Source: an uncultured bacterium
GTDB lineage: Bacteria; Chloroflexota; UBA5177; JANWHV01
NCBI GenBank assembly: GCA_963827235.1
Contig: CAWHAE010000009.1
Coordinates: 1,152,001 to 1,216,000, forward strand
Direction: 5' to 3'
DNA: 64,000 bases
The position numbers and the translations under genes are program-made. The notes under the pieces were generated by a model, which was not told where the DNA came from, ran no database searches, and saw nothing but the letters and a program-made list of their open reading frames with translations. Below, piece after piece: positions 1 to 64,000 of this stretch (positions are counted from its first letter, which is position 1; every line of letters begins with the position of its first letter).

Positions 1-195
1 ATAGATCGAGTCAAACGGCTGCCGCCACACCAGCGGGATCCGGGACGGTGGGCGGCGGGACGGCGACTGCGGTATTTCGGTAGTTCGGCAGTATCGGCGG
101 CCGGCCAGTGCGTGCGCTTATAGCCAGGAAGCGATGGGCGCTACTGAGGTCCGTCTCCCCGATCCGTGTTCCTGAGCCCGCCCGCTACCGCCCGA

Positions 196-966
196 TCAGC
201 CGGCGTCCGCAAAGGTCGTCAGCAGAGGATAGTGATCGGACGCTGCTTCCGCCTCCGTGGGCGTCAGTATGGTGGATTCCTTGGCGAGCGGCGCCAGCTC
301 GGGCCCGGCGAAGATGTAGTCGACCCGCCGAGGCGAGCTGCCCAGGAGCGTGGTAGGAGCGGCCACCTGGGGGTTGAGCCGTCGCCAGGTATCTACCATA
401 CCGGCTGCCAGGATCTGCTCCACTACTCCGCCGGCTATCGCGGCACAGAAGTCCGCCGGCAATTGGGCGCGGCGCGGATCGGATAGGTCGCCCTCACCCG
501 GCGCCCAGGCATTAAAGTCGCCCAGGGCGCAAAACCGTCCCGTGGCGCGCTCGAGCAGGCCGCGGAGCTGCTGCGCCTCGCGCTGCTTGGCCAGCGAGTC
601 GGGCGCACCGGGGCGGGCGCGGAAGTGGACCACGAAGAACCCAACCGGCCGTCCGTCCGGCGGACGTACCCAGACTTCGAGCACGGGCCGGAACATCACC
701 TCGACATCGCCTGGATGCACGTCGACCCGAACGATCGGCCAGCGTGAGAACACTGCGAGGTGCTCCGGCGCGGGCGGTGACTCCGGCTCGTTGGCGTGTC
801 CCAGGACCACGGGCATGTCGAGCTCGTGAGACATCTCCAGCAGGCCGGAGACGTCGTCGACTTCCTGGCAGGCGAGCACGTCGGGTCGGGCCTCGCGAAT
901 GACGGCGAGGAGCGCCGCAGTGCGATCGCCGGGCGCGTGCAGCATGTTGTAGGTCATCACTCGCAT
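196..966 (-). CDS. Endonuclease/exonuclease/phosphatase (EEP) family protein
   Basis: Motifs MRVMTYNML, DVLACQEV, GDFNA, RVDYIF, ASDHYP. Start trimmed to ATG 966, downstream of the permease stop. Confidence 0.88.
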   Translation of the reverse strand: MRVMTYNMLHAPGDRTAALLAVIREARPDVLACQEVDDVSGLLEMSHELDMPVVLGHANEPESPPAPEHLAVFSRWPIVRVDVHPGDVEVMFRPVLEVWVRPPDGRPVGFFVVHFRARPGAPDSLAKQREAQQLRGLLERATGRFCALGDFNAWAPGEGDLSDPRRAQLPADFCAAIAGGVVEQILAAGMVDTWRRLNPQVAAPTTLLGSSPRRVDYIFAGPELAPLAKESTILTPTEAEAASDHYPLLTTFADAG

Positions 967-998
967 GTTCTGCTTCCTTTCCTGTGGGGGGTCGGCGA

Positions 999-1856
999 CT
1001 AGCGCAGCCCGGTCAGGCTGATGCCTTCGATGAACGAGCGCTGGAGAACGAAGAAGAGAACGAATATCGGCGCGCAGAATAGAATTGCCGCGGCCATGAG
1101 CAGGTTCCACTGCGCGTTGTTGGCGCTCAAGAATTGCTGCAGGCCGACGCCAAGCGTCCACAGGTCCTGCGAATTAAGGTAGAGCAGCGGGCCGAAGAAG
1201 TCCTTCCAGGTATCCACGGAGACGAACAGCGCTACCGCGGTCAGCGCCGCTTTGCTCAGGGGCGTGATCACGCGGAGCAGAATGGTCAGATCGCCGGCGC
1301 CGTCGAGGCGCGCCGCTTCCGACAGCTCCTGCGGGATGCCGAGAAAGAATTGGCGAAGCAGAAATATGTAGAAAGGACTGCCGAGAAAGGACGGCACGAT
1401 CAGCGGCAGGAACGTGCCAAGCCAATGCAGATCGCGGAACGTGATGTAGACGGGAATCAGCGTGACCTGCGCCGGCAGCAGGATACTGGCGAACATGATG
1501 AAGAACACGACGTCGCGCCCACGCCAGTGCAGACGAGCGAAGGCGTAGGCCGCCAGCGGGCTGGAGAAGAGCACGCCGCAGACGTTGGCCACGCAGAGGA
1601 TGAGCGTGTTGCGCAGATAGGTGAAGAACGGAATGGTACCGAAGACGTCGCGGTAGTTCTGCCAGCGAGGTGAACCCGGTATCCAGGACGACGAGGCGGC
1701 GAACACCTCGCTCGACGTCTTGAGCGACGTGGTGAGCATCCAGAAGAACGGCAGAAGGAAGACCAGGCAGAGCAGGATAAGGGCACCGTGGCGGAGCAGA
1801 TGCCCGGGGCCGGGGTTCCGGCGCGCGGTGTAGAAGTGAAGAGGCAGGTAGGTCAC
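999..1856 (-). CDS. Carbohydrate ABC transporter permease (MalG/UgpE-like)
   Basis: Six TM-like segments and the EAA loop ELSEAARLDGA. GTG start overlaps the upstream TGA (GTGA). Confidence 0.92.
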   Translation of the reverse strand: MTYLPLHFYTARRNPGPGHLLRHGALILLCLVFLLPFFWMLTTSLKTSSEVFAASSSWIPGSPRWQNYRDVFGTIPFFTYLRNTLILCVANVCGVLFSSPLAAYAFARLHWRGRDVVFFIMFASILLPAQVTLIPVYITFRDLHWLGTFLPLIVPSFLGSPFYIFLLRQFFLGIPQELSEAARLDGAGDLTILLRVITPLSKAALTAVALFVSVDTWKDFFGPLLYLNSQDLWTLGVGLQQFLSANNAQWNLLMAAAILFCAPIFVLFFVLQRSFIEGISLTGLR

Positions 1857-2812
1857 CGCAGGCGCCCTTCGTAGAAGACCCACTCGCGCGAAGTCAGGAA
1901 GAGGATGGCGCTCAGTGCCACCACGATGAGGAAGAGAATCCAGGCAAGGGCCGAGGCGTAGCCCATGTGCAGGTAGCCGAAAGCAACCTGGTAGAGATAG
2001 AGGGGATAGAACAGTAGCGACCCCTCGGGCGACCCTATGCCGTCCGTGTTGTTGATGCCCAGGCTGATGATGTAGCCCTGCGTGAAGTAGCCGAACATGC
2101 CAATGGCGGAGGTGAGCACGTTGAAGAAGAGGACCGGCGTGATCTGCGGCAGGGTGACGTGCCGGAATCGGCCCCAGCCCGATGCACCGTCGATAGCAGC
2201 CGCCTCGTAGAGATGGCGCGGGACCTGGCGTAAGCCGGCCAGGAAGATCACCATCGTGTTACCGCACGTCCAGACTTCGATCACCAGGATGCCCGGTTTT
2301 GACCACAGCGGGCTGGTGAACCAGCCGGGGCCGGTTATGCCGACCTGAGCCAGGAGTGCGTTGAGCAGTCCGCCCTGGGGATTCAGCACCCAGAGCCAGA
2401 GCAGCGCCGAAGCGACGGGCGGCACCATGACCGGCAGATAGAACACCGCCCGATAGATGCCCAGGCCGGGCAGCGGACGATCGAGGAGCATGGCAAGGCC
2501 AAGACTGGTGAGCGTGACCAACGGGACGCCGACCACCACCATATAGAGGGTATTGCCCAGCGCCTGCGTGAAGAACGGATCGTTGCCGAAGAGGGTACGG
2601 TAATTGTCCAGACCAACCCAGCGGGCTGGCGTCATCAGGTTGTAGGAGGTGAAGCTGTTGTAGCAGGTCAACACCAACGGTATGAGGGTGAAGGCGGCGA
2701 AACCAATCAGCCACGGCAGCAGGAACAAGAATGGGACGCCGGCTCGTCGAAGCGGGCGCCACCGCCCGGCCCGAGCGGCCGGGTGGTGGCGCACCAACGT
2801 GGTGACTGCCAT
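1853..2812 (-). CDS. Carbohydrate ABC transporter permease (MalF/UgpA-like)
   Basis: WVGLDNY motif, EAA loop LYEAAAIDGA, MGYASALAW. Confidence 0.92.
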   Translation of the reverse strand: MAVTTLVRHHPAARAGRWRPLRRAGVPFLFLLPWLIGFAAFTLIPLVLTCYNSFTSYNLMTPARWVGLDNYRTLFGNDPFFTQALGNTLYMVVVGVPLVTLTSLGLAMLLDRPLPGLGIYRAVFYLPVMVPPVASALLWLWVLNPQGGLLNALLAQVGITGPGWFTSPLWSKPGILVIEVWTCGNTMVIFLAGLRQVPRHLYEAAAIDGASGWGRFRHVTLPQITPVLFFNVLTSAIGMFGYFTQGYIISLGINNTDGIGSPEGSLLFYPLYLYQVAFGYLHMGYASALAWILFLIVVALSAILFLTSREWVFYEGRLR

Positions 2813-2818
2813 GCGCAG

Positions 2819-4129
2819 CTAGCTCGTATGGGCCTGCTGCAGCGCCTGCGCGAGTTGCGGCTGGATCTGGCTCTGCACGCCGGCGAGACCCGCCTGCACC
2901 GTGGCATGACCGTGGATGATCTTGTCGACTGCCGAGTTCATGGCATCGATGTACTCCAGGCTGACGGGCACGGAAGGCCAGGGAATGATGTTGGCCCCGG
3001 CGCTGTAGCGCCAGAACGCTGCCATGGTCTTCGAGGGCGCCAGCGACGGATTGTCGACGATTGACTTGAGTTGCGGCACGGCCTGCATGTCGGCCACGTA
3101 GTACTTCTGCACGGTGAGCTGCGTGCCCGTGGTCTCCAGCCACTCCATCAGGTCCCACGATGCTTGCGGGTCGCTGGTGCCGCGGGGCAGGACCAAGGGG
3201 TTGCCGCCCACTGAGCCCAGATTGGCCGCCGAGGCATGCCCATCGGCATACGGGATAGGCGCCACGTCGTAGGAGAGCGAGGGCGCATACTGTGCAAGCG
3301 TGGGCTGCAGGTATTCGCCAGCCACTTCCATCGCTACCTTGCCCTTGACGAAGGGATCCAGGGCCGTGGCGTAGCCGCCCACCGACGAGTTGAAGCGATC
3401 CACTTTGTCGGGACCAAAGGTCTTGTAGTAGTCGGCCAGCCATTGCACGCCCGCCATGGCGCCGGAGTCGAGCGGCGTGATCTTGGAGTCGTCGCTATTG
3501 GCATAGCGCCCGCCGTAGGCGAGGCCCCAAATGCCGCGGAAGAAGGTGGGCGCCAAGCCCATCTGCGTGTAGAGACCGTTGGAGCCCGTGACCGTGAGCT
3601 TCCGCGCGTCGCTCGCCAGCTCGCTGAGCGTGAGCGGCGGCCGGCTGATGCCTGCGCCGGCCAGGAGCGTCTTGTTGTAGTACAGCATGTAGGTGTCTTC
3701 GAGAAACGGCATGGCATATTGCCGTCCGAAGGCCGACACCGAGGACAGCGCGGCATGGGTGAAGTCGGAGAGGTTCAGGTGGCCTTTCGTGATGTACGGG
3801 GTGAGGTCGAGCGCCGCTCCGCTCGCGGCGAGCGAGCCGACATAATACGTGGTACCCAGCATGGCGACGTCGGGCGGGCTACCGGCGGTGACACTGGCGA
3901 CGAACTTGTCTTCCTGGACGGAGGAGACGACCTTCCAGTGAACTGAAGGATGCGTGCGATTGTATTCGGAGATAAGCCCATTGAACGCGGTGACGACCGG
4001 TGTGTCGGACCAGTTCAGCCAGATGGAGAGCTCTTCGGGGCTGCCGGCATGCGCGCGGGGCGTGCAAATCGCCGCCACGAGGATGCCCGCGCCCAACGCT
4101 CGTGTGCTCGCCTTGAACCAAGTGGACAT
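2819..4129 (-). CDS. ABC transporter extracellular solute-binding protein (family 1)
   Basis: Signal peptide, GSPPDVAM, MLYYNKTLL, FVKGKVAM. First gene of the permease operon. Confidence 0.9.
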   Translation of the reverse strand: MSTWFKASTRALGAGILVAAICTPRAHAGSPEELSIWLNWSDTPVVTAFNGLISEYNRTHPSVHWKVVSSVQEDKFVASVTAGSPPDVAMLGTTYYVGSLAASGAALDLTPYITKGHLNLSDFTHAALSSVSAFGRQYAMPFLEDTYMLYYNKTLLAGAGISRPPLTLSELASDARKLTVTGSNGLYTQMGLAPTFFRGIWGLAYGGRYANSDDSKITPLDSGAMAGVQWLADYYKTFGPDKVDRFNSSVGGYATALDPFVKGKVAMEVAGEYLQPTLAQYAPSLSYDVAPIPYADGHASAANLGSVGGNPLVLPRGTSDPQASWDLMEWLETTGTQLTVQKYYVADMQAVPQLKSIVDNPSLAPSKTMAAFWRYSAGANIIPWPSVPVSLEYIDAMNSAVDKIIHGHATVQAGLAGVQSQIQPQLAQALQQAHTS

Positions 4130-4187
4130 AGGTATTTCCCTTGCTTCCTGCTCAGCGTCAAAAACCCAGCCAGAAGGATCCGAAGGG

Positions 4188-4252
4188 AGAATACCAATCG
4201 CGAGTTAAGAGCCAATGAAGGCCCGGTTAAGCGCTGGTTAATAGCGAGTTAA
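4188..4252 (-). promoter_or_regulatory. Promoter with 11-bp-periodic TTAAC direct repeats (Pho-box-like) and extended -10 TGgTATTCT
   Basis: GTTAA on + at 4204, 4226, 4237, 4248, with degenerate ATGAA at 4215. The -10 (agaata, 4188-4193) lies 10 nt from the proximal repeat. Confidence 0.6.
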
Positions 4253-4394
4253 GTGTCGAAGACCCGCGGTGCGCCCACGATTCCGGATGCGCGGCACCCC
4301 CTGCGGCCGCTAGTCTCGACGACGCACGGCCTGCGGCAGCGACAGGGTCGCAGCCGATGAGCCCCCCGGATTGAGAGAAGAACGCGGCTGGGAT

Positions 4395-4991
4395 TCAGGC
4401 GTGGGTGCCCGGTAGGTCTCGCGCGCCGGAGACGGTGAGCAGCAGCACCTCGGCGAAGGCGTCGTGCAACGCGGCCAGCCGATGGGGAACGCTGGAGTCG
4501 AAGTGTGCGACATCGCCGACATTGAGCACGTGGGTTTGGTCGCCGAGCTGGAGCTGCAAGGTGCCGCCAAGCACGTACAGCCACTCCTCGCCCTCGTGCT
4601 CGTACCGTTCCGCGCCCTGCCGCAGCAGGGGTACTCTCACGCGGGCGGCCTGGAGGCGGCGATGCCGGCTGCTCGTCAGCGAGGTGTAGAGCAAGTCGTT
4701 GACGTTCTTCTCAGGCACGCTGCCGGCGCGCACTATGACCTGGGTGTGTCGCGCGGGGGCGATGGCGAGCAGCTCCGAGACGGAGACTTCGAGCACACGG
4801 GCCAGGGTGAACAGGGTGGCCAGTGAAGGCTGGCGCTCGCCGCTCTCGATGCGCGAGAGGTGGGCCTGGGAGAGCGAGCTGCGCGCCGCCAGATCGCCCA
4901 GCGTCCACTCGCGCTCGGTCCGCAGCTCCTTCAAGCGGGTGCCGAGCGTGGCCAGCGCGCGCTCATCCTCGACGTTCAGACTCATCGCCAT
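4395..4991 (-). CDS. XRE-family HTH transcriptional regulator with cupin domain
   Basis: LKELRTEREWTLGDLAARSSLSQAHLSRIESGERQPSL; HEGEEWLYVL...FDSSVPH. Start trimmed to ATG 4991. Confidence 0.9.
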   Translation of the reverse strand: MAMSLNVEDERALATLGTRLKELRTEREWTLGDLAARSSLSQAHLSRIESGERQPSLATLFTLARVLEVSVSELLAIAPARHTQVIVRAGSVPEKNVNDLLYTSLTSSRHRRLQAARVRVPLLRQGAERYEHEGEEWLYVLGGTLQLQLGDQTHVLNVGDVAHFDSSVPHRLAALHDAFAEVLLLTVSGARDLPGTHA

Positions 4992-5191
4992 GTGCACTTT
5001 CCCCACCGCGAGCGGATCAGAGCTAGTCCCGTAGATCATATCCGCAGCGAAGCCATGCGAGAAACCCTCTCCGGTGGTCGCCGATCCCGCCGTACTGGTC
5101 GGCACGCCGTGCTCTGTGGGAGCATGACGGTAGCGCGCCGTCAGGGCGTGTTCGTCGCACTGCTCAGCCGGGAGAGGAAAGAATACCGCCG

Positions 5192-6088
5192 ATGGCACAG
5201 CGATTCGAGCCGCTCGCCCACGGCCTCTGGGGCGTGCTTGCCACGCCGTTCCGTGGCGAGCACCTTGAGGTCGATACCGCATCGCTCGCACGCATTGCCG
5301 CGCACTACCGCCGCGCAGGCGTCAGGGGCCTCGTCGCCCTGGGCATCATGGGAGAGGCGGCGCGGCTGGACTCCGCGGAGCGGCGGCTGGTCGTGGAGAC
5401 CGTCGTGACGGCGGCCTGCAATCTGCCGGTGGTGGCCGGCATGGGCTTCACGGCCTCCGCCCCCGCCGCCGAGGAGGCTCGCGCCCTTGCGGCGGTCGGG
5501 GCACACGCCGTCATGGTGCTGGTTCCTTCGCCCGATCAGCGCGTGGCGGCGGACCACTTCCGGAGCATAGCCGCCGCTTCCGGCATCGGCATCGTCGCCC
5601 AGGATTATCCGGTGGCCACGGGCGTGGCCATCACGCCGCCGGCTCTGGCCGAGGCGAGTCAACAGGCCGGCGTGGTGGTCGGCTTCAAGCTCGAGGCAAC
5701 TCCCACGTCGGCCTCGGTGGCCGCGCTCACGGCCGAGACGGATCTGCCGGTGTTCGGCGGCCTGGGTGGCATCGGTCTGCTGGACGAGCTGATAAGCGGT
5801 GCCGCCGGGGCCTTCACCGGCTTTTCGGTGCCGGAAGCCATCGTTGCGGCGCTCGTCGCCTGGGAGGACGGCGGATACGCCGCAGCACGAGAACGTTTGC
5901 TGCCCTGGTTGCCCCTCATGTTGTGCGAGGCTCAGGAGAAAGTGAACGTCGCGGTGCGCAAGGAGATCCTGCGGCGGCGCGGCATCATTGCGGAGGCGTG
6001 CGTTCGCCCGCCGGGATGGCCACTACCGGCCGCGATCGGCGCCGCCCTGGATGCGCATCTTTCCGCCCTGACGCTGCCACCGGTCTGA
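5192..6088 (+). CDS. Dihydrodipicolinate synthase (DHDPS/NAL) family aldolase, probably not DapA
   Basis: GVLATPF, LGIMGE (not the GTTGE of DapA), QDYP, Schiff-base Lys in GFKLE. Divergent from the XRE regulator. Confidence 0.85.
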   Translation: MAQRFEPLAHGLWGVLATPFRGEHLEVDTASLARIAAHYRRAGVRGLVALGIMGEAARLDSAERRLVVETVVTAACNLPVVAGMGFTASAPAAEEARALAAVGAHAVMVLVPSPDQRVAADHFRSIAAASGIGIVAQDYPVATGVAITPPALAEASQQAGVVVGFKLEATPTSASVAALTAETDLPVFGGLGGIGLLDELISGAAGAFTGFSVPEAIVAALVAWEDGGYAAARERLLPWLPLMLCEAQEKVNVAVRKEILRRRGIIAEACVRPPGWPLPAAIGAALDAHLSALTLPPV

Positions 6089-6097
6089 GGCCACACC

Positions 6098-6754
6098 TCA
6101 GGCGCGAGGTGATGTGGGCCCTTCGGCGCTCGACGCCGACACTGCACGGGCGGGCGAGGGATCGGCGGACGCACCCCGGATCGAGGGAATGTAGTAGGAA
6201 CCGCCGGCGCAGGCGCGGCAGAGCACCACACCATCGCGCACGATTTCGCGCTGATTGATGATTTCCTCGCCGCAGATCCGGCAATCGACGCGAAGGTGGG
6301 GCTTGCTGACGATCGCGGCGATCGATGGAGTCAACCTGACGTCCTGGCAGGCCAGCAGCAGGTCGTCAGGCATTTGCTGGTAGCCGACCAGCTGCATCTG
6401 CCAACGGGCCTGGGCCTCGGCGGCATAGTGCGCGGCCAGCTCCCTGGCCGCCGCACGGGGCACGATACGAAGCGCCCTCTCGGTCTCCGTATCCACGAAG
6501 GTGGCCGCCACCTTGCCGTAGTCCTCTATCCGGAGCGTGCGATGCCCGACGGTGCATCCGCTCGCCACGGAGACGCCGTCCGCGGTGCAGCCGTCGGTCT
6601 CCAGAATGACGAGCAGGCGCTTGCCGGTCTGAGGCAGGTCGATGGCGAGCAGCCGGCCGGCGAGCAGCGCCATGCGTGCTCCCAGCACCTGCTTGGGGCA
6701 GAGGTGGTCGTGGCGCGCGGCGCTGGCTTCCAGGATCGCGGCGAGTGTGTGCAT
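6098..6754 (-). CDS. FmdE family protein with C-terminal C4 zinc finger
   Basis: HDHLCPKQVLG, ETDGCTADG, CRICGEE...CRAC. Confidence 0.88.
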   Translation of the reverse strand: MHTLAAILEASAARHDHLCPKQVLGARMALLAGRLLAIDLPQTGKRLLVILETDGCTADGVSVASGCTVGHRTLRIEDYGKVAATFVDTETERALRIVPRAAARELAAHYAAEAQARWQMQLVGYQQMPDDLLLACQDVRLTPSIAAIVSKPHLRVDCRICGEEIINQREIVRDGVVLCRACAGGSYYIPSIRGASADPSPARAVSASSAEGPTSPRA

Positions 6755-6786
6755 CTCTCTGCTGATGGTAGACGTGATGCGAGAGA

Positions 6787-6814
6787 AGGAGAAGGGCCGA
6801 AAGCCCTTTCTCCT
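6787..6814 (-). terminator. Stem-loop, candidate terminator of the two-component operon
   Basis: aggagaagggc-cgaaa-gccctttctcct near-perfect stem about 110 nt after the response regulator stop. No U-tract. Confidence 0.4.
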
Positions 6815-6923
6815 CCGCTCATCGGCTTGCCAAGGGAGCAGAAGTTCAGTGCATCAGCTCGACCGCTGCGGTCTTGATGGCAAGGCTCTGCCGCGTCGGC
6901 CTCTGTCGGTGCGCCGTGCGGCC

Positions 6924-7589
6924 TCACGGGTCCGCCATCTCGATCTGATCCAGGCTGACCAGCCCACGTTTCAGCGCGTAGATAGCGACCTGTGTCCGAT
7001 GTGCAAGCTGTAGCTTGGTGAGGATGTTCGCGACGTGCGTCTTCACGGTCTCGTTGCTTACCACGAGCAGCTCGGCGATTTCGCGGTTGGTGCGGCCCAG
7101 CACGAGCTGGCGCAACACCTCCTGCTCGCGGTCGGTCAGCTCGGTGCCGGGCGTGCTGTCTTTGCCTGCTTCCTGCAATACTGCGGCCGCTGCTGCTGCA
7201 TCGAGCAGCGACTGGCCGCGCGAGGCGGCACGCACTGAAGCCAGCAGCACTTCGGGGTCCGCGTCCTTCCGCACGTAGCCGATGGCGCCTGCGCGGAGAG
7301 CGGCGACCACCCGCGGCGCATCCGTGTAGCTGGTTAGCGCTACGACCTGGACTGACGGGTGTGCTGCGCGGGCCCTCCTGGTGGTCTCGATGCCGTCGAT
7401 GCCGCCGGGCATCAGCAGGTCCATGACGACCACGTCGGGAGCCCAGGAAGCGAGCGCGCGCAGCACCTCCTCGCCCGAGGAGGCCTCGCCGACTACTTCG
7501 AGGTCCGGAAAGGACTCCAGGTAGCTGCGCAGTCCACGCCTCACGACCCTGTGATCATCGACGAGCGCAACGCGAATTCGCGCACTCAC
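6924..7589 (-). CDS. NarL/LuxR-family response regulator
   Basis: VALVDDH, VVVMDLLMP receiver domain; LTDREQEVL...TVKTHVANIL HTH. Confidence 0.95.
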   Translation of the reverse strand: MSARIRVALVDDHRVVRRGLRSYLESFPDLEVVGEASSGEEVLRALASWAPDVVVMDLLMPGGIDGIETTRRARAAHPSVQVVALTSYTDAPRVVAALRAGAIGYVRKDADPEVLLASVRAASRGQSLLDAAAAAAVLQEAGKDSTPGTELTDREQEVLRQLVLGRTNREIAELLVVSNETVKTHVANILTKLQLAHRTQVAIYALKRGLVSLDQIEMADP

Positions 7590-9406
7590 TCTACGGTGGC
7601 ACTTTCCTTAGCGGCAGGCTGCAGGTACTTGAGATGCACATACTCTACCAGGTCCAGCACCGGCCAGGCGATCAATATGGCGATGGCCGAGTCGTTCGCC
7701 CACTGGTCCGCCGTATGCACGGGCCACGCCGCCGGCCCGAAACCCCACAGCGCGCTGCACACTACGACGAATAGCCATCCCCCGAGGCTCTGTGCCTTAA
7801 GGACCAGCCGCGCCTTGATCTCGTAGCGCCTGGTTTCTGGTGCCAGGTCGCGAAGTTGCCGGGCACTGCCGAGCATGCTCAGCATGAAGACGACCAGCGC
7901 CAGACCGGCGAAGACGCCTGAGGCGGCATACGCTGCCGCCGCTGTCAGGTGTACCGGCCCGATGGACTTGAGAAGTGACAGGTAGAGTGAGCACAGGGAA
8001 ACTAGCGCGAGGACGCCGCTCAGCAAGCCACACGAACGGTATTCGAGCTCCGGTAGCGAACCCGGGCCGTGCCAGCCGCCCATTCCGATGTTGAGCCCAA
8101 CCCTGATCGACCACCGTGGTACCGGCTCCAATGGCCAGGAGTGCCTGCCAACCCCCAACGCAGCCATGCGCCATCCAGCCGCCCACAGACGGCAGCACTG
8201 GAACGCGGCAAGGGCGACGCAGGCGAGTACCAAGCCGACATCGACGGCGAACAAGATGAGGATCGCGGCAAGCACGGCGGCGGAGGTACCTGACTTGAGC
8301 GCCATCACCGCTTCTGCGGCTACGCGCCGCGCCGTTTCCGTTCCAACGTCGAGAGCATGGGCCGCGCTCGCGGCCTGGACCGGTGGTGCCGGGGCGAGAG
8401 GAAGCGAGACGTGTAAGGTGGTCCCCGCTCCGGGCATGCTCTCCACCCTGACCGTACCATCGAGCCCGCGCACTCGTTCCCGTATGTTAGCAAGACCCAT
8501 GCCACCCGGTGCTGTGCTCGGTTCGAATCCTTGACCATCGTCGATCACCTGTAACTCGAGCGTAGCCGCGGTTTGATACAGCTTCACGGTCACGTGCTCA
8601 GCGCGAGCGTGCCGAGCAACGTTGGCGAACGCTTCCTGCGCCACGCGAAAGACGGCATCCTGCGCGCCCGGCGGCAGCCTCACGTCGGGCGGCAGATCAC
8701 CCAGCTCCAGGCTGGTAGCGGTTCCGCTCCTGTAGCCCAGGGCTTCCAGCTGGATGCGAAGTGCTTCGACCAGGCCAATACTCTCGAGCGGAGTGGGACG
8801 CAGCTGTTGCAGCAAGGCTTGCATCTCCATCTGCGCTTCATGAGCGCTCTCGCGCACCGCTGCAAGGGCGGCACGCGCACCTGCAGGGTCGGACTCCCAG
8901 CGAGCCTCGGCAGTGGCCGCACTCACGGCCATGCCGAAGATCTGCTGCTTGATGGAGTCGTGGAGATCGCGGGCCATGCGTTTCCGCTCCTCCTGCACTG
9001 CCGCTTCGCTGACCTGGCGCACAAGCTCCTGGTGGTAGCCTGCCGCCTGCCGCTCGCCGTCGAGGCGGTCCGAAAGCCGCCTGCCCAAGGCGTTGATGCC
9101 ATCCAGAAGCCAGGCAACCGGCCAGCCGACCGGCGACCGCGCATACTCCCAGGTCTGCCCGCTCGCAAGCCGTGCCATCCAGCGTTCGGCCATGACCAGA
9201 CTGTGGATGAACCAGCCATTGAGCGCAATTCCGGCAGCCGCTGCAAGGAAGCCCGCTGCAAGGAGCGATGGCCCGGCGGGGGCCCCGGCGTGCCGAAAGG
9301 CCAGCGTGAGGCCGGACGCGGCGATACCGGCGGCAAAGTGGCTGAGCCCAAGCTGGATCGCCGGGTCCGGGATGCGGTCGAGACCGGCTGCCGACTTCAG
9401 GTGCAT
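7586..9406 (-). CDS. Sensor histidine kinase (HisKA_3) with N- and C-terminal membrane segments
   Basis: ERKRMARDLHDSIKQ, QEAFANVARHA, DDGQGF, GMGLANIRER. Start ATG 9406 follows GGAGG; 9460 is an alternative. Confidence 0.9.
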   Translation of the reverse strand: MHLKSAAGLDRIPDPAIQLGLSHFAAGIAASGLTLAFRHAGAPAGPSLLAAGFLAAAAGIALNGWFIHSLVMAERWMARLASGQTWEYARSPVGWPVAWLLDGINALGRRLSDRLDGERQAAGYHQELVRQVSEAAVQEERKRMARDLHDSIKQQIFGMAVSAATAEARWESDPAGARAALAAVRESAHEAQMEMQALLQQLRPTPLESIGLVEALRIQLEALGYRSGTATSLELGDLPPDVRLPPGAQDAVFRVAQEAFANVARHARAEHVTVKLYQTAATLELQVIDDGQGFEPSTAPGGMGLANIRERVRGLDGTVRVESMPGAGTTLHVSLPLAPAPPVQAASAAHALDVGTETARRVAAEAVMALKSGTSAAVLAAILILFAVDVGLVLACVALAAFQCCRLWAAGWRMAALGVGRHSWPLEPVPRWSIRVGLNIGMGGWHGPGSLPELEYRSCGLLSGVLALVSLCSLYLSLLKSIGPVHLTAAAAYAASGVFAGLALVVFMLSMLGSARQLRDLAPETRRYEIKARLVLKAQSLGGWLFVVVCSALWGFGPAAWPVHTADQWANDSAIAILIAWPVLDLVEYVHLKYLQPAAKESATVE

Positions 9407-9944
9407 GCGGCGGGTCCTCCAATGCTCCTCAGTATGGAGGAGCATTGGCTGGCCGGTCATCGCTCAAGGGAGTGGTTTTCATCTCCCCCGGACGGGTGAT
9501 TCCCCCGGCGGTCGCCGAGCCCAATGCTTCCAGGCAGGAGTCGCGGTATCCAACGCACCACCCGGCTGCGACCAGTTGTGAGCGGCCGGCCCCGTCCCTG
9601 CCATCTTGCCGCAGCTGGAGGCTCCTCGTCCACTGCGCCGCAGATTCGGATGGGAAGCCTTCAAAGGGTGCATAACTTGTTGGCGGGCGCAAAGACCGGT
9701 TCCGGCCTGACCGCCGGAAGTGCGAAGCGATTGATCGCTACGGTCAATGCGGACGCATTGTCGGCGAAGCTCAGCCTGAACATGGGCCGCGACATGGTGG
9801 CCCGGTATCTTTGGCGCAGGTATCTGTGTGGGCGAAAGCGGGTTAAAATCCTCGACTTGGAGAGGAAATGAGGCTCCCCGTGCTAAAGCACCGGGCAGCA
9901 GATACGCGGCCTGCTTCGCAGATGCACTACTAAAGAAGCTGCGA

Positions 9945-10709
9945 TTACTGATTCGGGGAGTAGCGCAGGGAACCCGGGGTGGTGAGCATCTCACCGGTCT
10001 CCAGCAACGTTTTCAGTCCGGAGAGGATCATCATCCAGCCGCCGAACAGCTCGTCGTTGGCGCCCTCGCGCATCTGGTCATGGGTGACGACCAGCCGGCA
10101 GGAATCTCCCACCCGCTCGATCTCCCAGGTCACCCGGGAAGTCCCCTCGGCCTTGACGTCGTCGCTCCAAAGCGCGTTAAAGCTCTGCACGAGCCGGCGC
10201 GGCGGCTCGACCTCCAGATTCTCGCCCGCCAGGATCGGCGTGGGGGCGAGCGGGCTGGTGCCTTCGTAGGGCGAGCCGGGCGTCCAGTCCGAGGCAACGC
10301 CGACGCCGAAGTTGTATTTCCGCCGCATCTGGGCGTCGGTTATCGCCTGCCACAGGCGTTCGGGCGTCGTCTTGATGTAGATCTCGAACACTTTCTCCAT
10401 GTCTGCCTCCTCGAGATTGCGTTTGAGCCCTGCCAGCGCGGCGGCCCAGGGCTCCGCGTACTTGCTCACCCACCGATCGTGGAGGAGCCTGATCGGAACG
10501 CGGTTCAGGAAGTGCAGCTTCTCGCGACCTCGTCGCCTGGTGATCACCAGTCCTGCCTGCTCGAGCACGCGCAGGTGCTTCATGACGCCGAAGCGCGTCA
10601 TCGGCAGGCTCTGCTCGAGCGCGCTCAGGCTCTGCCCATCCTGCTGGAACAGGGCGTCGAGCAGAGCGCGGCGCGTGGGATCGGCAAGAGCCCTGAATAC
10701 CTCGTCCAT
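9945..10709 (-). CDS. ArsR-family HTH fused to SRPBCC/AHSA1 domain
   Basis: VFRALADPTRRALL...MTRFGVMKHLRVLE; IYIKTTPERLWQAITD...GWMMILSGLKTLLETG. Confidence 0.92.
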   Translation of the reverse strand: MDEVFRALADPTRRALLDALFQQDGQSLSALEQSLPMTRFGVMKHLRVLEQAGLVITRRRGREKLHFLNRVPIRLLHDRWVSKYAEPWAAALAGLKRNLEEADMEKVFEIYIKTTPERLWQAITDAQMRRKYNFGVGVASDWTPGSPYEGTSPLAPTPILAGENLEVEPPRRLVQSFNALWSDDVKAEGTSRVTWEIERVGDSCRLVVTHDQMREGANDELFGGWMMILSGLKTLLETGEMLTTPGSLRYSPNQ

Positions 10710-10716
10710 GTAGCAC

Positions 10717-10746
10717 ATTATATGTGACTATTTGGTCACATGTCAA
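10717..10746 (-). promoter_or_regulatory. Consensus sigma-70 promoter TTGACA-18-TATAAT with ATGTGAC-N6-GTCACAT operator; leaderless start
   Basis: tgtcaa 10741-10746, attata 10717-10722, inverted repeat 10722-10741. ATG is 7 nt downstream of the -10. Confidence 0.8.
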
Positions 10747-10767
10747 GCCGGCTTGAGGGTGAGCTCT

Positions 10768-10925
10768 CTAGTCAGCGCCTTCGAGCGGGACGCGCTCGTC
10801 GTCGCCGAGGAAGCTCTACCAGGGCGTGTCGATCACTCCGGGCGACACCGCGTTCACGCGTAGCGGCGCCAGCTCAACGGCCAGCGGCGGCACCGGCGCC
10901 TCGACCGCAACCGAGCCGGTGTTGC
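10768..10925 (-). pseudogene. Short-chain dehydrogenase (SDR) gene remnant
   Basis: Minus frame reads VEAPVPPLAVELAPLRVNAVSPGVIDTPW*SFLGDDER. TAG at 10816-10818 falls where W (TGG) is expected. No N-terminal half. Confidence 0.7.
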
Positions 10926-10995
10926 GCCTGCTCTCACCGCGACTATGCCCCTGTCGCGCCAAGGCTGTGCGCACCGGTGTGGCATGGCCGGGCGC

Positions 10996-11343
10996 TCAGA
11001 ACAGCCACACCAGGGTGGCGCGCGGAGCGTCCGGGGAAGTTGCCAGAACGGACCCGCGGCAACCGGCCTGGCTCTCGATGCGTAGCCGCAGGGCATCGAG
11101 GCCGAGTCCCCCGGGGAGCGGGCGAGAAGAGCCGCGGCCCTTGAGCCATATGCGACACGTGATGCCTTCGCCGAGCGTGGACGGCATCACCTCTACCATG
11201 CCTACTGCCGGATGCTCACGCAGGTGAGCAGTGGCCTGCATCACGAGGGCGAGGCAACGGCGGTAATAGAGCGGGCGAGGCTCAGGCCAGGCATGGTCGC
11301 TAGCTGCCATGTACCACCTCTTCTCTACTTGAGGGTAGCCCAT
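10996..11343 (-). CDS. Hypothetical protein
   Basis: Open frame with protein-like composition directly downstream of the MBL gene. No recognised motif; start uncertain. Confidence 0.35.
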   Translation of the reverse strand: MGYPQVEKRWYMAASDHAWPEPRPLYYRRCLALVMQATAHLREHPAVGMVEVMPSTLGEGITCRIWLKGRGSSRPLPGGLGLDALRLRIESQAGCRGSVLATSPDAPRATLVWLF

Positions 11344-11401
11344 GGCGTCGTTCTGCGCGCGGCGACTGCTATCCGCGGGCCAAGGCGGCGGCAGGCACCG
11401 C

Positions 11402-12178
11402 CTACTTGCTGCTGCCCGGCCCGTCTTCCCGGAAGCGAGCCATGGCCGCATGGTAGTCCGCAGCGCTGCCGGTATGGGCGGTAACCAGGAGCTCGACGCC
11501 GTCGAGCAGACCCTGCATGCCGGAGGCTAGACGCCGGATGGAGGCCACCGACTGGTCGGAATCGTTGTTCATTGCCGGCCAGGTCACTTCGGCCACACCG
11601 TTGCGCAGCATCAGCAGGTCGCCCGTGAACAGCCAGCGGCCGTTGACCAGGTAGCTGGTGGAGCCCGGCGTGTGGCCCGGAGTGAGGATGGCGCGGACGG
11701 TGATGCTGCCGTGTGTGGCGGTCTCGCCATCGGCAATCGTCGAATAGGGCCGGCCAAAGCCGTGGCGAGCTCGCATGGAGAAGAAGAACATGCGTCGTGG
11801 TGCCGCACCTGTCGCCACGGGCACCTCGGCCTCGGGCAGGATGACGCGCGCCCTGGAGTAGAGATCGAGGGCGCCGACGTGATCCCGGTCGGAGTGAGTG
11901 AGATAGACGGCATCGACGGTGTCCGGATCGACCGGCAGGGTGGCCAGGGCGCGGGCAAAGCGGTCTCGCCGCATGCCCGCGTCAATGGCGATGCTCGTGT
12001 GTCCATCGCTGATTACGTAGCCGGCTACGTTTCCGTCCCGGATGGCCCAGAGTCCTTCGGCCCGCGGGCCCGTTACGCAGACATTGCGCATGGGGGCAAA
12101 TCCACGCATGGCGCGAACGACTGCCACGGCCAATCCGGCGACGGCAATCAGAACGGCCGGCAGGATCTTCTTTGGCAT
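11402..12178 (-). CDS. MBL-fold metallo-hydrolase with N-terminal membrane anchor
   Basis: IDAG, THSDRDHVG, TPGHTPG, FTGD, TAHTG. Confidence 0.9.
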   Translation of the reverse strand: MPKKILPAVLIAVAGLAVAVVRAMRGFAPMRNVCVTGPRAEGLWAIRDGNVAGYVISDGHTSIAIDAGMRRDRFARALATLPVDPDTVDAVYLTHSDRDHVGALDLYSRARVILPEAEVPVATGAAPRRMFFFSMRARHGFGRPYSTIADGETATHGSITVRAILTPGHTPGSTSYLVNGRWLFTGDLLMLRNGVAEVTWPAMNNDSDQSVASIRRLASGMQGLLDGVELLVTAHTGSAADYHAAMARFREDGPGSSK

Positions 12179-12336
12179 ATTCCTTACTCCCTGGAGTGCT
12201 TCGTTTCCCATACACAATTGTAGAGCTGTCCGAGGCTCCCGTCTGTTTGGGGGATGGGCGCCCCAGCCGCCATGATCTAGACTTTGCTCACGAGCAGGTG
12301 TCTGGTCTGGGCACCTCGACTCCTGGGGAGTGGGGA

Positions 12337-14220
12337 GTGCACCAGAGTTTCGAGCGGGCGGACGACCACATTGCCTGGCTTCTGCAGACTACCAACCGCA
12401 TGGTGGGCTGCACTACCGTGCCGTCCTTGCTGGACCTGGCCTACGACGCCATCCGCGGTGGTCTGGGCTACGACCGGGTCGGCCTCATGGTGGTTGACGT
12501 AGACGGTGTCCGGCTGGTGGAGCACGTCGGCACGGATGACCACGGGCAGAAGTTCCACCCGCCCATGCGTGCCTCTTGCCTGGCAGACGGCGACTATCAC
12601 GCCCGCCTGCTTGCCGACCCCCGGCTCCAGGCCTCCGGGCCAGGCTTCATCCTCTGGGACGATCCCTATCATGGCGTGCCGGACCAAGCCGTGGTGCGCT
12701 TCGACGGGCACCCGGACCAGATCCTGCGCGTCGCTTTGCGCCTGCCCGACCGCGTGACCGGCCTCATATCGGTGGACAACCTCATCACGGGCCGTCGGAT
12801 CACGCCGGCCGATGCTCCGCCGCTGGTCGCCTTTGCCAATGCGCTAGCAGCCGCCCTGCGCAGCGTGCAGATGCTCGAGGATCGAGAGCGCCGGGTAGCA
12901 GCGCTAGACACGGACCTGCGGCAGCGGGTAGCGGAGCTGGAGTGGCTGCGCGAGATCAGCCGGGAGGTGAACGCCGGTGGATCCCTTGAGGCCGTGCTCG
13001 ACACCGTGTACGACGGCATTCGCGCCGGCCTCCGCTACGATCGGGTCGGCATCGAGCTGTTGGATTACGATGCAAACACCTTTGTCGAGTACCTCGGCAC
13101 CGATGCTGCCGGCAACAAGACACGCCCTACCAGTCGCGTGGCGAGTCTCAGCCAGGATAGCGACATATGGACCATGCCGGGAGTGGCGGCGGTTCTCCGA
13201 GGCGCCGAGTACTACTACACGACCAACGCTTATGCTGAATGGCCGGAAGACACGCGCTTTCGATTCGACGGTATGCCGCGCCAGTTACTGCTGGTTCCGC
13301 TGCACGCGGGCGACAAGGTGGTCGGCATCATCACCGTGGACAACCTGCTAACCGGCCGGCCGATCTGCGAAAGCGATGCGCGCCCGCTGCTGGCCCTAGC
13401 CTATCAGGTCGATACCGCTGTGGAGAACGCGCGCAAGCAGCGGCAGATTCTGCAGGCGGAACGGGCAAATGCTCGTGCCGCCCAGGAGCTGGCTCAGCTT
13501 CGCGACGAGTTCGTGGCTACCGTGAGCCACGAGCTGCGAAGTCCGCTGACCGCGATCATCGGCTACGGTGAGCTGCTCGAAGCGCGTTGGGATCAGCTAG
13601 CCGACGCGCACCGGCGCGAAAGCATCAGGCGCATCGTGCTCTCGGCCAACCGGCAGCTTCGCCTGGTGGAAGATTTGCTCCTGCTCAGCCGGCTGGAGCA
13701 CGGAACGGTGCGGAACGATGGCGTGCCTACGGACATACCGGCCATGGCGCTGCGTGCCGCGGACGAGGTACGCGCCAACTATCCCGACCAGCGCATCGAC
13801 CTCGAGGGCTGCCCGGCCGCCTACGTGCGGGCCGATCCGGACAAGATCGTGCAGATCGTGGTCAATCTGGCCGACAACGCGGCCAAGTACTCGCCAGAAG
13901 GGGAGCCAGTCACCATCTCCTGGGACCTGGAGCGGCGACTGGCGGCAAACGCGCAGTCGGAGGCCGGCCTCTGGGTCGTGCTCCGCGTGCGCGACCACGG
14001 GGCTGGCCTGCCCTCAAGGGGCCGCGAGCGGCTGTTTCAGCGTTTTGGCAGGCTGGATGGAAGCCGGACCCGAAGCGGCCGCGTTGGGACGGGTCTGGGA
14101 CTCTATCTGAGCCGCCAGCTTGCTCGCGCGATGCGCGGCGACCTGGATCTCGAGACAACCGGTCCCCGCGGGAGCGTCTTTCGCCTGTCGCTGCCGGCGG
14201 TCTCAGCCGCGGGAAGCTAG
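12337..14220 (+). CDS. GAF-GAF-HisKA-HATPase sensor kinase (orphan)
   Basis: Two homologous GAF repeats (YDAIRGGLGYDRVGL / YDGIRAGLRYDRVGI), VSHELRSPL, NAAKYS, DHGAG, GTGLGLY. GTG start after GGGGAG. Confidence 0.9.
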   Translation: MHQSFERADDHIAWLLQTTNRMVGCTTVPSLLDLAYDAIRGGLGYDRVGLMVVDVDGVRLVEHVGTDDHGQKFHPPMRASCLADGDYHARLLADPRLQASGPGFILWDDPYHGVPDQAVVRFDGHPDQILRVALRLPDRVTGLISVDNLITGRRITPADAPPLVAFANALAAALRSVQMLEDRERRVAALDTDLRQRVAELEWLREISREVNAGGSLEAVLDTVYDGIRAGLRYDRVGIELLDYDANTFVEYLGTDAAGNKTRPTSRVASLSQDSDIWTMPGVAAVLRGAEYYYTTNAYAEWPEDTRFRFDGMPRQLLLVPLHAGDKVVGIITVDNLLTGRPICESDARPLLALAYQVDTAVENARKQRQILQAERANARAAQELAQLRDEFVATVSHELRSPLTAIIGYGELLEARWDQLADAHRRESIRRIVLSANRQLRLVEDLLLLSRLEHGTVRNDGVPTDIPAMALRAADEVRANYPDQRIDLEGCPAAYVRADPDKIVQIVVNLADNAAKYSPEGEPVTISWDLERRLAANAQSEAGLWVVLRVRDHGAGLPSRGRERLFQRFGRLDGSRTRSGRVGTGLGLYLSRQLARAMRGDLDLETTGPRGSVFRLSLPAVSAAGS

Positions 14221-15314
14221 AAGCCCAGCGGATTGCGCCTGCCGTAGCCGACCAGCTCCGTGTAGGAACGGCCGGCAATCGGCTTGCCCTGCAGTGTGCC
14301 TGCCACCAGGCAGCTTCCCTCCCAGTAGGATGGGCCGAGGCCGAGTGGATCCACGACCTCCTGAGCCGCCATGACCGGCGTCACCTGCGCGTCCAGCCCA
14401 AGCGCCGGTACGACGATGTGCCAGCCTTGCGGATAGCGGGCGCCGGTGGCGGGACTGGTCCACGACTGCGTTGAAGGGGTCATCTGCGAGCCGGTGTAGA
14501 CCATCTGCGAGCCGTCTGGGAAGCTGGCAGAGGCGCTCTTGGTCACGGTGTGCGGGCCGTCGAAGTTGACGAGCACCACGCTGGTACCGTTGTCGAGCTG
14601 TACGCCCATCCAGTCCCAGCCGCGAATGGCAGCCCACTTCCAGCTGCCCCACTGATGGTCCATCCACGTGGTGCCGGTGACGGCATAGGAGCGGCCGCCG
14701 GCGGTGAGGGTGCCCCTGGTACGCAGGTTGGTCAGGCTGTAGTAGTACGAGTAGCCGCCGCTGCCCATCGGCACCACGCCCTGGCCGCCCTCCAACAAGG
14801 GCCGGCGGGCGGTATCGACGGTCAGGTCGATCGAGCCGGCGCTGATGGCGCCTCGCAGGTGGTAGGACAAGTCGGGGCCCGGCAGGGTATCGATTGCCGC
14901 CGAGACGCTGTCGCCGGCAGCGCGGATCGACAGGCTCGAGGTCGACATAATCGTCTTGGGTGGATGAGGCACAACGTAGTCGACGCCGGCGTGGAACTGC
15001 TTAGCCGCTTCGTCGGTGATTGCGAAGTCGAGGCGATAGCCCTCGTCCACGGGGGACAACGGGAACACCGTCTTCAGGCCCTGCAGCTTGAAGGTGACCA
15101 GCTCGAAACCGAATGCGCGACCGGCGGCGTCCCGGAGATGGCCGGTGAAGTACCACCATTCGGTCTGCGCGTCCGGGTGCATGCGTGCGTCGGCCGGAAG
15201 CGCGACTGCGGCGTAGGCCGCGGGGCGGGCGAGCGCAGCGGCCGGCGCCGCCTGGCAGAGGGCGACCACGGCCAGGGCCGCCAGCCAGCGTGAGATTGAC
15301 TTACTCCTAGCCAC
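14217..15314 (-). CDS. Secreted AttH/CrtC-like (lipocalin-fold) protein
   Basis: HPDAQTEWWYFTGHL, SYYYS, WMDHQW, GWDW, YWEG, YTELVGY; signal peptide. Start may be 15356. Confidence 0.88.
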   Translation of the reverse strand: MARSKSISRWLAALAVVALCQAAPAAALARPAAYAAVALPADARMHPDAQTEWWYFTGHLRDAAGRAFGFELVTFKLQGLKTVFPLSPVDEGYRLDFAITDEAAKQFHAGVDYVVPHPPKTIMSTSSLSIRAAGDSVSAAIDTLPGPDLSYHLRGAISAGSIDLTVDTARRPLLEGGQGVVPMGSGGYSYYYSLTNLRTRGTLTAGGRSYAVTGTTWMDHQWGSWKWAAIRGWDWMGVQLDNGTSVVLVNFDGPHTVTKSASASFPDGSQMVYTGSQMTPSTQSWTSPATGARYPQGWHIVVPALGLDAQVTPVMAAQEVVDPLGLGPSYWEGSCLVAGTLQGKPIAGRSYTELVGYGRRNPLGF

Positions 15315-15450
15315 GGGCACCACTCCCTTGTCGCCAACACCGAGCCGGCGAGCCATCGCGCGGCCACAGAGCTTTCTCGAGCGCCGGAGCTACCGGCTGC
15401 CACTGCATCAGTACCAGTTTCACGGCCTGTAAGGCAAGCATGGACAACTC

Positions 15451-15488
15451 TGTAGACATACTAGAACTAACGTTCTAGTATGTCTACA
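15451..15488. promoter_or_regulatory. Perfect 17-bp inverted repeat: symmetric bidirectional promoter with central LexA (SOS) box
   Basis: TGTAGACATACTAGAAC-taac-GTTCTAGTATGTCTACA. Centre is GAAC-N4-GTTC; TAGACA-17-TAGTAT is present on both strands. Confidence 0.75.
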
Positions 15489-15535
15489 CGGGTGGGCGAA
15501 GTGTTCGCGCACCGTTGTTGGGACAGGAGAAAACC

Positions 15536-15712
15536 ATGGTCACCGCCGAACGCGACTTTCACCGCTCTCATCGCCGCGTCTATGCCGTGCGGAGGTCGCG
15601 GACCGCCGACCGGCCCTGGCGCCATCCGCAGTTCGCCGGAGACGTCGTGCTCGCCCTGTTCGGCCTGTACGTGCTCTACCTCCTGGCAAGCGTGGTGGCC
15701 TCGCTGCCGTAG
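15536..15712 (+). CDS. 58-aa small membrane protein (basic N-terminus, single C-terminal TM helix)
   Basis: AGGAG SD 6 nt before ATG; hydrophobic VVLALFGLYVLYLLASVVASLP; GC3-rich codons. Confidence 0.7.
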   Translation: MVTAERDFHRSHRRVYAVRRSRTADRPWRHPQFAGDVVLALFGLYVLYLLASVVASLP

Positions 15713-15968
15713 AATTGGTGGGCGGCCTCCAGAAGTGGTCGGATGGCAGCAGATGGGGGACTGCGGTCCCGAGGAATGGGTTCGGAGACGGGCCTTCCGA
15801 AGTCGCAGATGCCGGGAACGAGCGGCCTGGCCTCCATCGGCGGGAGGGCAGTGACAGGCCGGCTGCGGCCGGTTGGTGCGCGGCCGCAGTCGCCGTCTGC
15901 CGGTATGACTCCGCGGAGTCATGCTGCATGCGCTCATGGCGGGCAGCGCTCGGCCCGCCGCGGATGCC

Positions 15969-17690
15969 TCAGTCGCCGGGATCGTTCAGGCGGGCGAGAA
16001 GGCCGCGCAGGAACTGGTAGCCACCGAACACGATGGCGCCCCAGGCGACTACGTAGGTGCCGCCGGACGCGGCGGCCTGGTAGGTGACGACGGTGACGAT
16101 CGTGCCGCCGATACACCACAGCCCGCCCAGCACCATGTCGCGGTTGGCCCGCAGGCGGTAGGCGCCGGTGCGGGCCGCAGACGGGCGGTTCTCGCGCAGC
16201 GCGGTGGCGGGCGCCAGGTAGCCGACCGTGGCGGCGTCGATCCGCACCATGTGCCAGGTGCCCGACTCCTGCCGTGCTTCGCCGATGACCAGCAGGGGGG
16301 CACCGGGATCCAGGCGCAGCAGGATGCGCGAGCCGGCATCGGGCTCCTCGTAGAGCGTGGCGTCGCCGGCTACGCGTGCCGTGTAGCAGATGAAGAGCTG
16401 GGCCCCGCAGGGGATGTAGCCGGCGGGCCCGCCGTCCGGCAGCTTGACGGGACGCCAGAGCGATGCGGGGTCAAGCGCGAGGAAGGTAAACAGCTCCTGA
16501 CCCCGGGGTAGCGTGGCGATCGGATCGACGGTGTCGTCCTCCGAGTAGTAAAGGGGCGTGCCGTCAATCAGCAGGCGGGCCCGTACGGTCGGCACCGCGC
16601 GCGAGACACGAGCGCTACCTCGGCGGCCGCGCCTCCGGTAGGCGACCAGCCCGGCGACCACGAGCCCGATGGGCACGCCGCCCACGGGCCAGGTGGAGGC
16701 GCCGCTGGAGTAGCTGGTACCTGGGAGGTCCTGCTTGAAGCACGGGGCGGGCGCGATACCGCGAGCCAGGGTGTGGTTTGCCGCGTCGGCCACGGTGACC
16801 TGGGCGTCGTCTATCGAGCAACTGACTGTCTGGGTCGACTGGGTGTCGAGAATGCCGTCGTCATCGGCGGTGTCCTGGAACGAGACGGTACCGTAATCCG
16901 CACCAGAGATGGTGACACGTACGTGCTGATTGGCTGCATAGCCCGTGCCGACCACGGTCAGCGCTCCGGGCGACTCGGCCTCGCCGAGAAAGCCGGCATG
17001 GCAGACGTTTGGATGCGTCGCTTCCAGGTCGCACACGGAGGGCGGCAAGGTGTTGTAGAGGGACTCCGACGAGCTTGCGTCGAACGAGCTCAGCGTGTAG
17101 GTACTGGTATCCGAGCATTCGGGTGAGTGCCGGACGGGCGTGGCCCTATGGGTCGCGCCGTCGGCAGCGACGATGGTGGCGCTGGCCGGTTGGCAATAAT
17201 TGAGGACCATGGCGAGCAAATGCCCGGTGAGACCCGTCTGCACGGTGCTGGTGAACGTGGAGGTCCTGAGGATCGTGGTCGCGCCCTGCGCGGGTAATGC
17301 CGGAGGCGTTCCGGTCTCGCGGCGCAGATTGGCTCCTTGCAGGTTGACGGCGTAGCCGTACAGTGTCCCTCCCACGAGGTTGGTGGTAAGGGTGAGCACC
17401 GCGGTGGATCTGGGAGTGAAGCCGGCGCCCTCCACGGTAAGCAGAGCGGGGTCGTCAGTGTCGCGTGCAAGCCTGCAGAAGGTAGGCGCCGTGGCGGTGT
17501 CGAGGCAGAGCTGCGTGGTGTCGACTTTTGCAACCGTCGGGGTCGGCGCGGCGGCGTGCGCCGAGGCAGAGCCGGGGCGCGGTACGGCAGCCAGGACGAG
17601 CAGGGTTGCGACGGCGATGGTAGGGACGCGGCGTGCGATCGGTGAGAGCAGCGCGGAAAGGGTGAGAGACGGGCGTTCTGCGGCGTCCAA
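15969..17690 (-). CDS. Membrane-anchored hypothetical protein with extracellular beta-rich region and two SH3-like repeats
   Basis: TTG start after AGGAG; signal-like N-terminus; TM VGGVPIGLVVAGLVAY; SH3-like WRPVKLPDGGPAGYIP and WHMVRIDAATVGYL; C-terminal TM pair. Confidence 0.65.
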   Translation of the reverse strand: MDAAERPSLTLSALLSPIARRVPTIAVATLLVLAAVPRPGSASAHAAAPTPTVAKVDTTQLCLDTATAPTFCRLARDTDDPALLTVEGAGFTPRSTAVLTLTTNLVGGTLYGYAVNLQGANLRRETGTPPALPAQGATTILRTSTFTSTVQTGLTGHLLAMVLNYCQPASATIVAADGATHRATPVRHSPECSDTSTYTLSSFDASSSESLYNTLPPSVCDLEATHPNVCHAGFLGEAESPGALTVVGTGYAANQHVRVTISGADYGTVSFQDTADDDGILDTQSTQTVSCSIDDAQVTVADAANHTLARGIAPAPCFKQDLPGTSYSSGASTWPVGGVPIGLVVAGLVAYRRRGRRGSARVSRAVPTVRARLLIDGTPLYYSEDDTVDPIATLPRGQELFTFLALDPASLWRPVKLPDGGPAGYIPCGAQLFICYTARVAGDATLYEEPDAGSRILLRLDPGAPLLVIGEARQESGTWHMVRIDAATVGYLAPATALRENRPSAARTGAYRLRANRDMVLGGLWCIGGTIVTVVTYQAAASGGTYVVAWGAIVFGGYQFLRGLLARLNDPGD

Positions 17691-17870
17691 GGGGCTTCTC
17701 CTAGTCCTAAGCGCGGAGGCCACGCGGGACCGCGCGGCGGCGAAGGCAACGGGCGGAGATTGGTCCTGCCGGCAGCATAGCACGGGTTGTGCAGCGCTCG
17801 GTATGAGTCGATCGGTGCAGGAGGATATAGCACGATTGGCGCGGCACACTATAGGACGATTGGTGCGTCC

Positions 17871-18893
17871 TCAGTCCCAGATCAGGCGGAGCGCGAGGCA
17901 CCCTCCGGCGGGCACCAGGGCCTCGAGACCGGTGGGCGAGCCGCCGGCAGGCGAGAGCCCCGGGAAAGGATCGGGCGCTTCCAGCACTTCTACCGACCGT
18001 GCCGGCAGGATCCAGCCGATCCGGGCCATGCGCGACTGGTGGGCGCGGTTACGCAGGCGGACGAGCGCGGCACATCCATCCGCCGCCTCGGCAAAGGATT
18101 CCAGGGCGATGCAGGATGGATCGACCGTGAGCAGCGGCCCAGCGGCGGGCAGCATTCCCTCCGCGCAGGGACGCAGGTAGGTCTGCAGCTCTCCGGCAGG
18201 CGACGCCGGGAAGTCGGCCGCGTACTCGACCGCCTGAGGCTCGAACAGCTCCGCCATGGCCGCGCGGCCTGCCTTTCTCTTGCCCGTCGCGGCACGTGGC
18301 CGCAGCAAGAGCGTGCAGTAGCTGCAGGCAGGAAGCGGCGGCAACGAGACGGCGACTCTCATAGGAACGGCGCGATGCAGGGTGATGGAGGCGCGGGTGC
18401 AGGCGGCTCGTGCCGCCAGAGTCACGGCCCGCCTTGCCGCCTCGTCGAGATCGGCGGCCTCGACGGCGTCGCCCGTTCCCACTGACACCTCGAGATTGAG
18501 CGTCTTACCGCCGGTGGCCAGGCTGACCTCCAGCACGTCGAGGCCCGGCTGCAGTCGTTCCAGCATGCGCGCCAGGGCGGTGGGCAGGTCTGCTAGCCCG
18601 GCGGGATCCAGGGTCAGCGTCCGCGGCGGGTAGCCGGCGTCGCCAATCCAGGCGTGCGGCAGGCGACGACCGCGCTCGTCCACGATCTCATAGGTCGCGG
18701 CCTCGTCGACCAGGCGCGGATGAAGGTCGATCCGGCCGCCCAGCGGCACGCAGGCCGTGTTCAGGACGCTGACGGCGATCGTGCGCGGATCCTCGGCACC
18801 GCGGATGGCACTGTTCACCCCGGCGGCCACTCGTTCCGCCAGGCGGCCTCCGGTGCTTCCCTTCCGGGAGGGAGGGTCCGTCGTGCCCGTCAC
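17871..18893 (-). CDS. Protein resembling the non-catalytic C-terminal beta domains of GH38 alpha-mannosidases
   Basis: VSVLNT, YEIVDERGRRLP, LPPLPACSYCTL, LESFAEAADG..LVRLRN. GTG start overlaps the upstream TGA. Confidence 0.5.
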   Translation of the reverse strand: MTGTTDPPSRKGSTGGRLAERVAAGVNSAIRGAEDPRTIAVSVLNTACVPLGGRIDLHPRLVDEAATYEIVDERGRRLPHAWIGDAGYPPRTLTLDPAGLADLPTALARMLERLQPGLDVLEVSLATGGKTLNLEVSVGTGDAVEAADLDEAARRAVTLAARAACTRASITLHRAVPMRVAVSLPPLPACSYCTLLLRPRAATGKRKAGRAAMAELFEPQAVEYAADFPASPAGELQTYLRPCAEGMLPAAGPLLTVDPSCIALESFAEAADGCAALVRLRNRAHQSRMARIGWILPARSVEVLEAPDPFPGLSPAGGSPTGLEALVPAGGCLALRLIWD

Positions 18894-19750
18894 CGGGTGG
18901 ATACAATCACCGTGGGCACCGCGGCCGGATTGGCCGGGCAGCGATCCACAGCGCCGCGCCAGCAGTCCACGAGCTGCAGGATGCCGGTGCTCATGGTGGG
19001 CGGGTCGTTGTTGTCGGTCGACGGCGCGTAGATGGGTACGATGTCGGCCACGGTGTGCAGCTTCATCTGGTCGACGTAGAGCGATCGCATCAGGCTGAAC
19101 CATTCCACGGCGCCGTCGACCCAGCTGTCGTAGTAGCGATAGCCATCGCGGGAAGGCTCGTTGGACATGGGCCTCAAGTTGCCGAAGCTGTGCGTGGTCA
19201 CTGCTTCCCCCTGCGTGCCGGCGCGGCTCTCCATGACAAAGAAGGCCAGCGCCACGGCATCGTCGATGCGGTACTTTTCGCTCAGTGCGAGTATATCCTT
19301 CCCGTGGCCCTGCAGCGGGGATTGGTAGGCCGCCAGGATGCCGTTCACGCGATCGGCACTGATCGTGGGCCCGCCGTCGACGCGCAGCGGACCGCGTGGC
19401 GGCACGTAGGGCGTGAAACGAGGCTGCTCCGAGCCGTTGACGCCCGGCAGGGTGAGGTGTGCGGCGAGCCACCAGGCGAGCAGGCCGATGACCAGAACGT
19501 CGAGCACCAGCCGCGCCGGCAGGAGCAGCAGGCTCGGTTGGCGGTAGCGGTGATAGTTGCCCCTGGGGCGCTTGCGCGGAAGGAGCAGCACGGCGAGCAG
19601 GTGCCCAGCAGGGAACAGAGCGTGCAGGAGAGGGTTCCTCCGCGCTCCGGGGACCTGCCTCCTGCGCCGCGATCCGCGCGTATGCGCGGAAGGCGACGCG
19701 CGCCGCGACGGTGATTGGCGGCGACGCTCCGCCTCGCTCTGACGTCTCAC
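18890..19750 (-). CDS. Membrane-anchored glucosaminidase (lysozyme-like) domain protein
   Basis: One TM, then SEKYRIDDAVALAFFVMESRAG, YRYYDSWVDG, IVPIYAP. Confidence 0.72.
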   Translation of the reverse strand: MRRQSEAERRRQSPSRRASPSAHTRGSRRRRQVPGARRNPLLHALFPAGHLLAVLLLPRKRPRGNYHRYRQPSLLLLPARLVLDVLVIGLLAWWLAAHLTLPGVNGSEQPRFTPYVPPRGPLRVDGGPTISADRVNGILAAYQSPLQGHGKDILALSEKYRIDDAVALAFFVMESRAGTQGEAVTTHSFGNLRPMSNEPSRDGYRYYDSWVDGAVEWFSLMRSLYVDQMKLHTVADIVPIYAPSTDNNDPPTMSTGILQLVDCWRGAVDRCPANPAAVPTVIVSTR

Positions 19751-19816
19751 ACCCTACGCCACACCGACCCGACGGAACCGTGCGAGGGTTCCATCCGAAC
19801 TACGGCTGCTCCCGCC

Positions 19817-20317
19817 CTACGGCTGGGCAAGCACCTTGATCTCCAGAATACGCGCGTCGGTGATACGGCACAGATCGCCGGGAGTGATGGGGAAGATGGC
19901 GTGCGGAGTGCCGGCGGCAGCGAACACCAGGTCGTACTGCAGCAGGTCGCGATCGATGACCACGGGCAGGGCGGACGCGTGCCCGACCGGTGGCACACCG
20001 CCGATGGCGTAGCCGGTGGCCTGGCGGACGGCGTCGGCGTTAGCCCGCTTGATCGGCACGCCGAGGGCCATGCCCAAGCGCTCGGTATCGACGCGGTTGC
20101 CTCCCGAGGTAAGGACGAGCACCATCTCGTCCCCGGCCATAAACACGAGTGACTTCACGATCCGCTCGACGGTGGTGCCGATTGCCTGGGCGGCCTCCTC
20201 GGCTGTCCGCGTGCTCTGGGCGAACTCCACGATCTCGGCCGTGATGCCCAGGCCGGCCAGGGCGCCGGCCACCCGCTTGACGGCCGGCTGTGTCGTCGCC
20301 TGCTGTACCTCACCCAC
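19817..20317 (-). CDS. YbaK/EbsC family aminoacyl-tRNA editing protein
   Basis: TRTAEEAA, IVKSLVF, TGYAIGGVPPVGH, AAAGTP. GTG after AAAGGA. Confidence 0.92.
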   Translation of the reverse strand: MGEVQQATTQPAVKRVAGALAGLGITAEIVEFAQSTRTAEEAAQAIGTTVERIVKSLVFMAGDEMVLVLTSGGNRVDTERLGMALGVPIKRANADAVRQATGYAIGGVPPVGHASALPVVIDRDLLQYDLVFAAAGTPHAIFPITPGDLCRITDARILEIKVLAQP

Positions 20318-20607
20318 GATCGTCCTTTCTCGCCGCGCCTGCACTCCTGTAGCGCTCGCAGTTCTCGCGCACTCGCTTCAGGGTAACAGGGCGAGCTTCC
20401 GGCCGCGGCCGGCCCGTTCCTGCCATCCCGGCAGCTGGAGGCACCGTCGCCGTTTCCATCCACGCGGGGCCGCGATCCCCCCTTCCGCTGCCACGGGATC
20501 GCGATCGCAGGCCGCAGTCTCCCGTCCACCCACGACCAACTGCGGTGGATACGGGCCGGCCTCGCCGCAGCCGGAAGTGCCGTGCCTGAGCTCGACAGGC
20601 GCCGCGA

Positions 20608-21681
20608 TCAGGCCAGGCCCGCAGCGGCGGCCACCGCTTCCGCCGTCGCGGGAATGCGCGCCGGCTGGCCGGCCAGCGCGATGGCGAAGTCTGGATCCTT
20701 CAGGCCGTTGCCCGTCAGAATGCACACCGCGGTGGCGGCGCGGTCCAGCTCGCCCACTTCTGCCAGCTTGAACAGCCCGGCCACGCAGGCCGCCGAAGCA
20801 GGCTCGGCGAAAACACCCTCGCGCGAGGCCAGGAAGCGGTAGGCTTCGCGGATCTCCTCTTCGCTCACGGCCGTGAAGCGACCGCCCGATTCCTCTCTGG
20901 CCGCCACGGCCGTGGCGCGGCTGGCTGGGTTGCCGATGCGGATGGCGGTGGCTGCCGTGACCGGCTTCTCCACCACAATGCCTCGCACCAGCGCCGCCGA
21001 GCCCTCCGCCTGGAAACCCATCATCTTCGGCAGCGCCTGGATGCGACCTAACTCCTGGTAGCGCCGGAAGCCCTTCCAGTAGGCGGTTATGTTGCCGGCG
21101 TTGCCCATGGGCAGGCACAGGTAGTCGGGCGCCGCGCCGAGCACATCGCAGATCTCCCAGGCGCCGGTCTGCTGGCCGATCACGCGATTGGGGTTGATGT
21201 GGTTGACCAGTGTGGCGGCGCCGGTGTTGGCCAGGGCGCGCACGATGGTCAGGGCGTCGTCAAAACTGCCTTCGATTGCCACGACGTTGGCGCCATAGGC
21301 AAGCGCCTGGGCCAGCTTGCCCAGGGCAATGTAGCCGTCGGGTATGACCACCAGCGCGCGCAAGCCCGCGCGGGCGGCGTAAGCGGCAGCAGAGGCACTG
21401 GTGTTGCCGGTGGAGGCGCAGATGACCGCCTTGGCGCCGCTTTCCATGGCCTTGGCCACGGCCAGGACCATGCCGCGATCCTTGAACGATCCTGTGGGAT
21501 TGCAGCCTTCCAGCTTGAGGAATACGCGGTGCAGTCCCGTCCGGGCCTCGATGGCCTCGGCCCGGACCATGGGAGTATGCCCTTCGCCGAGGCAGATCAA
21601 GGGCGTGTCGCCGGTCAGCGGCAGGAGATCTCCGTAGGCGCGAAGGAGGCCGATTCGCTCGGCGTTGCTGGTGCTGATCAT
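20608..21681 (-). CDS. thrC: Threonine synthase
   Basis: LGEGHTP, KLEGCNPTGSFKDRGM (PLP Lys), CASTGNTSASAAAYA, LTGNGLKDP. Confidence 0.95.
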   Translation of the reverse strand: MISTSNAERIGLLRAYGDLLPLTGDTPLICLGEGHTPMVRAEAIEARTGLHRVFLKLEGCNPTGSFKDRGMVLAVAKAMESGAKAVICASTGNTSASAAAYAARAGLRALVVIPDGYIALGKLAQALAYGANVVAIEGSFDDALTIVRALANTGAATLVNHINPNRVIGQQTGAWEICDVLGAAPDYLCLPMGNAGNITAYWKGFRRYQELGRIQALPKMMGFQAEGSAALVRGIVVEKPVTAATAIRIGNPASRATAVAAREESGGRFTAVSEEEIREAYRFLASREGVFAEPASAACVAGLFKLAEVGELDRAATAVCILTGNGLKDPDFAIALAGQPARIPATAEAVAAAAGLA

Positions 21682-22352
21682 CTGCCGCTCTATTCCTCTC
21701 TGTGCTATGGCGCCGCTGCTGGCGACGAGCCGCCTGCGCCGGATGGCGCGCGGCGACAGTCCCGGTCCGTGCTCATCATCGTGCAGGTACGCTACCTGGG
21801 TAGACGCGCGACGCCGGTGCCCTCAGGCAAGTCGCGCACGCGAACCACGCCGACCGATCGCTACCGAGGATGCTACCCGCTGCGGCGCCGATCTGGCCAG
21901 ATGCATCCAGCCGCTTACTCCGCCGGCAGTTATCCCGGGAATCTGGTCGCGGCTCGGGCGGCAAAACGCGACATAGCTCCGCCGCCCCGCATTGCTGCCG
22001 GTGTCCTTTTCGGCCAGGCCCCAGCAAATGCGCTTGGCGGAGAACAACACTTTCCGGCCGGCAGGAGCCGTGGTTCGACGCACGGCCCGGGCAGCTCGAC
22101 GGACGAGGAGGCCGGGATGGCCGGCGGTCCCGGGCCCGCAAGACCAGCCCGTTGGGGCGATCCCGGGCCCGCCCCAGCCCGTCCGTTCCGAGAGCTGAAC
22201 GGCTCCGGCAGCGACCGGAACGAGCGAGACAATTCACTGTGGGTGTGATATACTTTAGCTCTATTGAACGCGCGGCTCATGCGGCATGTCCGGGGAGTAG
22301 CGAGAAAACGCCGGATGGGCGCTTTGCTTGCAGCAGGCGAAAGGGGCGTCAC

Positions 22353-22820
22353 ATGGCTAAGGCGGTGAAGGAAGCGGCGTCGCAAGCGGTGAAAGCGCCG
22401 AAGAGGAAGGCGCTGAAGCGCAGGCTGGACGAAGCCAAGCTGGCGCAGGCGAAAGCCCAGGAGAAAGCCGGCAAGCTTCGCGGTCGACTCGAGCGCGCCG
22501 AGTCGCGCCTGGCGAAGACGGCCGAGGACCTGGTTGCGCTGCAGTCTCTGCTCGAACAGATGCATGCGCCGGCAGAGGCCGCCCGGAATGCGCACGCGAA
22601 GCACGGGTCGCCTGCAGGCGAGCCGGCCGCGTCCAAGAAGCCCGCGTCGCCGGCCGGTACCTCGCACTCCGCCAAGTCCGCTCATGCCGCCAGGGGACGG
22701 ACGCAGAAGAATGCTGTCGACGCCAAGGCGGTTGACCCCAAGGCCAACGGCAAGCCAAGCGAGCAGGATAGCGTCGAGGCAGGGCAGCCGGCCGGCGTCG
22801 AGCCCACTCACGCGGGCTAG
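22353..22820 (+). CDS. Lys/Ala-rich coiled-coil hypothetical protein
   Basis: AAGGGG SD; basic helical N-half and low-complexity tail; extended -10 TGaTATACT at 22246-22254. Confidence 0.65.
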   Translation: MAKAVKEAASQAVKAPKRKALKRRLDEAKLAQAKAQEKAGKLRGRLERAESRLAKTAEDLVALQSLLEQMHAPAEAARNAHAKHGSPAGEPAASKKPASPAGTSHSAKSAHAARGRTQKNAVDAKAVDPKANGKPSEQDSVEAGQPAGVEPTHAG

Positions 22821-22961
22821 ATACCGCTCTGGAGGGCCGGCGCATCGGCGTAGCGGCCGCAGGGTTACGATCGTGGTGGGGCGCCCGGAGTGCGCGTGCC
22901 TTGCCACGCGTAGGTGGCTCGGCGGGATGGCTTCAGGCTGGGCCGGATCAGGGGAATAACG

Positions 22962-24016
22962 ATGGGTAGCGAAGTCCACGGCCTGCAAGCCGGGATGCCG
23001 TTCTGTGCCGCGGCCAGGCCGGCAATCGGCCAGAAGCTCGACGAGCTGTTCCAGCACGAGGCCGGCACGCGCGCCGGGGACGACGTGGAGGCGCTGCACG
23101 ATATGCGCGTGGCCTCGCGGCGTCTGCGCGCGGCCATGGACGTGTTCGGAATCTGCTACCCGGCGAGGCAGTTCAAGCCGCTGGAGAAGATGGCACGTTC
23201 GCTGACCAGGGCCCTCGGCGAGGTTCGCGACCGTGACGTGCTGATCGAAGCGTTGCGCCGCCATGGGAAGCAGGCTCCGCCTGACGAGCAGCCCGGCGTG
23301 GCCGAGCTGGTCCAGGTGCTGCGCGACGAGCGCGGGCTGCATCGCGGCGACCTGGTGGAGGCGCTGGACGCGGCCGAGCACTCCGGCTTCCGCTACAAGC
23401 TCTACGTGCTGCTGATGGGCGATGCCGGCGCGAACGCCAAGTCGCGGAAGAAGGGTCGTCTGGACCCCGGTGCCCCGCTGCAGGAGCACGCGCGGCTGAT
23501 CGCGGTGGAGCGCGTCGCGGACCTGTACGGTTTCGAGCCCTTCATCCGCGACCCGGCAAACGTCACCGAGCTGCATGAGATGCGCATCGCCGCCAAGCAT
23601 CTGCGCTACTCGCTGGAGATCTTCCGTATCTGCTTTGGCCCGGATGTGGAGGACCGCATCTCGGACATCAAGTCGATTCAAGAACAGATCGGCGAGATTC
23701 ACGACTGCGACGTGCTGATCGAGGTGCTCAAGCGCCAGCTTTCCGTGATCGCGCAACGGCTGCAGGAAGCTCTGGTTGCGCAGGCGACCGAACCCATTCC
23801 GCACGAGGAGCGCATGGCAGGGCCCGGGCGATGCTGCAGGGCGGCTCGTCGGGCGATCCGCGGCCGGGGATGCTCGCGCTGCTCAGCAGCAAGACCGACG
23901 AGCGCGCCCGCCGGTACGATGAGTTCATCGGCTGGTGGGAGGATCATCGTCGCGATAACCTGCGAGGAAAACTGTACTCGTGCATCGCGGCGGTCAACGG
24001 CGAGGCGGAGCAGTAA
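22962..24016 (+). pseudogene. CHAD domain (polyphosphate-binding) protein, frameshifted near 23820
   Basis: LHDMRVASRRLR...LGEVRDRDV and LHEMRIAAKHLRY...IGEIHDCDV. C-terminus continues in the 23831..24016 frame. May be a sequencing indel. Confidence 0.8.
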
Positions 24017-24023
24017 CCGGCTG

Positions 24024-24744
24024 ATGCGCGTCGCCGCCTTCTCCGATACCCACGGCAACCTCCTGGGCCTGGAGGCGGTGCTGGGTGATATTGCCCGGCA
24101 CGGTCCGTTTCGACGATCTGATCGTGGCCGGGGATCTGGTCAATGGCGGACCTCGCCCGGCGGAAACACTGGCGCGCATTCGCGCCCTCGACTGCCCGGT
24201 CGTGCTCGGCAACACCGACTACTATCTCTTCGCCGATCCGACCGCCCTGGACGCGGCCGGACTGAAGGAGTCGGAGCGTGCCCAGGCTACCTGGGCGGCG
24301 CAGCAGATCGGGACCGGCGGCGTTGCTTATCTGAAGGCGTTGCCCAGGCGCCTCCACCTCTCGGGACCGGACGGCGGCATCCTGTTGGTGCACGCCAACC
24401 TCGCAGATCTCGAGCAGCACATCTCCCCGGACGAGACCGAGGCCACGCTGCTCGATCGCCTCTCGGGCATGGAGGAACGGGTGCTCGTGTTCGGACACCT
24501 GCATGTCTCCTATCAGCGCTGGGTGGGCGATCTGCTGCTGGTCGACGCGGCGAGCGCCGGCTTTCCCCGGGACGGGGATCGGCGGGCGGCTTGGGCAGAG
24601 ATCCGGCACGAGGGCACCGGCTGGGAGGCCGTTCTGCATCGCGTCGCCTACGACGTCGAGGCGGTGGCAGCCGACCTGCTCGCCTCCGGGATGCCGCGAG
24701 CGGCGAAGCGGGCGAAGGTGCTGCGCGAGGCCAGCTACACCTGA
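24024..24744 (+). pseudogene. Metallophosphoesterase (YfcE/calcineurin-like), frameshifted near 24110
   Basis: FSDTHGN in one frame; GDLVNGGP, GNTD, FGHLH in the next. One extra base in CCG-TTT-C-GAC. Confidence 0.85.
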
Positions 24745-24749
24745 GCCGA

Positions 24750-26564
24750 TCAGTCCTCGGTCTCGAACAGCGGCACCTCGCCGGCCAGGGCCACGACCAG
24801 CAGGTCGCCGTCGGCCACCACGAGATCGGGCTTGGGAGCGAAGCGCGCGTCGTCAGGGCGATCGGCCGGCCGGTGCAGCAGCGCGGCTCCGCCGCGGCCG
24901 GCAGCCACTGCAGCCACGGTCTGGCCGGCCAGCTCGGCGTCGATCTGTATATACAGGATGCTCAGGCTGTCGACGCCGGGATGGTCTACGGGCACGCCGA
25001 TGATGCGCGGCGCTTCGTGGCTGATTGCCGCGCTGGCAAAGACCGGCGCGCCCAAGCTGGCGGTGCTGAAGGCGGCCGGGATGTTCAGACTGCGCCGGGC
25101 CTGTACTGCCAGCTCGTGATCGAACACGCGCACCACGACGTGAATGTCCGGCTGGATGGCGCGCGCGTTCAGCGCCGCTTCTATGTTCGCCAGGTCGCTG
25201 CTGGTCGCGCAGATGAAGGCACGGGCACGGGCGATCTGCGCGCGACGAAGCGTGTCTTCAAACAGCGTGTCGCCGATCACGATGGGAATGCCCAGCGCGC
25301 GCACCTGGGAGACGAAGCGGGCATGCTCGGACTCCTCGATCGCCACCACATGCTCACCGGCATCGTGCAGCATGCTGACCACGCGGAATCCCACGGTACC
25401 CACGCCCGCCACGACGTAGTGATCCTGCTCCTCATCCAGGGGAGCACCGAGCAGGGCGGCCAATCGCTCGCTCACCACGGCTTCGGCGATCAGGGCGTAA
25501 ATCACGGCCATGAGAACGGCGCCGGTCAGCATGACGAACACGCCGTACAGCTTGAGCGGCGTGCTCGCGTGCAGCAGGTTGATGTCGCCCAGCCCGACGG
25601 TGGTGATCAGGGCGGCGGTGAAGTAGACGGCGTTGGAAAGCGCGAGCGGGTAGAACTGCCTGAAGACGATCACGCTGAGCATGAACAGGGTCAGCATGAG
25701 TGAAATCGCGGCGCGCAGGTAAGGGTTCGTGTGTTGCCAGAGCCTCAACAACTGGTGGACCATACGCGGCTGACGCCGCTTTCGCCGCGGCGTGGTGAGG
25801 GCAAGCTGCGTCTCCAGCCATTGCTCGGGATTGGTCGCCGTCCTGGCCGCTGCCACCCATTCCGGGTGGCGTCCCAGGGCCCGCAGGCGAGAAGGATGCG
25901 CGGCGACCAGCAGCTTGGCGCCGGCAGGCGGCGCGTACTCGATCGGCGGAAACCAGACGGTCTTCTCGGTCGTCGTGCAGGCGAGCGCAACCATTCCCAC
26001 CAACCGCCAGTGCTCGAGCGTGAGCGCGGGCGCTATGCCCGCCGGCACCTCCAGGGTGCCGATCGCCCAGGACGTGCCGCCCAGGGTGAAGGCGCCGCGA
26101 AGCCAGGGGTTGCGCGCCGCCATGGCAAAGACCGGCGCTACCATGGCAGAGAGCGACAGGGCCTCAATGCCTACGGGCAGCTCCCGCAGGTGCTCCGCCA
26201 TGCGCTGGTTGAACAAACGCATGATCACGCGCCCGGACAGGTTGAGCTCACGCGCGGCCAGCGCCGTCTTGAGACTGGACATGTCGTGGCTGATGGTCAC
26301 GATCACGACACGAGCATTGCGCACGCCCGCCTGCTGCAGCAGCTCGTACCGCGTGCTGTCGCCGTTGATCACCGGTACCCCGTGGCGCGCCAGCAGGCGC
26401 TTGAAGGGAGTCTGAGGCCCACTGTCGATCACCACGATGCGCATGCCGGCGCGTAGCAGGGCCTCCGTGACGCTCTCGCCGATTCGCCCGAGGCCGCACA
26501 GGACGACGTGATCGCGCCAGGTCGACGTATCTTCAACGGCGGATATCGCGTCGTCGAGCAACAT
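24750..26564 (-). CDS. Potassium channel family protein with two TrkA-N (RCK) domains
   Basis: HVVLCGLGRIG and HYVVAGVGTVG Rossmann motifs; pore TTVGLGD between TM helices. Confidence 0.9.
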   Translation of the reverse strand: MLLDDAISAVEDTSTWRDHVVLCGLGRIGESVTEALLRAGMRIVVIDSGPQTPFKRLLARHGVPVINGDSTRYELLQQAGVRNARVVIVTISHDMSSLKTALAARELNLSGRVIMRLFNQRMAEHLRELPVGIEALSLSAMVAPVFAMAARNPWLRGAFTLGGTSWAIGTLEVPAGIAPALTLEHWRLVGMVALACTTTEKTVWFPPIEYAPPAGAKLLVAAHPSRLRALGRHPEWVAAARTATNPEQWLETQLALTTPRRKRRQPRMVHQLLRLWQHTNPYLRAAISLMLTLFMLSVIVFRQFYPLALSNAVYFTAALITTVGLGDINLLHASTPLKLYGVFVMLTGAVLMAVIYALIAEAVVSERLAALLGAPLDEEQDHYVVAGVGTVGFRVVSMLHDAGEHVVAIEESEHARFVSQVRALGIPIVIGDTLFEDTLRRAQIARARAFICATSSDLANIEAALNARAIQPDIHVVVRVFDHELAVQARRSLNIPAAFSTASLGAPVFASAAISHEAPRIIGVPVDHPGVDSLSILYIQIDAELAGQTVAAVAAGRGGAALLHRPADRPDDARFAPKPDLVVADGDLLVVALAGEVPLFETED

Positions 26565-26718
26565 GCGGCAATCGTAGCACAGGTTTCTCTGTATTGCAGT
26601 ACCGTAGTACTGCATCCGAGCTAGGAGGATCGCGGCCCGAGCCCGGTGACACGACACCGGCAGCACCGGAGTAAGGACGCACGTGAACGACATGCTGCGG
26701 GGGCGGCGGAAGGCGGAT

Positions 26719-28893
26719 ATGCGGCGGCTGCACGCCATTGCCGCGCTCCTGGCGGCCGTGCTGTTTGCGGCCCCGCCGTATGCGGGCGCGGTCCAGGCGA
26801 CGAGCCGTGCGGCCGGACCAGACTCTTTGAGTGCGGCGGCCGTGGATGTGACCCGATCCGCTGCCTCCGGCTCCCGGACACGGTTGGCCGGGCCGCGCGA
26901 GTACGCCTCGCCCGCGGGACCGCGAGCGTCCGGCTCGGCTCGTGAAGCCGACGGGTGGGGCGGACAGGCTGCCGGCGCCCCGGCGGCATTCGCGGGCTGG
27001 GCCATGGACGCCTACCCGGGCGACAGCGTCGCGCTGCTGGAGTCGCAGATGCGGCAGCAACTTGCTGCCGGTGCCAATATCGTCTGGCTGGGTCACAACA
27101 ACCCCGGCGAGGTGGGCACTCGAAAGAGCGAGCCGGGCCTCTCCTTCGCCGTGTGGCAGGCCTTCGAGGACGCCGGATCGCCGCTCCATGCGGATGCCGT
27201 GGACATGCTCCAGGCCGTGCGCAATGCCCTGAACGCGGCTCGAGCGCTCGGCATTCAGGTCGTGCTGCCGGTCGGCTATCAGATTCAGATGGGTGCGGCC
27301 TGGAACAGCGTCCATCCACGGGATCTGCGCGTGGATGGACGGGGCAAGGTCTACGACGCCGGTGGCGAGTCCGCTTCCTTCTACGCACCCGACTACCGGC
27401 GCGACATTCTTGCCTATTACCGCTGGGTGGACGGCACGCTCGTTCGGCCGTACGGCACGGCGATCGAGATGCTGAACATGGCCGACGAGCCTGCCGACGG
27501 CGACTATTCGATCTGGGCAGACTCGGCTTTTCGCGCCCGTTACGGTTTCAGCATGAGCGCGGCGGGAACGAATGCGCAACGGCAGGCCAGCGTGGGGCGA
27601 TTCCAGGCGGACTACATCGCCGACTACGCGGCATGGAGCGCCCGGCAGTGGCTGGCAATCGACCCCGCCGTCAAGGTGACCATGTCGTTCGATGGCGGCT
27701 ACGGCCGCGTCAAGCACGAAGGGCCCGACCTGGAGGCCATCTTCCAGGAGGCGCCCGAGAACTTCGTGGTAACGTTCGACGCCTATCCCAAGGATGGCCT
27801 CTACACGACGCCCGCGCACAGTGCCGACCTCTACGCGCTCTTCAGCCTGGTGCGCACGCTCGGCTACTACTCTGCCATCTATAATCGGCCGCTCTGGCTC
27901 TGGTCAACGGCCAATAGTTGGGGCCTGAACGGGGCCAGCAGCGATCCGGGCACGATTGCCGATGCGGTAGCCAATGCCATCTACCTTGCCCAGCTGGCGC
28001 GGCAGACCGGCGGCGACCTCCAGGGTATCGCCGTTTGGAACTACAACATCAAGGGTCAGGGGCTCTTCAACGACACGCACCGCTACTACTACGACCCGCG
28101 CCTGATGTTCGCACGCGTGTCGGCGACCTTTCCCCTCCTGCGCGGGATCATGCCGGCCCCTGCAGGCCGGCCGGACGCCCTCATCCTGGCGTCGAACGCG
28201 CACGACCTGCTCGTGGCCGGCCGCACGCGCGCCATGCGGGCCCTCGACAGCTACGACTGGACGGCGCTCGCCGCCTTCGCCCACGACGACGAGGCGGCGC
28301 CTATTGTCACTCACCTGATCTCCGGAGGAGCAGCCGGTGTGCGCGCGGTCGTGGTGTTGGATCGCACCGCCTCCGGCGTCACGCCTGCCGACAGGGCGGC
28401 GCTGGCCGGCGTTCTCGACGCCGGAGGTTCGGTACTGGCATCCGCTCCCGTGGCCACGCTGCTGGCGCCGGCCGCGGCAGACGTGGCGCGCGTGGCAGCG
28501 GGCACGGCGAACGCGGGCAGCATCGTCCGTTATCGCACGACGAGGGGGACGCTGCTCGCCGTGCAGGGCGTGCCGGTGGAGCAGATCTTCGCGGACGCCA
28601 ATCAGACCTGGGCCGGTGGCGTGGTACAGGCACTCTTTCGCGCGGGCACTCCCCAGGCCGGCTTCCTGGTGAGCTTTGGCGGGACAACGCTGCTGTACGG
28701 CGGGCTCGCCGGATCCGGGACCTCGTTCACGATCGACGCGCCGCTGCCGGGCTCGCCCGCGGACCTCGTCGTCTACGACGCCGCCGGCGTCGCGGTCCGG
28801 ACCGTGAAGCTCGCCGGCCAAGTAGCCGTGCGCCACGTCGAGGTACAGCGTCGCGCTTACGCGCTGGCAGTGGGTGCCGGCTTGGCGGGCTAA
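26719..28893 (+). CDS. Secreted glycoside-hydrolase-like protein (clan GH-A/GH42-like TIM barrel)
   Basis: Signal peptide; ASFYAPDYR, LNMADEP..DYS..AFRARYG, AIDP..KVT, TFDAYP. C-terminal trimerisation-like alpha/beta domain. Confidence 0.6.
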   Translation: MRRLHAIAALLAAVLFAAPPYAGAVQATSRAAGPDSLSAAAVDVTRSAASGSRTRLAGPREYASPAGPRASGSAREADGWGGQAAGAPAAFAGWAMDAYPGDSVALLESQMRQQLAAGANIVWLGHNNPGEVGTRKSEPGLSFAVWQAFEDAGSPLHADAVDMLQAVRNALNAARALGIQVVLPVGYQIQMGAAWNSVHPRDLRVDGRGKVYDAGGESASFYAPDYRRDILAYYRWVDGTLVRPYGTAIEMLNMADEPADGDYSIWADSAFRARYGFSMSAAGTNAQRQASVGRFQADYIADYAAWSARQWLAIDPAVKVTMSFDGGYGRVKHEGPDLEAIFQEAPENFVVTFDAYPKDGLYTTPAHSADLYALFSLVRTLGYYSAIYNRPLWLWSTANSWGLNGASSDPGTIADAVANAIYLAQLARQTGGDLQGIAVWNYNIKGQGLFNDTHRYYYDPRLMFARVSATFPLLRGIMPAPAGRPDALILASNAHDLLVAGRTRAMRALDSYDWTALAAFAHDDEAAPIVTHLISGGAAGVRAVVVLDRTASGVTPADRAALAGVLDAGGSVLASAPVATLLAPAAADVARVAAGTANAGSIVRYRTTRGTLLAVQGVPVEQIFADANQTWAGGVVQALFRAGTPQAGFLVSFGGTTLLYGGLAGSGTSFTIDAPLPGSPADLVVYDAAGVAVRTVKLAGQVAVRHVEVQRRAYALAVGAGLAG

Positions 28894-28901
28894 AGCGCTC
28901 G

Positions 28902-29543
28902 CTACTCCTCGGCAGGCTCCGGGCGCAGCGGATTCTGGAAGAGATCGGCCACCCGGTAGGAGAAGCCGGGGATCACATCCTCGCCGTCGAGCGCGTCGCT
29001 GACGTTGAGCGTGCGGACCGGACCGGTGAGCACCTCCCGGTGCCATATGTCGATGTGCTTGGCCTGAGGCCAGACCACCCACACCAGGCTCGTGCCGGCA
29101 CGAAGATACTTGCGGGCCTTGGCGGCCATGGCATCGGCCGATTGGTCGGGCGACACGACTTCCACTGCGAGGTCGGGTGGAAATGGGATGGGCTTGCTGT
29201 CGTCCACGATGTCCGCCAGGTGCGCCGCAGCATAGTATCCTACGTCTGGGATGAGGCCGGTCTCTGCACCGGGGCACTTGTAGACCCCGTCAGCGCCGGT
29301 CATGATCCCGAGTCCGTGTGCATCGACATACGCGCCAAGCTGTACGAGCAGGCGTGCGCCAAGCCGCGACGCCTCATTGCCGCTCCCGCTCATGCGCACC
29401 AACACCCCTTCCACCACCTCGTAGATGTACCCGTCGTCGGGCAGGCTCAACAAGTCGTCTACCGTCGCCGGGCCATGGCCCGGCACGACCTCCGCCCAGG
29501 GGGCGGGGGACCGAGGTACGCCGCGAGAAACTGCAACCGCCAT
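28902..29543 (-). CDS. Uma2 family endonuclease
   Basis: YEVVEGVL, IPDVGY, PPDLAVEVVSP, YLRAGTSLVWVVWP, VIPGFS. Confidence 0.93.
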   Translation of the reverse strand: MAVAVSRGVPRSPAPWAEVVPGHGPATVDDLLSLPDDGYIYEVVEGVLVRMSGSGNEASRLGARLLVQLGAYVDAHGLGIMTGADGVYKCPGAETGLIPDVGYYAAAHLADIVDDSKPIPFPPDLAVEVVSPDQSADAMAAKARKYLRAGTSLVWVVWPQAKHIDIWHREVLTGPVRTLNVSDALDGEDVIPGFSYRVADLFQNPLRPEPAEE

Positions 29544-29880
29544 GGGGCACCTCCACTTACGGTTTCAGCATAGCGCGCCTGGCCCTCGCGCGCGGGCCCG
29601 ATCTCCGCGGAGGCGCACCCGCGGGCCTGCACGGTTGTGGTCCAAGGCCCCGGCCCGGCGATCCTGGGACCACGGCCGTCGCGGCTGCCTCCGGACGTGC
29701 CTGCAATTGCTTGCATCGACGAAAGGCACGAGACGCCTGCGTTGCGATGTCCAGGCGGGCTCGTGTCTCGCGGGCACTGTCGGGTGGCCGTGCTCGGCGC
29801 CTCGCGCGATGCCGCCAGAATCCCGGGTCCGGCCGCAGGTGAGGGCCGTGGCCTATCACGCCAAACGACTGAAAGCGGCT

Positions 29881-30750
29881 CTAGCCGGCGCGGGCGATCT
29901 CCGCGGATACCCAGCCGATCACGATGGCGTTGGCGCCGTGCTGCTTCGCCAGTGCCAGGGCCGAGCGTGCCGCCGTCGGCTTGCCGAGCTCAAGCTCGTC
30001 CCAGGCGATGGAGAGATAGGAGTTTCGCCTGGAGCCGTATCCCGTCGTGTCCTTCAGCCTGCCGGCGAGCAATTGCTGCGTTCGTGCCAGGTCGTTGCTA
30101 TAGGCGGCGGTGAGGCTCCAGCCTGCCGCGCTAAGCACCCGGTCCAGTAGGGCCTGCTTGGCGGGCGGGTACAGCACGAGGAAACGGCGATTCGTGCTCT
30201 TCCAGATGGCGTCGAACTCGGCATAGCCGATCACGTGGCCCTGACCCAGGTAGGGATCGCTGGACACGAAGCTTGACTGGCCGTCGTCGTACGACCGGAT
30301 GGGCCTGTAGTGCCCGACGTGGTCCGTGAGACTAACGTACTGGCTGACGATGACCGGGAAGCCGTTGGCGACGAGCAGCTTTATCACGCGCTCGCTGCCC
30401 GCGATACCGAGCAAGGCGCGCATACTGAGGCTGCGCATGTAGGCAGGCACGCCATACGGGGTCGTGCCGTACGGGTTACCGTCGGCCCGTATTACGGACT
30501 GCACCTGGTACTGCGTGCGATAGATGCCCCAATAGGCCAGCACCTCGGCGACCGACGCCGGACCGCAGTTGTTCCACGTCTGGGAAATGTTCTCCAGGGG
30601 CCCGAGCGCGGCGCTGGCCGGCAGGGGCTTGAGGCCGGCGGGCACAACCCTGGCGAACGCCGCGCCGCCCGGCCATGCGCTCTGTACGGCCACGAGCAGG
30701 GCGACCGCAAAGGCGGCTGCAATGGAAACGATCGATCGGCGGCAGCTCAT
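29881..30750 (-). CDS. Secreted C39-like cysteine peptidase with C-terminal TPR-like helices
   Basis: Signal peptide; QTWNNCGPAS, VGHYR, SSDPY. Confidence 0.85.
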   Translation of the reverse strand: MSCRRSIVSIAAAFAVALLVAVQSAWPGGAAFARVVPAGLKPLPASAALGPLENISQTWNNCGPASVAEVLAYWGIYRTQYQVQSVIRADGNPYGTTPYGVPAYMRSLSMRALLGIAGSERVIKLLVANGFPVIVSQYVSLTDHVGHYRPIRSYDDGQSSFVSSDPYLGQGHVIGYAEFDAIWKSTNRRFLVLYPPAKQALLDRVLSAAGWSLTAAYSNDLARTQQLLAGRLKDTTGYGSRRNSYLSIAWDELELGKPTAARSALALAKQHGANAIVIGWVSAEIARAG

Positions 30751-30930
30751 GGCGGACTCCCGGGAAGCGGCTGGCAGAGATCCTGCTTCGAGCATAGCAG
30801 ACCGCGGGGAAGGGTCGATGAGTATACTGACTGCGTCTGTCTCCCGCGCTCGAGCGGTGTCGCAGATCGCGCGGGCGGGCCCTGCCTGCAGGCGGTGCGA
30901 GCGCGGCGTTAGAAGTCAGGGGAGGTGGTC

Positions 30931-31749
30931 ATGCGCATTGCCATCGTCGGCGCGGGCATCATGGCTGAGGCCATTATCAAGGGAATCCTGGGAAAGGGCG
31001 TGTGCGGTCCGGACTCCCTGGTTGCCAGCGACCCTCGCGATGAACGGCGCACGTTTCTGCAGATGCAATATGGCATCCGCCTCCACGAATCGAACGTCGA
31101 GGCGGTGGCGGGTGCCACGATCGTGATCATGGCGGTCAAGCCGCAGAACGTGCCGACCGTGCTCAAGGAACTGGGAGACGTGCTGACCGACGATCAAGCG
31201 CTGATCTCGATCGCCGCCGGCATTGCCCTGAGCACGCTCGAGCAGAGTCTCGGCCGCCACGCCATCGTGCGAGCCATGCCCAACACGCCGTGCCTGGTGG
31301 GCGAAGGGATGATCGTGTGGCTACCCAACGCCTGGGTGACGCCCGCCCAGATCGAGCTCACCCGGGGCATCTTCGGTGCGCTGGGACGCCAGCTTCAGGT
31401 GTCAAACGAATCGTTCCTGAATATGGCCACCTGTATCTCCGGGTCGGGCCCGGCCTATCTCTTCTTGTTCATGGAGGCGCTGATCGATGCCGGCGTGCAG
31501 ATCGGCCTGCCGCGCTACATGTCGGAGGAGCTGGTGACGCAGACCGTCTTGGGCTCGGTCAGGCTGACACAGGACTCCGAGCGGCATCCGGCCGCCCTGA
31601 AGAATGACGTGACGTCGCCGGGCGGCACCACGGCGCAGGCGCTCTACCACCTGGAAAAGGGTGGGCTACGGTCGACGATCGCCGAAGCCGTGCTGGCGGC
31701 CTATCATCGAGCGCAGTCGCTGGGCAGGGCCGAGGGTGATCCCAGGTAG
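30931..31749 (+). CDS. proC: Pyrroline-5-carboxylate reductase
   Basis: IVGAGIMA, AVKPQ, RAMPNTP, SGSGPAY, VTSPGGTT. Confidence 0.96.
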   Translation: MRIAIVGAGIMAEAIIKGILGKGVCGPDSLVASDPRDERRTFLQMQYGIRLHESNVEAVAGATIVIMAVKPQNVPTVLKELGDVLTDDQALISIAAGIALSTLEQSLGRHAIVRAMPNTPCLVGEGMIVWLPNAWVTPAQIELTRGIFGALGRQLQVSNESFLNMATCISGSGPAYLFLFMEALIDAGVQIGLPRYMSEELVTQTVLGSVRLTQDSERHPAALKNDVTSPGGTTAQALYHLEKGGLRSTIAEAVLAAYHRAQSLGRAEGDPR

Positions 31750-32114
31750 TCGCGGGCCGCGTTCTTGAGCACCGAGAGGCCGAGCGTCGCGCAACGCGGG
31801 CGCACTTTGAGGAGCTCCGGGCCGAGATCCTCGTACAGATCGTCCGCGCTCAGGGCTTCCAACTCGCGCAGCGACCTTCCCTGCGCGAGCTCGGTGAGCA
31901 GCGACGCCGCGGCCTGGCTAATGGTGCAGCCCTCTCCCTCGAAGCTGATTTCCGCCAGCCGATCGTCCGCGTCTAGCCGGGCGTACATGCTGACCACGTC
32001 GCCGCACCCGGGATTGCTTCCCGATGCATGAAGCTGAGCGCCGTCCAGCGGCCGGTTGTTGCGAGGGTTCTCATAGTAGTCGAGCAAGGTCTCGACGTAG
32101 TCTTCGCGATTCAC
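31704..32114 (-). CDS. sufU: SufU/NifU-N Fe-S scaffold or sulfur-acceptor protein
   Basis: YYENPRN, NPGCGD, GEGCTISQAAASLL, RPRCATL. Confidence 0.85.
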   Translation of the reverse strand: MNREDYVETLLDYYENPRNNRPLDGAQLHASGSNPGCGDVVSMYARLDADDRLAEISFEGEGCTISQAAASLLTELAQGRSLRELEALSADDLYEDLGPELLKVRPRCATLGLSVLKNAARDYLGSPSALPSDCAR

Positions 32115-32253
32115 GATGCTTTCACTCTAGCATGTCGAGAGCAACGAGGCATACCCTCGCTATGCCGTAGCAACGGCCGTGTGATACGGTGAAGAGCGTG
32201 TCTTCACCGCGTATGTTCTCCGGTATGGCACCGGAGCAGGTTGGGAGTCGTGC

Positions 32254-33192
32254 ATGGGGCAAGAGATCACGCGGCAGCAGACGTGGCCGAGGACTGGATC
32301 GCCGCTGACGCGCCATCGGGCCGTGCTTCCCAGAGTCGGTGCCCTCGGCCTGCTGATGCTCATTCTGGCCTGGGTGGTTTCCTGGAATCAGCTCCAGCCA
32401 TTCGCCCAGTTCTATTTCTTTCCCATATGGCTGGGCTACATCCTGTTCGTAGACGCAATCGTGCTGGCTCGGCGTGGCGTGTCGCTCCTGCAGCAGAGCA
32501 CCAGACAATTCGTGGCCCTGTTCGTCATCTCGGCTTTCTGCTGGTGGGCCTTCGAGGCGCTCAATCTGCCGGTGCAGAACTGGCTCTACCATGGCGTCAG
32601 CCAGTACAGCTCGCTGGAGTTTGCTCTCTTCGCCACGCTGCCGTTCAGCACCGTCCTGCCCGCCGTGCTGGAGACCACGACGCTCGTCGGCTCGTTCGTC
32701 TCACCATCTCGCTACAGGGTGCTGGCCGGTGAGCAGCCGTCCAAACGCTTTGCCGGGTCGCTGATCCTGCTCGGCGTGGCCGCGTTCCTGGCGCCCTGGT
32801 TCTGGCCCGGGACCATGTATCCGCTGATCTGGAGCTCTATGATACTCGTCCTGGAGCCGATCAACTGGCTCGCCGGCCGGCCATCGATCTTCAGGCTGAT
32901 GCGGGCAGGTAGGATCGCCATGCTCTGCTCGCTCTTCGCGGGCGGTATCACCTGCGGGTTCTTCTGGGAGATGTGGAACTACCACTCATACCCCAAATGG
33001 TCCTACGTGCTGCCGGGCGTCACAGCGCCAAAGCTCTTCGAAATGCCCCTGCCAGGCTACCTCGGCTACCTGCCGTTCTCCCTGGAGCTCTACGCCGTGT
33101 ATAACATCGTTTTGCTGCTTGCTCATGCCACCAGCAGCTTCGAGCGCGTCATGCAACTGCCGCGACGGTCGACGCCGGCGACCAGCGAATGA
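32254..33192 (+). CDS. Conserved multi-pass membrane protein of unknown function
   Basis: About 8 TM segments; repeated WWAFEALN..QNWLY / FWEMWNY..KWSY; KLFEMPLPGYLGY. Confidence 0.8.
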   Translation: MGQEITRQQTWPRTGSPLTRHRAVLPRVGALGLLMLILAWVVSWNQLQPFAQFYFFPIWLGYILFVDAIVLARRGVSLLQQSTRQFVALFVISAFCWWAFEALNLPVQNWLYHGVSQYSSLEFALFATLPFSTVLPAVLETTTLVGSFVSPSRYRVLAGEQPSKRFAGSLILLGVAAFLAPWFWPGTMYPLIWSSMILVLEPINWLAGRPSIFRLMRAGRIAMLCSLFAGGITCGFFWEMWNYHSYPKWSYVLPGVTAPKLFEMPLPGYLGYLPFSLELYAVYNIVLLLAHATSSFERVMQLPRRSTPATSE

Positions 33193-33237
33193 CGCGGGAT
33201 TGCCGTCGGCGGAGGCGCCGCCTGTGCATAAGCCTAT

Positions 33238-33267
33238 TTCACACCTCTTGACACCTGATGTTACAAT
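33238..33267 (+). promoter_or_regulatory. Putative promoter of maf(-tnaA): TTCACA-18-TACAAT, extended -10
   Basis: ttcacacctcttgacacctgatgttacaat, containing the direct repeat TT(C/G)ACACCT. Confidence 0.5.
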
Positions 33268-33359
33268 GGCGACACATGGAAGGACACGCGGCCCGGTGGG
33301 CCAAGACACACCGCGGTAATCTTTCCACTCGCCGCGGGTGGTCTGCCGGGCCTGGGTAA

Positions 33360-34001
33360 GTGACTTTCGTGGCTTCCTCCTCGACTCCTGTCATTCTGGG
33401 ATCCAGTTCGCCGCGCCGCCATCAGTTGCTGCGTTACCTGGGCATTCCGTTCTCCATCGATCCCAGCACGCTGGACGAAACGCATCCTCCACACGCCTCG
33501 CCTCCGCAGGTGGCGCTGTTCCTGGCGGAGCAGAAGGCGATAGACGTGGCGCGCAGGCACCGCGATGCGGTGGTGATCGGCGCCGATACTCTGGTCGATC
33601 TGAACGGGCGTATCCTGAATAAGCCCGTCGACGCCGCGGATGCCGAGACGATGCTACGTATGCTGGCCGGGAACACCCACCGCGTGCACACGGGCATTGC
33701 CGTCTGGCGCGCGGGACGCGTGCTGAGCCGCGTGGTGACGGCGTCGGTGACCATGCACCCTGCCACGGATGAGGCTATCCGCACCTATGTGGCCGGCGGC
33801 GAGCCCATGGACAAGGCGGGCGCCTATGCTGCCCAAGGCGAAGGTGCCGCGCTGATCGCCCGCGTCGACGGCTCGTATCTGGCCGTGGTCGGCCTGCCGC
33901 TGCTGGCTCTGCACGCAGCGCTGACCGAGGCCGGTGTCCCGGTCGCCGCCGATCTGTCCGGGCTGGAGCGCCTGGAGAGCGGTGACTTCAGCGCGGCGTA
34001 A
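33360..34001 (+). CDS. maf: Maf family nucleoside triphosphate pyrophosphatase
   Basis: ILGSSSPRR, LAEQKA, VIGADTLV, DKAGAY, VVGLP. Confidence 0.93.
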   Translation: MTFVASSSTPVILGSSSPRRHQLLRYLGIPFSIDPSTLDETHPPHASPPQVALFLAEQKAIDVARRHRDAVVIGADTLVDLNGRILNKPVDAADAETMLRMLAGNTHRVHTGIAVWRAGRVLSRVVTASVTMHPATDEAIRTYVAGGEPMDKAGAYAAQGEGAALIARVDGSYLAVVGLPLLALHAALTEAGVPVAADLSGLERLESGDFSAA

Positions 34002-34139
34002 CGCGGCACGCCCGTACTGAGCTATCCTTGGAGCGATGAGCCGCCCCGCCCGGACTCGGGCGCGGTCGAGCCGGCTACAGGCCGCCTCCGCGAGCCCCGC
34101 CGGCGGCAGTGAGGGGCGAGTTGAATAGGGAGAGGCAGC

Positions 34140-35534
34140 GTGGAATTCCAGCCGCGAACGATCATCGAGCCGTTTCGCATCAAGTCGGTCGAGCCCATCC
34201 ATTTCACGACTCCCGAGCACCGACGCGCGGCGTTGGAAGCCGCGGGCTACAACCTGTTTCTGCTCCGCGCCGACGATGTGACGATCGATCTGCTGACCGA
34301 CTCCGGCACAGGCGCCATGAGCTCCGCGCAGTGGGGCGGCATGCTGCAGGGCGACGAGAGCTATGCCGGCAGCAGATCGTTCTACAGGCTGCAAGCGGCC
34401 GTTCAGCGAATCACCGGGTTCAAGTACGTCATCCCTACCCACCAGGGCCGCGCCGCCGAGCGAATCCTCTTCGGCACGGTTTGCCGGCCGGGACAGGTCG
34501 TGCCCAGTAACTCGCACTTCGACACTACGCGCGCCAACATCGAAGCAGTGGGCGCCGAAGCGCACGACCTGGTGATCGCGGAAGGCCTGCAGCCTGCTCT
34601 GCTGCACCCCTTCAAGGGCAACATGGACCTGGATCGGTTGGCGGAAACGCTGCGCACGGTGGGGCGAGAGAATGTCCCCCTGTGCATGATCACGGTGACC
34701 AACAATGCCGGCGGCGGCCAGCCGGTGAGCATGGCCAACATCCGCGCCGTGAGCGAGCTCTGCCGCACACACGAGATCCCCTTCTTCATCGACGCCTGCC
34801 GGTTTGCCGAGAACGCCTGGTTCATCAAGCAGCGAGAGCCCGGGTACGCCGGCAAGTCGCCGGAGGAGATCGCGCGGGAGATGTTCAGCTATGCCGACGG
34901 CTGCACCATGAGCGCCAAGAAGGACGGCATGGCCAACATCGGCGGCTTCCTGGCCCTAAACGACGACGACTGGGCCCAGCGCGCCAAGAACCAGCTCATA
35001 CTCGGTGAGGGATTTCCCACGTACGGCGGGCTGGCCGGCTACGACATGGAGGCGATCGCCACCGGTCTCTTCGAGGCGCTCGAGGACGACTACCTGCGCT
35101 ATCGCGTGCGGTCGATCGAATATCTGGGGGAGAGGATGACTGCCAGCGGCATACCGATCGTGCTGCCCACGGGTGGTCACGCGGTATATATCGATGCCGC
35201 CGCCATGCTCTCACATATTCCGCCGCGCCAATACCCGGCCCAAGCGCTCTGCGTGGCCCTCTACCTGACAGCAGGTATCCGGAGCGTGGAGATCGGCAGC
35301 GTGATGTTCGGTAAGCCGGGAGCCGACGGCACCGAGGAGCCTGCCCGCGAGGAGCTGGTACGGCTGGCATTTCCCCGTCGCACCTACACGCAGAGCCACG
35401 TGGACTACCTGGCCGAGGCACTGGACTACGTGGCTACGCACAAAGACGGTCTCCGTGGCCTGCGCATCGTCTGGCAGGCGCCCGCGCTCAGGCACTTCAC
35501 GGCCCGGTTCGCGCCCGCCGACGACGCGGTGTAG
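34140..35534 (+). CDS. tnaA: Tryptophanase (tryptophan indole-lyase)
   Basis: DLLTDSGTG, THQGR, MSAKKD. HFDTTR, EGFPTYGG and LRHFTARF match tryptophanase rather than tyrosine phenol-lyase. Confidence 0.9.
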   Translation: MEFQPRTIIEPFRIKSVEPIHFTTPEHRRAALEAAGYNLFLLRADDVTIDLLTDSGTGAMSSAQWGGMLQGDESYAGSRSFYRLQAAVQRITGFKYVIPTHQGRAAERILFGTVCRPGQVVPSNSHFDTTRANIEAVGAEAHDLVIAEGLQPALLHPFKGNMDLDRLAETLRTVGRENVPLCMITVTNNAGGGQPVSMANIRAVSELCRTHEIPFFIDACRFAENAWFIKQREPGYAGKSPEEIAREMFSYADGCTMSAKKDGMANIGGFLALNDDDWAQRAKNQLILGEGFPTYGGLAGYDMEAIATGLFEALEDDYLRYRVRSIEYLGERMTASGIPIVLPTGGHAVYIDAAAMLSHIPPRQYPAQALCVALYLTAGIRSVEIGSVMFGKPGADGTEEPAREELVRLAFPRRTYTQSHVDYLAEALDYVATHKDGLRGLRIVWQAPALRHFTARFAPADDAV

Positions 35535-35742
35535 CGCGCCGCCCGGGCCGGCGAGAAGGATCACGTGTGCCGGTCGCTACGACAGCGGGGCTCCGAGTCG
35601 CCGGCATTCCCGCAAGCCGGACGGCCGCGGCGCTGGAACTGCATGGCCCGCCACAGTATCATGGGCTGAAGCGGCCCGAGACGCTGCCGAACGGGAGCGC
35701 GAGTCGGGGAACAGGTATCGAGGCTTCAGGAAGCGCGGAACT

Positions 35743-35952
35743 GTGACGGCTCTAGATCGCAAGTTCGTCGAAGAATTCGAGTGCCTCATGTGCGAGGTCG
35801 AGCAGGTCATACAGGAATTCCCACCTGAGCTGCGCCCGGCCTTGCGCGACGAGGCCCGGGTTGCCTTCCGCCTGGAGCTGCAGAGACGCTGGGAGGAACT
35901 GCAGGCGCGCCTCGAGGGTGTGCGCGGCGATTCCGCCGGACAGACCGGCTGA
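35743..35952 (+). CDS. Small helical hypothetical protein
   Basis: GTG start; GC3-rich, charged helical sequence VTALDRKFVEEFECLMCEVEQ. Confidence 0.5.
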   Translation: MTALDRKFVEEFECLMCEVEQVIQEFPPELRPALRDEARVAFRLELQRRWEELQARLEGVRGDSAGQTG

Positions 35953-35985
35953 GCCGGCGGCTGCCCGTGGGTTTGCCTGGCGCGA

Positions 35986-36918
35986 CTAGGCTCGCGCGGC
36001 GGCCCGTGCCAGCAGCGCCTCTACCCTCTCCGCGCTGAGTGCCCCGGTGCCGCCGACGTGCGCAGCCGTGAGCGCTCCGCAGGCGTTGCCGCGCAAGACG
36101 CAGGCCGCCAGCGTGCTACCCGCGATCCATCCGCTCAGGAAGCCGGCGTCGAACGCATCGCCGGCACCAAGAGTGTCGCGCGCCTGTACGGAGATGCCCG
36201 GCACGTGCACGAGCTCGCTGCCGCGCGCAGCCCAGGCGCCCTCCGCGCCGCACTTAACGGCGACCACCGGCACGCGCTGGGCGAGCCGGGATAGGGCATC
36301 GCGCACGTCCGTTGCGCCGCTGATCGCCAGGGCCTCCACGTGATTCGGCAGGAAGATGTCAGCGTGGTCGAGCAGTCCGTCGATTTCCCACTTCTCGGCA
36401 GGGTCGTGGCCCGTGTCCACCGAGGTGGTGAGTCCCAGCTCGTGCGCCTCGCTCAGGAGGGCCGGCACATCCGGCTGCAGCCCTTCTTGCAGAAAGTAGG
36501 AGGACAGATGAAGGTGACGGGAACGTGCCAGGACGTCGGATCGAACATGTGCCAGGCAGAAGCGGGCCATGGCGCCGGGATAGGTAAGGATGGCCCGGTC
36601 GTGCCGGCCCGATAGCGCAACGCTGGCGCCGGTTCTCACTGTGGTGTCGACGACGATGCCGCTGTGGTCGATGTGGCGGTTCTGAAAGTGCTCGAGCATG
36701 TAGTGGCCAAAGGGATCGTCGCCTACCAGCCCACACACGCCGACGCGCATGCCGAGGTCGGCAAGTCCCGTGGCTACCAGGACCCCGCTGGAGCCGGCAG
36801 TGAGCACGACGTCGCTTACCGTGCGCTCGGCGCCGAAGCGGGGCGGTCCATCCACGCCGGCCACGACAATGTCGACGTTGACTTCGCAGACCACCACGAT
36901 GTCGAGATCCTTGTTCAT
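35986..36918 (-). CDS. PfkB family carbohydrate kinase
   Basis: GLVGDDPFG, FLPNHVEA, VKCGAEGA, DTLGAGDAFDAGF. Confidence 0.93.
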   Translation of the reverse strand: MNKDLDIVVVCEVNVDIVVAGVDGPPRFGAERTVSDVVLTAGSSGVLVATGLADLGMRVGVCGLVGDDPFGHYMLEHFQNRHIDHSGIVVDTTVRTGASVALSGRHDRAILTYPGAMARFCLAHVRSDVLARSRHLHLSSYFLQEGLQPDVPALLSEAHELGLTTSVDTGHDPAEKWEIDGLLDHADIFLPNHVEALAISGATDVRDALSRLAQRVPVVAVKCGAEGAWAARGSELVHVPGISVQARDTLGAGDAFDAGFLSGWIAGSTLAACVLRGNACGALTAAHVGGTGALSAERVEALLARAAARA

Positions 36919-37221
36919 GTTCACTCCAGATACCAGGAGAGGCTCATGACGCCGCCACACCGCAGGCGAAAGCGAAACTTTGATACAGATCGTAACTATC
37001 TCCCGCTATAGTACGGCAGGGGGTGCCTGCGACACAACTACCCGGCGTGCAGCCCGCGGCCGTCCAGTTCTCTGAGCGGAAAGTCGCCGCCAAACCCGGA
37101 ATCGTGGGAAGTCTGAGGCCGTCGGCGCCTCGTGGAGGAGGGCAGCGCTGACCTCTTCCACGGGCCCACCACGCCCACCGGGCGCCGAATTGGAGCCGAT
37201 CCGGCTCCGCGCCGGCTTCTT

Positions 37222-37290
37222 GCCCCCACTTCTCCCCACTTTCGCGTAACCAGGCCGCGATCGAGGTTATGCTGAGCACGATTCCCCCAC
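37222..37290 (-). repeat. Distal inverted copy of MraZ-type GTGGG boxes
   Basis: Reverse complement of 37222-37240 (agtggggagaagtgggggc) matches 37538-37556 at 17/19. Further CCCAC at 37286. Confidence 0.55.
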
Positions 37291-37513
37291 TTGCACGGCT
37301 CGGATCAGTCCCGGGGGAGAGTGGCGGCGGGCATAGCGGCCGCGCCGGAGGGATCCAAAGTTGCGTGGGGTTGCCGATGAGATCGGTATCGATGAAGAAG
37401 GAACGTTGTCCCGCCTTCTCGTGCTTTACAGCGCCAATTCCTCGTCATTTCCAGATGACCTCGCCGCGCAAAAGAAGGGGAACAAACACTGGTGTGGCCG
37501 GTACCCCGGAGCG

Positions 37514-37573
37514 TATACTGACCTCACTGTGGATAACAGTGGGGATAAGTGGGGCCAGATGGGGATAACCGGG
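37514..37573 (+). promoter_or_regulatory. dcw promoter: -10 TATACT, perfect DnaA box, 10-bp-periodic MraZ boxes
   Basis: TATACT 37514; TGTGGATAA 37528-37536; GTGGA/GTGGG/GTGGG/ATGGG/CCGGG at 37529, 37539, 37549, 37559, 37569. Confidence 0.75.
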
Positions 37574-37582
37574 GGCCGCTGA

Positions 37583-38023
37583 ATGATGTTCTTGGGTGAG
37601 TTCGCGCACAGTCTGGACAGCAAGGGGAGGCTGGCAATTCCTGCCAGGTTCCGCCTGCAGCTGGGCGAGGGCGCGATCGTCACACGAGGGCTCGACGGCT
37701 GCCTGGTGATCTACCCTGCCCAGGAGTGGCAGGACTATGCGGAGAAGCTGGACAAGCTGCCGTCCACCCAGCCGGATGTGCGGAACTTCAAGCGGTTCAT
37801 CTTTTCCGGTGCGACGGAGTGCGAGTTCGACCGGCAGGGGCGGGTGCTTATTCCGGCGTTCCTGCGGGAGTACGCGGCGCTGGACGAGACCGCCGTGGTC
37901 GTGGGCCAGTACAGCAAGGTTGAGATCTGGTCACAGTCGCGCTGGGATGCCGCGCGGCCCAAGGTGGAGGAGGACGGCGAGCATATTGCCGAACGGCTTT
38001 CCGGGCTTGGGCTTGATATCTAG
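37583..38023 (+). CDS. mraZ: Transcriptional regulator MraZ
   Basis: MFLGEFAHSLDSKGRLAIPARFR, DRQGRVLIP..LREYA, VEIW. Confidence 0.97.
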   Translation: MMFLGEFAHSLDSKGRLAIPARFRLQLGEGAIVTRGLDGCLVIYPAQEWQDYAEKLDKLPSTQPDVRNFKRFIFSGATECEFDRQGRVLIPAFLREYAALDETAVVVGQYSKVEIWSQSRWDAARPKVEEDGEHIAERLSGLGLDI

Positions 38024-38152
38024 CGCGGCTCGGTGCCGGACGACATGACGGGTGTTCCGTATCGCGCTCCATCCGGTACGCAGGCAGGCGGTGGGACGCG
38101 ACGATGGCGTGCTGCGCGAGTGCGGCCCGCCGAGAACAATCGGGGAGGTGTG

Positions 38153-39082
38153 GTGGCCGGGGCAGAGCACGTGCCGGTGCTCTACGAGGAGACGATCGAG
38201 GGACTCGGCCCCCAGTCTGGCGAACTGTACGTCGATTGCACGGCCGGGAGCGGCGGGCATTCGGCGGGGATTTTGGAGGCAAGTGCGCCCGACGGTGAGC
38301 TGCTTGCCCTGGACGCCGACTCCGAGGCGGTGGAACGAACGCGGATTCGCTTGCAGCCGTACGGGAGGCGAGCGCGAGTCAAGCAGGGCAACTTTCGCGA
38401 CCTGGAGCAGATCGTCCGGCAGGCCGGATGGGAGCAGGTAGACGGGGTGTTGTTCGACCTCGGCGTAAGCAGCGTACAGCTCGGGGTGGCCGAGCGGGGT
38501 TTCAGCTTCCAGCTGGATGGTCCACTCGATATGCGCATGGACCCATCTCGTGGGCCGTCGGCAGCCGAGCTGGTCAACACACTTGCCGAGACCGATCTGG
38601 AGACCATCTTTCGGGACTATGGCGAAGAGCCTTTGGCAAGGCGGATCGCGACGGCGATCGTGCGAGAGCGCGCGACCGGGCGAATAGAGACGACAGCGCG
38701 CCTGGCGGATCTGGTAGCGCGAGCAAAGGGCCGCAGGGGCCGAATTCACCCGGCGACCACGGTGTTCCAGGCTTTGCGCATTGCGGTGAACGGTGAGCTT
38801 GATAGCGTGACTCTGGCGCTGCCGCAGGCAATGCGCCTGCTGCGGCCGGGCGGGCGAATGGCGGTGATCGCCTTCCACTCGCTGGAAGACAGGATTGTGA
38901 AGCGATATTTGCACCAGGAGGCCAAGGAGTGTCGATGTCCACCACAACAGCCTGTTTGCAGCTGCAATCGGCAGCCTCTGCTTCGACTGGTCAACCGGCA
39001 TGCGATCGTGGCTGGGGACGCCGAGGTGCTGGGCAATCCCCGTGCACGAAGCGCAAGGTTGCGCATTGCGGTTCGGCTCTGA
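38153..39082 (+). CDS. rsmH: 16S rRNA m4C1402 methyltransferase RsmH
   Basis: HVPVL, DCTAGSGGHS, FDLGVSS, GPLDMRMD, FHSLEDRIVK, NPRARSARLR. Confidence 0.97.
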   Translation: MAGAEHVPVLYEETIEGLGPQSGELYVDCTAGSGGHSAGILEASAPDGELLALDADSEAVERTRIRLQPYGRRARVKQGNFRDLEQIVRQAGWEQVDGVLFDLGVSSVQLGVAERGFSFQLDGPLDMRMDPSRGPSAAELVNTLAETDLETIFRDYGEEPLARRIATAIVRERATGRIETTARLADLVARAKGRRGRIHPATTVFQALRIAVNGELDSVTLALPQAMRLLRPGGRMAVIAFHSLEDRIVKRYLHQEAKECRCPPQQPVCSCNRQPLLRLVNRHAIVAGDAEVLGNPRARSARLRIAVRL

Positions 39083-39122
39083 TACTCTGTGGTCGTATGT
39101 CGGATATGTGGGTAGGCGACCG

Positions 39123-39596
39123 ATGAACGCTCATCGCGCGTCGCATGACTCCAGCGGTCCGGGCTATGTGGGTGTCGCCGACCAGCGGCAAACCACCGGA
39201 TCGGTGATCCTTTTCATCGGCGCGGTTGTAATAGCCGGCCTGACGTGCGTCCTCTACCTCTGGCAACAGAGCCAGATTGTAGCCACGCAAGGCGATATTC
39301 GCTCGCTGGACGCCAAGATATCGACGCTAACCCTGCAGAAGAACGACCTTGCTTCGCAGAAGAGTCTGATGACCTCGGTCACTCACGTGCTTTCCGAGGC
39401 TACCAAGGATGGCATGGTGATGGGAGATTCGCGTCAGGTAAAGACGCTCAAGGTATCCGTGGCGGTGCCCAGCAACCTGGTGGCGCAGGATGTAGCGCCG
39501 GCCAGCAAGTCGTCCGTTGCCCTGCCCTCGACCAATGCGGCAATTACCTCCTGGTGGCAGGACGCTTGGGACGGGCTGTTTAGCCTGCTCCGATGA
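39123..39596 (+). CDS. ftsL: FtsL-like cell division protein
   Basis: Position between rsmH and ftsI; single TM followed by a leucine-zipper-like coiled coil. Confidence 0.65.
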   Translation: MNAHRASHDSSGPGYVGVADQRQTTGSVILFIGAVVIAGLTCVLYLWQQSQIVATQGDIRSLDAKISTLTLQKNDLASQKSLMTSVTHVLSEATKDGMVMGDSRQVKTLKVSVAVPSNLVAQDVAPASKSSVALPSTNAAITSWWQDAWDGLFSLLR

Positions 39597-41608
39597 TCCG
39601 CCGGCGCGCGCGCCGCGGCTGGCGGCAGCTGGCCCTGCTTGGATCTGTCCTTCTCATCCTCTGCATGCTCGCGGATCGACTGTACTCGCTGCAGATTGCC
39701 GTCAGCGTGGATGCCAAGGCCAACCTGCAGCGCTACTGGGCGGCCGACGTGGCGGCACCGCAAACGGCCAAGCCGCCTCGCGGAAGCATCGTGGACGCCA
39801 ACGGCGCCCCTCTGGTGACCACGGTAACCGTCTACAAGCTGGCGGCCTCGCCGCCATACGTGACCAAGAAGGCCTCCGTGGCGCGTGTCCTGACCGACGT
39901 GCTGTTTCCCGTGCGCTTGCCCACCGGCAAGCACGCGCACGATCAGGCGCTGATCGACAAGGCCCAGGAGGCCTACAGGCAGCACTACGACGCCTTCCTC
40001 AAGCAGCTCAATGAGTCGTGGAACTACGTCTGCCTGGCCGGCGACGACAGCGACACGTGCCCGTACCGGAGCACGCTCTCGCAAGACCTGCTGAACACTA
40101 TTCTGGCGCGCATCAACAAGCTCGACGTGGCCGGTATCAGCGCCGAGCCGCGCAGCATGCCGGTGTACCCCAACGGCAGCCTGGCCGCACAGGTGCTGGG
40201 CTACGTCGACTACGTGTACCCGGACAGCGGCTCGCCATACGACACGGGCGTGTACGGCGTGCAGCAATCCTACAACAGCCTGCTGACCGGCGTGCCGGGC
40301 CACACGAGCATTCGCTTCGACACCAAGGGAAATGCGATCCGCGTGGGCACCGGTGCCGACACCATGCCGCAGCCGGGAGCCACGCTGCAGTTGACCATCG
40401 ACAGCTACGTGCAGTACCTGGTGGAGCAGGATCTGGCCAATGTGGTGAAGAGGTTCGGCGCCATTGGAGGCAGCATCATCGTGGAGCGACCGAGCGATGG
40501 CGGCATCATCGCCATGGCCTCCACGCCTAGCTATAACCCGAACCAGTGGCGGAGTCTGGTGGCGAGCCTGGCCAAGAAGGCGGGCGCCGGCACGAAGAAA
40601 TACAACCAGACCAAGTTTATGCAATCGCTCTACTCGGTGTTTCCCAATCCGGCGATCAGCAAGCGCTACGAGCCGGGCTCGACCTTCAAGGCGTTCACCA
40701 TCGCTACCGGGTTCGATCAGAACCTCTTCAACGAAGGCACCCGCGTTTCCGACCCCGGCACGCTGTCGGTGGACGGCATCTCGATTCACGATTGGTGCTT
40801 CCCTAACTGCTCGTTCCTCGGCTATGAGACGCCCGCCATCATGCTGCACTGGTCCTCCAACGTTGGGGCGACCCAGTTCAGCCGCTTCATCTCGGCGCCG
40901 ATCTGGTACCAGTACCTGCTCGACAACTTCGGTTTCCAGTCCAAGACGGGCATCGACCTGAGCGGCGAGGTGGGCGGCGACGTGCGCTGGTACAACGACG
41001 CGCCTCCCAAGCCGATCTGGGTGCCATCGTACAAGGATACCCAGGCTTACGGGCAGGGCCTGAGCATCACGCCGTTGCAGCTAGTCAATGGCTACGCCTC
41101 GCTGGCCAACGGCGGCGAGCTGCCTACACCGCACGTCCTGCAGTCGTACACGCTGGCCGGGCGGACCGTGACTCCGACCTGGAAGCCGATCCACCGTGCC
41201 GTCAGCGAACAGACCTCTTCCCGCATAATCCAGCTCCTGGTGCAGCAGGCCGTAGGCGGAGAAGCGTGCCAGGCCCTGGTGCCCGGCTACGACCTCGCGG
41301 CCAAGACCGGCACGGCGTCGATACCCAGCCTGGGCGGCAACTACCTGCCGTCGCAAACCATCGCCAGCACGGCGGCGTTCGGCCCCGTGGAGAACGATCC
41401 GTCGCACCAGTTCGTCGTGCTGGTCAAGGTGGATCAGCCCAACGTGATCTATGGATCCGAAGTGGCCGCTCCGGTGGTGCGCGATATCTTCTACCATCTC
41501 TTCGAGTACTACAAAATGATGCCCACGGCGCACCCGACGCAACCTTCCAGCGGTGTGTGTGCCGGTGTGAACGATTATCGCACTGTGCCGTGGTCTCCTC
41601 AGCCTTGA
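39593..41608 (+). CDS. ftsI: Class B penicillin-binding protein (FtsI/PBP2)
   Basis: N-terminal TM, RGSIVD, EPGSTFK (SxxK), SSN, KTGT; dcw position. Confidence 0.92.
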   Translation: MIRRRARRGWRQLALLGSVLLILCMLADRLYSLQIAVSVDAKANLQRYWAADVAAPQTAKPPRGSIVDANGAPLVTTVTVYKLAASPPYVTKKASVARVLTDVLFPVRLPTGKHAHDQALIDKAQEAYRQHYDAFLKQLNESWNYVCLAGDDSDTCPYRSTLSQDLLNTILARINKLDVAGISAEPRSMPVYPNGSLAAQVLGYVDYVYPDSGSPYDTGVYGVQQSYNSLLTGVPGHTSIRFDTKGNAIRVGTGADTMPQPGATLQLTIDSYVQYLVEQDLANVVKRFGAIGGSIIVERPSDGGIIAMASTPSYNPNQWRSLVASLAKKAGAGTKKYNQTKFMQSLYSVFPNPAISKRYEPGSTFKAFTIATGFDQNLFNEGTRVSDPGTLSVDGISIHDWCFPNCSFLGYETPAIMLHWSSNVGATQFSRFISAPIWYQYLLDNFGFQSKTGIDLSGEVGGDVRWYNDAPPKPIWVPSYKDTQAYGQGLSITPLQLVNGYASLANGGELPTPHVLQSYTLAGRTVTPTWKPIHRAVSEQTSSRIIQLLVQQAVGGEACQALVPGYDLAAKTGTASIPSLGGNYLPSQTIASTAAFGPVENDPSHQFVVLVKVDQPNVIYGSEVAAPVVRDIFYHLFEYYKMMPTAHPTQPSSGVCAGVNDYRTVPWSPQP

Positions 41609-43005
41609 GCAGGCTGCTGTTGAGCGACCTGCGCCGCTTCGTGTACGAGAGCGGCGAGGGCTCGCTCCAGGTGGTGGGAGCCGAGCCGGACTGGCAAGTG
41701 CCGCTGGGGCCAGCGGTGAACGACTCTCGCGAGGCTCGCGTCGGCAGCATGTTCGTGGCCCTGCCGGGCGATCGCGCCGACGGGCACCAGTTTGCCGCTG
41801 GCGCCGCCGAGCGCGGCGCCCTGGTTCTGCTGGTGGCGCGAGTGCCCGAGGGCATCGCCGGGATGCCGGTAGTCCTGTGGCTGGTACCGGATCCGCTGGT
41901 CGCTCTGCAGCGCTTTGCCGCCTGGTGGCGGTCTCGATTCCCCGCCCTGACCGCCATCGGAATAACGGGCAGCGTGGGCAAGACGACTGCCAAGGAGGTG
42001 ATCGCCGCAGCCCTGGGCAAAGAGATGCCGGTACTGGCCAGTCCGCGGAGCTTCAACAACGAGATCGGACTGCCCCTGGCGCTTCTTTCGCTGAGCGGCG
42101 AACATCGCGCGATGGTGCTGGAGATGGGCATGTACGACGTCGGCGACATCGCGTTTCTCGCCCGCATCGCGCGGCAAACCATGGCCGTGGTGCTCAACGT
42201 GGATGCCGTGCATCTCGAGCGCGCGGGGACGATCGAGCGCATCGCCCAGGCCAAGCAGGAGATCGTGGATACGCTGCCTCCGGACGGCGTCACCGTGCTG
42301 AACGGCGACGATCCGCGCGTGCTGGCCATGCACGCGGCGGCTCCGGGACGGGTGATCACGTTTGGCCTGCAGGCGGGAGCGGACTGGCAGGCCACTGAAG
42401 TAGAGTCCTCCGCGGAGGGGCTCAGGCTCACGCTCAATCGCTCGGGTAGGGCCGCCGTGCTGCACAGTCCGCTGCGCGGGCGGCATCACGTCTACGCGCT
42501 GCTGGCGGCGGCGGCTGTCCTGGAAGCCGTGGACATCCCGTTCGACCGGGTGCCTGCGGCACTGGCCGCCGTGCCTGCCCCGGCCGCGCGACAGCGCTAT
42601 CTGCACGGCGCGGCCGGCTGCACGATCATCGACGACACCTACAACGCCTCACCGCTGTCCATGGCTGCGGCGCTGGATCTGCTGGCGGCCCAGGGCGCGG
42701 GTCGAAAAGTGGCCATTCTGGGCGACATGCTCGAGCTGGGCCCGATCAGCGAGGAGAAACACCGGCTGGTCGGCGAGCGCAGCACCCGGTCGGCGGATCT
42801 AGTGATCGCGGTCGGCGCCGAGGCACGGCACATCGCGGAGGGCGCCGGAACCGCCGCACTCTGGCGCCCCGACAAGGCGGCGTTGCTGGCCGATCTCGAG
42901 TCCCAGCTCGCGCCGGGCGACACGGTGCTCGTCAAGGGATCGAGAGGCATGGCCATGGAAGAGGTGGTGGCATGGCTGGCGGAGACCAGCTGGTTCAAGG
43001 GGTAG
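41605..43005 (+). CDS. murF: UDP-MurNAc-tripeptide:D-Ala-D-Ala ligase
   Basis: DSRE, DGHQF, ITGSVGKTT, SFNNEIGLP, DDTYNASP, LGDMLELG, VKGSRG. Start approximate (TTG overlapping the ftsI stop). Confidence 0.95.
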   Translation: MSRLLLSDLRRFVYESGEGSLQVVGAEPDWQVPLGPAVNDSREARVGSMFVALPGDRADGHQFAAGAAERGALVLLVARVPEGIAGMPVVLWLVPDPLVALQRFAAWWRSRFPALTAIGITGSVGKTTAKEVIAAALGKEMPVLASPRSFNNEIGLPLALLSLSGEHRAMVLEMGMYDVGDIAFLARIARQTMAVVLNVDAVHLERAGTIERIAQAKQEIVDTLPPDGVTVLNGDDPRVLAMHAAAPGRVITFGLQAGADWQATEVESSAEGLRLTLNRSGRAAVLHSPLRGRHHVYALLAAAAVLEAVDIPFDRVPAALAAVPAPAARQRYLHGAAGCTIIDDTYNASPLSMAAALDLLAAQGAGRKVAILGDMLELGPISEEKHRLVGERSTRSADLVIAVGAEARHIAEGAGTAALWRPDKAALLADLESQLAPGDTVLVKGSRGMAMEEVVAWLAETSWFKG

Positions 43006-43943
43006 CGCTTTTCAGCGCCGCGGCTGCGATCGGCCTCGCCGGCATGCCGCTGTGCATCCGCGGCCTGGTCTGGCTGGGTGCCGGCAAGCAGATCCGCGCG
43101 GAAGGGCCTGCCAGCCACCAGATCAAAGCTGGCACGCCGAGCATGGGCGGCCTTGTCTTTCTCGGCCTCACCGTGGTCCTGGGAGGCGCCTTTCTCGCGC
43201 CGGGCGACGCCGGCGTGGCCACCTTACTGGTGCTCGTGGCGGCGAGCGCACTGCTGGGCACGGTCGACGACCTGCTCAGCTCGGCCCGCTACAAGCGCGG
43301 CGGCATTCGAGCTCGTCCCAAGCTGGCCTGGCAAGCCGGCATCGCCGCCGGTGCTGTATTGCTGGAGTGGTCCGGTCCTGGACTGCCGCCCCAGCACATT
43401 CCTGGCCTCGGCACGCTTCACGCGTGGTGGGCGATCGCGCCGCTTGCCCTGGTCGCGATCATTGCCACCACCCACTCGGTGAATCTGACCGACGGCATCG
43501 ACGGGCTTGCCGGAACCACGACCGGCATTGCCCTGGCGGCGTTTGCCGCCATCGCCTACCACCAGCACGAAGATGCGGTGGGCGCGCTGTGCCTGCTCAC
43601 CATCGGGGCCGTGCTGGGCTTTCTCTGGTACAACGTGCACCCGGCGCGCCTGTTCATGGGCGACGCCGGATCGCTGGGTCTGGGCTCCCTGATCGGCGGC
43701 CTGGGACTGGTGACCGGGCAGATCGTGGCTTTGATCCCGATCAGCGTGGTGTTTGCCGCGGAAGCGCTCTCGGTGATCATGCAGGTCACGTATTTCAAGC
43801 GCACGGGCGGCAAGCGCATCTTCAAGATGGCGCCGATTCACCACCACTTCGAGGCGCTCGACTGGCCGGAGACGCAGATCGTGCAGCGGTTCATGCTCGT
43901 GGGAGTGATCGGCGCCATGGTGGGACTGGCCCTGGCATTCTGA
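42972..43943 (+). CDS. mraY: Phospho-MurNAc-pentapeptide transferase
   Basis: KAGTPSMGG, VNLTDGIDGLA, PARLFMGDAGSL, MAPIHHHFE. Confidence 0.96.
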   Translation: MAGGDQLVQGVALFSAAAAIGLAGMPLCIRGLVWLGAGKQIRAEGPASHQIKAGTPSMGGLVFLGLTVVLGGAFLAPGDAGVATLLVLVAASALLGTVDDLLSSARYKRGGIRARPKLAWQAGIAAGAVLLEWSGPGLPPQHIPGLGTLHAWWAIAPLALVAIIATTHSVNLTDGIDGLAGTTTGIALAAFAAIAYHQHEDAVGALCLLTIGAVLGFLWYNVHPARLFMGDAGSLGLGSLIGGLGLVTGQIVALIPISVVFAAEALSVIMQVTYFKRTGGKRIFKMAPIHHHFEALDWPETQIVQRFMLVGVIGAMVGLALAF

Positions 43944-44015
43944 GCGCGGGCAGGCGCCTCGCCGGTGCGATGCCGGCCCAGCAACGGGAGCGGTTGCGGG
44001 CGCGTAGCCGTCCGC

Positions 44016-44666
44016 TCAGCGGGATGCGCGCCGATAGTGCAAGACATACTCCGGCACGCCGATGCCCGGCCCCAGGTCGGGCGAGTCGACGGCACGGCCG
44101 GGCACGAGCGACAGCGGCAGCAGACCCGCCCATACGTCCAGACCACGATCCGGAGCGGCGTCCTTCGGCCCACCCTCGCGGATCTTGGCCGAGGCCTCTT
44201 CGATGCGGACGGCCGCGACCATGGTCGCCTTGAGCTCCTTCGCGTTGGGACCGCGCGCCTCGGCGGCACGGCCGGGTATGACCTGCTCCACGATCAGGCG
44301 CAGCGCCTCCACTTTCTCATCTTCGTCGGCCACCGGTCTGCCGTGACCGAGAATCACAGCAGAGCGGAAGTTCGCCGAGTGAGCGAAGGTAGAGCGCGCC
44401 AGCACGAGACCGTCGAGATGGGTGACGGTGATGCACACCGGCACGCCCGCCGTCAGCGCGTGCATCATGCGGCTCTCGGGCGAGCCGTGCAGGTAGATCG
44501 TGTCGCCGGCGCGGCCGTAGTTCGACGGGATGACGAAGGGCCAGCCGTCGTGCACGAAGCCCACGTGGCACATGATGCCGGCGTCCAGGATGCCGTGAAT
44601 GGTCTCCGTATCGTACGCCGCGCGCTCGGCGTGGCGTCTCACCGTGGTGCGTTCAGTGTGCTGCAT
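44016..44666 (-). CDS. Pyridoxamine 5'-phosphate oxidase-like flavin-nucleotide-binding protein
   Basis: CHVGF, IYLHGS, THLDGLVLARS..HSANFRS, SAKIREGGP, WAGLLP. Confidence 0.92.
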   Translation of the reverse strand: MQHTERTTVRRHAERAAYDTETIHGILDAGIMCHVGFVHDGWPFVIPSNYGRAGDTIYLHGSPESRMMHALTAGVPVCITVTHLDGLVLARSTFAHSANFRSAVILGHGRPVADEDEKVEALRLIVEQVIPGRAAEARGPNAKELKATMVAAVRIEEASAKIREGGPKDAAPDRGLDVWAGLLPLSLVPGRAVDSPDLGPGIGVPEYVLHYRRASR

Positions 44667-44719
44667 GCGTTTGCCCTTCAGAGATGACTTATTGATCGAT
44701 CATAGCGGTCTCATGGCGT

Positions 44720-44914
44720 GGGCGTACGCGCGACGTTGTGATGATCGACGCTGTCGTCGCAGAGCGCTACGCCGAACAAGCCGACTGGGACCCGCGATCA
44801 GCGCACGGAGACTTCGTGTATTCGCTGCTACGCCCGCAACGGATCCAGGTGTGGCGAGAGGTGAACGAGATCGCCCATCGCACGGTGATGAAGGGCGGAG
44901 TATGGCTGTCCTGA
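44720..44914 (+). pseudogene. 3' remnant of a second PNPOx-like gene
   Basis: Frame reads GRTRDVVMIDAVVAERYAEQADWDPRSAHGDFVYSLLRPQRIQVWREVNEIAHRTVMKGGVWLS*, which I recognise as the C-terminus of a small PNPOx-like family. N-half absent. Confidence 0.6.
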
Positions 44915-45148
44915 ATCACCGAGGTACGGATCAGCCACCTGGTTCGTGCCGGGCTCGCAGCCACGACCCCATCGGTGCGCCGGCGATAGTCGCTGGAACG
45001 GACGGGGCGACGGGGCCGGGTCGTAGCGCACTAGAGCGGGCCCATGTATGCTGGACGTAGCCCGGCTGGAACACGGCGGACGGCGATCGCTCGAGCCCCA
45101 TGGGTCGCCGGACAGCGCTGCATCGGCTCTCGCGAATGGAGCTCTGTC

Positions 45149-46432
45149 ATGCTCGAGACGGCTACCACCGGCGCGCAGACGACCTGCCCACAGTGCGGCT
45201 CGACGATCGACGTCGATCCGGGCTATGTCACATGGTGCGACCGGTGCCACTGGAACGTGCGGCCATCCACCCCGGCCCGGCCCGCGTCGTTCCTGGCGTC
45301 CCGGTATGCCGAGTTCGGCGATGCCCTGGGGCGGGGCCTTTTCGAGCAGCTCAAGGCGAGCAGCTCGCTCTCGCCCAAGCTCACGCCGTCGCTGGTGGCG
45401 GCCGCATTCGTGGCGACCGTAGTCCACCTGGTGGCCTTGGGCTGCTTCGTGCTCGGGCTGGTGCTGATCGCGACGAGCTGGCCGGCGATCTTGCTGATGT
45501 TGCTGGGCATCGGGTTCGTGCTCAGTGCAGCGTACGTGGCGCCGCGTGTCGGGAAACCTCCGCGGCACTTCGCGAGCAGAGCGTCGTTTCCCGCCCTGTA
45601 TGAGGCGGTGGCAACCGTTGCGCGTGCCGTGGGGGCCGGTGCTCCCGACGTCATCGTGCTGGACCTGAGCTTCAACGCGAGCTACAGCAGGCCAGGGTGG
45701 CGCCGGCGGCAGGTGCTCACGCTCGGGCTGCCGCTGCTGGCTGTCCTGGACGATCGGGAGTTCGTGGCACTTGTCGGCCACGAGATGGGGCATGCGGTCA
45801 ACGGTGACCATACCCGCCACTTCCTCATCGGTAGCGCGATCAATGCGCTCGAACGCTGGTATGAGATACTCGACCCGGCGCCGAGCCGCATGCACGGGCA
45901 ACGCGGATCGGCTGCCTTGGCGATGCTACTGCTGCGCCCCATCCTTCGGGCGCTGGCGCAGGTACCTCGTGCCATCGCCACGCTGCTTCTGCACCTGCTC
46001 TGGCGCGACTCACAACGAGCCGAATACCTGGCCGACGACCTGGCCGCGAGAGCTGCGGGCACAGAGGCGGCCCTCTCGCTGCTGGCGAAGCTCCAGCTGC
46101 ACACGCTCGTCGCGGCGGCGGTGCAGAACGTGGCGACGGGCTCGAGCAGGAATACCATTCTCGCACTCCTGTCCAAACGCTGCGTTGATCTGCCGGAGCG
46201 CGAGCGGCGGCGGCTCGACGCCGTGGCGCGGCTCGAGTCGTCGCGCCTCGACGCCACGCACCCGCCGAGCGGCTTCCGCATCGCGCTGCTGGAGGCGCGA
46301 CCGATTGCCAATCCGACCGTGCACGTCTCGGGCATAGCCTGGCGGGCCGTCGAGCAGGAGCTGGCGAGCACGGAGCCGCGGACGACGGAGCGCCTGGTGG
46401 ACCGCTACCGCAGCAGCCTCTACCGGCATTAG
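45149..46432 (+). CDS. M48 family membrane metallopeptidase with N-terminal Zn ribbon
   Basis: CPQC..WCDRC, two TMs, FNAS, HEMGH, EYLAD, THPP. Confidence 0.9.
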   Translation: MLETATTGAQTTCPQCGSTIDVDPGYVTWCDRCHWNVRPSTPARPASFLASRYAEFGDALGRGLFEQLKASSSLSPKLTPSLVAAAFVATVVHLVALGCFVLGLVLIATSWPAILLMLLGIGFVLSAAYVAPRVGKPPRHFASRASFPALYEAVATVARAVGAGAPDVIVLDLSFNASYSRPGWRRRQVLTLGLPLLAVLDDREFVALVGHEMGHAVNGDHTRHFLIGSAINALERWYEILDPAPSRMHGQRGSAALAMLLLRPILRALAQVPRAIATLLLHLLWRDSQRAEYLADDLAARAAGTEAALSLLAKLQLHTLVAAAVQNVATGSSRNTILALLSKRCVDLPERERRRLDAVARLESSRLDATHPPSGFRIALLEARPIANPTVHVSGIAWRAVEQELASTEPRTTERLVDRYRSSLYRH

Positions 46433-46723
46433 GCCATACCTGGCTCCTGCCTCATCGATGCAGGTTGGGATCGTGCTGCGTCGCGCGCAGGCACACGATG
46501 ATCACGCCGTCGCCGCTGAGCACGCCGCCGCGCCCGAACAGCAGTCCGTTCTGCCAGTTGGAGAGTCCGAGTTCAGGCCGGTTGAGGGCATACTGGCCGT
46601 CGACCCAGCGCGTGAATCCGTTGCCGCCGACCGGCGCATGCCCTGCTACTCGGCTCCATTTGCGCGGTGCATCTCCATCTTAGAGTGGCCCTCCGCTGAC
46701 GAGAATGGAGCTCCTATATTCTC

Positions 46724-47248
46724 CTACGGCTCACTCTCGGTCTGCACGATCGCCGCTTCATCCTGGAGCTTCTGGCCCAAGTCGGCGAAGGCGGCCTCCT
46801 GCTCTGTCTCGAGTGGCTGATCCGGTAGCATGACATGGCGCAGCACGCGCAGGATCTCCAGCTGCTGCTGGTTGATCTGGAACAGATAGTCAACTTCGCG
46901 CGCCTCCAGATCGTCGCGCAGGTGGTCTTTCTGCGCCTGGCGGTTCTGGCTCATCATAATGACCGGCGCGGCGTACGCTGCCTGTGTCGAGAAGAGCAGG
47001 TTGAGCAGGATGAACGGGTATGCATCCCAATGGTTGATGAAGCCTACGAGGTTCAGCGCAACCCACGCGCCGACGAAAGTGCTCTGGACGATGATGAAGG
47101 ACCACGATCCCATGGCGTTGGCAATGCGGTCCGCCGCGTGCTGGCCAAACGTGCTGGGCGCATGGATATGATCGCGCGAGTGGTTCCGCCGGGCTAGCAT
47201 CTCCTCCTCCAGTTCCGCGCCACCTGCCTCGTGCTTGCTGTCTGCCAC
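46724..47248 (-). CDS. DUF1003 membrane protein
   Basis: ADRIANAMGSWSFI, DAYPFILLNLLFSTQAAYAAPVIMMSQNRQ. Confidence 0.92.
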   Translation of the reverse strand: MADSKHEAGGAELEEEMLARRNHSRDHIHAPSTFGQHAADRIANAMGSWSFIIVQSTFVGAWVALNLVGFINHWDAYPFILLNLLFSTQAAYAAPVIMMSQNRQAQKDHLRDDLEAREVDYLFQINQQQLEILRVLRHVMLPDQPLETEQEAAFADLGQKLQDEAAIVQTESEP

Positions 47249-47565
47249 ATACGCCGCCTAGCGTAGCATGTGGCCGCGCGCTACGACACGCGAGTTGCGC
47301 TACGCTGTGCCCCGACCTACTCGAGTCACCACCAGTAGACATCCTTCCTGCCGGCCAGCGAGCTGCTCGCCGCCGCCGAACAGGCTCCTGGACCTGCTAC
47401 GATGCTTGAGGTGGCCTCATCTGTGATCGGCTCCGTACGTTTGCGCGGCGTCAAGCGGCAGTCTGCACGCCAATCGATTATTGATGCAGCGGAAGCGTGA
47501 CTACCGAGCAACTTCGAAGTGCTGTTGGACCCTTTCGGATAGGCCGAGGAAAGGAGTGCAGCGAG

Positions 47566-48417
47566 ATGTTTGGACAGATCATGGTGCCGCTGGACGGATC
47601 AGATCGTGCTGAGCGGGCATTGCCCTACGCAGTCCAGCTGGCAAAAGGGATGGCCGCCACACTGCACCTGGTACGTGTGGATGACTTCGTTGCTTCAATG
47701 ACCTGGGCTTTCGCACCACCCTACTTGCCGCCTGACGCCTACGAGGCCGCGGTAGCGCCGATTACGGCGTATGTCACGGCGCTCCGGCAGCGCCTGGAAG
47801 GCGAAGGACTGCGGGTGCGGAGCGAGGTGCTTACGGGAGCTGTCGCTCTATCCCTGCTGGACTATGAGCAGGCGGCGCATGTTGATTTGGTGGTCATGTG
47901 CAGCCACGGGAGGAGTGGGGCGGCCCGATTCGCCCTGGGGTCCGTCGCCGACCGGCTGCTGCGACATGGCAGCGCACCGGTGCTGCTGGTACGCGCGTTC
48001 AGCGCACCGCTGGATCTGACGCGCGTTGTGGTGCCGCTCGATGGGTCGGCGCGCGCCGAGGCGGCGCTCGGCGTCGTCGCTGCACTGGGTCGTGCGATAG
48101 TTGGTAACGTCACCTTGCTGCGGGTGATTGGCGGCGAGGAAGACGAGGCGGAGGCCCAGGCGTATCTGACCACTCTGGCACTGCGCTTGCAGCAGGATCA
48201 GCTGAACTGCCGGCAGCGCGTCGAACGCGGCGAGCCGGCGCAGACGATCATCGAGGTGGCTGGCAAGGATTCGTTGGTTGTCATGGCCACGCATGGACGG
48301 TCCGGCCTGACTCGATGGGCGTTGGGGTCGGTAGCCGATCGGGTGTGCCACGACGGGGTGGCGGGCGTCTTGTTGGTACGCACAGGTGCCACGGCTGCAG
48401 AGCCTGTCCTCCGCTAG
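47566..48417 (+). CDS. Universal stress protein (tandem USP domains)
   Basis: IMVPLDGS..AERAL twice; VMCSHGRSG..LGSVADRL and VMATHGRSG..LGSVADRV. Confidence 0.95.
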   Translation: MFGQIMVPLDGSDRAERALPYAVQLAKGMAATLHLVRVDDFVASMTWAFAPPYLPPDAYEAAVAPITAYVTALRQRLEGEGLRVRSEVLTGAVALSLLDYEQAAHVDLVVMCSHGRSGAARFALGSVADRLLRHGSAPVLLVRAFSAPLDLTRVVVPLDGSARAEAALGVVAALGRAIVGNVTLLRVIGGEEDEAEAQAYLTTLALRLQQDQLNCRQRVERGEPAQTIIEVAGKDSLVVMATHGRSGLTRWALGSVADRVCHDGVAGVLLVRTGATAAEPVLR

Positions 48418-48501
48418 GCTGTTGGCTGGACAACGGCGGTAGAACGAGTGGCAGTGGGCACTGCAGAGCCAAAGATTGATCGGAGCGGGACACGGGTCAA
48501 T

Positions 48502-48552
48502 ACTCGCATCCTACGCACTGTCCGTCCCACGTACCGTCCCTCGATCTGTCCC
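48502..48552 (-). promoter_or_regulatory. Copy 1 of the 12-bp-periodic GGGAC + TAGGATGCGAGT promoter motif
   Basis: GTCCC at 48524, 48536, 48548; ATCCTA at 48508-48513; 10-nt gap. Confidence 0.6.
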
Positions 48553-51500
48553 TCTCTCCCCGTTGCTCGTGCCGAGTGAGATGGTTTGTGCCGGTGGGTT
48601 AGTCGCAGCGCTCACAGGTGAGGGCGACAGGGGCGTTGTCTGCTGCGGTGGTCCATCCACTGCAAAGGCGACTGCCCACGCGTGCTGCACTCGTGCCGCC
48701 CATGCCAATAGCCCAGCGCGCTCGCCTGTGGTGAGACGAGCCTCGACGCGTGCCAATGCCGCGGCGCTCGCCTCGAGGTCGCCGTGCGACAGGCTGGTCT
48801 CGGCAAGCCAAAGATCGATTTGTGTTTGGAGGTGCGGTGCGCACAGCGATGCACACAGGGTGCGTGCGTCTTCGAACAGCGCTGCAGCCGCGTCCAGATC
48901 ACCGCGATCGTAGGCGATACGACCCAGATTCATCTGATAGCGCGCGAAGAGCTCCTGGTTCCCATGGCGCTCCGCCTCGGCCTGCCCCCGTCGAAACCAC
49001 TCCTCTGCCTCACTCCACCGCCCTTCTGCCAAGGCAATCTCGCCCTGTGTGCCATGGAGCCACTGGGACGGGAGGTCTAGCCTCTGCGCCCGCGCCACAC
49101 GCACGCCGGCGTCGACATACGCGTGCGCGCGGCCGTGGTCGCCGTACAGCAGTGCGTGGTGCGATGCATGGTTGGAAGCTAGCGCTTCCCAATAGCCGTC
49201 TCTAGCTTCCTGTGCCAGGCCCATTGCCGTCTCACATGCCACAAGGGCGCCGGCAACGTCCCCGCGTTCGGCGAGCACGTGGCCGAGCTCCAAACGTCCT
49301 CGGGTCTCCAGCAGTATGAGGCGATGCTCTGCGGCCAGGCGTATCGTGTGGGCAAGATGCGTCCCTGCCTCGGCCAAGGACCCGCGATCGCGCCGGTCCA
49401 GACCAAGCAAGAGATGAGCGTATGCACATGCCTCCGGTTCCTGCTCGGTTTCGAGATAGGCCAGGCTCCGCTCAGCCCAGCGCACATGCGCTTCTGGCCG
49501 GCAGGACTGGGCCTCAACCTCGGCGAGTCCGAGCGCGGCCCGCGCGGCCTCTATCCACTCGCCGGCGGCCTCATAGCGCTCCAGTGCCGACATGTAGGCG
49601 GCTTGCGCGCTCGGAAGATCCCCTGCGCGGACAAGCGCGCGCCCTAGCCCCATGTAGCGCTCAGGCGTCGGTTCAAACGTCAGGGCTCGCTGGAAGAATG
49701 CGGCAGCCTCGGTCGGTGCCGCGAGCCCCAAGGCGTGCTGGGCGGCCATATCGGCGAAGTGCGCTGCCGTGCTCGAGAGCCGCGCGGCGGCGTAATGCTC
49801 GGTGAGCCGGCCGGCCAGCACAGGCAGGTGTTCACGTCGGGTGACTGCCGACAGCGCTTCGGCAGCACGGCGATGCAGTACGGCGCGGCGCGCGCCACCA
49901 AGGTCGCTCCGCACGATGGCGGCAACAAGCGGATGGGTGAAGCGGTACCCGCCGTCCCCTTCGATCAGCATCGCGGCGGCGGTGAGCGCGTCCACTGCGT
50001 CGAGCGTTTCCTCCTCGCTTCGCCCGCTCACCTCGCACAATGCCGCGAAGCCGCCGCCCGGCTCGAGCACCGCTGCCGCGTGCAGGACATCCTGTGCAGC
50101 CTCGGGTAACCGGGAGAGGCGTGCCCGCACGAGGTCGGCCAGTGAGCCCGGCACAGCTCCGCGTGGCGCGCGGGCCAGCTCGATGAGAAAATAGGGATTG
50201 CCCCCACTGAGCGCGTGCGCCTCGGCTGCATCTTCCGGGCTGCCGCCTGCCGCGGCGAAGAGGGTCTCCCCGGCAGTGGATGTCAAGCGAGAGAGCGCCA
50301 CTGTCCGCGCCACTCCCAAATGCTGCCAGGTGGCGAGGAGCCGCGCCAGCCCCGGCGACTCGTCGCCGGAGCGGTAGGAGGCTACCAGCAACAGCGGCAC
50401 GTCGCGGAGGCGTCGCACCAGGAAGGCGAGCCAGGAGAGCGTCGTGCTGTCGGCCCACTGGAGGTCGTCAACCCACAGAATCAGCGGAGCCGCAACGAGG
50501 GCGCTCACGCACTGCGTGAGCGCCTCGAAGAGTCGGCTCTGTTCCTCGGCCGGGGGAAGGTCGGCGCGCCGCGGCAGATCGGGGCGCGTGAGGCCGATGT
50601 CGGGAAGCAGACGGGCAACCTCGGCCAGCCAGATCGGAGCTACCGGGCACTGGCGGGCGAGCAGGCGCTGGCGCACGGCGCGTCCGGCCAACAGGTCGAT
50701 CACCGGCGCGAGTGGCAGGAGCTGCACAGCCTCAAGGCAGAGCATCTCCAGGACCGTCGACTGACGTGGCAAGGCTGCCGACCATTCACACCACAGTCGT
50801 GTCTTGCCGATGCCTGCCTCTCCCGTCAACAGTGCCACGCGCGCATGACCCTGTGAGACGTACCGCAGCTCATCGTCCAGTATCGCCAGGTCGGCGGCGC
50901 GCTCCATGAACGGCGTCTTCCCAGGCGCGGCACTACCGTACTCGTGGCGACCTGCAAGGGTCGCGTCCGCCACGGCGGGGAGGGTTCCCGCCACGATACG
51001 CGCTCGCATTGCGTCGCTTTCCGGCAGCGGTACCACGCCGAGCTCACGTTCCAGGGTCGTCCGTAGCGTGTCGTACCACCCGAGGGCTCGAGCGCGGTCG
51101 CCAAGCATGGCATGCGCCTCCATCAGTGTGCGGTAGGTGGGTTCATGCAAGGGATCCACGGCGAGAGCACGCTCCGCCACGGAGATGATCTCATCCCACC
51201 CGGCCCGTGAGCGGAGCATGCCGATCAGAGCGCCAAATAGATACACCTGGACACGGGCCAATCGCTCGCGCTCCGCCGCGAGCCAGAGCTCGAAATCCGG
51301 CGCCTCCGTGAGCAAGAGTCCCTCGACCAAGGTCCCTCGATACAAGGCAATGACCTGGCGCAAGTTTTCCAGGGGCAGTACCGTCGCGCCGTTATCCTTG
51401 CAGCGCACAGCCGCAGCGTCAAACTCCCACAAGTCGACGCGCAGCGCGCGGTGGAGGGCGAGGTGCTCTGCCGACGCCACCACTACATCCTGGCCAAGCG

Positions 51501-51726
51501 TTTCGTGGAGAGACCACAGCACATTGCGCAAGTTCTTGCGCGCGGCCACCGAGGAACTCTCGCCCCACAGGAGAACCTGGAGGTGCTCACGCGTCTGCGG
51601 CAACCTCGATGCGGCAAGATAGGCCAGAAGGGCAACGGACTTGGCCCGCCGGACCACCGCGCCTTGGTCCCCTCGCAGGAAGCGCGGCGGCCCCAGGAGG
51701 TCGAGCTGTACAATGGACTGTTCCAC
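48511..51726 (-). CDS. SARP-type regulator: winged HTH-BTAD-STAND ATPase-TPR
   Basis: LLGPP, ALLAYLA, LYRGTL..APDFELWL, DPLHE, GEAGIGKT, VDDLQWAD, GGNPYFL, FTHPLV, helical repeats. GTG after GGAG. Confidence 0.92.
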   Translation of the reverse strand: MEQSIVQLDLLGPPRFLRGDQGAVVRRAKSVALLAYLAASRLPQTREHLQVLLWGESSSVAARKNLRNVLWSLHETLGQDVVVASAEHLALHRALRVDLWEFDAAAVRCKDNGATVLPLENLRQVIALYRGTLVEGLLLTEAPDFELWLAAERERLARVQVYLFGALIGMLRSRAGWDEIISVAERALAVDPLHEPTYRTLMEAHAMLGDRARALGWYDTLRTTLERELGVVPLPESDAMRARIVAGTLPAVADATLAGRHEYGSAAPGKTPFMERAADLAILDDELRYVSQGHARVALLTGEAGIGKTRLWCEWSAALPRQSTVLEMLCLEAVQLLPLAPVIDLLAGRAVRQRLLARQCPVAPIWLAEVARLLPDIGLTRPDLPRRADLPPAEEQSRLFEALTQCVSALVAAPLILWVDDLQWADSTTLSWLAFLVRRLRDVPLLLVASYRSGDESPGLARLLATWQHLGVARTVALSRLTSTAGETLFAAAGGSPEDAAEAHALSGGNPYFLIELARAPRGAVPGSLADLVRARLSRLPEAAQDVLHAAAVLEPGGGFAALCEVSGRSEEETLDAVDALTAAAMLIEGDGGYRFTHPLVAAIVRSDLGGARRAVLHRRAAEALSAVTRREHLPVLAGRLTEHYAAARLSSTAAHFADMAAQHALGLAAPTEAAAFFQRALTFEPTPERYMGLGRALVRAGDLPSAQAAYMSALERYEAAGEWIEAARAALGLAEVEAQSCRPEAHVRWAERSLAYLETEQEPEACAYAHLLLGLDRRDRGSLAEAGTHLAHTIRLAAEHRLILLETRGRLELGHVLAERGDVAGALVACETAMGLAQEARDGYWEALASNHASHHALLYGDHGRAHAYVDAGVRVARAQRLDLPSQWLHGTQGEIALAEGRWSEAEEWFRRGQAEAERHGNQELFARYQMNLGRIAYDRGDLDAAAALFEDARTLCASLCAPHLQTQIDLWLAETSLSHGDLEASAAALARVEARLTTGERAGLLAWAARVQHAWAVAFAVDGPPQQTTPLSPSPVSAATNPPAQTISLGTSNGERGTDRGTVRGTDSA

Positions 51727-51910
51727 AGCAGTGGCTCCGCAGCGCCTCTTTCGCACGCAAGTATACACCGGCCCGGGACTTGCGACCATGAACCGGCTTC
51801 GGCCGGGCATGTGTCACGATTGTGGTCATCCAGATCAACCGGAATCCGTACCGGCGTGTGCGATTGCCGCCGACGCAGTCTGTGTCGCTCCTGGCGAGCA
51901 GTGGGGCGTG

Positions 51911-51974
51911 AGGGACGGACAAAGGGACAGATCGAAGGACGAGACACGGGACAGCGCGCGTGTAGGATGCGAGT
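51911..51974 (+). promoter_or_regulatory. Copy 2 of the 12-bp-periodic GGGAC + TAGGATGCGAGT promoter motif
   Basis: GGAC at 51913, 51925, 51937, 51949; TAGGAT 51963-51968; 10-nt gap. Confidence 0.65.
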
Positions 51975-52326
51975 GCAGGTGACGCCCGGGAACAGGCCCG
52001 ACACGGCCGTCGGGCTGAAGCTGGGTGTTCTGGCACGCCGCGGTGAGCCCACGCTGGAAAGCGAGGTGAAGGCGAAGGCTATCGTGGCCCGCCATGCAGA
52101 TGGTGTGCAGGAAGCAACCATGCCCACGCCACAGCGGGAGCAGCCGCAGAAGAATGAGGCGGGCTGGGCGCGCAGTCGCGGCCAGAAGGCACCTGCCGTG
52201 GAGCGGGTCGACTCAGGCGCCACGATGCCGATTGGGACATGAGTCGGCAGTGACGAAGCGGGACCGCGACGACTGATGCACTGCACGGCGACAGCTTGGC
52301 GACGGCACGACAGCGGAAGGACAGAC

Positions 52327-53007
52327 ATGATGGCAGAATCGTCTGCAATGAGCGACACGCAAATCCAGCAGGATGTCCTGCGGGAGTTGCGCTGGGACAG
52401 TCGGGTCGAGGCACCCGATGTCGGCGTGGCAGTGCACCACGGCGTGGTGACGCTGACCGGCACAGTCGAAAGCTATGCCACGAAGCTCGCGGCGGCTGAG
52501 GCTGCGCACCGGGTGGCAGGTGTCCAGGATGTCGCCAACGACCTCACGATCAAGCTGCCGGGCATTGGCGACCGGACCGATGCGGAGATTGCGCAGGCGG
52601 TGCGGCAGGCCCTGGCCTGGGATCCGCTCGTGCCTGATGAGCACATCCAGAGCACGGTAAGCAACGGCTGGGTCACGATCACGGGGAAGGTTGACCGCTG
52701 GGCGCAACGGGAGGACGCCGCGCATGCCATCCGTCACCTCTGGGGCGTCCTGGGCGTGACCAATGAGATCACGATCAGCGCGCCGCAGGTGGATCCCGCG
52801 AGCATTCGCACCGCCATCGAGGAGGCGCTGGACCGTCGCGCCGACCGCGAGGCCGGGCGGATCCACGTGCAGGTCAAAGACGGCATCGTGACGTTAACCG
52901 GCAGCGTGCGCTCCTGGGCGGAAAAGCAGGCCGTAGTCGGCGCCGCCGGGCACGCAAAAGGTGTCAGCGGTGTACGCGATGAGCTGGGCATCAAGCCACT
53001 TGCTTGA
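52327..53007 (+). CDS. Triple BON domain protein (OsmY-like)
   Basis: Three repeats of G.VTL.G.V...GV..V.N.L; GGAAGGA SD. Confidence 0.93.
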   Translation: MMAESSAMSDTQIQQDVLRELRWDSRVEAPDVGVAVHHGVVTLTGTVESYATKLAAAEAAHRVAGVQDVANDLTIKLPGIGDRTDAEIAQAVRQALAWDPLVPDEHIQSTVSNGWVTITGKVDRWAQREDAAHAIRHLWGVLGVTNEITISAPQVDPASIRTAIEEALDRRADREAGRIHVQVKDGIVTLTGSVRSWAEKQAVVGAAGHAKGVSGVRDELGIKPLA

Positions 53008-53228
53008 CCAGGGCTATCCGGGGATTGGCAGCTTTCGGCACTGCGGTCGTCGGCGTGCCGGAAGCCGGTTATTGGTGGTGGCCCCTAGCCTGTGCGGCGA
53101 CAACTCGGGAAACAACGTCAAGGGCAGGTGAGGGCGGCGCTACGAGCTGCGAGCTGGGTAGATGAGATATGGGAGCGTCGAGCAGCGACGCCAACGCCGC
53201 ACGCTGCAGCGTACAGGGAGAATCGAGC

Positions 53229-53897
53229 ATGACAACCCCTTCTGATATGGTCTGCGAGCACATCAACAAACTGATCGCCTACGGGCAACGGGTCTACGAT
53301 TCCGACGGCAACAAGCTTGGAACGGTCGGACTGTATGACACCAGGACGGGATGGATGACCGTGGAAAAGGGTGCTTTTGTGCACCATGCGCTGTACATCC
53401 CCTTCAGTGTCATCGCCACGATCGACGAGCGAGAGATCGGTCTCAGCCTGTTGAAAGATGACCTGTTGGCCGTCTATACCAATCCGCCCACGCGCACGAC
53501 GCTGGTGAAGGACACGGCGACTCCCGGCGCGAGCGCGGTTGAGCACGTGGCGGTGACCACCGTCCCCAGTGGCTATACGGGCGCGCCGGTGCAGGTGGAC
53601 TCGACCAATCTTGACCAGATCAAGCGGCAGATCGAGATCGGGATGCGCGTGTTCGATGTTTACGGCGAGAAGGTGGGCACGATAGACGCCTTCAATACCG
53701 CTCGCGACTATCTGGAGATCCGGAAGAGCAGGTTTCTGACCCATGACCTGTTTGTCCCGCTGGCGCTCGTGGACAGCGTGGACCTGGTCGCGCGCGACGT
53801 CCAACTTGCGGTCACCAAGGACCACCTCAGGCGGGTATGCGTCGTGATGCGAGCGGGCGACTCTACTCCCGGCACCATTGAGGTTCCGGCCAACTAA
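53229..53897 (+). CDS. Tandem PRC-barrel/DUF2171-like protein
   Basis: GQRVYDSDGNKLGTV..VEKGAF..LYIP and GMRVFDVYGEKVGTI..IRKSRF..LFVP. Confidence 0.8.
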   Translation: MTTPSDMVCEHINKLIAYGQRVYDSDGNKLGTVGLYDTRTGWMTVEKGAFVHHALYIPFSVIATIDEREIGLSLLKDDLLAVYTNPPTRTTLVKDTATPGASAVEHVAVTTVPSGYTGAPVQVDSTNLDQIKRQIEIGMRVFDVYGEKVGTIDAFNTARDYLEIRKSRFLTHDLFVPLALVDSVDLVARDVQLAVTKDHLRRVCVVMRAGDSTPGTIEVPAN

Positions 53898-53989
53898 CGA
53901 GGCGGCATCCGCAGCGAGCGTTGTGGCGGCGGTTGGCGGGATAGCGGCATACGGCAAGACAGCAGAGCTTTAGCAGAGGAGAGTTATCG

Positions 53990-54547
53990 ATGGCCAAGCC
54001 AGACAGCACACTTCAGGAAGGCAAGGTCGAGGTACAGGCGGCAAAGGGCAGCGGTACCGCCCTGCAGCCACGTGAGGAACGGGGCCTGCGACGCAGGGAA
54101 CCGTCTGATCTGTTTGAGGATATGCAGCGGGAGATGGCACGGTTCTGGAACCAGCTGAGCCCGTTCGCGGGTTGGTCGCCGTTCCGAGCTCCACGAGTCT
54201 GGGCGCAGACCGGCCCGGCGTGGGAGCCGACTGCTGACGTCTATGAGAAGGACGACAACCTCATCGTCAAGGCTGAGCTGCCCGGGGTCAAGAAGGAGGA
54301 CATCGACATCGAGCTTGACCAGGAGAGCTTGATTATCCGCGGTGAGCGTCACGGGGAGCACGAGGTGCGAGACGAGCAATTCTACCGCAGCGAGCGCAGC
54401 TACGGCAGCTTCTATCGCCGGCTCCCTGTACCTGAGGGGGTGCGGCCCGATCAAATCCACGCGAGCTTTGCCGATGGCGTGCTCGAGGTCCGCATGCCAA
54501 AGCCAAAGGAAGTGGAAGCGAAGCGCCAGAAGATCAACGTGAAGTAG
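53990..54547 (+). CDS. Hsp20/alpha-crystallin small heat shock protein
   Basis: DVYE, AELPGVKKEDI, ERSYGSFYRRLP, ASFADGVLEV. Confidence 0.96.
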   Translation: MAKPDSTLQEGKVEVQAAKGSGTALQPREERGLRRREPSDLFEDMQREMARFWNQLSPFAGWSPFRAPRVWAQTGPAWEPTADVYEKDDNLIVKAELPGVKKEDIDIELDQESLIIRGERHGEHEVRDEQFYRSERSYGSFYRRLPVPEGVRPDQIHASFADGVLEVRMPKPKEVEAKRQKINVK

Positions 54548-54601
54548 CGTGACCCTCGCGGCAAGGGAGACTCCCGGATTCCTCACCTCAAAGCCGTCTC
54601 G

Positions 54602-54638
54602 CAGGTAGCCACCGCCAGCGACGTGCGGTGGCTACCTG
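54602..54638. terminator. 14-bp perfect stem-loop between convergent hsp20 and aqpZ units
   Basis: caggtagccaccgc-N9-gcggtggctacctg. Confidence 0.6.
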
Positions 54639-54722
54639 ACATTATCTCGTGCAGGCACGTGCCGGCACTATCAAGACGGCACATATCTCCACAGACTCGG
54701 TCGGCGGTGACTTCTGGAAATC

Positions 54723-54914
54723 CTAATGGCAGGGATCAAGGTCGCCGCGAAGCTCACCCAGGGCAGGTAGGACAGCAACAAGAATGCGCCAAGGCGGGAG
54801 TCCCGCGCCATCGCCCAGATAGTCAGGACCAGCTATTGCCACTGCGCCCCCGCCCTCACGTACCAGCACGCAACCGACCAGAGCCCGCAGATCTTTGACC
54901 GTGAAAGTATCCAT
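54723..54914 (-). CDS. Short ORF downstream of aqpZ, possible gene remnant
   Basis: ATG 14 nt after the aqpZ stop; protein-like N-terminus MDTFTVKDLRALV. No firm motif. Confidence 0.25.
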   Translation of the reverse strand: MDTFTVKDLRALVGCVLVREGGGAVAIAGPDYLGDGAGLPPWRILVAVLPALGELRGDLDPCH

Positions 54915-54928
54915 GAGCAGTGAGCGAC

Positions 54929-55684
54929 CTATGAGCGCTCCGCCTGCTGGCTGGGGAGCGACCGCTCCGCCTGCGTGGCAGTCAAGAACGATGCCGGCGA
55001 GTGCACGACTGCATAGATGGCCGCAGCCACTGCCGCACCGATCAGTGGTGCCACGATAAACAGCCAGAGCTGGCCGAGCGCCCAGCCGCCTACGAACAGG
55101 GCGGGCCCAATGCTGCGAGCCGGATTCACCGATGTATTGTCGACCGGGATACCGACCAGGTGGATCACGGTCAGAACCAGGCCGATACCAAGCCCGGCGA
55201 AGCCCACGGGGGCCTTGATGTCGGTGGTGCCGAGCACGGTGAAGACGAGAAAGAAGGTCAGCACCACTTCCGCGACGAACGCAGCCAGGAGACTGTACTG
55301 GCCCGGTGAATGGTTGCCGAAGCCGTTGGCGCCGAAGCCTCTGGCGCCGGGATCGTAGCCGCCCGGCGCACCCTTCGCGATGACAAGGAGCAACACTGCC
55401 GCGACGATTGCTCCCACTACCTGGGCCACGATGTACCCGGGGACGTCCCGGCTAGCCATCTTCTTGCTGAGCCACACTCCGAGTGTGACGGCCGGATTGA
55501 CGTGACAGCCAGAAACCGGCCCGATGGCGTAAACCATGGCGAGCAAAGAGAGCCCAAAGGCGACGGCCACGCCGAGATTGCCAATCTTCGCGCCGGCAAC
55601 GACGGCACTACCGACACCACCGAAGACCAATACGAATGTGCCGACGCATTCGGCGAGATACTTGTTCCACGCAAGGCCTGCCAT
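54929..55684 (-). CDS. aqpZ: Aquaporin Z
   Basis: SGCHVNPAVT and NTSVNPARS (two NPA motifs), ANGFGNHSPG, QLWLFIVAP. Confidence 0.93.
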   Translation of the reverse strand: MAGLAWNKYLAECVGTFVLVFGGVGSAVVAGAKIGNLGVAVAFGLSLLAMVYAIGPVSGCHVNPAVTLGVWLSKKMASRDVPGYIVAQVVGAIVAAVLLLVIAKGAPGGYDPGARGFGANGFGNHSPGQYSLLAAFVAEVVLTFFLVFTVLGTTDIKAPVGFAGLGIGLVLTVIHLVGIPVDNTSVNPARSIGPALFVGGWALGQLWLFIVAPLIGAAVAAAIYAVVHSPASFLTATQAERSLPSQQAERS

Positions 55685-56079
55685 GTCTCTACCTCCCGCG
55701 TTGCGGTGTGGCCGCAGCGATCGCCATACACCCACAGCGTGTTTCACTGCGCGCCGCTGCCGGCCCTCTCCGGATGACCTCGCCAGGAGGATGGTGCCGG
55801 TCCGGCATCGCTACGATCCGCAGCCAGCCCGATTCTACACCTCCGCAGGGTGCAGGTCGAGAAGAGGTCTCCGCAGCATGCGAAAAGGCGTGCGACGCCT
55901 CGTAGGCGGCCGCCATACCAGGCAAGAACTTGGTATGATGGCCCCCGGCCGGCGGCGGTGAAGCCGCCTAAGTGCCCGGGCCTGGCATCGTGCCACCCGA
56001 CCAGGCTAGCATCCGGCGTCGTGGGTAGTACGTGAGGCCTGGGCGGCTATTGCGTATCGCCGAGCAGAGAGGGTAAGCA

Positions 56080-56268
56080 ATGAACGACGACGACAGTGAA
56101 GATCAGCACCCAGACCGCGAGAGTGAATTCCACCTGGCCTTATCCGAGGAAGACCGCAAGCTGCTCGACGAGCTAGCGGGCCGCATGGGCGTATCCCGCG
56201 CGGAGACGATCCGCCGGGCTCTTCATCTGGCCAAGTCCATCCAGGATATGCACATGTGGGCGAGGTAG
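56080..56268 (+). CDS. Ribbon-helix-helix (CopG-like) protein
   Basis: FHLALSEEDRKLLDELAGRMGVSRAETIRRAL; GAGGG SD. Confidence 0.75.
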   Translation: MNDDDSEDQHPDRESEFHLALSEEDRKLLDELAGRMGVSRAETIRRALHLAKSIQDMHMWAR

Positions 56269-56477
56269 CCCGCGGAGCGATGAGTGGGCCTGTCCGCAGA
56301 GCCACGACGGCCGCGGAGTGGTAGGCGAAGCGGAGCAAGCGTACGCTGGTGCCGTCCCGGATGTTCTTCCAGGCTGCCTACACCCTCGAGTCCGGCCCGC
56401 GCGATCCGCAAGAGCCGACACCGCGCAGGTGCCGCCTTGAGCTGTCGCTTCCGTGGCACGTGCCGGCAATCGTCAGT

Positions 56478-56996
56478 CTACTCCGATCCGGGCGCCGAAA
56501 ACCACGTCAAGTCATAGGCGACGGCGAACTGGGACGTCCGCAGCTCCAGCGTGCTCAATAGAATGCCAAATGCCGTCAGGCCGGTGCCGGCCAGGAAAAC
56601 CAGCAGCGCCAGCTCGCCCAGCCACGTTACTACGCTGCCCTGGGCTGCCACGGCGATCACGAACATGTCGAGGAAGAACACGATAGTCGCGTAGTTGACA
56701 CTCAGGACGCTCTTTCGCAGCAAGGCATGACGGCGCACGAGGTTTGGCAACTGCGCTTCGATTTCCTGGAGCCGTTGCGCGGGAAGAGACGGCAGGGCAG
56801 CGGGCCCCGGAGGCTCTGCTCCCGCATGAGCGCCGGCCAGCGCCAGGGCTCGGTGCTCCTGTGATAGGGCGCGCAGCCGATCGTTGAGGAAGGCGTAGCG
56901 ACTCAGCAAACTGCCGAGCACGATGGCACAGGTGGAGACCATGACCACCGGCGCCAGAATGAACTGAATGGTTCGGGTCACGACCTCGAGACTCAT
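56478..56996 (-). CDS. DUF2721 membrane protein
   Basis: IQFILAPVVMVS, RY..LNDRLRAL, two C-terminal TMs. Confidence 0.8.
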   Translation of the reverse strand: MSLEVVTRTIQFILAPVVMVSTCAIVLGSLLSRYAFLNDRLRALSQEHRALALAGAHAGAEPPGPAALPSLPAQRLQEIEAQLPNLVRRHALLRKSVLSVNYATIVFFLDMFVIAVAAQGSVVTWLGELALLVFLAGTGLTAFGILLSTLELRTSQFAVAYDLTWFSAPGSE

Positions 56997-57129
56997 CGCA
57001 GGCTCCGCGTCGAATACGGCGCGCGTCCAGGCAGCCTCTCCCGCGCATAGCTCTGCGCTACGAGCAGGCACCCCTTCATCCGGCACGCTGTGCCCCGCGC
57101 ACCGCAAAGACCAGGGGCCGCGGAACCGC

Positions 57130-58284
57130 TCATCCTGCCTCTTCCTTGAGCTGCAAGAAGGCATGCGGGTCGACGCGCCAGGCGCCCATCGCGTTCCCGG
57201 CAAACTCACAGGCGGTGGCGGACGCACGACTCCTGGGCGAGAGCTCCATGCCCCAGGTCGCGCTCATACTGACGGCCGTGTGGGCCAGGTCAAGCGTTCC
57301 GCCCTCCAAGACGCGAATACCGGAACTCCCTGTGCCGACGACGCGGCAGTCGACCATGGCAAATGCAGCGTCGTTCGACACGATGACGCCATTCCCCTCG
57401 CACCGGCGCACCGTGACATTCTCGGCGCAGTGGTTGCCGCCGCCTCCCACGTAGATGCCCGTCTCAGTCGTGCCATCGATCTCGCTGTCTTCGATAACGC
57501 AGGCCTGGCCGTCATGACCGCCGGGTACGTACAGGCCCGGTTGGTCGATATAGACGCCGTACCTACCGCTCAGGATTCTCGACCGATAGATCAGCACACC
57601 GCATCCCACCGCCGCGTGCACGCCACAGCCCGTGGCGGCAATCGCACAAGCCTTCAGCTCACATGACGCCCGGTTGCTCACCGAGACCCCCCGCCCGTCC
57701 CGTCGCGCGTTCCGCACACGAACACGCTCCAACACCGCGTGTGTGCCAACGCCCTGGACCCCGATCCCGGCGCGGGCCGCGCACGCGAGGAGACAGCCCC
57801 GCATGGACAACGAGCCCTGCTGGACGGCCACTGCTGTGAGGTCAGCCGCACCGGTGCAGCGAAGGGTCAGGCCGTGCAGTATTGCGGCTCCTCCCGCCAC
57901 GACCACGCAAGGCACACCCACCGTGGCGATCACGGGAAGCCCCGCATGGCCAACGCCCACGATCTCGAGTGGCTTGTCGATGGTGAGCGCCTCGGTGTAG
58001 ACTCCCGGCCACACGAGAATGCGGCTCATCGGCTCCACGTGCCGGATAGCTTCGGCGATCGAGCGGAACTGGGCCAGCTCTCCCGGTCCCACGGTCACGA
58101 CGCTGCCGCGGCACGACTGTGACTCCGGAAGGCGAGGCGCGAGGACTGCAGAGTCGCCGGGCGGCGTGGCCCTGGAATGACACACCACCGTGCCCGAGCC
58201 CGCGTTCGCCTGCGGTACCTCCACGGGCCTGCGTGTATCAGGACGCAGACGGGTGACTTCGCACCCGTATTGTGACTTCAGCAT
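57130..58284 (-). CDS. Right-handed parallel beta-helix (pectin-lyase-like) repeat protein
   Basis: FRSIAEAI..ILVWPGVYTEALTIDKPLEIVG, then repeated G[IV]xV beta-helix rungs. Confidence 0.82.
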   Translation of the reverse strand: MLKSQYGCEVTRLRPDTRRPVEVPQANAGSGTVVCHSRATPPGDSAVLAPRLPESQSCRGSVVTVGPGELAQFRSIAEAIRHVEPMSRILVWPGVYTEALTIDKPLEIVGVGHAGLPVIATVGVPCVVVAGGAAILHGLTLRCTGAADLTAVAVQQGSLSMRGCLLACAARAGIGVQGVGTHAVLERVRVRNARRDGRGVSVSNRASCELKACAIAATGCGVHAAVGCGVLIYRSRILSGRYGVYIDQPGLYVPGGHDGQACVIEDSEIDGTTETGIYVGGGGNHCAENVTVRRCEGNGVIVSNDAAFAMVDCRVVGTGSSGIRVLEGGTLDLAHTAVSMSATWGMELSPRSRASATACEFAGNAMGAWRVDPHAFLQLKEEAG

Positions 58285-58288
58285 GATT

Positions 58289-58840
58289 CTACCCTCTAGA
58301 CTCGATTGGCCCGCGCCGATGACTGCCCGGCACGGCGATCGCATGGTGTGCTCGCCGGCGTAGGCTCGGCGGTGCGGGCCTTGCAGCGGTTGGCAGTTGT
58401 GGGACATGTGCCGCGCGATGCCGAGCGGCTGCAAGCTCGGTGAGCACCGCGCGGAGGACAGCGCCTTCACCCGCGTCGACGGGCAGGCTGAGTGGCCCGA
58501 CGAGCCGTCTGCGCAGCGGGGTAGCAAGAGAGGCCCACACGTACGCTTGCGCTCTCGGCGGTCCGACCACAAACACGTAGTCGAACGGTCGGGCGACATG
58601 GAGCGCCGCCGCCACACGTGACACCCGCATCGCCAGCTGTTGGAGCTGGTGGCCGGTAAGCGGTGCTTGCCGTGAAACGGCAGGATTCCTGCTGCCGGCC
58701 GCGGAAGCGGCCGCGACTGTGTACTCGCGTGCATCTTCGATGCGAGTCCCTCGCACGCAGATCACGCGTGCATGTGCCCCGTCGAACAGTATGACGGCGG
58801 CGCGTTGTGTGATGCTGGGATCGGTCGGTACCTGGATCAT
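58289..58840 (-). CDS. baeRF/host-attachment family (eRF1 domain-2-like) protein
   Basis: AVILFDGAHARVI; FDYVFVVGPP..LATPLRRRLVGPLSLPVDA. Divergent sequence. Confidence 0.6.
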   Translation of the reverse strand: MIQVPTDPSITQRAAVILFDGAHARVICVRGTRIEDAREYTVAAASAAGSRNPAVSRQAPLTGHQLQQLAMRVSRVAAALHVARPFDYVFVVGPPRAQAYVWASLATPLRRRLVGPLSLPVDAGEGAVLRAVLTELAAARHRAAHVPQLPTAARPAPPSLRRRAHHAIAVPGSHRRGPIESRG

Positions 58841-58934
58841 GGTCGGTTCTCCGCAGTCTCCGCGAGCCGGGCATCTGCCGAGTGCCTCGGCGCCAGTGAG
58901 CCTCTCAGCCCGGCAGGCTTCGTCTGCTACATGT

Positions 58935-58989
58935 ACCCTAGCGCGGCACCGTTAGCAGATCGACAGCGAGATAGCAGATCTCTGAAAGC
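58935..58989 (-). promoter_or_regulatory. Candidate SARP-type promoter: GCTnnC repeats at 22/11-bp spacing plus -10 TAGGGT
   Basis: On +: GTTAGC 58951, GACAGC 58962, GAAAGC 58984; ACCCTA 58935-58940; 10-nt gap. Confidence 0.4.
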
Positions 58990-59235
58990 CCGTACAGCCC
59001 GGGCACACGCCGTGGGAGATGACGGCACCATAAACCGGCAGGGACCGCGCCCGCACGGCAGCTGGTTCGCACTCCAGCACGTGGCGCCGCTGATTTCACC
59101 CCAGGCTTTGCGGAACAGAGTGTTGACGCGTTATCGTGTCGAGTGAGGGCAGCTGCACCGCAATGATCGCCGGTGCGACGCAGAGATGGGTACGCGGCGC
59201 ATACCGCCGGTTGCAGCGAGGAAGGCCGGGTGTTG

Positions 59236-62200
59236 ATGGGTCAGCTTCGCCTCGCGCTCCTTGGGCCGCCCGAAGTCTGGCTTGGCGAGCGGCGAATCAC
59301 GCTGCGCACCCACAAGGCGCTGGCCTTGCTGGCCTATCTCATCGCGGAAGAGGCCGCGCGCCCGCGCGATCAGCTCGGGGCGCTGCTCTGGCCGGAGCTC
59401 GACGGCGTGGGCGCTCGGAACAACGTGCGCGTGAGCCTGTTCTATCTGCGGCACGCCCTGGGTAAACCCGCTCTGACCACCTTCGGCGATGTCGTCGGCT
59501 GTGCGCCCTCGACCATCGAGGCGTCGGACCTGCATCAACTGGCTCAAGCTGAGCGGCGTGCCCGAGCGAGCGGCCACGCGGCAGGAATCCGTGCTGAGCT
59601 ACAAGCGGCGACCGCGCTCTATCGCGGCCCGTTTCTGGACGGACTGGTGGTACCGGACGCGCCTGACTTCGAGACCTGGCTGGCAGGTCAACGCGCGCAC
59701 TGGCACGGCGTCATCCTTGCAGTGCTCGACCGGCTGGCTACAACGCGGCTCGAGGCCGGCGAGGCGGCCGGTGCCCGAACATCGCTGGAGCGCCTGGTCG
59801 CCCTCGACCCCGGCGTGGAAGACGCCTGGCAGCGACTGCTCGCACTGGATCTCGACGCGGGTGACATACTCGGAGCCCGTCGAGCCTGGACGGAATGCAG
59901 GCAGGCGATGGCCGATCTGGGCCTTGCACCGGGCGCTGCACTCGAGGCCATCGCCTCGCGCCTCGAGGTTCCGGGTGCGCTGCATTCCGCGGCCGCCCCC
60001 GATATCGGAGCCGATGCGGCCGGCGACGTGCTCGCCGACCTGCCCTTGGTTGGACGCGCACAGCACTCTGCGGTGTTGCACCGACTGTTCGAGCGTTGTC
60101 AGGCCGGTCAGTTTGCGCTTGGCGTGCTGCTCGGAGAGGCCGGTGTCGGCAAGACGCGCCTGGCCGGCGAGTTCCTGGCTTGGGCCCGCGAGCACGGCGC
60201 GGAAACGCTGGCCGGCCGGGCTTTCGGGCCGGAGGGTGGTGTGCCCTATGCTCCCGTGGTGGAGGCGTTGCGTCCGGGTCTCGAGCGTGAGAACGCGCCA
60301 GAGGATTTGCTCGGCGACGTCTGGTTGGCTGAGCTCGCCCGGGTGCTGCCCGAGCTGCGCGAGCGATATCCCGACCTACCTGCCACCACTCCCGACCTTG
60401 CTCTGGAGCACGCGCGCCTGCTCGAGGCGGTAGCTCGGCTCGGCCTGGCTCTGGCCGCACGCCGGCCGGTGGTGCTGTTCCTTGACGACGCGCAATGGAA
60501 CGACAAGGGGACACGCGACATCGTACGCTACACAGCTCGCCAGTGGAGCGAAGCGGGGGCGCGGATCCTGCTGCTGCTGGCCATACGGGCCGACGACCTG
60601 ACGCGCGATCCCGAGCTGCCGCGGTGGCTGGGCGGCCTGGAGCGCGAGTCTCCCATCACCCGAGTCGAGCTTGGGCGGCTGGCGCCGGAGGATGTTGCGC
60701 AGCTGGTTGACTTGCTCGGAGGGAGTGACGACGGAGACGCACCGGAAGCCGGCGAAGGCAGGAGCTCGGCCTTCGGGCAGTGGCTCGCACAGCAGTGCGA
60801 CGGCAACCCTGCCGCGCTGGTACGGACACTGCGCGCCATGCTGGCGACCAATCAGATGAGCTGTCGAACGCGCGAGGATGGCAGCCGGGCGCTCGAGCTG
60901 CGGGCTACCCCGCCACCGCTGCTTCCGGCACCGCGCCGGCAATCGCGCCTGGACTGGGGCGATGCTCCGGACACCGCCGGCTTCTTCGGTCGAGATCGGG
61001 AGCTCGCCGTGCTGGAGCAATGGCTCGTCGCCGACACATGCCGGCTTGTCTCCTTGATCGGCATCGGCGGTATCGGCAAGACTGCTCTCGCGGCACGACT
61101 GGGCCGTGCTGTCGCGGCGCAGTTCGACGCCGTCGTCTGGCGCAGCCTGCGCAACGCGCCGCCAGTCGACGAGTGGCTGGCTGATATGGTAAGCGTGCTG
61201 GCGGCGCGACCGGGCAGCCTGCCGGTGGGCGTCGAGGCGCGGCTGGCGCTCCTTCTGCAGGTTCTCCGAGAGCAGCGCTGCCTGCTTGTCCTCGATAATC
61301 TGGAGACCGTGCTGGCGCCGGGGGTGTGCGAGGGACGCTACCGCGACGAGTATGCCGGCTACGGCCGGGTTCTGCAGCAGATAGGGGAGCTGGCTCACCA
61401 GAGCTGCCTCTTGCTGACGAGCCGCGAGCTGCCGGCCGAGCTGACCGGTCAGGAAGATGCACATGGCCCGGTACGCACGCTTCGCCTGCAGGGACTGGAT
61501 TTGGAGGCCAGCCGCGCGATGCTGCATGACCAGGGGCTCAGCGGCACAGAGCAGGCGTGGCAGGAGCTGGTAGCGCGTTTCGGCGGGAACGCGCTGGCGC
61601 TCAAAATGGCGAGCCACACGATCCGTGATCTCTACATTGGTGACATCCCGGCCTTCCTGCACGATCTGCGCGGGCCGTCCGGCGCCGTCTTTGGCGGCAT
61701 CAGGCAGCTCTTCGGCACACAGGTTGAGCGCCTCTCGCCGCTCGAGCGCGATATCCTTTACTGGCTGGCGATCGAGCGCGAACCGGTAGGCTTCGGCAAG
61801 CTGACCGCCGATCTCGAGCCCACCTCCTCGCACGGCGACGTGCTCGAAGCGCTGGAGGCGCTTCGACGTCGCTCGCTGATCGAGCGTGGCGAACATCCCG
61901 GTACCTTCACGCTGCAGCCGGTGATCCTGGAGTATACGGCCAACCGCCTCGTGGAGGCTGCGTCCCAAGAGATCCAACAGCGGAGGCCGCAGGTCTTGCT
62001 GCGTCACGCGCTGCTCCAGGCAACAGCCAAAGACTACGTGCGGCGCAGCCAGGCGCGACTGATCGCCGGCCCGCTGCTGGAACGCCTGGTGGCTGCTGAC
62101 GGCAGTGCGGCGGCGGTCGAGCAGCGATTGCTGGGTCTGCTCGGGAGTTGGCGCGGTCAGGCATTTCCGGATCCCGGCTACGGTCCGGGTAATGTCGTGA

Positions 62201-64000
62201 ACCTGCTGCGGCTGATGCGGGGGGATCTGCGCAATCTTGACCTATCTCGCCTGGCGATTCGGCAGGCGTATCTGCAAGAGGTCGATGCGCAGGACAGCAG
62301 CCTTGCGGGCGCCCATCTGACCGAATGCGCGCTTCCCGACGCCTTCTTCTATCCGACCTCCGTTGCCCTGGACGGGAACGGCACCCATCTGGCAGCGGGG
62401 ACCTCGCACGGCGAGCTGCGGGTCTGGCGCCTGTCCGACCGCACGCCTATCCTTGCGGCGCAGGGCCACAGCAATGGCGTCTACGGCCTGGCGCTGGCGG
62501 CAGGCGGCTCGCTGATGGCCGCCGGCAGCGTCGACGGTACGGTCACGCTCTGGGATGTGTCCACGGGTCAGCTCGTCCGCAGGCTCGAAGCGCACGGAGG
62601 GCCGGCATGGGGCGTCGCGCTCAGCGGAGACGGGCAGGTAATCGCCGCAGGAATTGCCGATGGCACCGTCAGAGTCTGGGAGGCCATGACCGGTCGTACT
62701 GTGCACACCCTGGAAGGACATAGTGGTCCCGTTTGGGGTGTCGCGTTGAGCGCCGACGGTCACATGCTCGCCAGCAGCAGCTATGACGGTACGGCCAGGC
62801 TCTGGGAGCTGCCCAGCGGCGCGCTGCTTGCCACACTGCGGGGTCACGCGAGTGGTGTCCGGGCAACGGCCTTGAGCGCGGACGGGCGGCTGGTGGCCAG
62901 CGGAGGTTACGACGGTACGGTCCGGTTGTGGGAAGCAGCGGGCGGCCGGCTCCTGGCCACGCTACAAGGACACACCGGCTGCGTCTGGGGGGTCGCGTTG
63001 AGCGCGGACGGACGCCTCCTGGCGAGCAGCAGCTATGACGGCACGGTGAAGCTCTGGGAGGCGCCAAGCGGCCGGCTGATCGCGACCCTGCAGGGCCATA
63101 CCGGCTACGTCTGGGGCGTTGCACTCACCCTACAAGGGCGGCTGGTGGCCAGCGGGAGCTATGACGGCACGGTGAGGCTCTGGGAGGCACCGGGCGGGCA
63201 GGTCCTGGCGACCTTGCAGGGACAGATCGGCGGTGTCAGCAGGCTCGCCATCTCGGCGAATGGCCGGCGCGTGGCCAGAGGTGGTATGGATGGCGTGGTC
63301 AAGGTCTGGGCGACCGCCCAGGGCCGGCTGCTAGCCACTTTGCAGGGCCACAGCGGCGGGATCTACGGCGTGGCGATCTCAGCCGATGGCCGCCTGGTAG
63401 CCAGCGGCAGCCGCGACGGCTCGATCCGGCTGTGGGAAGCGGCGAGCGGTCGTGCTCTCGCGACCCTTCAGGGCCACACCGGTCTGGTGTGGGGCGTGGC
63501 GCTCTCGGCCGACGGCAGGCTGTTGGCCAGCGGTAGCTTTGACGGCACGGTGAAGCTCTGGGACGTGGCTAGCCGGCGGCTGCTTAGCACCCTGCACGGC
63601 CACTCCGGCGGCATCATCGACGTAGCACTGTCGGCCGACGGCAGGCTGGTGGCCAGCGGTAGCGACGACGGGACGATTACCGTGTGGAAGGTGGAGAGCG
63701 GCGAGCTGGCGGGCACCTTGCAGGGGCACAGCGGCGCCGTCCGCGGCGTGGCATTGAGCGGCGACGGGCAGCTCGTGGCCAGCGGTGGCGATGATGGCCT
63801 GCTGACAGTCTGGGACATAGCCCGGGAACGCGAACTGACCACGGTGCGCGCGCACTCGGGCGGCGTACTGGACGTCTCGCTCAGCAGCGATGGGCGGCTG
63901 GTGGCCAGTGCCGGGCTGGATTCGGTGGTCAAGCTCTGGAACGCATCCAGCGGACAACCTCTTGCCACGCTGCGCGGCCATACCGGCGCGGTGCGGGCGG
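59236..64000 (+). CDS. SARP regulator with two tandem STAND ATPases and WD40 repeats (runs off the window end; missing from the ORF track)
   Basis: Hand translation: MGQLRLALLGPP..ALLAYL..LYRGPFLD; GEAGVGKT/LDDAQW; DWGDAPD..FFGR..GIGGIGKT/LVLDNLE; NLLRL..DLS..IRQAYL; GH..WD repeats. Confidence 0.92.
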   Translation, partial: MGQLRLALLGPPEVWLGERRITLRTHKALALLAYLIAEEAARPRDQLGALLWPELDGVGARNNVRVSLFYLRHALGKPALTTFGDVVGCAPSTIEASDLHQLAQAERRARASGHAAGIRAELQAATALYRGPFLDGLVVPDAPDFETWLAGQRAHWHGVILAVLDRLATTRLEAGEAAGARTSLERLVALDPGVEDAWQRLLALDLDAGDILGARRAWTECRQAMADLGLAPGAALEAIASRLEVPGALHSAAAPDIGADAAGDVLADLPLVGRAQHSAVLHRLFERCQAGQFALGVLLGEAGVGKTRLAGEFLAWAREHGAETLAGRAFGPEGGVPYAPVVEALRPGLERENAPEDLLGDVWLAELARVLPELRERYPDLPATTPDLALEHARLLEAVARLGLALAARRPVVLFLDDAQWNDKGTRDIVRYTARQWSEAGARILLLLAIRADDLTRDPELPRWLGGLERESPITRVELGRLAPEDVAQLVDLLGGSDDGDAPEAGEGRSSAFGQWLAQQCDGNPAALVRTLRAMLATNQMSCRTREDGSRALELRATPPPLLPAPRRQSRLDWGDAPDTAGFFGRDRELAVLEQWLVADTCRLVSLIGIGGIGKTALAARLGRAVAAQFDAVVWRSLRNAPPVDEWLADMVSVLAARPGSLPVGVEARLALLLQVLREQRCLLVLDNLETVLAPGVCEGRYRDEYAGYGRVLQQIGELAHQSCLLLTSRELPAELTGQEDAHGPVRTLRLQGLDLEASRAMLHDQGLSGTEQAWQELVARFGGNALALKMASHTIRDLYIGDIPAFLHDLRGPSGAVFGGIRQLFGTQVERLSPLERDILYWLAIEREPVGFGKLTADLEPTSSHGDVLEALEALRRRSLIERGEHPGTFTLQPVILEYTANRLVEAASQEIQQRRPQVLLRHALLQATAKDYVRRSQARLIAGPLLERLVAADGSAAAVEQRLLGLLGSWRGQAFPDPGYGPGNVVNLLRLMRGDLRNLDLSRLAIRQAYLQEVDAQDSSLAGAHLTECALPDAFFYPTSVALDGNGTHLAAGTSHGELRVWRLSDRTPILAAQGHSNGVYGLALAAGGSLMAAGSVDGTVTLWDVSTGQLVRRLEAHGGPAWGVALSGDGQVIAAGIADGTVRVWEAMTGRTVHTLEGHSGPVWGVALSADGHMLASSSYDGTARLWELPSGALLATLRGHASGVRATALSADGRLVASGGYDGTVRLWEAAGGRLLATLQGHTGCVWGVALSADGRLLASSSYDGTVKLWEAPSGRLIATLQGHTGYVWGVALTLQGRLVASGSYDGTVRLWEAPGGQVLATLQGQIGGVSRLAISANGRRVARGGMDGVVKVWATAQGRLLATLQGHSGGIYGVAISADGRLVASGSRDGSIRLWEAASGRALATLQGHTGLVWGVALSADGRLLASGSFDGTVKLWDVASRRLLSTLHGHSGGIIDVALSADGRLVASGSDDGTITVWKVESGELAGTLQGHSGAVRGVALSGDGQLVASGGDDGLLTVWDIARERELTTVRAHSGGVLDVSLSSDGRLVASAGLDSVVKLWNASSGQPLATLRGHTGAVRA
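62340..64000 (+). repeat. 126-bp (42-aa) WD40 tandem repeats, at least 13 units
   Basis: GH/AH/GQ starts every 126 nt from 62464 to 63976. Confidence 0.9.

What the first reader, a model, noticed from the sequence alone, without database searches (positions are those of the whole stretch)
59236..62340. One polypeptide with two different STAND ATPases in tandem
Seen in one continuous frame: wHTH-BTAD, ATPase 1 (GEAGVGKT, LDDAQW, DGNP; same class as the 48.5-51.7 kb regulator), a Pro-rich linker, ATPase 2 (DWGDAPD-FFGR, GIGGIGKT, LDNLE, GGNALAL; NB-ARC type), then WD40s. Both Walker A/B sets look intact. Known: STAND/NLR proteins normally have one NTPase between effector and sensor. Inference: an NB-ARC-WD40 receptor replaced the TPR sensor of a SARP-ATPase, creating a two-stage switch. 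The gene is absent from the ORF track because it runs off the window.
Basis: partly seen in the sequence, partly recalled or inferred. Interest (0 to 1): 0.72.

Follow-up and report, generated by a model that had tools for sequence, protein, structure and literature searches.

The report
SARP regulator with two tandem STAND ATPases
A real 1672-residue bacterial gene joins a DNA-binding activator head to two different ATP-switch modules in a row and a double WD40 propeller, a rare and unstudied design that seems to have arisen more than once.

Summary
One open frame (window 59236 to the window end; stop 254 nt beyond it) encodes 1672 aa: SARP head (wHTH-BTAD), an AAA_16-type STAND module, a short Pro-rich linker, an NB-ARC/NACHT-type STAND module and 14 WD40 repeats. 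It is not an assembly chimera. 13 other full or near-full proteins and 3 fragments from independent assemblies have the same order, with both Walker A lysines kept in 16 of 16 aligned rows. The design is rare: 1 of 401 sampled genomes of the phylum (the window's own), 0 of 75 species-representative loci of the head family, 2 of 80 metagenome loci. The head nests among SARP-AAA_16-TPR regulators and the body among XRE-NB-ARC-WD40 proteins, so the "sensor replaced" reading is supported. AU tests reject a single origin of all fused forms, implying at least three joins or later module swaps. The "two-stage switch" is untested. Relatives show erosion of the first module: a conserved Arg is lost in 10 of 10 rows of one clade, and the lid is deleted in the closest relative. 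The window's copy keeps every motif. No paper found describes bacterial tandem STAND modules. Targets are unknown. This is a new variant of a known kind.

The parts
59236..64000 (+). Gene for the 1672-aa SARP / AAA_16 / NB-ARC / WD40 protein. It runs off the window; its stop codon lies at window-equivalent 64252-64254.
59236..60021 (+). SARP head, aa 1-262: OmpR-type winged helix (about aa 1-95) plus BTAD (Pfam 100-242).
   Evidence: Pfam BTAD. The model shows a strand/helix pattern of a winged helix. Foldseek matches the AfsR SARP chains 8k60_J and 8hvr_I, TM 0.66-0.67 by target, 247 columns, 27% identity.
60022..60900 (+). STAND module 1 (AAA_16 / MalT-LAL-like), aa 263-555: five-strand P-loop core, helical lid, short winged-helix hairpin.
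   Evidence: Pfam AAA_16 270-436; secondary structure of the model
60133..60156 (+). Walker A of module 1, GEAGVGKT (aa 300-307).
   Evidence: Lys306 kept in 15 of 15 fused and 74 of 74 head-only relatives
60469..60489 (+). Walker B of module 1, VVLFLDD (aa 412-418).
60586..60588 (+). Arg451 at the end of the strand after Walker B. I read it as sensor-1-like by position; this is inference.
   Evidence: R in 69 of 74 head-only relatives, 2 of 2 in the window's clade, 0 of 10 in the second fused clade
60802..60810 (+). GNP (GxP) motif of module 1 (aa 523-525).
   Evidence: Pro525 kept in 15 of 15 fused and 74 of 74 head-only rows of the module-1 alignment. P0004, which lacks this region, is not in that alignment.
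60901..60951 (+). Pro-rich linker between the modules (aa 556-572); this is the fusion junction.
   Evidence: pLDDT below 50 for residues 558-569
60952..62340 (+). STAND module 2 (NB-ARC/NACHT-like), aa 573-1035: N-terminal DWGDAPD..FFGR lead-in, P-loop core, helical domain, winged helix, second helical domain.
   Evidence: Pfam NB-ARC and NACHT; model; Foldseek hits to RPP1, CED-4 and a wheat resistosome
61060..61083 (+). Walker A of module 2, GIGGIGKT (aa 609-616).
61282..61305 (+). Walker B region of module 2, LLVLDNLE (aa 683-690).
   Evidence: LDNxE in 16 of 16 fused rows
61912..61920 (+). LQP (aa 893-895), at the place where NB-ARC proteins carry the MHD latch. The placement rests on secondary-structure position only.
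62371..64000 (+). WD40 repeats, 14 in the whole protein. They run on past the window end.
   Evidence: the profile matches the Apaf-1 propeller region
48511..51810 (-). Paralogous SARP-AAA_16-TPR regulator (1099 aa), the single-NTPase form of the head.
52276..53007 (+). Triple-BON-domain gene next to that regulator. A 46%-identical paralogue lies 354 nt downstream of the tandem-STAND gene, outside the window at window-equivalent 64608-65423.

Best explanation
This is a genuine gene for a SARP-family transcription activator whose output is controlled by two different STAND NTPase modules in series. It arose by gene fusion. One partner supplied the head and nucleotide-binding module of a SARP-AAA_16-TPR regulator, cut exactly at the boundary between that module and its sensor. 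The other supplied the NB-ARC-WD40 body of an XRE-HTH-NB-ARC-WD40 protein, cut just before its DWGDAPD lead-in. I put this part at about 0.9. The proposed working is inferred, not shown, and I put it at about 0.35-0.4. The double seven-blade WD40 propeller is the sensor. Ligand binding lets the NB-ARC module exchange ADP for ATP and oligomerise, as in Apaf-1 or AfsR. This brings the AAA_16 modules together, and their own ATP-dependent association is a second condition. Only then do the SARP heads sit side by side on direct repeats at a promoter and recruit RNA polymerase, as shown for AfsR. The two modules would act as a coincidence (AND) gate. The target genes are unknown. The triple-BON gene just downstream and the divergent beta-helix gene are candidates by position only.
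For: Architecture and motifs are given.

The architecture is conserved in independent assemblies. A segment map of 261 fetched relatives gave 14 head+module 1+module 2 proteins (query included) and 3 fragments with both modules. Pfam confirms AAA_16 plus NB-ARC/NACHT in one chain for members of three clades: P0123, P0013 and P0017. Two metagenome contigs carry the closest form.

Catalytic motifs are kept. Both Walker A lysines are present in 16 of 16 rows. Module-1 DD is present in 15 of 16 rows, and module-2 LDNxE and TSR in 16 of 16.

The window's module 1 also keeps Arg451, which 69 of 74 head-only relatives have.

Origin of the two halves. Module 1 nests among SARP-AAA_16(-TPR) proteins and module 2 among XRE-type NB-ARC-WD40 proteins.

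The fusion recurs. AU tests reject one clade for all fused rows, on module 2 (p 4.9e-51) and on module 1 (p 5.5e-4).

Fold. The model has two P-loop cores, each with a lid and a winged helix. Foldseek finds the AfsR SARP, NLRs, and tandem D1-D2 AAA proteins.

Mechanism of the head. [quoted passage not shown] It also reports inhibition by the nucleotide-binding module and TPR that is relieved by ATP binding.
Against: There is no functional, expression or binding data of any kind.

Module 1 is eroded in relatives. The 10-member fused clade has S or A instead of Arg451 (0 of 10) and R, H or P directly before the Walker B aspartates (10 of 10). The closest relative has 20 residues where the window's protein has 84 (aa 480-563). 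That stretch is the lid, the GxP motif and the hairpin. A full second switch is therefore not required for the fused design.

No SARP-type direct repeats at 10-12 or 21-23 nt spacing were found in four candidate promoter regions. The gene neighbourhood is not conserved in the closest relative, which has a chemoreceptor and hydrogenase genes and no BON gene upstream.

The AU groups were named after seeing the trees. The tests used LG+G4 without mixture on quick trees.
Confidence: 0.5

Rival explanations
1. There is only one working switch. The NB-ARC-WD40 body is the only regulated STAND. The AAA_16 module is a nucleotide-binding but non-cycling spacer or oligomerisation scaffold between the ring and the SARP heads, that is, a pseudo-switch.
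For: Relatives tolerate loss of module-1 features. Arg451 is absent in 0 of 10 rows of the large fused clade, against 69 of 74 present in head-only relatives, and an unusual R/H/P sits before Walker B in 10 of 10. The lid, GxP and hairpin region is deleted in the closest relative, on two contigs. Module 1 scores fewer bits per residue between fused relatives than module 2: about 240-265 bits over 303 aa against 480-514 over 470 aa.
Against: The window's own copy keeps Walker A, a canonical Walker B, Arg451 and GNP. Lys306 is kept in 16 of 16 aligned rows. Module 1 of the window is as close to head-only relatives (51-53% identity for P0071 and P0124) as to fused ones.
Confidence: 0.3
2. The protein has a conflict or immune role. 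It would be an NLR-like sensor of an invader or of non-self protein, as proposed for NTPase-repeat proteins of multicellular bacteria, with the SARP head switching on a defence or stress programme instead of specialised metabolism. This concerns the biological role and is compatible with either mechanism above.
For: The body belongs to a large, diversified XRE-NB-ARC-WD40 family in filamentous Chloroflexota. Kaur et al. 2020 (PMC7159879, passage seen) list HTH domains among effector modules of such systems. The WD40 repeats are 73-74% alike at the DNA level. Stress-type neighbours are present: BON, Usp, aquaporin.
Against: PADLOC gave no hit. There is no adjacent toxin or effector gene, no mobile-element signs nearby were noted, and there is no phage data.
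Confidence: 0.2
3. It is an artefact: an assembly chimera, or two adjacent genes read as one through a sequencing error at the junction.
For: Public runs did not cover the junction bins 60692-60899, so there is no direct read support. The genome bin has 9% estimated contamination.
Against: The same order of modules, with an aligned junction, occurs in 13 other proteins and 3 fragments from other assemblies at 42-65% identity. Composition is even across the junction. The contig is 1.3 Mb long.
Confidence: 0.02

Closest known systems
AfsR and other 'large SARPs' of Streptomyces (SARP - NB-ARC - TPR)
   Same: It has a SARP head (fold match to AfsR chains 8k60_J and 8hvr_I) followed by an NB-ARC-type nucleotide-binding module and a repeat sensor. 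In AfsR the head is inhibited by the nucleotide-binding module and sensor, and ATP binding relieves this (abstract of PMC10936776).
   Different: An extra AAA_16 STAND module lies between the head and the NB-ARC. The sensor is a 14-blade WD40 rather than TPR. LQP stands where AfsR has F/Y-H-D. The organism is probably Chloroflexota, not Actinomycetota.
SARP-LAL regulators (PimR, SanG, FilR) and the SARP-AAA_16-TPR family of Chloroflexota, including the window's own 48511-51810 gene
   Same: The head plus AAA_16 module is homologous: 31% identity to the window paralogue and 51-53% to P0071 and P0124. The review PMC10972967 (passages) describes SARP-LALs as a SARP head plus an AAA/LAL-type ATP-binding half.
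   Different: Those proteins have a single NTPase followed by TPR or a LuxR-like remnant. Here a whole second STAND receptor takes that place.
XRE-HTH - NB-ARC - WD40 proteins of Chloroflexota, and Apaf-1 as the structural archetype
   Same: Module 2 plus the propellers are 54-60% identical to these proteins. The double propeller matches the Apaf-1 WD region by profile.
   Different: The small XRE head is replaced by SARP plus AAA_16.
Plant NLRs with tandem NB-ARC domains (e.g. wheat WTN1; Pib)
   Same: They have two STAND nucleotide-binding domains in one polypeptide (abstract of bioRxiv 10.1101/2024.08.30.610185, and titles and term counts in the listing).
   Different: The plant cases are duplicated domains of the same kind in immune receptors with LRRs. 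Here the two modules come from different STAND clades, and the output is a DNA-binding head.
Type II AAA+ proteins (p97/Cdc48, NSF, Rix7)
   Same: Tandem P-loop-plus-lid units; these were the top Foldseek hits over 570-720 columns.
   Different: The TM-scores are very low (0.14-0.17 by query). They belong to a different ATPase clade and form hexameric unfoldases. The resemblance is of layout only.

Membership tests
SARP (OmpR-type winged helix + BTAD) | BTAD domain | tested here: met
   Pfam PF03704, residues 100-242, 46.2 bits against a cut-off of 22.1
SARP (OmpR-type winged helix + BTAD) | N-terminal OmpR-type winged-helix DNA-binding domain | tested here: met
   There was no Pfam Trans_reg_C hit at E<=0.1. 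However, the model of residues 1-95 has the strand/helix order of a winged helix. Residues of the head also align to the AfsR SARP chains 8k60_J and 8hvr_I over 247 columns, with TM 0.66-0.67 by target.
SARP (OmpR-type winged helix + BTAD) | Binds heptamer direct repeats at the -35 element and activates transcription | not testable with these tools
   No repeats at 10-12 or 21-23 nt spacing in four candidate regions. This does not settle the question.
STAND NTPase, AAA_16 / MalT-LAL-like (module 1) | Walker A, Walker B hhhhDD, GxP lid motif, winged helix after the lid | tested here: met
   Pfam AAA_16, 93.4 bits against a cut-off of 32.6. Motifs at 300-307, 412-418 and 523-525. Hairpin at 541-555 in the model.
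STAND NTPase, NB-ARC/NACHT-like (module 2) | Pfam NB-ARC or NACHT above the cut-off; Walker A; Walker B; TSR (RNBS-B-like); GxP | tested here: met
   NB-ARC 40.9 bits (cut-off 23.5) and NACHT 29.0 bits (cut-off 26.7). GIGGIGKT, LLVLDNLE, LLTSRE and GGNALAL.
STAND NTPase, NB-ARC/NACHT-like (module 2) | MHD-type His latch in the winged helix, as in plant NLRs and AfsR (F/Y-H-D) | tested here: inconclusive
   LQP lies at the matching secondary-structure position. Gln is there in 16 of 16 fused rows, and TLQ-type patterns dominate the commonest ones listed for the C-only and SARP-NB-ARC relatives. The position was assigned by pattern, not by superposition.
Large SARP of AfsR type (SARP - NB-ARC - TPR) | TPR sensor directly after a single NB-ARC that follows the SARP head | tested here: not met
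   There is no TPR after the NB-ARC; WD40 stands there instead. An AAA_16 module is interposed.
SARP-LAL | SARP head plus a single LAL-type ATP-binding half with a LuxR-like remnant | tested here: not met
   The AAA_16 module is present, but it is followed by NB-ARC-WD40. No LuxR-type match was found.
Apaf-1-like double WD40 propeller sensor | About 14-15 WD40 blades C-terminal to the nucleotide-binding module | tested here: met
   14 repeats at 42-aa spacing. Pfam WD40 E=1e-129. The profile matches Apaf-1 residues 610-920.
Known anti-phage STANDs (Avs, bNACHT and others in PADLOC) | Match to a PADLOC model | tested here: not met
   0 families for residues 1-1035

The most novel reading that the evidence does not exclude
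Heterotypic tandem-STAND regulators are a recurrent design in Chloroflexota that evolved independently at least three times. An NB-ARC-WD40 receptor ring serves as a platform that nucleates a second, MalT/LAL-type ATP switch. Transcription is activated only when a sensed ligand and a second nucleotide-dependent condition coincide. This would be a protein-level AND gate built from two NLR-like modules, and a bacterial parallel to the tandem NB-ARC immune receptors of plants.
Probability: 0.25. Interest if true: 0.75.

Novelty: new variant of a known kind. Interest (0 to 1): 0.55.

Why it matters
STAND/NLR proteins are understood as one nucleotide switch set between an effector and a sensor. This protein places two switches from different STAND clades directly in series, with an easily assayed output (DNA binding and transcription). 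Independent lineages appear to have made the same join. That makes it a tractable system for asking how one nucleotide-binding oligomerisation module can control another, and whether tandem modules compute coincidence. It could also show why some lineages then let the first module decay. In addition, it extends the published SARP classification (small, medium, large, SARP-LAL) with a form that combines the LAL-type and NB-ARC-type ATPases.

Tried and rejected
Read support across the junction. One search found four runs, all with small word shares of 0.07-0.08. Laying them gave only scattered 151-nt contigs identical to the stretch, plus pieces of other organisms' genes on the Walker A region. 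The bins 60692-60899 had no cover and no piece bridged the junction. No RNA holder was listed. This says nothing for or against the junction or expression.

SARP boxes. No exact 7-mer direct repeats at 10-12 or 21-23 nt spacing were found in the own upstream region, the region before the downstream BON gene, the region between the 48.5-kb regulator and its BON gene, or the upstream region of the closest relative. The repeat finder gave only 9-mers at spacings 18, 19 and 39. The sigma-70 and terminator scan found nothing above the shuffled background.

Conserved neighbourhood. The closest relative's contigs carry a chemoreceptor and hydrogenase genes upstream and no BON gene. Their downstream side is cut off by the contig ends. 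The BON link therefore rests on this genome alone.

Sequence search of the PDB. The single protein gave no hit at E<=0.001. The profile search was swamped by WD40 entries.

Other tools. PADLOC gave no hit. Complex prediction of module 1 against module 2 was not available. In the protein Atlas, the nearest large clusters are all single-NTPase SARPs; this is a lead only.

Earlier notes of this scan. None describes tandem STAND modules.

Literature. Searches, and term look-ups inside PMC13581612, PMC7159879 and PMC8195603, found no description of bacterial proteins with two STAND NTPase modules. Supplements were not read.
Full report
**1. What is there**

The window holds one long frame, 59173..63999 (+), with no stop before the window ends. 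In the window's own genome (contig C9; window = C9:1152001-1216000) the frame ends 254 nt further on. From the ATG at 59236 the protein has 1672 residues. That ATG is the likely start, because relatives begin at aligned residues 1-5.

Pfam on residues 1-1035 gives four domains above their curated cut-offs:
- BTAD, residues 100-242;
- AAA_16, residues 270-436;
- NB-ARC, residues 591-688;
- NACHT, residues 603-731.

The rest is WD40, as 14 repeats at a 42-residue period. GC content is even across the junction.

An AlphaFold2 model built on a 16-row alignment has mean pLDDT 73.6 and pTM 0.38. It shows a winged helix plus helical BTAD. A five-strand P-loop core with a helical lid and a short hairpin (263-555) follows. 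Then come a disordered linker (558-569) and a second P-loop core with a lid, a winged helix and a second helical domain (573-1019).

Foldseek against the PDB returns three kinds of match:
- the SARP chains of the AfsR transcription complexes (8k60_J and 8hvr_I; TM 0.66-0.67 by target);
- NLRs (RPP1, CED-4, a wheat resistosome);
- at the top, tandem D1-D2 AAA proteins (Rix7, Cdc48/p97, NSF), over 570-720 columns but with very low TM-scores.

The last group reflects the two-module layout, not kinship.

**2. Is it an artefact?**

No. A search of 5.8 billion proteins with residues 1-1035 found proteins of 1653-1709 aa that cover 98-100% of the query at 47-50% identity. Several of them are named by their source [quoted passage not shown], or come from Chloroflexota MAGs.

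I mapped three query segments by phmmer: A = 1-262, B = 263-565 and C = 566-1035. The targets were the 261 proteins fetched. The classes were:
- 14 A-B-C, the query included;
- 3 B-C fragments;
- 48 A-C;
- 9 A-B;
- 157 C only;
- 30 of the classes CC, ACC, ACCC, CCC and AAC.

Pfam confirms AAA_16 plus NB-ARC/NACHT in one chain for P0123, P0013 and P0017.

Public reads could not test the junction directly.

**3. How rare is it?**

- In the window's genome there is one such gene. A C-only paralogue lies on contig C12, 54% identical.
- Among 401 genomes sampled from the phylum, own genome included, 42 had a match at E<=1e-60. Only the own genome had a match spanning 1-1035. All other matches covered either about 1-557 or about 530-1035. 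Only two candidates per genome were scored.
- A scan of 185,579 species-representative genomes used two module-1 peptide patterns and kept 75 loci. In my ORF map, 66 carried module B with no module C after it. Most of these also carried the SARP head, many a TPR-like tail, and none had more than one Walker A match.
- Of the other 9 loci, 6 were short frames with the head only, 1 was SARP-NB-ARC-WD40 and 2 were NB-ARC-WD40.
- The same patterns in metagenome contigs kept 80 loci, of which 2 (L091, L092) matched 1-1035.
- tblastn of module C against all 155 of these loci found it joined to module B only in those two.
- The Atlas's nearest large clusters are all single-NTPase SARPs; this is a lead only.

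**4. Where the halves come from**

Module B nests among SARP-AAA_16 proteins that continue into TPR. The window itself holds such a paralogue at 48511-51810. Module C nests among proteins with an XRE-type HTH in front and WD40 behind. In the TPR-bearing relatives the B segment ends at the same point, with the TPR-like match beginning 20-40 residues later. The join therefore lies at the boundary between the nucleotide-binding module and the sensor. It can equally be described as "XRE head replaced".

**5. One origin or several?**

On the module-C tree (245 rows, FastTree) and the module-B tree (90 rows, IQ-TREE quick) the fused proteins fall in four places:
- group 1: the window's protein with P0004 and P0123;
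- group 2: P0005-P0014;
- group 3: P0015 and P0017;
- group 4: P0016.

The AU tests for module C used a reduced set of 56 of the 245 rows. It held all 16 fused rows, the 7 nearest non-fused rows of each of six fused rows, 12 random C-only rows and 6 random A-C rows. The results were:

| Rows held as one clade | Module | p-AU |
|---|---|---|
| All 16 fused rows | C | 4.9e-51 |
| Groups 1+2+3 | C | 9.6e-8 |
| Groups 1+2+4 | C | 6.2e-67 |
| Groups 1+2 | C | 0.28 (not rejected) |
| All 15 fused rows | B | 5.5e-4 |
| Groups 1+2 | B | 0.77 (held-together tree is the better one) |

The module-B tests used 67 rows. I had dropped 22 near-duplicate head-only rows, and the window's 48.5-kb paralogue, which had been added to the 90-row tree, was not included.

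Groups 3 and 4 also have 70-200 extra residues between the modules. The data therefore fit at least three joins, or one join followed by module exchange. Two caveats apply: the groups were named after seeing the trees, and the model was LG+G4 without mixture.

**6. State of the two NTPase sites**

In 16 aligned rows:
- both Walker A motifs keep GK[ST] in 16 of 16;
- module-2 LDNxE and TSR are kept in 16 of 16;
- module-1 DD is kept in 15 of 16 (ED in P0016).

In a wider module-1 alignment of 15 fused and 74 head-only rows, Lys306 and Pro525 are invariant. An Arg at the end of the strand after Walker B (Arg451) shows a different pattern. I read it as sensor-1-like by position, which is my inference. 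It is present in:
- 69 of 74 head-only relatives;
- 2 of 2 rows of group 1;
- 0 of 10 rows of group 2 (S or A instead);
- 1 of 2 rows of group 3;
- 1 of 1 row of group 4.

Group 2 also has R, H or P just before the Walker B aspartates in 10 of 10 rows.

The closest relative (P0004 = L091 and L092, 57-65% identical) has 20 residues where the window's protein has residues 480-563. It therefore lacks the lid, the GxP motif and the hairpin of module 1. The window's copy has a complete module 1, but the fused design survives without one.

In module 2 an invariant Gln (LQP, 893-895) stands where NB-ARC proteins and AfsR carry the His of the MHD latch. This holds across the C-only and A-C relatives as well, so it is not special to the fusion.

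**7. Mechanism**

The head should work as in AfsR. [quoted passage not shown] The C-terminal nucleotide-binding module and TPR inhibit it, and ATP binding relieves that inhibition (abstract of PMC10936776).

My best reading is a serial switch. The WD40 propeller senses a ligand, and the NB-ARC module exchanges nucleotide and oligomerises. Proximity then drives the AAA_16 modules into their own ATP-dependent association, which arrays the heads.

The main rival is that module 1 is only a scaffold, as the erosion in relatives suggests. Nothing here separates the two readings. The tool that might have tested contact between the modules was unavailable.

**8. Role and targets**

These are unknown. 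Locally, both SARP-AAA_16 regulators of the window lie next to a triple-BON-domain gene. The first pair is 52276-53007 beside 48511-51810. The second is window-equivalent 64608-65423, 354 nt downstream of the tandem-STAND gene. The two BON proteins are 46% identical.

Nearby genes include an aquaporin, a tandem Usp protein, a DUF2721 protein and an M48 peptidase. This suggests a stress or dormancy regulon, but the link rests on position in one genome. The closest relative has other neighbours, and no SARP-type repeats were found. PADLOC gave no hit.

**9. Comparison with what is known**

The SARP review PMC10972967 (passages) and the AfsR preprint 10.64898/2026.09.02.748808 (abstract and passages) classify SARPs into four kinds:
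- small;
- medium (SARP + NB-ARC);
- large (SARP + NB-ARC + TPR);
- SARP-LAL (SARP + AAA/LAL-type half).

None has both ATPases. Tandem NB-ARC domains are known in plant NLRs such as WTN1 (abstract in the listing), but those are duplicates of one kind.

I found no description of bacterial tandem STAND modules in five searches. Three broad STAND surveys checked by term did not mention them either. Supplements were not read.

Among the 261 relatives, 48 have two to four Walker A/B pairs by a simple pattern (at least one, P0128, looks like a false hit inside a WD40 repeat). In most of the non-fused ones the second module lies after the propeller, roughly 960-1170 residues beyond the first. That looks like two complete receptors end to end. 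In a few others, such as P0149, P0181, P0190, P0207, P0251 and P0260, it lies about 750-950 residues on, or about 450 in P0018. In the window's protein the two modules are adjacent, with no sensor between them.

**10. Verdict**

I rate this a new variant of a known kind: rare, recurrent, uncharacterised and readily testable.

Noticed in passing
window 48511-53007, and L003 7608-8423 (window-equivalent 64608-65423): Two SARP-AAA_16 regulators (31% identical over 514 aa) each lie next to a triple-BON-domain gene, and the two BON proteins are 46% identical. Nearby genes encode an aquaporin (54929-55747), a tandem Usp protein (47497-48417), a DUF2721 protein and an M48 peptidase. This may be a duplicated regulator-target cassette for osmotic or dormancy stress.
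   Followed up: partly
proteins P0019, P0022, P0027, P0032, P0125, P0149, P0251, P0260 and others: 48 of 261 fetched relatives have 2-4 Walker A/B pairs. Examples are a 3933-aa protein with four and a 3282-aa protein with three, both with a SARP head. There are also many XRE-NB-ARC-WD40 proteins with a second NTPase after the propeller. Multi-STAND polypeptides seem common in this group, and I found no paper on them.
   Followed up: partly
window 61912-61920 (aa 893-895) and relatives: The whole NB-ARC-WD40 family here, including C-only and SARP-NB-ARC forms, has TLQ[PSN]V where plant NLRs and AfsR have the MHD / F/Y-HD latch, so Gln stands in place of His. The position was assigned by secondary structure only.
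   Followed up: partly
L073 (Ktedonospora formicarum contig) 1445-12246: A 724-aa SARP-AAA_16 gene lies 2 kb upstream of an XRE-NB-ARC-WD40 gene, in the same orientation. A second XRE-NB-ARC frame followed by an overlapping WD40 frame comes after that. This is the unfused arrangement of the two partners side by side, seen in 1 of 155 loci.
   Followed up: partly
window 60280-60400 (aa about 350-381), in module 1: A strongly conserved stretch, E-N-A-P-D/E-D-L-L ... W-L-A-E-L ... P-E-L-R-x-R-Y-P-D-L, lies between Walker A and Walker B of the AAA_16 module. It is invariant at many positions in 16 rows and is shared with the head-only family. The locus-search tool chose it as the family signature. 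Its function is unknown.
   Followed up: no
L003 7080-7250 (C-terminal tail, beyond the window end): After the last WD40 repeat a short tail, consensus R-x-Y-E-R-[LM]-D-I-T-G-L-[ST]-G, is conserved among the fused relatives (consensus).
   Followed up: no
window 57130-58734 (-): A 534-aa right-handed beta-helix (NosD-like) protein is encoded divergently, 500 nt upstream of the tandem-STAND gene. It is a candidate target by position only.
   Followed up: no
whole genome G000: The genome bin is estimated 95.9% complete with 9.06% contamination. The window's contig is 1.3 Mb long.
   Followed up: no
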